Part shown: piece after piece, positions 1 through 32,000 of the stretch | Numbering within the stretch: the stretch's first letter is position 1 | How the letters are laid out: the number at the start of each line of letters is the position of its first letter | Source of the DNA: Gammaproteobacteria bacterium | Lineage (GTDB): Bacteria > Pseudomonadota > Gammaproteobacteria > Steroidobacterales > Steroidobacteraceae | Direction: 5' to 3' | Assembly (NCBI GenBank): GCA_016874055.1 | Contig: VGVG01000004.1 | Location: 123-32,122 of the forward strand | DNA length: 32,000 nt | Translations under genes and position numbers: made by a program | The notes under the pieces: generated by a model | Databases searched by the model: none | Told to the model about the DNA's origin: nothing | Seen by the model: only the letters and a program-made list of their open reading frames with translations

Positions 1-1
1 T

Positions 2-286
2 TTGAGTGGACGAATAGAGTTGATCCTCGAAAAAGACAAGCAACATGCCAAATGCATCGCCTGTGTCGGTGCGAAGAAAAACCAACCCGTCACCGGGATG
101 ACCATTCTCGAGGGCGTGCGTCGACACCGCAGCGCGACGCATTGGGACGGCGGCAATATCCTTGATCCGAACGATGGCAAAGTGTATCGGGTACGCCTCA
201 CACCGCAGAGCAACGGCCGAATGCTCGAGGTACGCGGCTACCTCGGTCCGTTCTATCGCAACCAATATTGGGTGCGGGTCGACTAA
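2..286 (+). CDS. DUF2147-family protein, C-terminal part (5' end probably outside the window)
   Basis: The frame is open from the window edge. The tail GNILDPNDGKVYRVRLTPQSNGRMLEVRGYLGPFYRNQYWVRV matches my recollection of the DUF2147 C-terminal signature. Stop TAA is at 284-286 and shares bases with the stop of the convergent transporter gene. Confidence 0.6.
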   Translation: MSGRIELILEKDKQHAKCIACVGAKKNQPVTGMTILEGVRRHRSATHWDGGNILDPNDGKVYRVRLTPQSNGRMLEVRGYLGPFYRNQYWVRVD

Positions 287-1725
287 CCGGCGAGCAAGGC
301 CATGATCAACGTCGCGGCGGCGATGTTGAGTGCAAAGCCAACGAAGAGCATGCGCCTCAGGGTCACGACTCCCGATGAGAAGGCGATGGCATTCGGTGCA
401 GTAGCGATGGGTAACATGAATGCGAAACTCGCTGCGATCGCGACCGGAAATGCGAGCGTCTGAAGCGGCGTGCCCGTTGCCTGGGCGATCGCAGTGACAA
501 CCGGGAGCATAGAGGTCAGCGTCGCCACATTACTTGCAAGCTCCGAGACCAGAATGGTCGCCAGTACGAGCACGGCGATGAGACCAAAAGTAGAAAGCCC
601 ATCAAGACTCACGATCCATGTACCGATCCACTGAGCAAGACCCGTCGCCTCGATGGCAGCAGCGAGCGAGAGACCCCCGCCGAAAAGAAGGGCGATGCCC
701 CATGGGATACGTAGGGCACGCGACCAATCGATAAGTTTCTCGCCCACCTGCCGGCCCGATGGAATCAAGAAGAGGAGCAATGCACCGATGACAGCGACGC
801 TGGTATCGCTCAACTTGGCGAGCGGCGACCAGTCATTAAGAAGTTGCACGCGAAACATCCACGCTAAGGCAACCAGGCCAAAGATCACGCCGATTCGGAA
901 CTCAGGTTTGGATATCGGTCCGAGTCGCTTAAGAGCGTCGCGAACGACTCCGGCGATAGCCGTCGACGCCGCGTTACGATTCCGGTAAAGCGGGATGCAG
1001 AGCAACAACCAAGCGATCGGCAAAAGTACGAGGATCAGGGGGATCGCCCGACTCATCCATTCAGTGAAGGCCATCGGTTCCCCTGCCCGCTCAAAGAAAC
1101 CCATCGCGATGAGATTAGTCGGCGAGCCCACTGGCGTGGCAACACCGCCAATGGTGGCGGCGTGGGCCACGCCCAGCAGCAACGCGCCACCGAGCGCAAG
1201 GTCGGGTTTACCATCCGAAGATAAAGCTCGCGCCGCACCAAGTGCGATCGGCGCGAGCATCAGCATGGTGGCGGTGTTGGAGATCCACATCGAGATGACA
1301 GCCGACGCCAACATGAAACATCCGACGAGTGGGATGGGTCGTCCACCAGCAAACGAGGCGATGGAAAGCGCGATCCGTTCGTGCAATCGCCAGCGCTCGA
1401 TACAGGCGGCGAGCATGAAGCCACCGATAAATAAGAAAATGATGGGATCGGCATAAGGTGCCGCGGCCTCTTTGACCGAGGCCGCACCGAGTACCGGTAA
1501 TACGGCGAGTGGCAGCAAAGCCGTGAGAGCGATGGGTATCGCTTCCGTCACCCACCACACCACCATGAGCACTGCGAGGGAGACGACCCGCCAGGCTTCG
1601 TCGCTTAGGCCATCGGGAGGCGCCACACCCTGCGCAGCGAGCGCAAGAACCGGGCCGAGCACGAGCCCAATTCGACGTCCAAGCACATCCAGTGAACCGG
1701 AATCTTTCTGACGAGAGATCGTCAT
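283..1725 (-). CDS. DASS/SLC13-family anion:sodium symporter (CitT/SdcS-like permease)
   Basis: 480-aa polytopic membrane ORF. SNTATMLMLAPIA and ATAPNAIAFSSG are typical duplicated DASS hairpin motifs. ATG 1725 overlaps the upstream stop (ATGA). Confidence 0.85.
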   Translation of the reverse strand: MTISRQKDSGSLDVLGRRIGLVLGPVLALAAQGVAPPDGLSDEAWRVVSLAVLMVVWWVTEAIPIALTALLPLAVLPVLGAASVKEAAAPYADPIIFLFIGGFMLAACIERWRLHERIALSIASFAGGRPIPLVGCFMLASAVISMWISNTATMLMLAPIALGAARALSSDGKPDLALGGALLLGVAHAATIGGVATPVGSPTNLIAMGFFERAGEPMAFTEWMSRAIPLILVLLPIAWLLLCIPLYRNRNAASTAIAGVVRDALKRLGPISKPEFRIGVIFGLVALAWMFRVQLLNDWSPLAKLSDTSVAVIGALLLFLIPSGRQVGEKLIDWSRALRIPWGIALLFGGGLSLAAAIEATGLAQWIGTWIVSLDGLSTFGLIAVLVLATILVSELASNVATLTSMLPVVTAIAQATGTPLQTLAFPVAIAASFAFMLPIATAPNAIAFSSGVVTLRRMLFVGFALNIAAATLIMALLAG

Positions 1726-2954
1726 ATAGATTCCAAATTACGCAGAGCTGAGAACTTTGCCCAAGCTTCGTCCCACTCGGACTCGGCCTTTGAATCGTGC
1801 ACGATCCCGCCGCCGATATCCCATCGCGCCTCATCGCCACGGATCTGCATCGAACGAATCACCACGCTAAATTCCGCAGCCCCGTCCGGTTCGATCCAAC
1901 CCAGTACGCCGCCGTAAAGCCCGCGCGGACCCGCCTCAAGCTCACGGATCATACGGCAGGCCTCAATCTTCGGCGCACCCGTCATCGAGCCCGGCGGAAA
2001 TGCGGCTGCGAGTGCGTCCCACACGTCGAGACCTTCACGCAACTCGCCACGGATGGTCGAGCTCATCTGCGCTACCCTCCCATAACGCTCAACCTCGAAC
2101 AGCGATTCCGCCCGAACGCTACCTGCTACGCACACTCGACTCAGGTCGTTGCGTGCGAGGTCGACGATCATCACATTCTCGGCACGATCTTTAATCGACT
2201 CAGCGAGCTCGCGAGTTCTCCGGTCGTCGGACACTCCGTCGAGGCGGCGCGTCCCTTTCATCGGCCGTAATGTCGCCTCACGACCGCGCACCGACAAAAA
2301 ACGCTCCGGACTCACCGAGAGCAAAGAAAAATCCGGCAATTGGATCCACGCAGCATGATCGACCGGATTCCCAGCAAGAAGCGCCGCGAACAGCGCAGCG
2401 GGATTTTTGGGTGGGGCAAACTGCACGGGGAACGTTAAGCACAACTGGTATAAGCGCCCTGAGGCAATGGCCTCATGAATCCGTTCCACCGATTGCGTAT
2501 GCCAATCTTTGAGCAACGAGGATTGCAAGTCCTCACGTCGCTCAACTCGCAGCGGACTTTCCGGGGGACCCCAACAACCACCTGCTTCACCGCCTAAGGT
2601 ACGCAGCACGGCGCCGGCGGACCAAACTTGGATGCGAGGTAGCCCAAGCCAGTCATCATGCACCGCGATGTGATCGAAACATGCCGACGCCTCATGTGTG
2701 ACGAGTACGAGTAGCCCCTTTGCGCCGCGCCCGAAAGCGCGGCTTGCGGTTCGACGCAGGGCGTCCGTGGTCTGCTTCGCATCCGATAGATTTACGGGCG
2801 AGTGCCACTCGAGCGCGAGCGTGCTTGCCATGAGGGAGCGACGACCGAGATCGGGATGACCCCGCTTCGATACCAAACATGCAAACGACTTCGCCGCGGC
2901 GTAATCCCGCTCAGCGGCGTATCGCATCTCAGCGATCGAGGCCGCTGTGTTCAC
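1722..2954 (-). CDS. pabB: aminodeoxychorismate synthase component I-like chorismate-binding enzyme
   Basis: Chorismate-binding core PPGSMTGAPKIEACRMIRELE...RGLYGGVLGW...FSVVIRS, and the gene sits next to a PabC-like gene. The start is uncertain: GTG 2954 gives a GTGA overlap with the upstream stop, and the alternatives are GTG 2996 (ORF maximum) or ATG 2927. Confidence 0.8.
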   Translation of the reverse strand: MNTAASIAEMRYAAERDYAAAKSFACLVSKRGHPDLGRRSLMASTLALEWHSPVNLSDAKQTTDALRRTASRAFGRGAKGLLVLVTHEASACFDHIAVHDDWLGLPRIQVWSAGAVLRTLGGEAGGCWGPPESPLRVERREDLQSSLLKDWHTQSVERIHEAIASGRLYQLCLTFPVQFAPPKNPAALFAALLAGNPVDHAAWIQLPDFSLLSVSPERFLSVRGREATLRPMKGTRRLDGVSDDRRTRELAESIKDRAENVMIVDLARNDLSRVCVAGSVRAESLFEVERYGRVAQMSSTIRGELREGLDVWDALAAAFPPGSMTGAPKIEACRMIRELEAGPRGLYGGVLGWIEPDGAAEFSVVIRSMQIRGDEARWDIGGGIVHDSKAESEWDEAWAKFSALRNLESI

Positions 2955-3805
2955 GACGTTTCTCTGGCATGAAGCGCGAGTAACGCAGCGCGCCACTGCG
3001 CCGCATCAGTAACCGCGCTCGGTATCACCCAGTCATCACAACGTCGGATCGCTACCGCAAGACGCAAGGCGCTGATCAGAATCAAGCCCTCGACGCACAC
3101 GGGCGATTGAGGGTCGAGTCGGTCGATCGTCAAGGATCCCGACTCCAGCGACACCCCTGTGCGACGCAGCGCATCGAGCGTCACACTTTTCAGTATGTCG
3201 GCAGACTCATGAATAAACCAACGACCTTTCGACTGCCAAGCGATCGCACCAGTCGCCCCCTCCATGAGCTGCCCATCACGCATGAACAGCGCCTCACTCG
3301 CGCCGCGCGACTGTGCTTCTTGCCTTGCAACAAGCGACCAGTGGTAACTGGTCGATTTTCCGAGATGCCCCAAACCCGGATGCATGAAGGACGCGATGGC
3401 AACATCGATCCCCTGTTCGAGTGAAGCCGTCGAGGAACGATGCTCGCTCCACTCGCCGAGCGCTTGCCAACCGCCGACTTCCGCACCGTCACGGCGATCG
3501 TCGCGCGACAGCAGTAGTCGCAATCGCCCCGAGGGGAATTCATAAAACTTTGATTGCATCGCAGCGAGGCAACGGTTGGCGGCGCAGCGCGCGAGCGCGC
3601 CTTGATCGGGACCACAGAACTGTGAGATGGATACCGACAATCGCTCGAGATGCTGCGCCTGAAACATCGGCCGTCGGGACTCGACGCGCAGTGTTTCAAA
3701 CCAGCCTTCGCCAGAGGCGACGAGACTGGTCGATGGCGAGAAGACCGGTGCGCCCGGCTCGAGCCAACGGCCATCGAGGCAGTAAGAGAGGCTACGGACG
3801 CTCAT
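2951..3805 (-). CDS. pabC: aminodeoxychorismate lyase-like class IV aminotransferase-fold protein
   Basis: GEGWFETLRVESRRPMFQAQHLERL is the class IV (PabC/IlvE fold) N-terminal signature. ATG 3805 overlaps the upstream stop (ATGA). The longer 351-aa ORF start would overlap the upstream gene and is discounted. Confidence 0.7.
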   Translation of the reverse strand: MSVRSLSYCLDGRWLEPGAPVFSPSTSLVASGEGWFETLRVESRRPMFQAQHLERLSVSISQFCGPDQGALARCAANRCLAAMQSKFYEFPSGRLRLLLSRDDRRDGAEVGGWQALGEWSEHRSSTASLEQGIDVAIASFMHPGLGHLGKSTSYHWSLVARQEAQSRGASEALFMRDGQLMEGATGAIAWQSKGRWFIHESADILKSVTLDALRRTGVSLESGSLTIDRLDPQSPVCVEGLILISALRLAVAIRRCDDWVIPSAVTDAAQWRAALLALHARETS

Positions 3806-4359
3806 CAACCTGCGAGCACGTAAACCACGAAGGTAACGAGACCGAAACCTCCCGCCGCGAGCGCTTTGCGCCGATACGTCGGCACGTTCCAGGCCATCAG
3901 CAAACCAGAGAGCAGAACGATCGCTAGACCAATAGCCCAAAGTACGGAGATGCTCTTCGCGACTTCGCTCCCCTTTGCCTTGTGTAGCTGCACCATGTGA
4001 CGCCATGGCGTCGTTTCTTTAATAACCAGGGTGGCGCGTGGCGGATCTTTGGTGGGCTTTAGTAAGACGTCTCGACTCGCACCAGTCCATTCGAGCTCGA
4101 GGGACGTACCCGCTTTCTTGATGGCGACGGCGCCAGATGGATATCTCACACCCGCCTCATCCACGGCACGCTCAACGATGCGCGTGAGCGCACTGAGTTC
4201 CGACGGCAGCGGTTGAGATAGCTCGAGCGGTTGGCTGCGCGCGACGTAACTTCCTTTGATCGACACGGTATATAGCGCGCCAGTTGCCGCGAACATCACG
4301 GCTATTGGTAGAAAAAATTTGGCCAACCAAAGATGAACGGAAATCAGGGTTTTCTGCAC
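3805..4359 (-). CDS. two-TM membrane protein, PepSY-associated-TM-like
   Basis: N- and C-terminal hydrophobic helices. WRHMVQLHKAKG...LWAIGLAIVLLSGLLM resembles PepSY_TM helices. GTG start at 4359 with GGAGAA 7 nt upstream. First gene of a 4-gene coupled operon. Confidence 0.55.
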   Translation of the reverse strand: MQKTLISVHLWLAKFFLPIAVMFAATGALYTVSIKGSYVARSQPLELSQPLPSELSALTRIVERAVDEAGVRYPSGAVAIKKAGTSLELEWTGASRDVLLKPTKDPPRATLVIKETTPWRHMVQLHKAKGSEVAKSISVLWAIGLAIVLLSGLLMAWNVPTYRRKALAAGGFGLVTFVVYVLAG

Positions 4360-4404
4360 GACGGTTCTCCGGGGCTATTGAGTTTAAACCGCCCGGTTTA
4401 GCCC

Positions 4405-4433
4405 TTGACCCGCCAATCCCGATTCTGTAGTAT
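4405..4433 (+). promoter_or_regulatory. sigma70-like promoter upstream of padR (TTGACC-17 nt-TAGTAT)
   Basis: TTGACC at 4405-4410, a 17-nt spacer, and TAGTAT at 4428-4433, 20 nt before ATG 4453. A 6-bp inverted repeat TAAACC-gccc-GGTTTA (4385-4400) lies just upstream. Confidence 0.4.
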
Positions 4434-4452
4434 CTTTCAACAAGGTACTGTT

Positions 4453-4785
4453 ATGAACCCCATTACCGAAGAACATCATTTCGCAGCTATAAAAAAAGGA
4501 CTCCTCGAGTTTGCGGTGCTCCGAGTGGTAGGCAGCGGTGAGCTATACGCCGCCGATATTCTCACGCGGCTTGAGAAAACCGAGTTCGCCACTCAGGGAG
4601 GAACGCTCTACCCCTTACTCAGCAAGCTACGTCGAGAAGGCTGGGTTAATTATGAGTGGCAGGAGACCAGCCTCGGTCCGCCGCGCAAGTACTACCGACT
4701 CACGTCTCAGGGACGCAATCACCTCGACACACTCGATCGTTACTGGAAAACCATCGACCGCACGCTCCTCGAGCTTGCAAGCTAA
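4453..4785 (+). CDS. PadR-family transcriptional regulator
   Basis: LLEFAVLRVV...LYAADILTRLE...GTLYPLLSKLRREGWV...PPRKYYRLTSQG is the canonical PadR winged-helix signature. ATG 4453 is preceded by AAGG. Confidence 0.85.
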   Translation: MNPITEEHHFAAIKKGLLEFAVLRVVGSGELYAADILTRLEKTEFATQGGTLYPLLSKLRREGWVNYEWQETSLGPPRKYYRLTSQGRNHLDTLDRYWKTIDRTLLELAS

Positions 4786-4802
4786 TTATCACGGAGAATC
4801 TC

Positions 4803-5381
4803 ATGCATCGAATCCTTCATGCGAGCCTCAACCATAACCCCTACCCCATCGAAGAGGATGCTTACGCGCATCTTGAAACGTATCTTGCGGAGTCGGCAAT
4901 CGCTCTTGCAAATTATCCCGATCGCGATGAAATTCTTCTTGATCTCGAGCAGGCCATCGCGGATCAGTGCCGACGCCGCCAGCCTCCGCAAGCCACGGCA
5001 ATCACCTTGCAGGAGTTATCGTCTGCGCTCGAGGAAATGGGTCCCGTACGAATTGACGAACCCGACTCAAAGCGTATCAACGAAAATGTTACGTCTGCGG
5101 CGCCGATACTGTTCCAACAAATTAGCCAGGGCGCGTGGATCTGCGGCGTCTGTCTCGGCATCGCCCGCTACCTGCGTATCGACGTGACATTGATTCGTGG
5201 TTTCGCCGCGGCATTGCTGTTATTTAGCGGTGGCACGTCGTTACTGTTTTACGGCGTACTGGCCGGTATCGTGCCATATGCAGAGATCGATCCGAACGGA
5301 CCACCGGTCTCAAGAATTCCCGCCAAACTTCGCGAGTGGATCGAATATCTGCGTGGTAACATCGCTCGTCTCACGCGCTGA
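4803..5381 (+). CDS. PspC-domain membrane protein (PadR-associated)
   Basis: GAWICGVCLGIARYLRIDVTLIRGFAAALLLFSGG is a PspC-domain motif followed by a TM helix. ATG 4803 lies 15 nt after the padR stop. The 241-aa ORF extension overlaps padR and is discounted. Confidence 0.75.
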   Translation: MHRILHASLNHNPYPIEEDAYAHLETYLAESAIALANYPDRDEILLDLEQAIADQCRRRQPPQATAITLQELSSALEEMGPVRIDEPDSKRINENVTSAAPILFQQISQGAWICGVCLGIARYLRIDVTLIRGFAAALLLFSGGTSLLFYGVLAGIVPYAEIDPNGPPVSRIPAKLREWIEYLRGNIARLTR

Positions 5382-5485
5382 GGTCTTACCGATCGCTTAG
5401 CATCTCTATTGGTCGTGCCGGTCATGAGATCACCTCAGCGTTGAAAGACTCAACGAATTATGACTTCGCTGCTTTGACCGCCGCG

Positions 5486-6250
5486 CTATCGTCCTTGACG
5501 AATCTCGGTGCCGCTAATCGCTTCGATCTCTGGCGGTAAATCAATCTTGCTTACCGTCCAACCAACATCACGACCATAAATTACGTCCACGATATTCGGG
5601 AGAACAACAATTTTGTATCTGCCACGATATTCCTGAAGAGCTGTATGAATTTTTCGTTCTACCGTTTCTGAGGTGTAAGGATTATTTTCGCTCTGAGGCA
5701 TATCACGGATCGCCACACACACCTGCCCATGTTTTTCAAGCGCTTTGAGAAATAAAGCTTTGTGTCCATCATGAAATGGTTGAAAGCGGCCGATCATTAA
5801 GCCTGTGGGTGATGTTGGATTAAATACGGACTCCATGATAGTGTGATACAGATCCGTCATAATTCGATCTGATTCTTCATACGATTCAACAGCCCAAACA
5901 GGAGACCGTTCTGGTTTTTCGAATATTGCGGTTGTATCTGCAAAATTTCGAACCGGTACACACCGCATATACACTAAAAAATCAGCGTCGATAATCTTAC
6001 GATACTCTTCTTTCGGGCAGACGAAATCAAGAATGGCGTATTTGCCCTCTCGATGAGCATTTATTGCAGCATCTCGCATGCGCTCCGCTTGTCGGCGTCG
6101 GCCGTCTTCAGAAAAGTCCCAATCGTTATGAGCTTTACGAAATTCATCGCCATTAAAATGAATGGCGCGATCTCTAAAGAGATCGCTGAGTTTTTTTGCA
6201 AAAGTTGTTTTACCAGAACCTGGTAATCCAAACACTAATATTGTTTTCAT
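5486..6250 (-). CDS. fusion protein: N-terminal APS-kinase-like P-loop kinase plus C-terminal NadM-type nucleotidyl (NMN adenylyl) transferase-like domain
   Basis: The Walker A motif FGLPGSGKTTFAKKL and FNGDEFRKAHNDWDFSEDGRRRQAERMRDAA resemble adenylylsulfate-kinase-fold enzymes. GRFQPFHDGH (HxGH) and ISGTEIR are the two signature motifs of archaeal/NadM-type NMN adenylyltransferases. The gene is about 40% GC in a ~60% GC background. Confidence 0.7.
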   Translation of the reverse strand: MKTILVFGLPGSGKTTFAKKLSDLFRDRAIHFNGDEFRKAHNDWDFSEDGRRRQAERMRDAAINAHREGKYAILDFVCPKEEYRKIIDADFLVYMRCVPVRNFADTTAIFEKPERSPVWAVESYEESDRIMTDLYHTIMESVFNPTSPTGLMIGRFQPFHDGHKALFLKALEKHGQVCVAIRDMPQSENNPYTSETVERKIHTALQEYRGRYKIVVLPNIVDVIYGRDVGWTVSKIDLPPEIEAISGTEIRQGR

Positions 6251-6540
6251 AATAACTCTATGAAAAAGTTTTACCGCAATCGACTGTTGTTTCCCTTTTT
6301 ACGCAAAAGACCTTGAAAATTATTTTTGCTAAGTCTCGCGACCCGAAGTATGGCAGTTAATTGGGCCAATGCTATTTCTGAAAGATTGCCATTGCATCAC
6401 CATTTGGGTCCCCAGCAACATTCGGCAGTGATTCACCCGACTCCCCCACGAAAGCACTGCCGTAAAAACATCGTCTGATAGTTTTTTACCGGATTAGCTT
6501 TTTAACTCGACGGTGATCGTTTGGTCGTGGCATGAATTAC

Positions 6541-6636
6541 ATCGTACCGCGCGTAGAGATCAACCCGAATGGCCGACCCGTCTCAACGATTACCACCAAG
6601 CTTTGCGAGTCGATCGAATCTCTTCAGCAAAAACTC
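6541..6636 (+). pseudogene. remnant of a second pspC-domain gene 3' end
   Basis: IVPRVEINPNGRPVSTITTKLCESIESLQQKL aligns without gaps to IVPYAEIDPNGPPVSRIPAKLREWIEYLRGNI (5268-5363), with 68/96 nt identical by hand count. There is no upstream PspC domain, and similarity stops where the AT-rich DNA begins (~6520). Confidence 0.55.
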
Positions 6637-6667
6637 CCTCATTTCGCGCTAATGTTTCACCTGAGGC

Positions 6668-8045
6668 TCAGCGGATCAGGTGCCAGCGGGTCTGACGGCC
6701 TGCCAGGTAAGTGACCCGCTCACCATCAAACAGCGCATCTTGTTCAAGCTTGATTTGTACCCGCTGACTATCCCACTCCGGTACCGCTTGCTTGATGTTT
6801 CCCTCAATCGCGTAAACGGCGTTTTGGAGACAAGGGCCAGTCGCCCTGTACAGATGTCGGTCCCTAGTTGTCCCACATGCCGATTGTTGGGCCCGGCGCG
6901 TGGCTAAACATACCCAAGGGATGGGTATACACACTCGCCGCAATACGCTCCTTTGTAGCTGCAGCGAGCGTCAAGGCGAGCACCTCGTTACCGGTGCGGC
7001 CGGTCGCAAAGTTTGCCGTTAAAAGATCTTGCCATCGATTGCCCGTCTGCATCGCAGACTGAGGACCTGCAGGAACTTCCGTCTCACCAAGTCGAGCGAC
7101 ATAACCCATTTCCTGGGTATCGGTACACAGCTTGAGATAGCAAATGCCTACATCGGTGTGCAGCACGTCACCCGGCTCAGTGACGCCGCCATTGCCGCAG
7201 AACGGAGCATTGGTTTCGCAAGGGAGACCCTATCGCTGGCGATTCACATCTGGAAAAAACCAGATGGGAAGTCCGAGACTTTCGAAACGTGACCGGATGT
7301 ACCATGCAACATCCTGCGTCGTCATCACCCCCGCTGTGATCACGCGCGTGCTAAACGCTTCGGCGATTACACCCCGTGCAATCGCAACGATCTGCGGATA
7401 GACCATGAGCTCTGAGGGACTGCGCGTCTCAAGCCAGCGCACTACGAGCGATTCTGCAGGGACGAGTCGAGATGCAAACTCGGACGGTAAAACCTCGCGT
7501 AAGCGTGCGTGCAACGCCGAAGTTAAACCATCGGCAACGGGGCAATCTCGCGATACGTTGATACCGATACGCTTCGGATTGCGACTGACGATAACCTCAG
7601 CCAGCGCCTTCCACTGGGCTTCAAGGTCACCACCTGCCCATGCAGACGAATACGGCTCACCGAGCGGATAGCGATTGACCGACAGTCGAGCGACGCTACC
7701 GTCCGGCTGTATATGAAACACAAGCATGGTCGTGCGACGAGCTGCAAACGCCGGTTGCGGCACCAGCGTGAGGTACACCGGATCTTCGGCGTATTCCCGA
7801 TTAATTACGAGCCACATGTCAAGATTGCTCTCGGCCATGAGTCGCGGAAGCAGCGTCTCGAGACGCTCGCGGACCATACGGTTCTCGGGCTCAACCCGCT
7901 CGCGGGTCGACAACACGTCAAACCGATCGGCAGACTCAAATACTCGACCCTGCACGGGTTCAGTGGTAGAGCCCTCTGCGGCACAGATCGAAAGACCGGA
8001 TAAAAGCGAGATGACACAGGCGCGAGTCGAGAGTGCAAGGCTCAT
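6668..8045 (-). pseudogene. M24-family Xaa-Pro peptidase/creatinase-like gene, disrupted
   Basis: One coherent M24 protein with a signal peptide can be read across three ORF fragments. It has an in-frame TAG at 7230-7232 (NRQR*GLPCETNAPFCGNGGVTEPGDVLHTDVG), an in-frame TAG at 6864-6866 (GMWDN*GPTSVQGDWPL), and a frameshift near 6827-6832 before QNAVYAIEGN...VPEWDSQRVQIKLEQDALF. Confidence 0.8.
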
Positions 8046-8067
8046 CCGGAGATTCTCAAAGATTGCT

Positions 8068-9222
8068 TTACTGAGCGGGCGTCAGTCGAAATAGCTTTCC
8101 AGTCGACTCGGACAATACGTACAGCGCGCCGTCTGAACCCTCGCGTACGTCACGCACGCGTCCCAACCCGCTAATCCGTTCTTCGCTCGTAACGGTGTCA
8201 CCATCAAGGGTGAGCCGAATGAGCAATTGCTCGCGCAAAGACCCGAGGAAGAGACTGCTGCGCCACTGTGGAAACAGCGTGCCGGTGTAGAAGCTAAGTC
8301 CGGACGGTGCGATCGACTGCGGGAGCCAGATTTTAAGCGCTTTCGGAATATCCTCGCGCTCGGTGCCCTGACCGATCGCACGACCAAGACCGTACGTTCG
8401 TCCGTGAGTGATCAAAGGCCAGCCGTAATTACGACCCGAGCGCAGGATGTTAAGTTCATCGCCGCCTTGCGGCCCATGCTCAGTTGCCCATAACTCACCG
8501 GTACGTGGATGGATGGCGGCACCTTGCACGTTGCGATTGCCGTAAGTGAAGATCTCAGGCATCGCCCCGTCGCGCTTGGCGAACGGGTTGTCTGCGGGAA
8601 TTCCGCCTGTCTCCGTAATGCGCATCACGCCACCGAGATGGTTGCTGAGATTCTGCGCGTCGTCCTGACGACCACGATCGCCGAGCGTGACGAAAAAATG
8701 ACGCTTACGATCGAAGACGAGTCGCGAGCCGAAGTGTTGTCCTGCGCTCGCCTTAGGTTTCTGAGAGAAGATCACCTGCACTTCAGAAACGCTGCAATCA
8801 TCACCTTGGCATGAGAGTCGACCCCGGGCAACGTCCGTGCCCACCTCGCCGTCCGCACCAGCTGAATAGGACCAAAAGATCACTTGGTTATTACGGTAAT
8901 CGGGGTGACTGACGACGTCTAATAACCCGCCCTGACCGCGCGGCGTGATCGGTGGTAACCCCGATACCGGGCGTTCGAGCAGTCTACCCTCACGCATAAC
9001 ACGAAGATTGCCCGCCTTTTCCGTAACCAGAATCAAGCCATCGTGGAGAAGCGCCACGCTCCACGGTAGAACTAGACCGCTCGCAAGCGTGTCGATCTTC
9101 AGGGTGTATTGTTCGGTCTTGATCAACGCGTCTTGGGCCAAAGAAAACGGTGTAACTGAAATGGAAAAGATCGTCAAAAAGATGAATTTTAACTTTCTAA
9201 CCGAACCGAAACCTGAGAACAC
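8068..9222 (-). CDS. PQQ-dependent soluble sugar (aldose/sorbosone) dehydrogenase, YliI-like
   Basis: Signal peptide, beta-propeller repeats and the hallmark GRNYGWPLITHG. GTG 9222 has AGGAGG 6 nt upstream. Confidence 0.85.
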   Translation of the reverse strand: MFSGFGSVRKLKFIFLTIFSISVTPFSLAQDALIKTEQYTLKIDTLASGLVLPWSVALLHDGLILVTEKAGNLRVMREGRLLERPVSGLPPITPRGQGGLLDVVSHPDYRNNQVIFWSYSAGADGEVGTDVARGRLSCQGDDCSVSEVQVIFSQKPKASAGQHFGSRLVFDRKRHFFVTLGDRGRQDDAQNLSNHLGGVMRITETGGIPADNPFAKRDGAMPEIFTYGNRNVQGAAIHPRTGELWATEHGPQGGDELNILRSGRNYGWPLITHGRTYGLGRAIGQGTEREDIPKALKIWLPQSIAPSGLSFYTGTLFPQWRSSLFLGSLREQLLIRLTLDGDTVTSEERISGLGRVRDVREGSDGALYVLSESTGKLFRLTPAQ

Positions 9223-9250
9223 AGCTGCCTCCTAAAACGTAATTTGGATT

Positions 9251-9265
9251 TTATTCCCATTCAAT
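9251..9265 (-). repeat. att-like copy of the guaA 3' terminus (distal island end)
   Basis: TTATTCCCATTCAAT versus TTACTCCCATTCAAT at 22058-22072, in the same orientation. On the minus strand it still reads IEWE-stop. The 12-mer TCAACGACTTAC lies nearby at both sites (9293-9304 and 22036-22047). Confidence 0.6.
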
Positions 9266-9426
9266 ATATGCCTAATTTATAATCCAATACTTTCAACGAC
9301 TTACCAGCTCGATATATTTTTGTGTAAGTTTTGTGCAAGTCATAAAAGGCATCTATGTTGAGAGCAGTGTGGGTGACGATGGATGTTGGGAGTATAGACG
9401 TTACACACCGTGCAAGCGGCAACGTC

Positions 9427-9672
9427 CTAGCTGGCGATCGCCTGTTTGCCTTTTTCGGTGAGCATCACCGAATCAACCATAACGTTCACAGCCACCATTT
9501 CGCTCTGCTGTAAGGACTCGACTACTTCCATAACCTCGCTCCAAGTAGCACCACACTGCTCCTCGAAGTGATTTGCGATATCTGCCCCGCTAACGCCTTC
9601 CAAACAATAGGGCGATCGTTCGGGTGAATCACGCACGAATCGGAGTACGGATTCACTAGTTATCTTACTCAT
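9427..9672 (-). CDS. small (81 aa) hypothetical protein, possible winged-helix DNA-binding protein
   Basis: ATG start 12 nt after the stop of the upstream ORF, in an AT-richer segment. The VLRFV...GVSGADIANHF...EVVESLQQSEMV...LTEKGK layout resembles a stand-alone wHTH. No family recognised. Confidence 0.45.
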   Translation of the reverse strand: MSKITSESVLRFVRDSPERSPYCLEGVSGADIANHFEEQCGATWSEVMEVVESLQQSEMVAVNVMVDSVMLTEKGKQAIAS

Positions 9673-9684
9673 ACCACGTAACCT

Positions 9685-10077
9685 CTACGCTAGCCGACCC
9701 AACAGCTCCACGTACGTTGATTGCGCCCTGATACTTTGCTCATGCATGGAGTCAGGCCCTGCTTCCAGCGTCATTTGACAGCGATAGGTTTCAAAGTCGA
9801 TCAAGCCTGAGACCACTGCCATATTGATCAACAACAATGCGCTGTGAAGATCACGTAACAAGACATACTGTGTTCGCTGAACGTCGCTCCAACCATTAAA
9901 TATCGTGCTAACAGCTCCGACTCGATTGCCCATAGATGCCAGCTTCAATACGCCCCATACCGCTACATTCGGCAGCAACATGTTCTGCAGTTCTAGCAAG
10001 AATTCGCGTACATCGTCTCGAACGTCATCAATATCAATAGCGCACTGCTCGCCAATAACACGCTGAATGTAGTCCAC
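9685..10077 (-). CDS. hypothetical protein (start uncertain, possibly 5'-truncated)
   Basis: The ORF is open through the junction with the truncated ROK gene. GTG 10077 sits exactly at the compositional junction, and the first ATG is at 9981. The N-terminal CAIDIDDVRDDVREFLLELQN vaguely recalls the last helix of PqqD/RRE-type domains. No family recognised. Confidence 0.35.
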   Translation of the reverse strand: MDYIQRVIGEQCAIDIDDVRDDVREFLLELQNMLLPNVAVWGVLKLASMGNRVGAVSTIFNGWSDVQRTQYVLLRDLHSALLLINMAVVSGLIDFETYRCQMTLEAGPDSMHEQSIRAQSTYVELLGRLA

Positions 10078-10301
10078 GGACAGCCGCCGACGCCAATCTG
10101 CCGCACAGGCGCGGTCTGCAATTCCACCTCGGTCACAAGCTCGCGTACCACGGAGAGCGCGGAGGGGTAATCGCTCGGAGTCGCGACTCGCCTGCGCACA
10201 ACCGGCGTACCCTGCGCATCGAGCGCCGCAACCTCGATCTTCGTGCCGCCGAAATCGACACCGATCAGCGGCGGGACTTTTGGATCTGACTCGAGTGACA
10301 T
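10078..10301 (-). pseudogene. ROK-family sugar kinase (NagK/glucokinase-like), N-terminal ~75 codons only
   Basis: MSLESDPKVPPLIGVDFGGTKIEVAALDAQG...ATPSDY...VRELV...QIGVGG is the ROK N-terminal ATP-binding region. Similarity ends abruptly at ~10078, where AT-rich DNA begins. Confidence 0.7.
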
Positions 10302-10376
10302 CCCGGCGACTACACCCGGCGAACCGCCGCGCGACGCTCGATGCATCGGGCGGCAATTCAGGCCGAGGCTATGACG

Positions 10377-13300
10377 TCAAAAGGTCTTCGAGAGCGTGGC
10401 ATACACGTATCTGCCCGTGGCGTTCGCCAGGCTGCCAAAGTAGCCGAAGTTCGTCGAAGTGATCGGCGGGTCTTTATCTTCGATGTTGCGAACGCCGAGA
10501 CGCAGCGAAGTACGGTCAAGCAGATCGTCACGACGACGGAAGTCGTACTGGCCGTACAAGCTCACAGTCGTCCAGCTCGCAACCTCAAACAATTGGCCGT
10601 TGACCGCAGCCGGGCCGGTATCGAACACTGAACCCACATAATTGGCGAATAAGCCGGCTCGCCATTGCTTTTCACGCCAGGTAAGCGAAGCCGAACCGCG
10701 CCATTCCGGATTGCCGTTGACACCAATCTGATTGCCGGCCGCCGTGACCACGATGCCCGAGCCCAAGCGCCCTGCATTGTTGGCCGCGATGACCTTGCCG
10801 GCCATCTCGGTGGGCTGCTGCTCGAACTTGGTCAGCTTGGCCGCGTTGACGGTAAAGGTGAATGAACCCAGCTTGGTGCGCCGCAGCTCGTAGCGCAGGC
10901 TGGCGTCGAAGCCTTCGAGTTGTCGCGGCGTGATGTTGAAATAGTTGTCCTTGATCTGCAGCAGCTGCCCGACACGATTCGTGCCCACGGGCGGGTCACG
11001 AACGAGATTCGGGTTGCTCTGTCCGTCGAGGCGCAGCAGGTAGTCGTACAGCAACTGCACTTGCCCGCCCTCGATACCAATGACTTCGGTTTGTTTGATC
11101 GACCAAAAGTCGACCGACAGCGACACCTTGCCCGCCGCGTCTGGCAAGAACGTCGGTTGCAGGATGATACCGGCCGAAAGGTTGTCAGCTTCTTCGGGGC
11201 CGAGACCCCGGTTGCCTGAACGAACCTCGATCGTGCTCGCTCCCGCGCAGGTCACGGCATTGATTCGGCAGAAGGCGAAATCGGTACGTGTGTTGCTGAC
11301 CTGAGTGCCCGAGCTATAGAACTGCGGCAAGTTTGGCGCACGGAAAGCCTGCGACGCCGAGCCGCGCAGCGCGAGCCAATCGGCGATCGCCCAGTTGAGC
11401 GCAATCTTTGGTTTGGTGACAGTACCGAAATCGGAATAACGCTCGGTGCGACCCGCGAGCTGCATCTCCACCGATTTCACGAGCGGAATCTCCATCTCAG
11501 GCGATACCACCGGCACTGCGAGTTCGAGATAGCCAGAAATGATGGAGCGATGCGCACGCACATCCGGCGACGGGCTCGCGCCCATCACGTCCGTGCCGTA
11601 AGTGATGTTGCTAACGACATCGGTGTACTTGATCGTACCGTCGAGTCGCGGATCACGATTATCGACATAGCTCTCGCGACGCACTTCGACACCCGCAGCG
11701 ATACCGACGTCACCACCCGGCAACGCCCGCACGTCGGGTCGCGAGGCTTTCAAATCCCACATCGACAACGACGTTTCGCTGATGCGATTTACGCCGACCA
11801 GAAAGCCCCTGATGGTGGCGGCGTCGCTCGGGGTCGTATCGGCACCCGAATACAGCAACTGGTTGCCGCCATTGAAGGGGTTGTAGGCATCAGGCGTTGA
11901 CTTGGCGAGCGCCTGCTGGAAGAGCGTATTGCTGACCGCGTTGGTGGTGAAATCGTCGGTCTTCGCCCAGGAATAGACGAGCGCAGATTCCCAGTCGTAA
12001 CCCCACTTCTGACCACGCAGGCCGGCAAGCAGGCGATAGCTGTCGTCGGTGACTTCGTAGACACGCGGGCCGGTGTCCACCGGTCGATAAGTCGTAAGGC
12101 GCAGGGGCAACCCCGTGGTCGGCACGTTCACGAGGTTCGGCAAGCGGTTCGGGTTGGCGACGCCATTGATGGTGGTGGCACCGAGCGGATTGTAATAGTT
12201 CGAAGCCGGGATGGAGATCACCGCGCTCGCCAGTGGCGCCGACTGCTCGCGAAGTCCCGAGAAGAACGCGCGGTAGTAACCGGCCTCACCAAAGAATTCG
12301 AGATCACCAAGATCACGACTGACCGTGGCGAAGGCGTTATATCGATCGACAGCGCCTTTCAGGGTGCGATCCGCATTCTCGTTGTAGCGCAGTTCGCGAT
12401 CGACGGCGCCGGTAATCGTGCCGGCACGCAGACAAAGATTGCTGTTGTAAGTGGTACTGCTGCAGCCTGCCGCCGTGTTGGAAATCGGTTCGACACGAAA
12501 AACGCCGGACGTGGTGAGCGCCGTCGTCCCCTGACGAACTGCCACCGTGCTCGGAATGACCGTGAAAGAACCCCAGGGCGACGAGGTGCTGCGGTTGTCG
12601 AATGCCGTGTCGCCCGCCCAAGGAGTATCGGCAACTTTCCAACGATGATCTTCGCTCGCGGCGTAGTCACGATCAGTCGCCAGCAGCCGATTACGCGTGT
12701 AGTACCCGGCATAGACCGCAAGACGCGTTCCGTTTTCGAAACGAGTTCCGGCCTTGAGGTTCACCGTGGTTTCACGGTGCGGGGTGCCCTCGGAGCCACC
12801 GTACTGCGCTTCCATACGCAGGCCTTCGAAATCAGACTCGAGCACGGTGTTGACGACGCCCGCGACGGCATCAGTACCGTAAATGGCCGCAGCACCGTCA
12901 CGCAGGACCTCGACGCGCTTTACGCCCGCGACTGGAAAAGCATTGGTATTCGCAGTCTGCACCGGTACGAAATTTTCGGTCTGCGTCCCCGGGGCGGGGA
13001 CCACGCGACGACCGTTCAGCAACATCAAAGTATTGCCAGTGCCGAGGCTGCGCAGGTTGATGGACGAAGTGTCGCCACGCGCATCGTTCAAGTTGCCCGT
13101 CGTACGCGCTTCCTGAAAAGCCACATCACCCGCCTGCGGAATCGAGCGGTAAAGATCGTCACCCGAAACCGCTGCGGTCGCGATGATGTCTTCTTTGTCG
13201 ACGACGGTGACCGGCAGCACCTCGGTGATCTTGGCGCCGCGAATCTGCGAGCCGACGATGACGACCTCGACCAGTTCTTCTTCGGTGCCTGCTTGCGGCG

Positions 13301-13403
13301 CAGCACTTTGTTGTGCGCTGGCGGCGGCTGTGAAGATCAGACTCGCCGAAAACACGAGGCTGCGGATCATTTGGGCGCGGGATGTTACGAACTGCGAGGG
13401 CAT
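10377..13403 (-). CDS. TonB-dependent outer-membrane receptor
   Basis: Signal peptide ending AASAQQ, a TonB-box-like ELVEVVIVGS, a plug domain (INLRSLG...TLMLLNGRR), a long beta-barrel and a C-terminal aromatic residue (..LSKTF). ATG 13403 has AAGGAG 11 nt upstream. Confidence 0.9.
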   Translation of the reverse strand: MPSQFVTSRAQMIRSLVFSASLIFTAAASAQQSAAPQAGTEEELVEVVIVGSQIRGAKITEVLPVTVVDKEDIIATAAVSGDDLYRSIPQAGDVAFQEARTTGNLNDARGDTSSINLRSLGTGNTLMLLNGRRVVPAPGTQTENFVPVQTANTNAFPVAGVKRVEVLRDGAAAIYGTDAVAGVVNTVLESDFEGLRMEAQYGGSEGTPHRETTVNLKAGTRFENGTRLAVYAGYYTRNRLLATDRDYAASEDHRWKVADTPWAGDTAFDNRSTSSPWGSFTVIPSTVAVRQGTTALTTSGVFRVEPISNTAAGCSSTTYNSNLCLRAGTITGAVDRELRYNENADRTLKGAVDRYNAFATVSRDLGDLEFFGEAGYYRAFFSGLREQSAPLASAVISIPASNYYNPLGATTINGVANPNRLPNLVNVPTTGLPLRLTTYRPVDTGPRVYEVTDDSYRLLAGLRGQKWGYDWESALVYSWAKTDDFTTNAVSNTLFQQALAKSTPDAYNPFNGGNQLLYSGADTTPSDAATIRGFLVGVNRISETSLSMWDLKASRPDVRALPGGDVGIAAGVEVRRESYVDNRDPRLDGTIKYTDVVSNITYGTDVMGASPSPDVRAHRSIISGYLELAVPVVSPEMEIPLVKSVEMQLAGRTERYSDFGTVTKPKIALNWAIADWLALRGSASQAFRAPNLPQFYSSGTQVSNTRTDFAFCRINAVTCAGASTIEVRSGNRGLGPEEADNLSAGIILQPTFLPDAAGKVSLSVDFWSIKQTEVIGIEGGQVQLLYDYLLRLDGQSNPNLVRDPPVGTNRVGQLLQIKDNYFNITPRQLEGFDASLRYELRRTKLGSFTFTVNAAKLTKFEQQPTEMAGKVIAANNAGRLGSGIVVTAAGNQIGVNGNPEWRGSASLTWREKQWRAGLFANYVGSVFDTGPAAVNGQLFEVASWTTVSLYGQYDFRRRDDLLDRTSLRLGVRNIEDKDPPITSTNFGYFGSLANATGRYVYATLSKTF

Positions 13404-13505
13404 GGTCGACAAGCTCCTTGTCTTTTTCAGGGGGTCAACGGGAAAAAACAAATATCCCCGTTCCCGTTAATATTGTCCATACCATAAGGACTCGCGGAGA
13501 GCGCA

Positions 13506-15254
13506 ATGAACTTCAGCTGTGCCATCGTCAAAGCCCGGTTCGGCACGCGAATTTGGGCAGCGCTTGCGCTGTCCCTGACCCTCTGGGCTGGTGGTCCGCT
13601 CGCCGAAGCCCAGCAACAGTCGCTGCTCGAATACCCGAGCATTCATTCGCCACGAGTGGGGCTGCAGGGCATGGTGGTCAGCCAAAATGAGACGGCGAGT
13701 GCGATTGGCGCCAAGGTGCTCGCCGAGGGTGGTAATGCCATCGATGCAGCCGTCGCCGTGGGCTTTGCCCTTGCGGTCACCCTGCCGCGTGCCGGCAATA
13801 TCGGCGGCGACGGCTTCATGACGGCGTATCTTGCCAACGAAAAGAAAGTCACCGTCATCGATTTTCGCAGCGTGGCGCCGCTTACCGCCAAGCTCGACAT
13901 GTTCGTCGATGCTCGCGGTAAAGAACGTCCGGAAGCCTCGGTCGGCTATCGCGCGGCGGCCGTACCCGGGACCGTGGCTGGACTCTGGATGGCCCACCAA
14001 AAATATGGGCTTAATCCTTGGGGCAAACTGGTGGCCCCTGCGACGGCGCTCGCTCGCGATGGGCTGGTGCTGAGCGGAGACGAAGCGTTTGTTTTCGGCT
14101 GGGGTCGCAAACGTCTCGAAGCAAGTGCCACGGCCAAGGCTACGTTCTTCAAAGCAGACGGTAGCGCCTACAAAGCCGGCGAGCGCTTGCAGCAACCACA
14201 GCTTGCTTGGACGCTGGAGCAAGTTGCCAAGGGTGGTGCAGAGGCTTTTTATCGCGGCGAAGTCGCCACGCGCATCGAGGCGGACATGCGGCGCAATGGC
14301 GGTCTCATCACGCGCGAAGATCTGGCGGCGTATCGCACCATCGAGCGCACTCCGTTGGTGGGCACTTATCGCAGTACCACCGTCTATACGCCCCCGCCCG
14401 CCAGCGGCGGTGCGGCCTTGCTGCTGATGCTCAATATTCTCGAAAACTTTGATCTCAGCCGCATGTCGGCAGGTTCTGCCGAGTCATTGCATCTGCTCGC
14501 CGAAACCATGCGACTCGGTCATCGCGATCGCGTCCGTCATTTCGGTGATACCGCTTTCGCCAAGGTGCCGCTGACGGGTATCACCTCCAAAGGCTACGCT
14601 GCCGAACGCGCCAAGCTCATCAATCCACGCCAGGCCAATGACGACGACGACATTCGCGCCGGCGATCCTTTTGCCTATGAAAGTCCAAGCACAACGCACT
14701 ACTCGGTGGCTGATCGCTTTGGCAACGTCGTATCTGTGACCTACACGCTAGGATCGGATTTTGGTTCGGGCGCGATGATCGACGGCACCGGTATCCTGCT
14801 CAACAATCAGATGAACAATTTCAGTCATGAGCGGGAATTTCGTGCGGCAGAAAGCAATGACCCCGAACCTGCGAACGCCATGCGCCCGGGCAAACGCATG
14901 ATGTCGACCATGATGCCGACGCTGGTTTTTCGTGACGGCAAGCCTTGGCTTGCGCTCGGCACACCGGGCGGCGGCCGCATCATCAATACCGTGCTGCAAG
15001 TGCTCGTGAATGTCGTCGACTTCCGCCTCAATATCGATGAAGCAACCCATCAGGCAAGGATTTCGCAAGGCGATGGTCCGCTCGAAGTAGAACCGAACTT
15101 CAACCCCGATACCTTGGAGTTGCTGCGCAAGAAAGGTCATCGCATCAAACAGAGCGATACCATGGGCAGCGCGCAGTCGATTGCACTCGAGAACGGTTAT
15201 TTCTTTGGCGCGCCCGACCCGCGCCGACCGGGTGCGGCCGCCATCGCTCCCTGA
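13506..15254 (+). CDS. ggt: gamma-glutamyltransferase
   Basis: Signal peptide and the autoprocessing/catalytic site PSTTHYSVADRFGNVVSVTYTLGSDFGSG, plus GTPGGGRIINTV. ATG 13506 has GGAGAG upstream. Confidence 0.95.
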   Translation: MNFSCAIVKARFGTRIWAALALSLTLWAGGPLAEAQQQSLLEYPSIHSPRVGLQGMVVSQNETASAIGAKVLAEGGNAIDAAVAVGFALAVTLPRAGNIGGDGFMTAYLANEKKVTVIDFRSVAPLTAKLDMFVDARGKERPEASVGYRAAAVPGTVAGLWMAHQKYGLNPWGKLVAPATALARDGLVLSGDEAFVFGWGRKRLEASATAKATFFKADGSAYKAGERLQQPQLAWTLEQVAKGGAEAFYRGEVATRIEADMRRNGGLITREDLAAYRTIERTPLVGTYRSTTVYTPPPASGGAALLLMLNILENFDLSRMSAGSAESLHLLAETMRLGHRDRVRHFGDTAFAKVPLTGITSKGYAAERAKLINPRQANDDDDIRAGDPFAYESPSTTHYSVADRFGNVVSVTYTLGSDFGSGAMIDGTGILLNNQMNNFSHEREFRAAESNDPEPANAMRPGKRMMSTMMPTLVFRDGKPWLALGTPGGGRIINTVLQVLVNVVDFRLNIDEATHQARISQGDGPLEVEPNFNPDTLELLRKKGHRIKQSDTMGSAQSIALENGYFFGAPDPRRPGAAAIAP

Positions 15255-15640
15255 CGCGACGCGGATACGAGCAGACACTCGACCTCCGCCCGTCTTGGCG
15301 CCGAGGGCTGAGCCCCCGCTCGTGTCACCGACAGGGCAGCCGCAGCATTTGCAAATATCACGGCGTTTCGCAGCAGCTTACCCTCGGCGAGCGCGGTCGC
15401 GAGCGCCGCATTGAATACATCCCCCGCTGCCGTCGTGTCGAGTGCCTTTACTTTGAACCCCGGGACGAGTCGTGCACCATCGACAGCGACCACGAAGGCG
15501 CCACGCGCACCCATGGTAATGATGACTGTGGCGATACCGCTCGCCCGCAAGGCTTCGGCCGCTCTCGCCGCGCTCGCGTCGTCGGCAACACGGATCCCGG
15601 TCAGCAGCTCGGCCTCGGTCTCGTTAAGGGCCGCGTAACG
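15197..15640 (-). pseudogene. rbsK: ribokinase (PfkB family), C-terminal half only
   Basis: NETEAELLTGIRV...ITMGARGAFV...VKALDTTAAGDVFNAALATALAEG...ANAAAALSVTRAGAQPSAP aligns to the C-terminal ~145 aa of RbsK as I recall it. The N-terminal half is absent, and the frame is closed by a TGA at 15680-15682 in AT-rich DNA. Confidence 0.8.
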
Positions 15641-15768
15641 CAGAAGCAGGTTGAGGAATATCTGAAGCGCAATCAGGGCTCAAAGATAACTCTTAAGTCG
15701 TCCAAAAAATGACGCTGTCATTACTAAAGCGCGACGACACATAGAGCGTTACCCTTTTGGCGGATAAA

Positions 15769-16257
15769 ATGTATAGATCTACCAGAGATTTCATAAACGC
15801 AAGGAAGCAATTTACGGCTCCGTACATTCCTGAACATCTACCTAGTGTTCGTCGAATCGGCGGTGGTCAGCCTCAGTTATGCTATGTCAACGCAACGGAT
15901 TATATGGACCTTCAGGTAGCCAATGGGGTTGAGGTAGCTATACGAAGCGGATGGCTCGTGACTCCCTACGACAAAAAGACGAACTCATCGCTCATCATTC
16001 AGCATTGGTGGAACGCTGTGAGGAATAACGGATACGTTGATACCACTCCGCTTGATGATACAGCAGAGTATGTTGAAGACTGTGCTTTGAAAAAATTCTG
16101 TGTGCGCAATGACGGAAAGCTAAAGACTCATGTAGCGCACAGCTTGCTCTACAAAGATGGCATTTTCTCAGTCATCCTTGATCCTGAGAAAGGCGAACTT
16201 GCAAAGCTCGATGAATTGCGCACAGAATTTTTATACGCACGGAAATGGATTGCCTAA
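15769..16257 (+). CDS. hypothetical protein (162 aa from the ATG, 166 aa from TTG 15757)
   Basis: AT-rich ORF with GGCGGA upstream of ATG 15769. Convergent with the small recombinase gene, with the stops 2 nt apart. No recognisable motif. Confidence 0.5.
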   Translation: MYRSTRDFINARKQFTAPYIPEHLPSVRRIGGGQPQLCYVNATDYMDLQVANGVEVAIRSGWLVTPYDKKTNSSLIIQHWWNAVRNNGYVDTTPLDDTAEYVEDCALKKFCVRNDGKLKTHVAHSLLYKDGIFSVILDPEKGELAKLDELRTEFLYARKWIA

Positions 16258-16259
16258 AG

Positions 16260-16823
16260 CTAGACTAACTCCACCGCCCGCCGTTTCATCTCATCATTCA
16301 CATCGATGTAAGCCTGCGTGATGGCAATGCTGCGATGGCCAGCCAAACTGGCTAACACACGCACTCCCACGCCTTTGCTTGCGAGTGTGGTGATGAAGGT
16401 GCGGCGTCCGCTGTGGCTACTGGCACCGGCTATGCCCGCCCGCCTGTATGTCCAGTAGAACCACTGCGTGAGAGTGTTCGCCGTGAATCCTGACTTTTTA
16501 GCAGTAGGAAACAGCGGCAGATTCGCGGCTCTGCTCGTGCTGCGAAGATAGTGAGCAATTTCGTCGCGTAGTTTGTCGTTCAACAGCACTACTCGCCCAA
16601 ATCGTCCCTTTGTCTGCGTGGCTGCGAGGCGTACCTCGGCTTTAATCGTGCCGTCCTCAGTGCGTACATCACATATCCGCAGTGCTGCGATCTCGCCCAC
16701 ACGCATGCCACTCCAAAAACTCATCAGCACTAACAGCCGATTGCGTGCGGCGTGCTGTTTTGTCGCGACATACCGCAGCACTTGATCCAGTTCTGCTTGG
16801 GTGAGTGTTTTTGCTTGTGCCAT
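16260..16823 (-). CDS. small (187 aa) tyrosine recombinase, catalytic domain only (FimB/FimE-size class)
   Basis: The catalytic residues are present: GMRVGEI (Arg I), HSGRRTF (HxxR) and GHRSIAITQAYI (His/Tyr). The N-terminal LTQAELDQVL...HAARNRLLVLMSF layout resembles small invertase-type recombinases. ATG 16823 has GGAGG 6 nt upstream. Confidence 0.85.
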   Translation of the reverse strand: MAQAKTLTQAELDQVLRYVATKQHAARNRLLVLMSFWSGMRVGEIAALRICDVRTEDGTIKAEVRLAATQTKGRFGRVVLLNDKLRDEIAHYLRSTSRAANLPLFPTAKKSGFTANTLTQWFYWTYRRAGIAGASSHSGRRTFITTLASKGVGVRVLASLAGHRSIAITQAYIDVNDEMKRRAVELV

Positions 16824-17210
16824 CTGTGCCTCCTGACCAAATAAATGTAGTGGATTAATGTTGTGTTCTTTTCTCCTCTTATTTCCTACCTCAAAAGACC
16901 TTCCGTAAATCAAGAGGTTATAAGCGAAGAAAAGAGTTTCGCTGTTGTATTTGGTTATTTAGCAAGTAACTTGCCCAACCCTACGCGGAATTAGCCCGCC
17001 CCGCGTAAAACACGCTATAACGCCGTATAACGGGCTTTGCAGCGTGAGTCGCTACCCAAGCCAGCCCAAGCAGTGCTGCGTTCGTTGTAGGGCTTTATAC
17101 GCAGGGCTTACTGTTGGATTGCCCAATTTCCCCTGCTGTCCGCTGTTTTCTGCGGTGTAGTTTTCAAGCAGGACGGAGATCTCCAGTGCTGGTGATTTGT
17201 TCTAACCAGC

Positions 17211-17296
17211 GTGTTCTATCGTGTTTTCCAGTGTTTCCGCAGTGTTCGATTGTGTTTCCAGTGTGTTCTGTATGTTTGAGATATCTGTGTTTGATC
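17211..17296 (+). repeat. phased iteron-like GTGTT(T)YC repeats
   Basis: GTGTT starts at 17211, 17221, 17231, 17242, 17252 and 17263 (10-11 bp spacing), with another at 17287. The array lies in a 510-bp non-coding stretch between the recombinase and Rep-like genes. Confidence 0.6.
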
Positions 17297-17365
17297 GAAG
17301 CAGAGTGAGTTATGTGATGTGAGCGAGAAGTAAGTGATGGCATTATTTACGGACACGATTAAGCA

Positions 17366-17389
17366 ATTAAAGCCGAGTGCGGCTTTAAT
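17366..17389. other. perfect 10-bp stem / 4-nt loop hairpin just downstream of the Rep-like gene
   Basis: ATTAAAGCCG-agtg-CGGCTTTAAT, 35 nt past the Rep-like stop (17424). There is no strong U-tract, so it may be a terminator or an origin/nick-site hairpin. Confidence 0.35.
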
Positions 17390-17423
17390 GCGAGATAGCA
17401 AGAGGCAAACGAGGCCGATAATG

Positions 17424-17951
17424 CTATTTGACTAATGTCCAAAGCACATTGTCGCTGTGCTTTGAGCCTGTCTCTTTCGTTATGTATTCCAGCCAGCCCG
17501 AGTCGGCAATGTCGACTTCGTGCTGCAGGTCTATGTCCGCGACGTGCTGTTTGGCTTGGCGGACAAGGGAATCAAACTGATTGAACTTAAACTGAGGCGG
17601 CAGATTGCCGATTGCGAAGTGTATGTGCAGGTTTTTGCCGCTACATTCGCCCTCCAACACTGGCAAGTACGACAGCGTTTTGCCGTATTTCTCGGCGGCA
17701 TATCGACCAAACACGACACGATTAAGTTTTTGCTGGAATCGGCGTGTGGTGCGTTCGACATCGGCACGAGTAATGCGGCGGTAATAAGTACCACACGGCG
17801 TTTGGACGCGGACAGACTGCTTGAGTGTCAGCGTCAATGCTAATGGATGCGTTTTGGCGAATGTCGTCAGCCAAAGTCGCGTCGCGGCTTTCGTAGTTTG
17901 CTGCGTATTTGGCACATAGCCGACGCGGCTGCGTATGTCGTTCAACTTCAT
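17424..17951 (-). CDS. minimal HUH-superfamily rolling-circle replication initiator-like protein (175 aa from the ATG, 181 aa from TTG 17969)
   Basis: Three RCR motifs in canonical order: motif I ALTLTLK (FLTLT-like), motif II NLHIHFAIG (HUH plus hydrophobics) and motif III LEYITKE (YxxK). It is adjacent to an iteron-like array. Identified by motifs only. Confidence 0.55.
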   Translation of the reverse strand: MKLNDIRSRVGYVPNTQQTTKAATRLWLTTFAKTHPLALTLTLKQSVRVQTPCGTYYRRITRADVERTTRRFQQKLNRVVFGRYAAEKYGKTLSYLPVLEGECSGKNLHIHFAIGNLPPQFKFNQFDSLVRQAKQHVADIDLQHEVDIADSGWLEYITKETGSKHSDNVLWTLVK

Positions 17952-17968
17952 ACAGTTATTTAGTCGCA

Positions 17969-17998
17969 ACCAAATAAAACTAGTTATTTTTATTTGGT
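17969..17998. other. AT-rich 11-bp-stem hairpin between the 151-aa ORF and the Rep-like gene
   Basis: ACCAAATAAAA-(8 nt)-TTTTATTTGGT. It lies between stop 18004 and the Rep-like start region. It may be a terminator, an operator or an origin element. Confidence 0.35.
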
Positions 17999-18003
17999 AT
18001 GTG

Positions 18004-18459
18004 CTAACTGATTGATTGGATCGGCTTTATTGCTGGCGGCGCTGCGGCTTTTGGCGTCTGCCGTGCCTTCTTTATCGCCAGCTTAGCTCTCTCCTGCTGC
18101 GCCATCGCCCGGTACTGCTTGGCTTGCTGGGTGAGAGCTTGGATGCGCTGCTGTTCGGGTGTTTTGGGTGCTTGGGTTTCTGGCACATAGCGACGCACAG
18201 TGGAGATACGTTTACGACCGTAGAGGTGTTCCGCCGCTCGCTGTGCATCCGCAGCACTTTCGGCGTGGATCAGCGTTCTAAAGTTGCCAATGCCAGGCAC
18301 GCTGACCGACACCTCAAACGCTTTGTATCTGCCGTCAATTTCGTAAAGCCGCATACAGATATTTAGCGGCAGTACAGTCGGCTGGGTTTGGCTGTCAACC
18401 GAAATTGCCTTTTCTTTTGTTCTGGCAAATTTCGGTAGGGATAGTGAAAAACTGAACAT
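18004..18459 (-). CDS. hypothetical protein (151 aa, alternative ATG at 18354)
   Basis: ORF upstream of and co-directional with the Rep-like gene. The C-terminal third is Q/A/K-rich and coiled-coil-like. No recognisable family and no clear SD at either ATG. Confidence 0.4.
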   Translation of the reverse strand: MFSFSLSLPKFARTKEKAISVDSQTQPTVLPLNICMRLYEIDGRYKAFEVSVSVPGIGNFRTLIHAESAADAQRAAEHLYGRKRISTVRRYVPETQAPKTPEQQRIQALTQQAKQYRAMAQQERAKLAIKKARQTPKAAAPPAIKPIQSIS

Positions 18460-18498
18460 AGTGTTGCTGTGCGTTCAACAACAGAGGACACGCACACG

Positions 18499-18936
18499 AT
18501 GGCTATGTTGGCTTCACTAAAATTGACGCAGGCTAAAAAGCCCGCACAGATTCCGCCCGTTCAAGTAAGACGGAATAAACTCGTCAAACGCCTACACGAG
18601 CAGATTGAACTGGCTCGTGCTGAACAGGGCGGCAGCACCTACAGCCCCAAACGCTACAAGACTGTGACGGATGAAGAAGGAAACCGCCGCACGATTGAGA
18701 TCGCCAAACGCATCAAGCCGTGGTGGTTTGTGGGCGTGGAAGGTCGGCTCTGCCTCAATGTCCGCTACGGAGCCAAGATGCTGGAGTTGGCGAAGGGGAA
18801 AACTGCAGTGGAGATTGCCACGCAGCAAGACCTCGTACCCACGCTGGAACTGATCAAGGCCGCTGTGGAAGCAGGGGAGTTAGATCAGCAGATGAACGCC
18901 GCCTCCAACACGCTACGCAGTGGGTTCAAACGATGA
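18499..18936 (+). CDS. hypothetical protein (145 aa)
   Basis: ATG 18499 has GAGGA about 10 nt upstream. It is divergent from the 151-aa ORF with only a ~39-bp spacer. Basic N-terminus (VQVRRNKLVKRLHEQIELA). It looks like a conserved-hypothetical type, but I cannot name the family. Confidence 0.5.
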   Translation: MAMLASLKLTQAKKPAQIPPVQVRRNKLVKRLHEQIELARAEQGGSTYSPKRYKTVTDEEGNRRTIEIAKRIKPWWFVGVEGRLCLNVRYGAKMLELAKGKTAVEIATQQDLVPTLELIKAAVEAGELDQQMNAASNTLRSGFKR

Positions 18937-19069
18937 TGGCAAGATACACTGCTTAACGCTCTATTGCGTTACCGTAGCGACAAGGGAAATGGCGGCGTAT
19001 TTCGTAAATTAAGGCGAATATGCGGGAGTAACCAAGTCGAAAACGGGGCACTAACGCCGTTCAAGTGTG

Positions 19070-19108
19070 AGCGGCTGGCAGGCATAGCTAACATGCTTGT
19101 CAGCCGCT
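19070..19108. terminator. hairpin between convergent genes
   Basis: AGCGGCTGGCA-(17 nt)-TGTCAGCCGCT (10/11 pairing) between the 145-aa ORF (+) and the integrase relic (-). Confidence 0.3.
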
Positions 19109-19501
19109 ACAGTTTGGGGACAAGGATACCGTCCTTGTACTCATAATCTGCCAAGGCGTTGCTCAGCATTTTATCGAATGTGGTGTGGTAGTAGGTGCGT
19201 TCGATTTGCGAGATGCTGGTGCCGCACATCTCCGCAACCGCAGCAGGTGGTAGGTTGCTATTCACCCGCTTTGTAATGAAATAGTGACGGAAGCTGTACG
19301 GGACGAGATTGCGGTTTCCTAAGCTGATCCGCGCCTTCTCCATTAGCTTGTCGAAGTGGTAGCCGATCGCTCTTGGCGTGAGTGGCGTCTTTCCGTTGTA
19401 GCTGAAGACGAGCTTGTCGCTCAGCTCTCTTAGCACCGCGATCTCTGTCAGTTTTCTTGCCTTCGCGATGTACTGAAGATAACTGCTAAAATACCTGTGT
19501 T
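19107..19501 (-). pseudogene. tyrosine integrase, C-terminal ~130 codons only
   Basis: LVPYSFRHYFITKRV (HxxR box) and MCGTSISQIERTYYH (catalytic Tyr box). This is the same C-terminal pattern as the 450-aa integrase (YHCRHVYISYRL / VGTSLNQIEKTYDN). The upstream part is replaced by the IS21-type element starting at 19502. Confidence 0.7.
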
Positions 19502-19845
19502 TGCTTAGCGACAATTAACTTGGCCGGTTGACGACAATTGTCTTGGCCGGTGGGCACTGCCTCCGGTAATCGTCGTTGCAGATCCTCAAAGATCGTTGTC
19601 GCTGTCAGCCCCGGCGCAGCCCGCAGCCTCGGCAGGATCTCGCTCTCCCACAGCCCCTCGAGCGGATCGCGGCGCGTCCGCCACTGCCGGCGCGGCTGCT
19701 GCGACGGCAACACCGCTGCATGCTCGATCCGACGGGCTGTCCGCACGCTGATGCCTACCTTCGCCGCCGCAGCTTCCTGCGGCAGCGTGTTCCGTAACTC
19801 CTTGTATCGCTTCACTTGTTGGTCCGTTATGCGCTGGCCGGGCAT
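19486..19845 (-). pseudogene. istA: truncated IS21-family transposase gene (istA N-terminal HTH region)
   Basis: MPGQRITDQQVKRYKELRNTLPQEAAAAKVGISVRTARRIE...RRQWRTRRDPLEGLWESEILPRL matches the IstA N-terminus as I recall it. ATG 19845 has GGAGAG upstream. The frame runs out through the terminal repeat. Confidence 0.7.
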
Positions 19846-19972
19846 CGTGACTCTCCTCGTTCCCTTCGAACGAGAAATCACGACCCAACCCATCGCTGCA
19901 AGCGCCCCCGGCGGCAGCGCCCACCGGCCAAGACAATTGTCGTCAACCGGCCAAGTTAATTGTCGCTAAGCA
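19502..19972 (-). mobile_element. 471-bp IS21-family deletion derivative (miniature element)
   Basis: 54-bp perfect terminal inverted repeats (19502-19555 and 19919-19972) with TG...CA termini. Each end carries two tandem sub-repeats GACAATT(A/G)(A/T)CTTGGCCGGT, as in IS21-type multi-repeat ends. The interior is high-GC and encodes only the start of istA. No flanking target-site duplication (cctgtgtt versus gcggcata). Confidence 0.8.
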
Positions 19973-20276
19973 GCGGCATACCTTCTAGCAAACTCACGGT
20001 TTCTCTGATTCGTTACAGACTGGTATAACCTCGGGTCTAACCAACTGAAACAGGAATCTTTGTTCCATAGATCTAACGAATGGTCAGACATCTATTCTCT
20101 TACCCAACCTTTTACTCACGTTACTCACTCCTCTTTTAGGCAATAGGTCTCCAATTGGGCTCAACACCCATCAAGTACTGAATACAGGCATCTACGAAAG
20201 GATTTCGGAAAACACCAAGATCTGAGAAACCCGAGCACAACCAAGCCGCAAACGGCAGTGGTCGCGAACTATTCAG

Positions 20277-20299
20277 AGAGGCAGAGCACTTCTGCCTCT
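20277..20299. terminator. 9-bp-stem hairpin downstream of the integrase gene
   Basis: AGAGGCAGA-gcact-TCTGCCTCT followed by T-rich sequence on the + strand. It lies in a 408-bp AT-rich region with no ORF in the supplied ORF track. Confidence 0.3.
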
Positions 20300-20382
20300 A
20301 GATCTATTTATAAATTTTCGATAGGCAAAAGGCTGACAAACGCTTATTTTTTACTCTTGGTAAGTGAAGCACCGCCTAGCGG

Positions 20383-21735
20383 TTATTTTTTCTTGCCAAT
20401 ATTTTTTTGAATTTCTAAAGAAGCAATTTCAGCCTGAATATTGTCGTAGGTTTTCTCAATTTGATTGAGCGAGGTGCCTACTGCTTTTGCGACCATATAC
20501 GGATTCTTGTCGTCAAGCAGACGGTACGAAATATAAACGTGGCGGCAATGGTAAAGATCAAACCACTCAAGCCCCTTTAACTTCAATTGGGCACGCAATC
20601 CTCGCTTGTAGAAGTCATAGAACTTTCCGCGAGCAGCGGAGTGAGCAGGATAAATCTTGCTTCGCTTGGATCCGTCCTCAAACATCGCGAAGACGAAGTC
20701 ATCTTCTCGCTTGTGAATCGCGTGCTCTTTTAACCAACGCAAAAGATGATTCACCTTTTGTCCGTTGTCGTAGGTTCGAGCTGAAATTGTAGTGTTCCGA
20801 TCTTTGCTTTTCTTGCTTGTTTCTGCGCGAACGCGAATCGTCACAATTTGACTTTCAGCGTCTATGGTGAGGTCTTTGTTTCGCAAGCCGAACAGTTCAC
20901 CTGATCGGAGTCCGCAATTACTGATCGTCAGAAAAGCCTGTCGAACCATACTCTTGTAGTAAACGTCTTTCGGCGAATCAGATTCTTTCGGAGAGGACCA
21001 AGTATTCAGAATTCGGACTACTTGGTTGTACTGCTCAAAAGTTACACGCTTGCGTTTAGGTTCAGGCGTTTTGAACGTGTCCCAACGTGGTATTGCTCTT
21101 TCAGATGATAGTTTTTTCTCATACGCCCATCTGAACGCTGCTCTGATCTGTAACAGTTCATCACGTATCATCGAGAGCGATGCTTGGTTTTTAGTTTTGC
21201 CTCTGACTTCTAACTCGCGCCAAGGCAAGTATTGATTCCATAGGTTCCCATCCACAGTACTTACTTTAGTATTGAGGGCAAGACTCAGCTTTTGGTGAAG
21301 AAATCTTTTTCCGTGCCCAAGACGACAGTGAATGTTTTTCAACGTGGAGGGTCTTTTCAGTCCTCTGCGTACTTGATCGTCCAAATGCTTGCCGTACTGA
21401 CGAAACACATCACCAAGATTCAAGCTCTGAATCTGATGACCACTTTTTATCTCTGAGAGCAATTCTAAGTAACGATCTTCGGCAAGTTTTTTCGCCTCCC
21501 TTAAAGAGTTCGTTTTCAACGACTCTTTGTAGTCGTTTTTCTTGCCCTTCACGCGAAACTTGAAATACCAAACTCCACGCGCGACGGCAGCTGATAGATC
21601 ACCGCCCTTCGGTCGTAGTTGATCGCCGCGACGAAAAAGAGTCAGTTTTCGACTCCCCACCGTAAGTTCGTGCTTCTCGAGGAACGAGAACCCCTTGCCG
21701 TACCTAGACTTTGCGGCGTTGCTAGAGCGACCCAA
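20383..21735 (-). CDS. int: tyrosine-type site-specific integrase (island integrase, 450 aa)
   Basis: GLRSGELFGLR (Arg I), YHCRHVYISY (HxxR) and LNQIEKTYDN (Tyr). It has a long N-terminal arm-binding-type region, is about 40% GC, and lies 320 bp from the guaA stop. Start is TTG 21735 (no upstream ATG; GTG at codon 26 is possible). Confidence 0.85.
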   Translation of the reverse strand: MGRSSNAAKSRYGKGFSFLEKHELTVGSRKLTLFRRGDQLRPKGGDLSAAVARGVWYFKFRVKGKKNDYKESLKTNSLREAKKLAEDRYLELLSEIKSGHQIQSLNLGDVFRQYGKHLDDQVRRGLKRPSTLKNIHCRLGHGKRFLHQKLSLALNTKVSTVDGNLWNQYLPWRELEVRGKTKNQASLSMIRDELLQIRAAFRWAYEKKLSSERAIPRWDTFKTPEPKRKRVTFEQYNQVVRILNTWSSPKESDSPKDVYYKSMVRQAFLTISNCGLRSGELFGLRNKDLTIDAESQIVTIRVRAETSKKSKDRNTTISARTYDNGQKVNHLLRWLKEHAIHKREDDFVFAMFEDGSKRSKIYPAHSAARGKFYDFYKRGLRAQLKLKGLEWFDLYHCRHVYISYRLLDDKNPYMVAKAVGTSLNQIEKTYDNIQAEIASLEIQKNIGKKK

Positions 21736-21878
21736 TGCCTTCCCTACCCTCGTGGTTGCGTTCGCTTAAATGCCGTTTCCGTGTCTTCTAGAGGCACTTT
21801 CGAGTCCCTCCGAAAGTTTTTACTGTAAAAACTTGTCATCCTCGCGGGACAAAGCGGGAAATGCTTAGACGGCACAGA

Positions 21879-22017
21879 TAGGTAGTAACTTTAGTCTCGC
21901 CTCGGTCAGAGGCTACCTATTTTCACCGAGAGATTCGAGCACTGTAGGTAGTTCTCTAGGTAGTTGGATAGATGTAACTCGTTGACTTTATTTGAGTTAG
22001 GTAGTTTCTAGGTAGTT
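21879..22017. promoter_or_regulatory. array of TAGGTAGTT repeats (candidate integrase/Xis arm-type sites)
   Basis: TAGGTAGTAA at 21879-21888. TAGGTAGTT at 21945-21953, 21957-21965, 21998-22006 and 22009-22017. An inverted copy GCTACCTAT at 21912-20. All lie between int and the guaA stop. Confidence 0.55.
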
Positions 22018-22057
22018 TTATAAAAACCTTATAAATCAACGACTTACGTTCTTTACA

Positions 22058-22072
22058 TTACTCCCATTCAAT
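22058..22072 (-). repeat. att core at the guaA 3' end (proximal island junction)
   Basis: TTACTCCCATTCAAT (the last 4 codons plus the stop of guaA). It is repeated 14/15 at 9251-9265. Confidence 0.6.
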
Positions 22073-23656
22073 CGTCGCTGGAGGTTTACCGCTGATGTCG
22101 TATACCACACGGCTCACACCCTTGACTTCGTTGACGATGCGACGCGAACAGATGTCGAGTAATTCATAGGGCAGATGCGCCCAGTGCGCCGTCATGAAAT
22201 CAATGGTCTGGATGGCGCGTAACGCGATGACAAGATCGTGACGTCGACCGTCACCCGTCACACCCACTGACTTCACGGGCAGGAACACCGCGAATGCTTG
22301 ACTCGTCTTATTATACCAACCCGACTTGCGTAGCTCTTCGATAAAAATATGGTCGGCGAGTCGAAGCGTGTCGGCTGCAGCTTCAGTAACTTCGCCCAAA
22401 ATTCGAACTCCGAGACCGGGACCTGGGAACGGATGTCGATTCACCATCTCGGCAGGCAGTCCGAGCTCGACACCGATCTTCCGGACCTCATCCTTGAAGA
22501 GCTCGCGTAGCGGCTCGACGAGCTTGAGTTTCATTTGGGCGGGCAGTCCGCCCACGTTGTGATGACTCTTGATGACGTGCGCCTTGCCGGTCTTGCTACC
22601 AGCCGATTCGATGACGTCGGGGTAAATCGTCCCCTGCGCGAGAAATTCGACGCAGTCGCGGGCATTACCGGCCGCGAGCTTCTTCACCGCGTCATCGAAT
22701 ACCTCGACGAAAAGTCGGCCGATAATTTTGCGCTTGGCTTCGGGGTCACTCACACCCTTAAGCTCACTGAAGAATCTATCAGCAGCGTTCATCCGTATAA
22801 CTCGCACCCCGAGATTACGGGCAAAGATATCCATCACGGCGTCGCCTTCGCGATGACGCAAGAGGCCATGATCGACGAATACGCAGACCAGCTGATCGCC
22901 GATGGCACGATGCAACAAGGCCGCGACGACCGACGAGTCGACGCCGCCTGAAAGCCCGAGTAACACCTTCGATTTGCCGACCTGCTCGCGCACGCGCTCA
23001 ATCGCGTCGTCAATGATATTGCCCGGGTTCCAGCTCGCATCGCAGCCGCAGATATCGTGTAGGAATCGGGCGTATATACGCTCGCCCTGCCTCGTGTGGG
23101 TCACTTCCGGATGGAACTGCAGGGCATAGAACCGTCGCGACTCGTCCGCCATACCGGCGACGGGTACATCGCTCGTCGATGCGATCGCAGAAAATCCTGT
23201 GGGTAAGGCGACGACCTGATCGCCGTGGCTCATCCAGACGTCGAGCAGACCGTCACCCTCGGCGTTAACGCGATCTTCGATGCCGCGCAGAAGCGCTGAA
23301 TGATTACGAGCACGAACTTCGGTATAGCCGAATTCGTGGATGGCACCCGGCTCGACGCGACCGCCGAGCTGCGCCGCCATGGCCTGCATACCGTAGCAAA
23401 TGCCGAGCACAGGGGCGCCAAGCTCGAAAACAGCTTTGGGCACTACCGGAGCATTTTTCTGAGTAACAGACTCAGGACCCCCAGAGAGAATGATGCCCTT
23501 CGGTTTGAACGCACGGACATCGATATCGCGGACATCCCAGGCGTGGATCTCGCAGTACACACCGAGTTCGCGCACACGACGCGCAATTAGCTGAGTGTAT
23601 TGCGAGCCGAAGTCGAGGATGAGAACGCGGTCAGCGTGAATGTCGCGGGCAATCAT
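22058..23656 (-). CDS. guaA: GMP synthase (glutamine-hydrolysing)
   Basis: Full-length 532 aa with the GATase domain ([25 protein letters not shown]), the ATP-PPase P-loop ([10 protein letters not shown]) and the C-terminal ...KPPATIEWE. Confidence 0.97.
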
Positions 23657-23666
23657 CGCCAGAGAC

Positions 23667-25133
23667 TCACGAGATCCGATAGTTCGGTGCTTCTTTGGTA
23701 ATGGTCACGTCGTGTACGTGCGATTCGCGTACGCCTGCCGTCGTGATGCGCACAAAGGTTGGCCGTGTACGCATCTGCTCGATGTTTTGACTGCCCGTGT
23801 AACCCATTGCTGCACGCAGTCCTCCGGCGAGCTGGTGCAGGATGGCGACAAGACTACCCTTATACGGTACGCGACCTTCGATGCCCTCAGGAACGAGTTT
23901 TTCGAGTTCGGTCGTGGTGTCCTGAAAATAGCGATCGCTCGAGCCGTGACGCTCAGCCATAGCACCGAGCGAACCCATACCGCGATAGCTTTTAAAGCTC
24001 GCGCCCTGAAAGAGCTCGACTTCCCCAGGAGATTCTTCGGTGCCGGCGAAGAGCCCACCAATCATCACGGCGTGAGCGCCGGCAGCGATGGCTTTTGCGA
24101 TGTCACCCGAGTATCTAATACCGCCGTCTGCGATGAGCGGTACGTCGGTGCCCGCAATGGCCGCCGCGACATTTGCGACTGCAGAAATCTGCGGCACACC
24201 GACACCCGCCACAATGCGGGTCGTACAGATCGATCCCGGACCGATGCCAACCTTGATGCCGTCGACACCCGCCTTGACCAAGGCCTGCGCCGCCTCAGCA
24301 GTGACGATGTTGCCGGCGATCACCTGCAGCGTCGGCCAGCGCGACTTGATGCGCTCGACCATTTGAATGACGCCGCGGGAGTGTCCGTGGGACGAATCGA
24401 CTACGATAGCGTCGACTCCTACTTCGACGAGCGCCGCGACGCGATCAGAGAGGTCGAGCGAGGTGCCGACGGCTGCACCGACGCGCAAACGACCGCTGCT
24501 GTCTTTGCAGGCTCGCGGACGCTCGGTAGCCTTCTGGATATCTTTAACCGTGATGAGCCCCTTAAGCTCGCCACCCTCACCGACGACGAGCACTTTCTCG
24601 ATCCGGTGTTTGTGGAACAGCTGCAGAACGTCTTCTTTCGGTGCATTTTCCCGCGCCGTGACGAGACGCTCCTTGGGCGTCATCACCGACGAAACCGGAT
24701 TGTCGAGTTGGGTTTCGAAACGAAGGTCGCGGCTCGTGACGATACCAACTACTTTATCGCCCTTCACCACCGGCATGCCGGAGATGCCGCGCGCCTTGGT
24801 GAGCTCCAGCACCTGACGGATAGTGGTATCGGGCAATACCGTGATGGGATCGAGCACCACGCCACTTTCGAATTTCTTGACCCGAGCGACCTCAAGCGTC
24901 TGGGCTTCTATGGTCATGCTCTTGTGAACGATGCCGATGCCGCCCTCCTGCGCGATGGCGATGGCGAGGCGGGCCTCGGTCACCGTGTCCATAGCCGCCG
25001 AGATAAGCGGTAAATTGAGGTGGATATTGCGCGTCAGGCGGGTCGACAAATCAACCTCGGGCGGCAGAACCTCCGAATAAGCCGGTACCAAAAGCACGTC
25101 ATCGAAAGTGAGTGCTTCCTGCAGGATACGCAT
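23667..25133 (-). CDS. guaB: IMP dehydrogenase
   Basis: [24 protein letters not shown]..., CBS pair, and the catalytic loop [14 protein letters not shown] 25133 gives 488 aa, and the 503-aa ORF extension is discounted. It lies 10 nt upstream of guaA. Confidence 0.95.
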
Positions 25134-25237
25134 ACGGGAGACCGTCCAATAAGCTATCGGACAGCGCATTCTACGCACCCCGGCCGACCCGGTAAACTTG
25201 TCTTGATCAAAGGCCTCTCTCTACACCGGAACCCCAC

Positions 25238-26614
25238 TTGCCCGACACCCGTTCAGCTCCCGCCGACCGCGACGTCTATAGCGTTGGGCGCCTCAACAAA
25301 GAGGTCCGGATGCTGCTCGAGCACGGAATACCGTCGCTCTGGATCGAAGGGGAAATCTCGAATTTTTCGCGGCCTGCCTCCGGACACTGGTACTTCACGC
25401 TGAAGGACCGCGACAGTCAGGTGCGATGCGCGATGTTCCGCGGACGTAACGCCCTGCTGCGATTCACGCCGACCGATGGTCAGCGCGTCCTGGCGCGAGC
25501 GCGGGTCACGCTCTTCGAGCCCCGGGGTGAGTACCAACTGCAGGTCGAGCATCTCGAAGATTCCGGCGTCGGCGCCTTACGCCGCGAGTACGAACGCCTC
25601 AAGACTCGGCTCGAGGCCGAGGGTCTCTTCGATTCGTCAAAAAAAAGATCCCTACCGATCGTACCGAACTGCATTGGCGTCATCACCTCGCCCACCGGCG
25701 CAGCGATCCGCGACATCCTGAGTATTTTGGGCCGGCGTTTTCCTGTAGCACGAGTGATCATCTATCCGACTGCCGTCCAGGGACGCGCTGCCGTGCCGCA
25801 GTTGCTCGAGGCGCTATCACTGGCTGCGGCTCGAAACGAATGCGACGTCCTGATCGTCGCCCGTGGTGGTGGCTCCATCGAAGATCTTTGGGCCTTTAAT
25901 GATGAAGGGGTCGCTCGTAAAATTCGCGACTTGCCGATGCCGGTCGTCACCGGTATCGGTCACGAAATCGATTTCACGATTGCGGATTTTGTCGCAGATC
26001 TGCGAGCACCGACACCCTCGGGTGCAGCCGAGCTCGTCGTGCCGGATGGCGCAGGCTGGCGAGCGAGCTTCGCGCGGCTTGCCCAACGACTTGCGCAAGC
26101 GCTGCGCCGTCAACTGCGTAGCGACAGCGATTATCTTGTGGCCTTGCGACGTCGACTCGTACTCACGCATCCGGGACAACGGCTACGCCAGAATTCTCAG
26201 CGTCTCGATGATCTGGAGCAACGACTCAGCAGTCGAGTTCAGTTACTGCTCGCCGATCGACAGCATCGATTGCAAAGTCTGACGACGCGACTCGCTAGAA
26301 CCTCACCAAAAATCGAACTTCAGCGGCTATCGAATCGTCATGCCCTTCTCGATAGCCGCCTGCGCAGTACGTTACCCAAACGACTCGCGACCTTGCGCCA
26401 GACACTCGGCACACTCGCACGTACGCTCGATGCAGTAAGTCCACTCGCGACACTCGATCGGGGATTCGCGCTCGTCACGCGGGTGGCTGACGGAGCACTC
26501 TTACGCGATGCTGATGCCGTGGGCGTACGCGATCTCATCGATGCGCGCCTCGCTAACGGCACGCTGCGCGCCGAAGTCGTCGAGCATCTCGAGGAGAAAA
26601 AAAGTGATCTATAG
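25238..26614 (+). CDS. xseA: exodeoxyribonuclease VII large subunit
   Basis: OB-fold N-terminus VYSVGRLNKEVRMLLE...LWIEGEISNFSRPASGHWYFTLKD, the catalytic core GVITSPTGAAIRDI...ARGGGSIEDLWAFN, and a coiled-coil tail. It is divergent from guaBA as in enterics. TTG start at 25238. Confidence 0.9.
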   Translation: MPDTRSAPADRDVYSVGRLNKEVRMLLEHGIPSLWIEGEISNFSRPASGHWYFTLKDRDSQVRCAMFRGRNALLRFTPTDGQRVLARARVTLFEPRGEYQLQVEHLEDSGVGALRREYERLKTRLEAEGLFDSSKKRSLPIVPNCIGVITSPTGAAIRDILSILGRRFPVARVIIYPTAVQGRAAVPQLLEALSLAAARNECDVLIVARGGGSIEDLWAFNDEGVARKIRDLPMPVVTGIGHEIDFTIADFVADLRAPTPSGAAELVVPDGAGWRASFARLAQRLAQALRRQLRSDSDYLVALRRRLVLTHPGQRLRQNSQRLDDLEQRLSSRVQLLLADRQHRLQSLTTRLARTSPKIELQRLSNRHALLDSRLRSTLPKRLATLRQTLGTLARTLDAVSPLATLDRGFALVTRVADGALLRDADAVGVRDLIDARLANGTLRAEVVEHLEEKKSDL

Positions 26615-27482
26615 CCGGGGGATTTCCCTGTCGTGGGTCGGGGTGCTGCTGTCGTGCGCTTCAATCAGCGCCTCAGGTGTTAGCATTCTGCCGAATCCAC
26701 TGTCCGTACCCGGTGGTGTCGTCATCCTCGATTTGCCGGAAGATTCCTCCAAACCTCCCGTCGTCACGTTCGAAGGTAATCGGGTGATGGTGGTTCCGAA
26801 CGGACACGGCTGGCGCGCAGTCATTGGTATTCCGCTCGCTCGCGAACCCGGCACGGCGAAGATCGAAATCCGGTCAGGCAACACGACACTTTCTCAGGGC
26901 TTCACCATCGAAGGCAAAGCGTATGCGACACAACGACTCAAAGTCGCTCCGAGGCACGTTGATCTGTCTCCCGAGGATGCAGCGAGGGTCGCCAGTGAGC
27001 AACTGAGGATACGCGAAGCAGTCGGCACTTTCAGTGCGGCACTCCCCCTGACCCTCAAGTTTGCATCACCCGTGCGCGGTCCGCACTCGTCGTCTTTCGG
27101 ACTACGGCGCGTGTTCAACAACCAACCGCGTAATCCCCATTCGGGTATGGATATCGCTGCACCTGTTGGCACGACCGTATTCGCGCCAGCGCCGGGCAAA
27201 GTGATCGAGATCGGTGACTTCTTCTTCAACGGCAAATCGGTATTTATCGATCACGGCCAGGGCCTCGTGACCCTCTACTGCCACTTGAGCGAGATCAGCG
27301 TAACGCCCGGAACCGAAGTAAAAACCGGGGACAAGATTGGCGAAGTCGGTGCGACGGGTCGCGTGACCGGCCCGCACCTGCATTGGGGCGTCGCACTCAA
27401 CCGCGCTTTCGTGGACCCTGCGCTTTTCCTCGACCTGACGAGCGCCCACGCTTCGAGGGGTCGGGCTTCGGGCGCCCCCTGA
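26604..27482 (+). CDS. M23-family peptidoglycan metalloendopeptidase
   Basis: HSGMDIAAPVGTTVFAPAPGKV...IDHGQGLVTLYCHLS...GATGRVTGPHLHWGV. There is a signal peptide after GTG 26604 (GAGGAG upstream), and the start overlaps the xseA stop by 11 nt. Confidence 0.85.
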   Translation: MIYSRGISLSWVGVLLSCASISASGVSILPNPLSVPGGVVILDLPEDSSKPPVVTFEGNRVMVVPNGHGWRAVIGIPLAREPGTAKIEIRSGNTTLSQGFTIEGKAYATQRLKVAPRHVDLSPEDAARVASEQLRIREAVGTFSAALPLTLKFASPVRGPHSSSFGLRRVFNNQPRNPHSGMDIAAPVGTTVFAPAPGKVIEIGDFFFNGKSVFIDHGQGLVTLYCHLSEISVTPGTEVKTGDKIGEVGATGRVTGPHLHWGVALNRAFVDPALFLDLTSAHASRGRASGAP

Positions 27483-28806
27483 GCCTCGCGTAAGGATTAG
27501 CGTCGGTGCGGTACTCCACCGCGACCGGCGACGCAAAGAGATCGAACGCCCTCCGAAAAACGTTGGCGAGATAACGCGTATAGGCCTCGGGTACATGCAC
27601 GGTCTGATTGCCGTGAATAATGATTCGCGGCGGGTTCCGCCCACCCTGATGCGCATACCGTAACTTGATACGGCGACCCCGAACAAGCGGTGGCTGATGT
27701 TGTTCGATAGCCTGCCCTAAAGTCTTAGTGAGACGCGGCGTCGGAATTTCTGTCATCGCTGCGTCATACGCCTTAGTAGTTGAGGCGACGAGTTCACCGA
27801 CTCCCGTCCCATGGCGTGCAGAGATGAAATGCACCGGCGCATAGGGGACGAAGTCGAGCTTAAGTTCGAGCAGACGACGAATTTCATCGCGCTGCTCCAT
27901 GGGGATACCATCCCATTTATTGACTGCGATGATGAGCGCGCGCCCGCGTTGCAGCGCAAGTCCGAGTACGTTGGCATCTTGCTCACCAATACTGTCGTGC
28001 GCATCGATCACGAAAATAACGACGTGGGCCGAATCGATGGCCTGCAGCGTTTTGGCTACGCTCGCCTTTTCGACTTCGTCCTCGACCTTACCGCGACGAC
28101 GTACGCCCGCAGTGTCGATCAGCATGAACTCACGATCATCACGAATAAAGGGTACGAAGATGCTGTCACGCGTTGTCCCAGGCATATCGCTCACAATGAC
28201 CCGTTCTTCGCCGAGAAGACGGTTGACGAGCGTCGACTTACCGACATTCGGACGGCCGATGATCGCTAGTCTGATGCGACCATCGTCTAATGATTGCTCT
28301 GCTGCAATCTCCTCGGCATTAAAATCTTTCAGCACGACCGACATTAGCTCGCGGCATCGGTCGCCGTGCGCCGCCGCGATCGCGATAGGCTCACCGAGTC
28401 CCAAAGAATGAAAGTCTGCTGCAGCCATTGAGGGGTCGAGACCCTCCGCCTTGTTGACTGCGAGTACGACCTTTTTTCCCGATCGTCGAAGCTCGCGCGT
28501 GACCCAATGATCTTGCAGCGTGAGGCCGCGGCGCGCCTCTGCTAAAAATACGAGTACGTCGGCTTCCTCGATTGCCCGCTCTGTCTGCAGACGCATCGGC
28601 GTCTCGATGCCTGATGGCTGCTCGACCAGACCTCCCGTGTCCACGACTACGTAAGGTGTCGGACCAAGACGTCCGTAGCCGTACTGGCGATCTCGGGTTA
28701 CCCCCGGAATGTCGGCGACGAGCGCATCTCGTGTGCCAGTCAGGCGATTGAAGAGAGTCGATTTACCGACGTTGGGCCGACCGACGAGGACGACAACAGG
28801 AAGCAT
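27397..28806 (-). CDS. der: ribosome-biogenesis GTPase Der (EngA)
   Basis: Two tandem G domains (GRPNVGKSTLFNRL appears twice), a KH-like C-terminal domain and a basic tail. Confidence 0.95.
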   Translation of the reverse strand: MLPVVVLVGRPNVGKSTLFNRLTGTRDALVADIPGVTRDRQYGYGRLGPTPYVVVDTGGLVEQPSGIETPMRLQTERAIEEADVLVFLAEARRGLTLQDHWVTRELRRSGKKVVLAVNKAEGLDPSMAAADFHSLGLGEPIAIAAAHGDRCRELMSVVLKDFNAEEIAAEQSLDDGRIRLAIIGRPNVGKSTLVNRLLGEERVIVSDMPGTTRDSIFVPFIRDDREFMLIDTAGVRRRGKVEDEVEKASVAKTLQAIDSAHVVIFVIDAHDSIGEQDANVLGLALQRGRALIIAVNKWDGIPMEQRDEIRRLLELKLDFVPYAPVHFISARHGTGVGELVASTTKAYDAAMTEIPTPRLTKTLGQAIEQHQPPLVRGRRIKLRYAHQGGRNPPRIIIHGNQTVHVPEAYTRYLANVFRRAFDLFASPVAVEYRTDANPYARLRGRPKPDPSKRGRSSGRGKAQGPRKRG

Positions 28807-28851
28807 GATGAGTTCTCTCGCTCGGGGAAGTCGGGAGTGCGCTCGAGGCCT

Positions 28852-30012
28852 TTACGCCTTCGGACGCAGCGCCGTCACACGACCCTCGTCGTCTTGAAAG
28901 ATTACGAGGTCGCCGACCACCACCGGCGCATTGCTCGTGCGGCCACCAATCTTGGTACGCGCCAAGAATGCGCCCGTGTCACCATCGAGCCAATGGACGT
29001 AACCCTCAAAATCGGCCACGGCGATGTAATTACCGACGATTACAGGCGCTGACAGACGACGCATGCGTAATCCGTCTTGACGCCAAAGATCAACGCCGGT
29101 ACGACGCCGCAGTGCGACAACCTCACCCGTGGCTCCGGCGACCACCACGCGCTCCTCGTCCACCGCCAATCCGCGATAACTCGAAATTTCACGCGACCAC
29201 CAGATCTGCCCAGTATCGGCGGCAAGCATAGCGACGCGCCCCTGAAACCCCGCGACAAAAACATCGACGCCTAAAACTTTGACGGCCGAGTCGATGTCGA
29301 CGAGGCGTTCAAGCTCTGTGCGCCCTTTGGGAGGCGAAATCAATTGGTCCCACAAGATTTCGCCGCGAGCGGTCTCAACGGAGATAACGCGACCATTGTC
29401 GAATCCACAGAATGCAGCGTTGCCCGCAACGAGCGGCGCGCCGGTACCGCGCAGGGTCAGGCGCGGGATTTGTTGGTATTCGCGCCATAGCTCCCGTCCG
29501 TCTTCAAGCGATAGGCCAAGCAGTCGACCTGCAACCGTACGCACGATCACGGCATCGGCACTGACGGCCGGTGCCGCCAAGACTTCGCCTCCGACCCCCG
29601 CGCTCCAGCGCCGTGTTCCCGTCGCGGCATCGAACGCGATGACTTCGCCGTCCGCGCTACCGACCACAACGAGTCCGCCGCCCGCTCCCGGACCACCGGA
29701 CAAAGTGACACCTGTCTTCGCGCGCCAAACAACTTTGCCGTTGGCCGATTGAAGGGCGACCACCTCGCCACCGCGACCGGCTGCAAACACTTGATCACCC
29801 AAAGCCGTCGGCGAGAGACCGCTCCGCATGACCTCATCGCCTCCAACCACCGACGTACTCCATACGCGCCCTACGGTGATCGATTCGGTAAAGTCGACAA
29901 GTTCGGCGGGAGGATCGATTTCTTTGTCCTTATCGCAGGCAACGAACGCAGCGAGCAGCACCGCCGCGGCAGCGAGCCGAGGCAGACGGTTTGAGAGGGT
30001 GCCGCTTAGCAA
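28852..30012 (-). CDS. bamB: outer-membrane protein assembly factor BamB
   Basis: Lipobox LLAAFVAC and an eight-bladed PQQ-like beta-propeller repeat pattern. It sits between yfgM and der. TTG 30012 has AGGAG 7 nt upstream. Confidence 0.9.
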   Translation of the reverse strand: MLSGTLSNRLPRLAAAAVLLAAFVACDKDKEIDPPAELVDFTESITVGRVWSTSVVGGDEVMRSGLSPTALGDQVFAAGRGGEVVALQSANGKVVWRAKTGVTLSGGPGAGGGLVVVGSADGEVIAFDAATGTRRWSAGVGGEVLAAPAVSADAVIVRTVAGRLLGLSLEDGRELWREYQQIPRLTLRGTGAPLVAGNAAFCGFDNGRVISVETARGEILWDQLISPPKGRTELERLVDIDSAVKVLGVDVFVAGFQGRVAMLAADTGQIWWSREISSYRGLAVDEERVVVAGATGEVVALRRRTGVDLWRQDGLRMRRLSAPVIVGNYIAVADFEGYVHWLDGDTGAFLARTKIGGRTSNAPVVVGDLVIFQDDEGRVTALRPKA

Positions 30013-30035
30013 GGGTGACTCCTGCAGCGCTGAGT

Positions 30036-30710
30036 TCAGGGTTTGAGCGGCGTCTGTACGCCATCCGATTCAACATCCCAGATCTTTAGGCGCAAGCCGT
30101 CGAGATCGATGGTGGCAGGGCGGGTGCCGTTGCCCGCCGCTGCAGCCTCGGCTTCACGCCATGCAGCGAGCGCACCGGCGCGATCACCCTTGGCGAGTAA
30201 CGCATCCCCTCGGACTTCGTCGAAGCGTGCCACAAAACCGCCCGGTTCCGCGCCCTCGAGAGTCTTTAGCGCCGCATCAGCATTGTTCTGCGCGACCTGC
30301 ACGCGCGCGAGACGTACTCGAGCGAGCAGCTGAAGTTGTGGATCATCGGAGTTCGCCATCACTTGCGTGAGACGCTCTGCCGCCTTTCCAAGCTCGCCGG
30401 TGTCGACGTGCACGCGCGCGCCGAGGAGATCGGCTTGATCAGCGTAGGCCGACGATCCAAATTCTTTACGAAGCTCATCGATCGCCGTGAGGACTGCGGC
30501 ACGATCGCCACGCTCCAGTGTTTGCAGGATATCGTTGTAAGCAATACTCGCCTCAACGTGACGACGCTCGACACGCGCTTCGTACCAACGCCAGCCTGCC
30601 AATGCACCAAGCCCGATGATGACGCCCACAATGAGCCAAGGACCATTCTCCCGCAACCAGCGCTTAACACGCTCCCACTGCTCCTGCTCGTTGTAGTAAT
30701 CGTCGATCAA
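30036..30710 (-). CDS. yfgM: YfgM-family TPR-like membrane-anchored protein (ancillary SecYEG subunit)
   Basis: N-terminal WLRENGPWLIVGVIIGL anchor and a TPR-like periplasmic domain. Conserved position between hisS and bamB. TTG start at 30710. Confidence 0.8.
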   Translation of the reverse strand: MIDDYYNEQEQWERVKRWLRENGPWLIVGVIIGLGALAGWRWYEARVERRHVEASIAYNDILQTLERGDRAAVLTAIDELRKEFGSSAYADQADLLGARVHVDTGELGKAAERLTQVMANSDDPQLQLLARVRLARVQVAQNNADAALKTLEGAEPGGFVARFDEVRGDALLAKGDRAGALAAWREAEAAAAGNGTRPATIDLDGLRLKIWDVESDGVQTPLKP

Positions 30711-30724
30711 GGGCGTCTCTCCTG

Positions 30725-32000
30725 CTAAGAATTCTTTGAGCTATAGACCATCAGCCAATGGTCAACGGCAGATACTGCTTGCTCGATCTTTACTTCTGCG
30801 GGCTCGCCCGTCCCCCCGCGCAGCGGCTTCAACTGCACCACGCCGCGCCCAAGCTCGTCCTCGCCGAGCACCAGTGCGAGCGGCGCACCGCTGCGGTCAG
30901 CACGCCGGAATTGGACTTTGAGGTTACCGCCACCGAGGTTGAGTTCGACACGGCGTCGCGGCGATTTACGGCGAAGCTCGTCCGCGACTCGCATGGCCAC
31001 ACGGGTCGACGCTTCGCCTTGAGCGACAAAGTAAACATCGGACGTTTGAGCTACGGGCGCCGAGCCCGCTTGTTCAATGAGCGCCACAGCACGCTCCACA
31101 CCCATGGCAAAACCGATCGCGGGAGTGGTTTCGCCGCCAAGCTGCGTAATCAAGCCATCGTAGCGGCCACCCGAACAAACGGCATCCTGCGCGCCGAGCA
31201 CATCGGTAATCCACTCGAACACAGTGCGCGAGTAATAGTCGAGACCACGCACGAGATACGGGTTCACTTCGTAGGTGATACCCAGCGAGTCGAGCAGACT
31301 GCGAAGGTCCGCGAAGTGCTGCCGGCTCTCTTGATCTAGATGCTCAAGCAGCAAAGGCGCACCGGCGATGATCGCCTGCATCTCCGGATTTTTACTATCG
31401 AGGATACGCAGCGGATTCCCTTCTAGCCGACGCTGACTGTCGACATCGAGTTTCGCGTGATGCTGACGGAAGTACCGCGTCACCACTTCGCGATAGGCGA
31501 AACGCGACTCCGGCGAACCGAGCGAGTTGATCTGCAGCCGTACTCGATCGATGCCGAGGCGGCGCCAGAAGGAAGCCGACAGCGCGATGAGTTCTGCATC
31601 GATGTCGGGTCCAGCAAAACCCACAGCTTCCACGTCGATCTGGTGAAACTGACGGAACCGCCCCTTCTGCGGTCTCTCGTGGCGGAACATCGGTCCGGTG
31701 CACCACACCTTGTGACGCGCACCGCGCAACATACCGTTGGAAATCATGGCGCGGACCATACCTGCCGTAGCCTCAGGCCGCAGCGTCAGTCGCTCGCCGC
31801 CCTTATCCTCGAAGCTGTACATCTCTTTTTCGACAACGTCGGTCAACTCACCAATCGCGCGCTTGAAAAGATCGGTCTGCTCAACGATCGGTACACGCAT
31901 TTCATCGTAAGCATGCGCGCTCAAAATTTCCCGAGCGACCAACTCAAGCCACTGCCACCGCGCGATCTCCGTCGGCAGCACGTCGTTCATGCCTTTGACG
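30725..32000 (-). CDS. hisS: histidine--tRNA ligase (5' end runs off the window)
   Basis: RVPIVEQTDLFKRAIGELTDVVEKEMYSF..LRPE.T....R and class II motifs. The frame stays open upstream of ATG 31990 (VKGMNDVLP matches the conserved GMND..P about 9 codons into HisS), so the true start is beyond 32000. Confidence 0.93.
   Translation of the reverse strand, partial: VKGMNDVLPTEIARWQWLELVAREILSAHAYDEMRVPIVEQTDLFKRAIGELTDVVEKEMYSFEDKGGERLTLRPEATAGMVRAMISNGMLRGARHKVWCTGPMFRHERPQKGRFRQFHQIDVEAVGFAGPDIDAELIALSASFWRRLGIDRVRLQINSLGSPESRFAYREVVTRYFRQHHAKLDVDSQRRLEGNPLRILDSKNPEMQAIIAGAPLLLEHLDQESRQHFADLRSLLDSLGITYEVNPYLVRGLDYYSRTVFEWITDVLGAQDAVCSGGRYDGLITQLGGETTPAIGFAMGVERAVALIEQAGSAPVAQTSDVYFVAQGEASTRVAMRVADELRRKSPRRRVELNLGGGNLKVQFRRADRSGAPLALVLGEDELGRGVVQLKPLRGGTGEPAEVKIEQAVSAVDHWLMVYSSKNS

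Follow-up and report, generated by a model that had tools for sequence, protein, structure and literature searches.

A mosaic genomic island at the 3′ end of guaA and the attachment site of its tyrosine integrase family

We found that positions 9251-22072 of the window, by which we mean the whole 32,000-nt stretch of DNA analysed here, very probably represent a genomic island that was inserted site-specifically into the last codons of guaA and is now mosaic. The island is 12.8 kb in length and lies between guaA and a glucose/sorbosone dehydrogenase-family gene. Its integrase, Int450, belongs to a previously uncharacterised, guaA-specific family, which we define here for the first time together with its attachment site; as a kind of element, the island is ordinary.

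Island boundaries and the empty site

The target gene guaA (22058..23656, minus strand) is an open reading frame of 532 aa with GATase, NAD_synthase and GMP_synt_C domains; its reading frame is preserved at the insertion, and guaB (23667-25178) lies upstream of it. As the first-pass annotation of this DNA had proposed, the end of guaA is repeated at the far side of the island: TTACTCCCATTCAAT at 22058-22072 recurs as TTATTCCCATTCAAT at 9251-9265 on the same strand, with 14 of 15 positions identical. The flanking bases differ at both copies, so that the repeat is exactly 15 nt in length. These were the only two matches in 32 kb (at most 2 mismatches, both strands), against a mean of 0.04 matches by chance and at least two matches in 0 of 100 dinucleotide shuffles; an earlier rough estimate of about 0.003 for such a copy agreed with our analytic figure (at most 1 mismatch). 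We designated 22058..22072 (minus strand) as the attR core, which comprises the last four guaA codons (IEWE) and the stop, ATTGAATGGGAGTAA on the gene strand, and corresponds both to the core of the integrase family, GAGTGGGAGTA, and to that of GIsul2, GAGTGGGA. The attL core at 9251..9265 (minus strand) is the displaced guaA end (ATTGAATGGGAATAA); the start codon of the dehydrogenase gene follows 28 nt downstream. A third copy of the guaA end, such as the middle core of a simple tandem array, was absent from the window at up to 2 mismatches, and no tRNA genes or Rfam families were found in the window.

The gene beyond the attL core (8068..9222, minus strand) had been labelled a PQQ dehydrogenase, which is consistent with its match to the Pfam GSDH family (PF07995, E 1e-119), PQQ dependence being a general trait of that family. 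An island-free arrangement of the kind foreseen in the first-pass annotation was found in a related lake-bacterium MAG (L002, contig VGUJ01000011), in which guaB-guaA is followed directly by the dehydrogenase gene, with 23 nt between the guaA stop and the dehydrogenase ATG and a single copy of the guaA end. This one copy ahead of the dehydrogenase gene is the genuine end of guaA, and the position of the attL core in the window matches its stop. Two outcomes that had been named as arguing against an island did not occur: the sequence 9251-9304 was not retained upstream of the dehydrogenase gene in this island-free relative, where nothing resembling 9266-9304 was found, and guaA and the dehydrogenase gene are direct neighbours there. 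Taken together, the analysis shows that the boundaries are real att sites and that the island is precisely delimited. In two other relatives (L001 and L006) genes for DUF1415, a 78-aa protein, AhpCF or DUF885 stand between guaA and the dehydrogenase gene, so the ancestral order in the lineage of the window is not certain. The island parts the dehydrogenase gene from guaBA, its direct upstream neighbours in the empty site, and a promoter scan of the P′ arm revealed no new dehydrogenase promoter on the right strand.

Exact-protein look-ups with the dehydrogenase, guaA, int and gamma-glutamyltransferase (GGT) products recovered only island-bearing contigs from the same population, with neither an empty site nor a circular junction of this exact island among them. 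Several of these contigs break inside the island, near 10550 and 19183. As all are island-bearing and several are broken in this way, they provide no direct evidence of excision.

The integrase Int450 and its attachment site

A tyrosine integrase had been noted beside guaA, and we confirmed this: 322 nt separate int (20383..21735, minus strand) from the stop of guaA, and both genes are on the same strand. It encodes an intact protein of 450 aa that matches Pfam PF00589 weakly and partially and has no match in NCBIfam. In the family alignment (A1, 16 sequences) R277, K308, H396, R399 and Y430 are invariant, and the second His/Trp catalytic position falls within a conserved GTS motif. The AlphaFold model (pLDDT 85) has an extra N-terminal beta-sheet/helix region, in which residues 20-97 form a four-strand sheet and a helix, followed by core-binding and catalytic domains. 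Foldseek matched this model to Tn1549 Int, XerH, Cre and lambda Int; some of the PDB matches (Cre, XerH and Tn1549 Int residues 82-397) are to recombinases with no arm-binding domain.

Genes of the Int450 family stand directly after a guaA 3′ end and core at 33 of 38 informative loci. The remaining five carry the same core, GAGTGGGAGTA, between flanks unrelated to guaA, as expected of attP. The window reads GAATGGGA where 37 related loci read GAGTGGGA. Searches with Int450 by tblastn gave no match in PLSDB (72,556 plasmids, including pAB3, which carries GIsul2) and only matches below 25% identity among INPHARED phages, and IMG/VR held no relative; a plasmid or virus origin was rejected on the basis of these searches. 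Among the island ORFs we recognised no excisionase/RDF gene with Pfam, PHROG or NCBIfam, and small unannotated ORFs remain.

The intact attP that the first-pass annotation had suggested seeking in other elements was recovered, as a core between non-guaA arms, in L018/L019, L021/L022, L046 and L048. One of these, L021, is a 10-kb contig with a 119-nt terminal overlap that equals the k-mer size, indicating a circular assembly. In addition, L041 (7.3 kb) is complete, having two cores as well as arm repeats in each of its arms, and L004 represents a canonical attL in a Steroidobacteraceae MAG. The P arm of the window (21736..22057, minus strand) contains arm-type repeats and IHF-consensus-like sites: four direct repeats of AACTACCTA (22017-22009, 22006-21998, 21965-21957 and 21953-21945), one further copy that departs from this sequence at a single position (21887-21879), CTACCTA in inverted orientation (21913-21919, plus strand), and the IHF-consensus-like sites H1 (22036-22047) and H2 (21974-21985, inverted). 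The same order of P-arm elements recurs in L020, L043, L018, L021, L046, L048, L050 and L044, and the window shares with L020, L018, L021 and L042 a perfect match to the IHF consensus, WATCAANNNNTTR, at the homologous position.

The second shared sequence reported earlier, the 12-mer TCAACGACTTAC, does occupy both sites assigned to it, 9293-9304 and 22036-22047, at distances of 27 and 10 nt, respectively, from the adjacent core, but it does not belong to the duplication. A third copy, inverted and with one mismatch, coincides with H2 (21974-21985), giving three matches in the window against 0.16 expected. In both attP arms the 12-mer represents a conserved sequence that flanks the core and matches the IHF-site consensus; binding of IHF and of the integrase at these IHF-like and arm sites of attP is predicted from their consensus match and conservation.

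The distal side of the island (9266..9672, minus strand) consists of a P′ arm remnant and adjacent cargo (orf81 at 9427-9672). Between its IHF-like 12-mer and the core there are 27 nt, compared with about 18 nt where relatives are intact, and at up to 2 mismatches we found no arm-type repeats in it, only chance-level matches in the wrong context, whereas the intact P′ arms of L018, L021, L046, L048, L041 and L004 have two arm-type repeats in six of six cases. The absence of these repeats suggests that what is now present is probably the decayed or hybrid remainder of an island and not an intact mobile unit, and, together with an IHF-like site that stands 9 nt farther out, that the two ends may differ in source element.

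Mosaic content and proposed history

The earlier description of the island as composite or mosaic is borne out by its content, with a MITE, a truncated second integrase and a receptor/GGT block between gene fragments. Downstream of int is a segment (19973..20382, minus strand) of which 20120-20358 is conserved with the region downstream of int in L018 (tblastx). It is followed by an IS21-derived MITE-like element (19502..19972) with 65-nt terminal inverted repeats that are 97% complementary and end in TG...CA, and with an internal ORF that matches the N-terminus of IS21 transposase (NF033546, E 3e-11). The long terminal inverted repeats with internal repeated motifs, the TG...CA termini and the transposase remnant are those of IS21-family MITEs; unlike them, the element has no target-site duplication, its flanks ...CCTGTGTT and GCGGCATA... 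being different, from which we deduce that deletion or recombination took place next to it. The MITE cuts off the C-terminal fragment of a second tyrosine integrase (19107..19514, minus strand), which is related to the Int450 family, covers positions 80-170 only of PF00589 and shares 44% identity with Int450 over the Y-x-x-R-H...GTS...TY region and 30-45% with members of this family.

A cargo block of approximately 50% G+C (15757..18936) encodes orf166 (15757-16257, plus strand), a 217-aa XerC/D-like tyrosine recombinase (16260-16913, minus strand), orf181 (17424-17969, minus strand), orf151 (18004-18459, minus strand) and a DUF6641 protein (18469-18936, plus strand). Beyond it lies a chromosome-like block of 60-70% G+C (10060..15650) with a TonB-dependent receptor (10377-13451, minus strand) and a GGT (13506-15254, plus strand), flanked by an N-terminal fragment of a ROK kinase (9993-10346, minus strand) and a C-terminal fragment of a pfkB kinase (15197-15550, minus strand). 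Positions 10374-15264 show 80-82% nucleotide identity to a receptor/GGT pair on the chromosome of relatives (L097/L098), which has other genes on its flanks. The closest chromosomal homologues of the GGT are approximately 88% identical in protein, and no second context, which would be a sign of recent intragenomic duplication, was found for the exact GGT protein.

A sister island (L044) is inserted in a guaA of the L002 type. Its int gene is 96.7% identical to that of the window, against 82.9% for guaA and 85.4% for guaB of the two hosts, a disparity that implies recent transfer; this near-identical int module in two lake species documents a recent exchange between species. The guaA 3′ end of L044 and L052 is 99.1% identical to that of L002, so that occupied and empty forms are seen in the same guaA background: L044 and L052 read GAGTGGGA followed by GTAAtgtaaat, against GAGTGGGA followed by ATAGtcacaat in L002. 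The sister island can be aligned with the window as far down as 20292, where the alignment ends, and we found no cargo common to the window island and related elements other than int and att.

In the history that we propose, one or more elements with Int450 would have carried an attP containing a copy of the guaA end, with the core ...ATTGA(A/G)TGGGAGTA..., and strand exchange within ATTGAATGGGA, the predicted position of the crossover, would have joined the element to guaA. The IEWE-stop end of guaA would now derive from element DNA (GAG TAA, then tgtaaag...), with the original chromosomal end (GAA TAA, then aatcc...) displaced by 12.8 kb to a point 28 nt before the dehydrogenase gene. We infer that Int450 is heterobivalent and similar to lambda Int in this respect: the AACTACCTA arm repeats would be contacted by its extra N-terminal domain, and the core would be bound and cut by its C-terminal domains. 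The 12-mer, like the inverted copy of it, fits the IHF consensus WATCAANNNNTTR at points where the DNA would have to bend. Insertions, in tandem or one after another, probably gave rise to the mosaic, with deletion inside the island and capture coming later, in an order of events that is our reconstruction. Given the mosaic state and the loss of arm repeats from the P′ arm, excision of the island by the resident integrase is likely impaired.

Alternative readings and related elements

That the island is instead one intact, currently mobile element (IME-like), with the receptor/GGT pair as true cargo and both ends functional, seems unlikely to us, even though int is whole with all catalytic residues present, the cores agree at 14 of 15 positions, the distal arm still has an IHF-like site and the sister element recently moved between species. 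Contigs of several samples also carry an identical island, which speaks against ongoing decay. These points must be set against a distal arm devoid of the arm-type repeats found twice in all six intact P′ arms, a truncated second integrase that abuts a MITE without target duplication, kinase genes truncated at both edges of the high-GC block, and a population in which neither empty site nor circle was found. It is scarcely credible that the 15-mer repeat is a coincidence and the interval from guaA to the dehydrogenase gene a variable chromosomal segment produced by unrelated events. The interval does vary among relatives and much of the island interior looks chromosomal, but the chance expectation is at most 0.04, the copy coincides in position with the guaA stop of the empty site, L041 is bounded by this core, five relatives have it in their attP, and the flanking 12-mer matches a conserved attP feature.

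A shared target also raises the question of kinship with GIsul2, PIME, BcenGI2 and the IncP-island elements, which are integrative mobilizable elements at the guaA 3′ end in Pseudomonadota. The earlier remarks on GIsul2 were accurate in that the core recombination site of GIsul2 in guaA is GAGTGGGA (PMC9376610), against GAATGGGA or GAGTGGGA here, and in that the content is entirely different. As in GIsul2 and PIME, the core lies in the last guaA codons, int adjoins guaA and has the same orientation, the island ends in short direct repeats, the guaA reading frame is preserved and the cargo is variable. We nevertheless consider it very improbable that the island descends from the GIsul2/PIME family by loss of the backbone. 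GIsul2 Int is of the P4 type, with Arm-DNA-bind_3 and Phage_int_M domains that Int450 does not have, and BLASTP between the two gave only 25 bits (23% identity over 88 aa); nor did Int450 have a tblastn match in GIsul2-bearing pAB3 or any other of the plasmids searched. Unlike GIsul2, the island has no alpA, repA/C, trbJ/K/L, ars, ISCR2 or sul2: GIsul2 backbone genes were absent from the island ORFs by Pfam, PHROG and NCBIfam, and in tblastn searches of the window with the pAB3 GIsul2 proteins AlpA, RepA, RepC, TrbJ, TrbK, TrbL and ResG gave nothing with E <0.09. GIsul2 membership was rejected on this comparison of integrase and backbone with the GIsul2 of pAB3. The hosts also differ from those of GIsul2 and PIME, being uncultured freshwater Steroidobacteraceae-like bacteria, as does the cargo of TonB receptor/GGT and unknown ORFs.

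The mosaic island and its relatives resemble lambda-type heterobivalent systems (lambda and P4/CP4-57-like tRNA islands) in having a core between arms, direct arm-type repeats, sites that match the IHF consensus, an integrase whose model has an extra N-terminal domain, and a target 3′ end that is duplicated and restored. They differ from lambda, P4 and CP4-57-like elements in that sequence similarity does not go beyond the superfamily, the target is protein-coding and no Xis/RDF was recognised. Other integrators at the guaA 3′ end include ATE-1 of Trueperella, streptococcal ICE/IMEs, Mesorhizobium ICEs and the E. coli phage vB_EcoP_ZX5 (PMC5704250, PMC4701971, PMC8627217, PMC9782041); these use the same conserved target end and differ in host phyla and cargo.

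Attachment-site architecture and target specificity could in this way be defined from sequence alone for an integrase family without curated annotation, whose members occupy guaA in dozens of metagenome contigs from fresh water and soil. Because the Int450 family shares its guaA core with the clinically important GIsul2/PIME elements while its integrase is unrelated to theirs beyond the superfamily, this is a clear case of target convergence, and it cautions that the insertion site is no guide to element family. We suggest, tentatively but as a serious possibility, that the Int450 family is an independent, environmentally widespread lineage that converged on exactly those 8-11 nt of guaA (GAGTGGGA...) that GIsul2/PIME integrases, which are of the P4 type and unrelated to it, also use, that it has a lambda-like attP of its own (arm repeats and three IHF-like sites), and that its elements shuttle chromosomal TonB receptor/GGT nutrient-uptake modules between freshwater bacterial species. 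If this is true, the terminal codons of guaA would be a site contested by non-homologous recombinases, and the Int450 family would offer a well-defined, possibly orthogonal integrase/att pair.

Attachment cores and the empty site at the guaA 3′ end

The 15-mer at 22058-22072 (TTACTCCCATTCAAT) reads in reverse complement as ATT GAA TGG GAG TAA, which closes, with its last four sense codons and the stop, a 532-aa ORF identified as guaA by its GATase, NAD_synthase and GMP_synt_C domains, with guaB directly upstream. A copy in the same orientation lies at 9251-9265 (TTATTCCCATTCAAT), and because the bases on either side differ, the repeat spans 15 nt exactly and contains a single mismatch. When up to two mismatches are allowed, this pair makes up all the matches in the window, compared with 0.04 expected from shuffles. 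The 12-mer TCAACGACTTAC accompanies both cores, at 9293-9304 and 22036-22047, and recurs inverted with one mismatch at 21974-21985 (three matches versus 0.16 expected). A tyrosine integrase gene, int (20383-21735, minus strand), is separated from the guaA stop by 322 nt. The repeat, its orientation, the paired 12-mer and the adjacent integrase were thus all as the first-pass annotation had described them. There is very good support for reading the repeats as the att cores (attL, 9251-9265; attR, 22058-22072) of an insertion made in guaA by an integrase, a claim in which we have high confidence.

Relatives were found by scanning reference genomes with the protein of the 8068-9222 gene, a member of the glucose/sorbosone dehydrogenase family (Pfam GSDH), which led to freshwater Steroidobacteraceae-like metagenome-assembled genomes (MAGs). 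In one of these, from Lake Tanganyika (L002, VGUJ01000011), the dehydrogenase gene follows guaB and guaA and is itself followed by the genes that lie downstream of it in the window; the guaA stop and the dehydrogenase ATG are only 23 nt apart, an arrangement that the first-pass annotation had said would support its reading. In the window, the 9251-9265 copy stops 28 nt short of the dehydrogenase start codon, the position of the guaA stop in L002. No empty site or circle of this exact island was found, every contig from the same population carrying it. The dehydrogenase gene, which starts 23 nt past guaA in L002 (9965-9989) and is separated from it by the 12.8-kb island in the window (8068-9250), is probably co-transcribed with guaBA at the empty site; no dehydrogenase promoter was recognisable, and a scan of the P′ arm (the distal attachment arm, on the dehydrogenase side) gave no sigma-70-like promoter on the right strand.

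The interval between guaA and the dehydrogenase gene differs among relatives, and is therefore a hotspot in the lineage without a unique ancestral state. L006 and L001 carry DUF1415 and a 78-aa gene together with AhpCF or DUF885, while small toxin-antitoxin/Fic elements lacking an integrase occupy the interval in L008 (4299-6889), L009 (570-2492) and L005 (about 126). Their modules are Fic, VapBC, MNT/HEPN and HigBA-like, in tandem in L009, and they are bounded by far longer, degenerate pseudo-copies that take in about 28-63 codons from the end of guaA, therefore representing a second element type with a longer attachment identity at the same gene end. The DUF1415 gene begins inside or right after the guaA stop in L001 (688-700), L006 (6130-6141) and a further relative, L010 (2278-2289), its start reading through the GAGTGGGAGTGA core region, and the integrase target overlaps the start of the downstream gene in these three loci.

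The Int450 family and its attP

The 450-aa product of int (Int450) gave a weak, partial match to Pfam PF00589 and none in NCBIfam, but its homologues form a coherent family (33-100% identity) in which R277, K308, H396, R399 and Y430 are invariant. Searches with Int450 by tblastn against 72,556 plasmids and against IMG/VR gave no match. In its AlphaFold model (pLDDT 85), residues 20-97 form a four-strand sheet and a helix, after which come a helical core-binding domain and then the catalytic domain, and Foldseek matched the model to Tn1549 Int, XerH, Cre and lambda Int; a heterobivalent, lambda-like mechanism would be the natural inference.

Context look-ups and a metagenome scan yielded 38 family loci in which the int-proximal arm is complete. 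Of these, 33 have the guaA 3′ end with the core GAGTGGGAGTA (at most one mismatch) directly upstream of int. The remaining five (L018/L019, L021/L022, L042, L046 and L048) have the same core with non-guaA DNA bearing arm repeats on its far side, an attP configuration and the kind of site that the first-pass annotation had proposed to seek in other elements. L021, a contig of 10,108 bp, closes on assembly into a circle of roughly 10 kb, since its 119-nt end overlap equals the assembler k-mer size. Besides an intact attP, the circle carries genes for the family integrase, a restriction-modification pair (a cytosine methylase and an MvaI/BcnI-type restriction enzyme) and an AAA protein, and it may be the free or excised form of a guaA-targeting element with a restriction-modification system. 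L042 has an attP-like site at 5700-6001, with its own arm repeats, core and P arm, within a 610-kb contig and away from guaA; its integrase is a distant family member (33% identity), and the site could reflect a tandem array, a secondary site or a large replicon.

Alignment of close members on the core gave an attP order common to all of them: two arm repeats, GTAAnnnnTTGATT, about 18 nt, TTGAGTGGGAGTA(A/G), (A/T)GTAAA, about 8 nt followed by TAAGnnnTTGATTTATAAGG, two arm repeats, an inverted copy of the TTGAT-type motif, two further arm repeats, one inverted arm repeat and finally int. On the opposite strand the TTGAT-type motifs read WATCAANNNNTTR, which we take to be the IHF consensus, and the window (AATCAACGACTTA), L020, L018, L021 and L042 match it perfectly at homologous positions. 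The 12-mer is therefore an IHF-like site: its copy at 22036-22047 is the core-proximal one of the P arm (the int-side attachment arm), that at 9293-9304 is its P′ counterpart, and the inverted copy at 21974-21985 is the site between the two arm-repeat pairs. The window arm repeat, AACTACCTA, is present in four perfect copies within 21945-22017, while a fifth, differing at one base, occupies 21879-21887 and an inverted one 21913-21919. L041 holds a complete 7.3-kb element with cores at both ends and arm repeats in both arms, and a Steroidobacteraceae MAG (L004) has a canonical attL, which runs two arm repeats, ATAAGTCGTTGATT, 19-20 nt, core, chromosome.

Island anatomy and proposed history

From the guaA side, the attR core (22058-22072) is followed by the P arm (21736-22057), int (20383-21735) and a 410-bp tail, of which 20120-20358 is conserved with L018 in translated comparison; the sister-island contig L044 aligns with the window as far as 20292 and not past that. 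Next comes an IS21-derived MITE (19502-19972) that has TG...CA termini, terminal inverted repeats of 65 nt and what is left of an IS21 transposase N-terminus, and that is not flanked by a target duplication. Immediately adjoining the MITE is the C-terminal third of another integrase (19107-19514), which falls in the same broad family as Int450. About 3.5 kb of cargo at roughly 50% G+C encodes DUF6641, two unknown ORFs, a 217-aa XerC/D-like recombinase and orf166. This recombinase (16260-16913), which neighbours DUF6641 and the unknown ORFs, consists of a tyrosine recombinase catalytic domain only (XerC/D- or invertase-like, PHROG 216). A 5.6-kb block of 60-70% G+C (about 10060-15650) carries a TonB-dependent receptor and a gamma-glutamyltransferase (GGT), flanked by an N-terminal ROK-kinase fragment and a C-terminal pfkB-kinase fragment. 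Only 10374-15264 of it matches the chromosomal receptor/GGT pair of relatives (80-82% nucleotide identity), where the neighbouring genes are different, and the block is therefore captured chromosome-like DNA. An orf81 stretch of about 0.8 kb leads to the distal end, a P′ remnant and the attL core (9251-9265). The remnant retains the IHF-like site, 27 nt from the core rather than about 18 nt, and has no arm repeats, whereas all six intact P′ arms examined have two. No excisionase was identified in the island, and no tRNA or Rfam element was found in the window.

The missing middle core, the MITE that lacks a target duplication, the truncated second integrase and the degenerate P′ arm together fit best with a history in which insertions came one after another or in tandem and were later reshaped by internal deletion and capture. 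We infer, with moderate confidence, that such events would have left a hybrid island, probably with impaired excision.

Within the island, independent assemblies from this population repeatedly break at about 10550 (where L023/L024 start) and about 19183 (where L017/L030 end), and L037 ends in the receptor gene, which hints at strain variation or a second receptor/GGT copy elsewhere in the genome. Outside the island, a second AT-rich patch (5400-7200, 43% G+C) contains a gene for a 254-aa P-loop kinase/cytidylyltransferase-like protein (5486-6250, minus strand), with a PspC-domain gene on one side and the 7230-8045 gene on the other. The interval between these two neighbours is about 1.85 kb in the window and about 0.58 kb in L002, so the patch looks like another small insertion.

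Probable crossover point, recent transfer and relation to GIsul2

In the Lake Tanganyika contigs L044 and L052, the 117 nt of guaA leading up to the core match L002 at 99.1% identity and the window at only 82%, and from this L002-like guaA the contigs run on into the sister island. At the junction, ...GATCGAGTGGGA is followed by GTAATGTAAAT... in L044 and by ATAGTCACAAT... in L002, so element sequence replaces chromosomal sequence right after GAGTGGGA. The mismatch between the window cores (GAG TAA on the guaA side, GAA TAA on the distal side) agrees with this crossover: GAGTA is present in every attP, and the G is element-derived and the A part of the displaced chromosomal end. Between the window and L044, int is 96.7% identical, well above the host genes guaA (82.9%) and guaB (85.4%). 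The integrase module has therefore recently passed from one species to another, and the L002-type species occurs with the site both empty and occupied.

The same target is used by GIsul2, whose Int excises and integrates at GAGTGGGA in the guaA 3′ end (PMC9376610), and PIMEs share its attB (bioRxiv 10.64898/2026.01.12.698999). Other users of guaA include ATE-1, streptococcal ICE/IMEs, Mesorhizobium ICEs and an E. coli phage (PMC5704250, PMC4701971, PMC8627217, PMC9782041). Taking the GIsul2 reference sequence from pAB3, we found its Int to be P4-type (Arm-DNA-bind_3, Phage_int_M and Phage_integrase domains), aligning with Int450 at 25 bits, and tblastn of AlpA, RepA, RepC, TrbJ, TrbK, TrbL and ResG on the window gave no match with E below 0.09. 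Membership of the GIsul2 family was ruled out by this 25-bit similarity and the absence of the backbone genes, although the two elements are alike in target and outcome. In a comparison that covered the GIsul2 Int only, the Int450 family appears to converge with GIsul2 on the guaA core.

We judge the first-pass interpretation, an island inserted at the guaA end, to be right and the finding real. As a feature it is of an ordinary kind, an island carried by an integrase into a well-known hotspot. What the analysis adds is a definition of a widespread, uncharacterised family of guaA-specific integrases together with its attP, the apparent convergence of this family on the GIsul2 core, and the evidence for recent transfer between species.

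What the first reader, a model, noticed from the sequence alone, without database searches (positions are those of the whole stretch)
15641..19106. Candidate integrated minimal rolling-circle replicon carrying its own small recombinase (element type not recognised)
This ~3.4-kb module has a composition distinct from both neighbours. It contains an orphan 162-aa ORF and a 187-aa catalytic-domain-only tyrosine recombinase with intact R/HxxR/Y residues, which in size and layout resembles FimB/FimE-type invertases more than island integrases. A 510-bp non-coding region with phased repeats follows. Next is a 175-181-aa protein with the three rolling-circle Rep motifs in canonical order (ALTLTL, NLHIHFAIG, EYITKE). 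The module ends with a divergent pair of unknown ORFs. I saw no capsid, morphogenesis, helicase, relaxase or partition genes. The logic of a divergent putative regulator, a Rep gene and a recombination function recalls satellite-like relatives of filamentous phages such as RS1 of CTXphi, but with different proteins. I do not recognise it as a described element family. It is my best candidate here for a novel self-replicating, integrating unit.
Basis: partly seen in the sequence, partly recalled or inferred. Interest (0 to 1): 0.75.

Follow-up and report, generated by a model that had tools for sequence, protein, structure and literature searches.

The report
Stranded backbone of a guaA-integrating replicating island
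This stretch is the conserved core of a little-known family of mobile DNA islands from freshwater bacteria, carrying a small rolling-circle-type replication protein with its DNA site and a stripped-down tyrosine recombinase, but this copy has lost its own integrase and is probably stuck in the chromosome.

Summary
All five ORFs, the three Rep motifs, the 187-aa catalytic-domain-only tyrosine recombinase and the repeat-rich spacer are present.

The 175-aa protein is an HUH (rolling-circle-type) nuclease by motifs, predicted fold and weak PF23343 homology. Exactly one conserved hairpin-bearing site abuts its stop codon in 45 related loci.

The trio DUF6641 / Rep+site / short recombinase recurs in about 25 genomes, mostly freshwater Burkholderiales, and in many metagenome contigs. 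One relative assembles as a closed 12.36-kb circle in several independent samples.

The unit is not minimal, and the small recombinase is not its integrase. Complete relatives start with a separate ~430-aa integrase inserted at the 3' end of guaA, followed by variable cargo.

In this window that integrase is reduced to its last ~135 residues, next to an IS21-derived 471-bp miniature element. A second, unrelated integrase lies between it and guaA, and a distal att copy lies at 9251-9265.

The rep, spacer, short-recombinase layout matches plasmid pIGRK, whose recombinase-like MobK is a conjugative relaxase. That role, or dimer resolution, is inferred here and not shown.

Verdict: an undescribed variant of a known kind (integrative, replicating, probably mobilizable island), present here as a defective copy.

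The parts
9251..9265 (.). Distal copy of the att core (TTATTCCCATTCAAT, the last 15 nt of guaA with 1 mismatch). It is probably the outer end of the composite island and is followed directly by the RBS and GTG start of the host GSDH gene.
   Evidence: A 12-mer (TCAACGACTTAC) and CTTACACAAAA motifs shared with the guaA-side junctions of relatives lie within 80 nt.
15641..15756 (.). Left junction of the low-G+C backbone. It abuts a PfkB-kinase gene that retains only its C-terminal ~117 codons (15197-15550), so it is a rearrangement scar and not an att site.
15757..16257 (+). orf166/162, unknown function, convergent with the recombinase. It is poorly conserved (29-36% in 2 relatives) and carries a 24-nt in-frame deletion polymorphism in one population contig.
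16260..16823 (-). Short tyrosine recombinase (187 aa). It consists of the catalytic domain only, with no core-binding domain, and all catalytic residues are intact.
   Evidence: Conserved at 49-68% identity in 22 of 25 genome loci.
16824..17060 (-). Recombinase-linked non-coding block with RBS, probable promoter and a hairpin (16923-16943). It stays with the recombinase gene when other genes are inserted between rep and rec in relatives. It is the candidate oriT or recombination site.
   Evidence: The hairpin covaries across relatives (CCAAAGC/GCTTTGG, TGTAAGG/CCTTACA, AGCGAA/TTCGCT).
17211..17300 (-). Eight phased RAACAY repeats at 10-11-bp spacing, an iteron-like or DNA-bending array.
   Evidence: Only some relatives share it (L012: 7 phased pairs against 0.4).
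17330..17424 (-). Rep-linked cis block and candidate double-strand origin. GCATTATCG, a 3-bp-stem hairpin and TCTTGC lie at 17398-17424. Hairpin ATTAAAGCCG/CGGCTTTAAT lies at 17366-17389, followed by a GCTTT-type repeat.
   Evidence: One copy per element, always abutting the rep stop. Pair 23-33 shows AU:9, CG:6, GC:6 with none unpaired.
17424..17951 (-). Rep: 175-aa single-tyrosine HUH nuclease with motifs I, II and III.
17969..17998 (.). 14-nt-arm palindrome between orf151 and rep, a possible operator or terminator.
   Evidence: I6.
18004..18459 (-). orf151, unknown function. It is found only in this population's copy. In relatives DUF6641 and rep are directly divergent.
18499..18936 (+). 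DUF6641 protein (145 aa), the conserved divergent partner of rep. The predicted fold has no relative in the PDB, and it may be a regulator.
19107..19514 (-). C-terminal ~135 codons of the element's own guaA-type integrase. It is 50-84% identical to the complete integrases of relatives, and its N-terminal ~320 codons are missing.
19502..19972 (.). IS21-derived miniature element of 471 bp with 65-nt terminal inverted repeats and a remnant transposase N-terminus. It has no target-site duplication, so it marks an adjacent deletion.
20383..21735 (-). Second, intact 450-aa tyrosine integrase, only 23-28% identical to the relatives' integrases. It reads inward from guaA.
22058..22072 (.). att core at the 3' end of guaA (TTACTCCCATTCAAT, encoding IEWE-stop). 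guaA spans 22058-23656 (-).

Best explanation
Coordinates 15641-19106 are the conserved maintenance core of a family of integrative genomic islands.

A complete member reads as follows: host gene 3' end (guaA in one subfamily) | ~430-aa tyrosine integrase | small ORFs | DUF6641 (divergent) | 175-aa HUH Rep | Rep-linked hairpin site | spacer | short tyrosine recombinase without a core-binding domain | variable cargo (restriction-modification systems, sugar and lipid genes) | att repeat.

Proposed cycle:
1. The large integrase excises the island as a circle. This step is shown only indirectly, by direct repeats and one closed circular relative.
2. Rep nicks the conserved GCAYTAYYG-hairpin-TYTTGC site that abuts its own stop codon and drives rolling-circle replication of the circle. 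This is inferred from motifs, fold and the one-site-per-element rule.
3. The short recombinase acts on the conserved inverted-repeat region upstream of its gene. I slightly favour a MobK/MpsA-type relaxase role that lets a helper conjugation system transfer the circle. The alternative is resolution of multimers. Both are inferred.

In this window the element sits in a decayed array at the guaA 3' end, spanning 9251-22072. Its own integrase is cut down to the C-terminal third beside an IS21-derived miniature element, and an unrelated integrase lies between it and guaA. The Rep, recombinase and DUF6641 genes and both cis blocks are intact, but the copy probably cannot excise by itself.
For: Rep as an HUH nuclease:
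- Motifs I, II and III are invariant in 26 sequences.
- The AlphaFold model has pLDDT 88.5.
- Foldseek finds 67 viral-protein matches at E<=1e-3, and the named ones are microvirus replication initiators and ORF2/G2P-domain proteins.
- The best interpretable PDB matches are AAV Rep, parvovirus NS1 and PCV2 Rep nuclease domains (probability up to 0.98, TM 0.48).
- 15 of 26 family members hit PF23343 (best 7e-7), and distant member P0345 passes its gathering score.

Cognate site:
- There is one copy per element in 45 loci, always at the rep stop, and in the window at 17398-17424.
- Covariation exceeds all 500 shuffles and all slid controls.
- Rep plus this block (~650 bp) also occurs alone inside a T4-like phage contig, so the two travel together.

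Family and synteny.

guaA integration with a direct repeat: the 11.8-kb L014 element is bounded by a 16-nt repeat followed by the native guaA terminator.

Circular form: a 12,357-bp circle is assembled with terminal overlaps and different break points in at least 6 samples. Eleven of 24 contigs are ~12.4 kb and none exceeds 20 kb.

Truncated integrase and the miniature element without a target duplication.

Recombinase: no core-binding domain, catalytically intact. Its upstream block stays with it when rep and rec are separated.

Layout precedent: pIGRK repR, 456-bp oriT region, mobK (PMC8152469); SGI1 MpsA (PMC6414798).
Against: - No biochemical or read-level evidence exists for nicking, replication, excision or transfer.
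- The window Rep itself gets no Pfam hit at E<=1.
- Structural matches have TM below about 0.5.
- The exact window element occurs in 22 contigs, always in the same integrated context and never as a circle.
- The one closed circle carries a different integrase type and was not linked to an att site.
- A cycle in an assembly graph does not prove replication.
- Short recombinases of this kind also sit on large conjugative Legionella plasmids that have their own relaxase, which fits a resolvase better than a relaxase.
- Whether 9266-15640 (TonB-dependent receptor, GGT and PfkB fragment, at host-like G+C) is island cargo or trapped host DNA is unresolved. No empty site was found.
Confidence: 0.6

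Rival explanations
1. The architecture is the same, but the short recombinase is a multimer-resolution (or other conservative site-specific) recombinase for the circular form and not a relaxase. Horizontal transfer then depends on something else, such as transformation, transduction or an unrecognised oriT.
For: The nearest annotated relatives (35-46% identity) are 'site-specific integrases' of about 185-195 aa. They sit on Legionella, Piscirickettsia, Acinetobacter and Azospirillum plasmids, including conjugative MOBF plasmids that have their own relaxase, and are often near the record start. The best solved-structure relatives are XerC-like, XerA and XerD. All residues needed for full strand exchange are present.
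Against: There is no core-binding domain. The three characterised recombinase-like proteins that lack that domain are relaxases (PMC8152469, PMC6414798). The rep, non-coding region, rec order matches pIGRK. The islands carry no other candidate mobilization gene, yet they occur in several genera and classes.
Confidence: 0.35
2. The 175-aa HUH protein is not a vegetative replication initiator. It is a nuclease of another kind: a Rep-type relaxase for transfer, or the enzyme of a ~650-bp selfish cassette (gene plus target hairpin) that spreads by nicking and homing. The island merely hosts it.
For: Rep plus its 3' block occurs alone, without DUF6641, recombinase or integrase. It lies between the major capsid gene and a tail-tube gene of a T4-like phage contig, at 82% nucleotide identity to a Limnohabitans island copy. 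By my recollection this is a region where freestanding homing-endonuclease genes sit in T4-type phages. The protein is very small and has a single tyrosine and no helicase or other domain. No sequenced plasmid or phage uses a detectable homologue.
Against: There is exactly one site per element, not two ends. There is one copy per genome locus, and it almost always travels with DUF6641 and the recombinase. Only 1 of 2.9 million viral contigs carries it. A relative exists as a closed 12.36-kb circle with no other replication gene recognised. The motif order HUH then Y is that of Rep proteins.
Confidence: 0.2
3. One reading: a minimal integrated satellite-like rolling-circle replicon (RS1/CTXphi-like logic) that integrates through its own small recombinase.
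For: The Rep family lies at the edge of PF23343, which includes filamentous-phage gpII and microvirus Rep. The module has a divergent small protein, a rep gene and a recombinase.
Against: Complete relatives always carry a separate large integrase at the att-proximal end, and direct repeats of the guaA end bound 8-12-kb elements and not the 3.4-kb module. No phage or morphogenesis genes are present. The module has no repeats at 15641 and 19106. 50,697 phage genomes give no hit.
Confidence: 0.05

Closest known systems
pIGRK / pHW126-group small rolling-circle plasmids (Klebsiella; repR, 456-bp oriT1, mobK), PMC8152469
   Same: The gene order is collinear: replication initiator, then a several-hundred-bp non-coding region rich in inverted and direct repeats, then a ~190-200-aa tyrosine-recombinase-like protein. 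That protein lacks core-binding and arm-binding domains but keeps the catalytic pentad and tyrosine.
   Different: The Rep here has no BLAST-detectable homologue in 72,556 plasmids. Similarity of the recombinase to MobK could not be tested. Here the pair is embedded in an 8-12-kb integrative island with a separate integrase, a DUF6641 gene and cargo, and is not a 2.3-kb free plasmid.
SGI1-type integrative mobilizable elements (MpsA/MpsB atypical relaxase; excise, replicate, are mobilized), PMC6414798
   Same: Both are chromosomal islands at the 3' end of a housekeeping gene. Both have a large integrase plus a second, tyrosine-recombinase-like protein and a replication function used after excision.
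   Different: SGI1 targets trmE, uses a RepA-type replicon, needs MpsB and carries tra genes. None of these is present here.
guaA-targeting islands GIsul2 / PIMEs (PMC9376610; bioRxiv 10.64898/2026.01.12.698999)
   Same: Both integrate at the 3' end of guaA. PIMEs also excise, replicate and carry defence cargo.
   Different: The PIME backbone is int, alpA, luxR, iteron-type repA/repC and traJ/trbJ/trbL. The present backbone is int, DUF6641, HUH Rep and a short recombinase. No alpA, RepA or Tra homologues are found.
Actinomycete integrative elements with rolling-circle Rep (pSAM2-type AICEs), PMC2440964
   Same: Both are integrative elements of about 10-13 kb that combine a tyrosine integrase with a rolling-circle Rep used after excision.
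   Different: AICEs occur in actinomycetes, integrate into tRNA genes, encode an FtsK-like transfer protein and Xis, and have a larger unrelated Rep. They have no short second recombinase.
Rep (gpA/VP4, gpII) of Microviridae and filamentous phages, Pfam PF23343 REP_ORF2-G2P
   Same: They share the HUH fold, the motif order I-II-III and a YxxK catalytic motif. They give the best structural matches and weak to significant HMM matches for relatives.
   Different: The phage proteins are 250-550 aa with extra domains. This family is 155-215 aa and stand-alone, and it is found in islands and not in ssDNA phage genomes.

Membership tests
HUH endonuclease / rolling-circle Rep superfamily | Motifs I (uuTuT), II (HUH) and III (YxxK) in that order | tested here: met
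   LALTLTL, H109-x-H111 and Y156-ITK159 fall in invariant columns of a 26-sequence alignment.
HUH endonuclease / rolling-circle Rep superfamily | HUH alpha/beta fold | tested here: met
   The AF2 model has pLDDT 88.5. BFVD gives 67 matches at E<=1e-3, the named ones being microvirus or G2P Reps, with TM 0.4-0.52. The PDB search gives AAV Rep68, NS1 and PCV2 Rep with probability up to 0.98 but E~0.02. The strength is moderate.
Pfam PF23343 REP_ORF2-G2P | HMM score at or above the gathering cut-off (27.8 bits) | tested here: inconclusive
   The window protein has no hit at E<=1. 15 of 26 relatives hit, the best at 7.3e-7. Distant relative P0345 scores 38.9 bits.
HUH endonuclease / rolling-circle Rep superfamily | A cognate structured nick site or origin near the gene | tested here: met
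   A conserved, covarying hairpin block occurs once per element at the rep stop. Nicking itself was not testable.
HUH endonuclease / rolling-circle Rep superfamily | Site-specific nicking and initiation of replication | not testable with these tools
   This needs biochemistry or replication assays.
Tyrosine-recombinase-like relaxases (MobK, MpsA, TcpM) | Orphan DNA_BRE_C catalytic domain with no core-binding or arm-binding domain and an intact catalytic pentad and tyrosine | tested here: met
   The Pfam match spans the whole 187 aa. It aligns only to the C-terminal domains of XerC-like, XerA and XerD. R, K, HxxR, H and Y are conserved.
Tyrosine-recombinase-like relaxases (MobK, MpsA, TcpM) | Cis-acting repeat-rich non-coding region immediately upstream of the gene (in pIGRK, between rep and mob) | tested here: met
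   A conserved ~240-nt block with a covarying hairpin stays with rec. Only the layout is met. oriT activity is untested.
Tyrosine-recombinase-like relaxases (MobK, MpsA, TcpM) | Sequence relationship to a characterised member | not tested
   The pIGRK record is not in the collections. The three known members are themselves not significantly similar to each other (PMC8152469).
Tyrosine-recombinase-like relaxases (MobK, MpsA, TcpM) | Helper-dependent conjugative transfer that requires the catalytic tyrosine | not testable with these tools
   This needs mating assays.
FimB/FimE-type DNA invertases | Membership of the invertase subfamily, and an invertible segment found in both orientations | tested here: not met
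   NCBIfam invertase models score 47 and 27 bits against cut-offs of 221 and 222. Nine population contigs are collinear with no inverted segment.
guaA-targeting islands GIsul2 / PIME | Integration at the guaA 3' end with a duplicated core | tested here: met
   The 15-nt core lies at 22058-22072 and 9251-9265. A 16-nt repeat bounds the L014 element.
guaA-targeting islands GIsul2 / PIME | Backbone genes alpA, luxR-type regulator, iteron RepA/RepC and traJ/trbJ/trbL | tested here: not met
   Pfam, NCBIfam and PHROGs scans of all ORFs between 15.7 and 21.7 kb find none of them.
Filamentous-phage satellites (RS1/CTXphi type) | Phage-derived rstA/rstB/rstR-type genes, or dependence on a helper filamentous phage, with dif/XerCD integration | tested here: not met
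   No PHROG phage function is found apart from integrases and a weak Rep hit. Phage genomes give no match. Integration is by a dedicated integrase at guaA.
IS200/IS605-type HUH transposons | Y1 transposase family match, hairpins at both ends and multiple copies | tested here: not met
   There is no Y1_Tnp hit. There is one site per element and one element per locus.

The most novel reading that the evidence does not exclude
These islands may be an undescribed class of integrative elements, abundant in freshwater bacterioplankton. After excision they would replicate by rolling circle from a ~650-bp mini-replicon (175-aa Rep plus one hairpin site) and be transferred by a core-binding-domain-less tyrosine recombinase acting as relaxase. 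The Rep+site cassette would itself be portable, moving between islands and even into a T4-like phage genome.
Probability: 0.25. Interest if true: 0.75.

Novelty: new variant of a known kind. Interest (0 to 1): 0.55.

Why it matters
If the model holds, it defines the replication and transfer core of a family of small islands. These islands shuttle restriction-modification systems and surface-biosynthesis genes among Limnohabitans, Polynucleobacter and other dominant freshwater bacteria, groups for which almost no plasmids or genetic tools exist.

The 175-aa Rep with a ~95-nt site would be one of the smallest rolling-circle modules known and a candidate vector backbone. The short recombinase would add an environmental, island-borne branch to the recombinase-like relaxases, which have only three characterised members.

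For genome annotation, it shows that 'hypothetical protein + DUF6641 + site-specific integrase' next to guaA marks a mobile element.

The window's own copy is a decayed example and has limited interest in itself.

Tried and rejected
- **Invertible switch (FimB/E-like).** Rejected: nine contigs of the same element show no inversion, and invertase HMM scores are sub-threshold.
- **Phage satellite or ssDNA prophage.** Rejected: no phage genes and no hit in phage genomes. A scan of IMG/VR with the site pattern gave 16 hits, 15 of them with no Rep nearby, which is about what chance predicts.
- **Defence system.** No PADLOC hit for any module protein.
- **Structured RNA.** No Rfam family in the window.
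- **DUF6641 function.** The AF2 model (pLDDT 78.8) has no significant PDB neighbour, and no paper mentions it.
None were found at 15641 or 19106.
- **Empty guaA-GSDH site in the population.** Contigs carrying the GSDH gene all break ~1.3 kb upstream, so this was uninformative.
- **Purifying selection between strains.** Uninformative. The module is 100% identical in the two diverged strains, and all differences lie in 20889-22088.
- **Retrieval of pIGRK/MobK for a direct comparison.** Failed.
- **The 149-aa ORF in the Rep-less Polynucleobacter module.** It is unrelated to Rep.
- **Sigma-70 promoter scan of the module.** It found nothing.

Full report
**What is in the window**

- orf166/162 at 15757-16257 (+).
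- A tyrosine recombinase at 16260-16823 (-), 187 aa from the ATG.
- A 600-bp spacer.
- A 175-aa Rep-like gene at 17424-17951 (-).
- orf151 at 18004-18459 (-).
- A divergent 145-aa gene at 18499-18936 (+), which is a DUF6641 protein (PF20346, E=4e-18; phrog_31551, E=6e-28).

G+C is 0.49-0.54 here against about 0.60 to the left. However, low-G+C DNA continues to the right as far as 22057, where guaA ends. The window has no tRNA genes and no Rfam matches.

**The Rep-like protein**

The window protein has no Pfam or NCBIfam hit, and only a weak PHROG hit to a 'replication initiation protein' (E=0.01).

A database search returned 81 homologues, almost all 172-175 aa. In a 26-sequence alignment the invariant residues are exactly the three rolling-circle motifs: LTLTL, H109-x-H111 and GW-EY156-xxK159-E.

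Fifteen of the 26 match PF23343 (REP_ORF2-G2P), the best at 7e-7. A profile search of 1.84 billion representative proteins found 754 clusters at E<=1e-3, nearly all 155-215 aa. One distant member passes the PF23343 gathering score, 38.9 against 27.8 bits.

The AlphaFold model is confident (pLDDT 88.5). It matches 67 predicted viral proteins at E<=1e-3, and the named ones are microvirus replication initiators and ORF2/G2P-domain proteins. Its best interpretable PDB matches are the HUH nuclease domains of AAV Rep68, parvovirus NS1 and circovirus Rep.

I take the HUH assignment as established at the level of fold and motifs. Activity is not shown.

Neither this protein nor the distant member has any tblastn match in 72,556 plasmids or 50,697 phage genomes.

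**A cognate DNA site**

About 95 nt directly after the rep stop codon are more conserved than the gene itself. The block reads: AGCAYTAYYG; a short hairpin; TYTTGCT; a second hairpin (TTAAAGC-loop-GCTTTAA, 17366-17389 in the window); then GCGAAGCTTT.

Across 21 elements, 91% of cells pair. Six of 13 pairs change on both sides. The central pair of hairpin 1 is AU in 9, CG in 6 and GC in 6, and is never unpaired. No shuffle out of 500 and no slid register reaches these values.

The pattern GCAYTAYYG-N12-TYTTGC occurs exactly once in each of 45 loci, always at the rep stop and on the rep strand. In the window it lies at 17398-17424.

One site per element fits an origin and does not fit transposon ends. 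From memory, TCTTG resembles the CTTG|ATA nick sites of pC194-type plasmids and phiX174. That is a lead only.

**The family and its true extent**

The order DUF6641 (divergent), rep, site, spacer, short recombinase, convergent small ORF recurs in three kinds of source:
- Metagenome contigs.
- The Polynucleobacter paneuropaeus chromosome.
- 25 species-representative genomes, mostly freshwater Burkholderiales: Limnohabitans, Polynucleobacter, Comamonadaceae and Rhodoferax.

tblastn mapping shows that in eight loci the order is guaB, guaA, a 425-453-aa integrase, ~600 bp, DUF6641, rep, rec. The C-terminus of that integrase is 50-84% identical to the window's 135-aa 'integrase fragment' at 19107-19514.

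In L014 a 16-nt direct repeat of the guaA end (ATTGAGTGGGAGTGAC) bounds an 11.8-kb element and is followed by the native guaA terminator. L012 carries two elements in tandem.

Other members pair the same core with different integrases at other sites (L005, L011, L022, L025). An Azospirillum megaplasmid has int, DUF6641, a distant Rep-like ORF (LYNTKE), cargo, short recombinase.

Cargo varies: type I and type II restriction-modification systems, and sugar or fatty-acid genes.

The small recombinase is not the integrase.

**Circular form**

One relative (Rep 61% identical) was assembled in at least six independent samples as the same ~12.36-kb sequence. The contigs have 123-nt or 30-nt terminal overlaps and different break points. 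Eleven of 24 contigs are ~12.4 kb and none exceeds 20 kb.

That circle carries an integrase, the core and a type I R-M system, and no other recognisable replication gene. This is good evidence for a circular molecule and indirect evidence for replication.

**State of the window copy**

The cognate integrase retains only residues from about 320 onward. It abuts a 471-bp IS21-derived miniature element with 65-nt inverted repeats and no target duplication, which points to an adjacent deletion.

Between this and guaA lies an intact 450-aa integrase that is only 23-28% identical to the relatives' integrases.

The guaA-end 15-mer recurs with one mismatch at 9251-9265. Arm-like motifs shared with relatives' junctions lie next to it, and the start of a host GSDH gene follows directly. 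The array therefore probably spans 9251-22072.

Within that span the backbone's left edge (15640) cuts a PfkB gene. Whether the TonB-dependent receptor and GGT genes are cargo or trapped host DNA is unresolved.

The exact element occurs in 22 contigs of the same lake population, always in this context and with no circle or inversion. Two strains differ only between 20889 and 22088.

Rep, recombinase, DUF6641 and both cis blocks are intact.

**The short recombinase**

It is a catalytic domain only, with every catalytic residue conserved.

A ~240-nt block upstream of it contains a strongly covarying 10-12-bp hairpin. This block stays with rec when other genes separate rep and rec, while the 95-nt block stays with rep.

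Two precedents bear on its role. In pIGRK, the order repR, 456-bp oriT region, mobK encodes a recombinase-like relaxase that lacks the DNA-binding domains (PMC8152469). In SGI1, MpsA plays the same role (PMC6414798).

Against this, the nearest annotated homologues sit on large plasmids that have their own relaxases, which suggests resolution.

I slightly favour the relaxase role, at about 0.4 against 0.35. Homology to MobK could not be tested.

**Comparison and verdict**

The element works like a replicating integrative mobilizable island (SGI1, PIMEs, pSAM2-type AICEs). It shares the guaA target with GIsul2 and the PIMEs, but none of their backbone genes.

The combination of a stand-alone 175-aa HUH Rep, DUF6641 and a core-binding-domain-less recombinase was not found in the papers searched.

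I rate it a new variant of a known kind, and the window copy a defective member.

Noticed in passing
L053 (IMGVR_UViG_3300044546_001066) 9959-10610: A T4-like myovirus contig has tail sheath, gp20 portal, prohead protease, scaffold and gp23 capsid genes upstream, and a gp19-like tube gene and UvsW downstream. Between the capsid gene and the tube gene it carries the Rep gene plus its 3' hairpin block, with no DUF6641, recombinase or integrase. The insert is 82% identical in DNA to a Limnohabitans island copy. It is the only such case in IMG/VR.
   Followed up: partly
window 19502-19972: A 471-bp miniature element with 65-nt terminal inverted repeats (2 mismatches), each holding two ~20-nt direct repeats. 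It encloses a remnant IS21-family transposase N-terminus and has no target-site duplication.
   Followed up: partly
window 9251-9345: A second copy of the guaA 3'-end core (1 mismatch) lies 12.8 kb from guaA, together with GTAAGTCGTTGA and CTTACACAAAA motifs. This implies that the TonB-dependent receptor, gamma-glutamyltranspeptidase and PfkB-fragment genes lie inside an att-bounded array.
   Followed up: partly
window 20889-22088 compared with L064 and L066: Two strains of the same population differ by about 3% in the 5' half of the 450-aa integrase gene, its upstream region and the guaA end. They are 100% identical across the Rep module and the miniature element, so there is a recombination breakpoint inside the integrase gene.
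   Followed up: partly
window 15970-15993: A 24-nt in-frame deletion polymorphism in orf166 in one metagenome contig (L063). Gene callers give this ORF lengths of 79-162 aa in different samples.
   Followed up: no
L051 (Azospirillum sp. B510 plasmid pAB510d) 420339-435434 in record coordinates: An alphaproteobacterial megaplasmid carries the same architecture: integrase, DUF6641 homologue, a 153-aa ORF with Rep-like motifs (AVYLTF, NLHF, LYNTKE; only one histidine in motif II), cargo including an IS1380 element, then a 190-aa short recombinase.
   Followed up: partly
window 21945-22022: Direct repeats TCTAGGTAGTT(G/T) lie between the 450-aa integrase gene and guaA. They may be arm-type integrase binding sites.
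   Followed up: no
window 5000-6500 and 8500-10000: Two further low-G+C patches (0.43 and 0.475). The first holds a 254-aa ORF with AAA/zeta-toxin-like and cytidylyltransferase-like matches (5486-6250). The second holds a 223-aa ORF with no family match (9685-10356).
   Followed up: no
L004 (Polynucleobacter paneuropaeus) 941-3099: A second, Rep-less module (short recombinase, an unrelated 149-aa ORF, DUF6641) lies in tandem with a Rep-bearing one. The same search method found 1335 DUF6641 proteins against 81 Rep proteins, so the DUF6641 and short-recombinase backbone is wider than this Rep family.
   Followed up: partly
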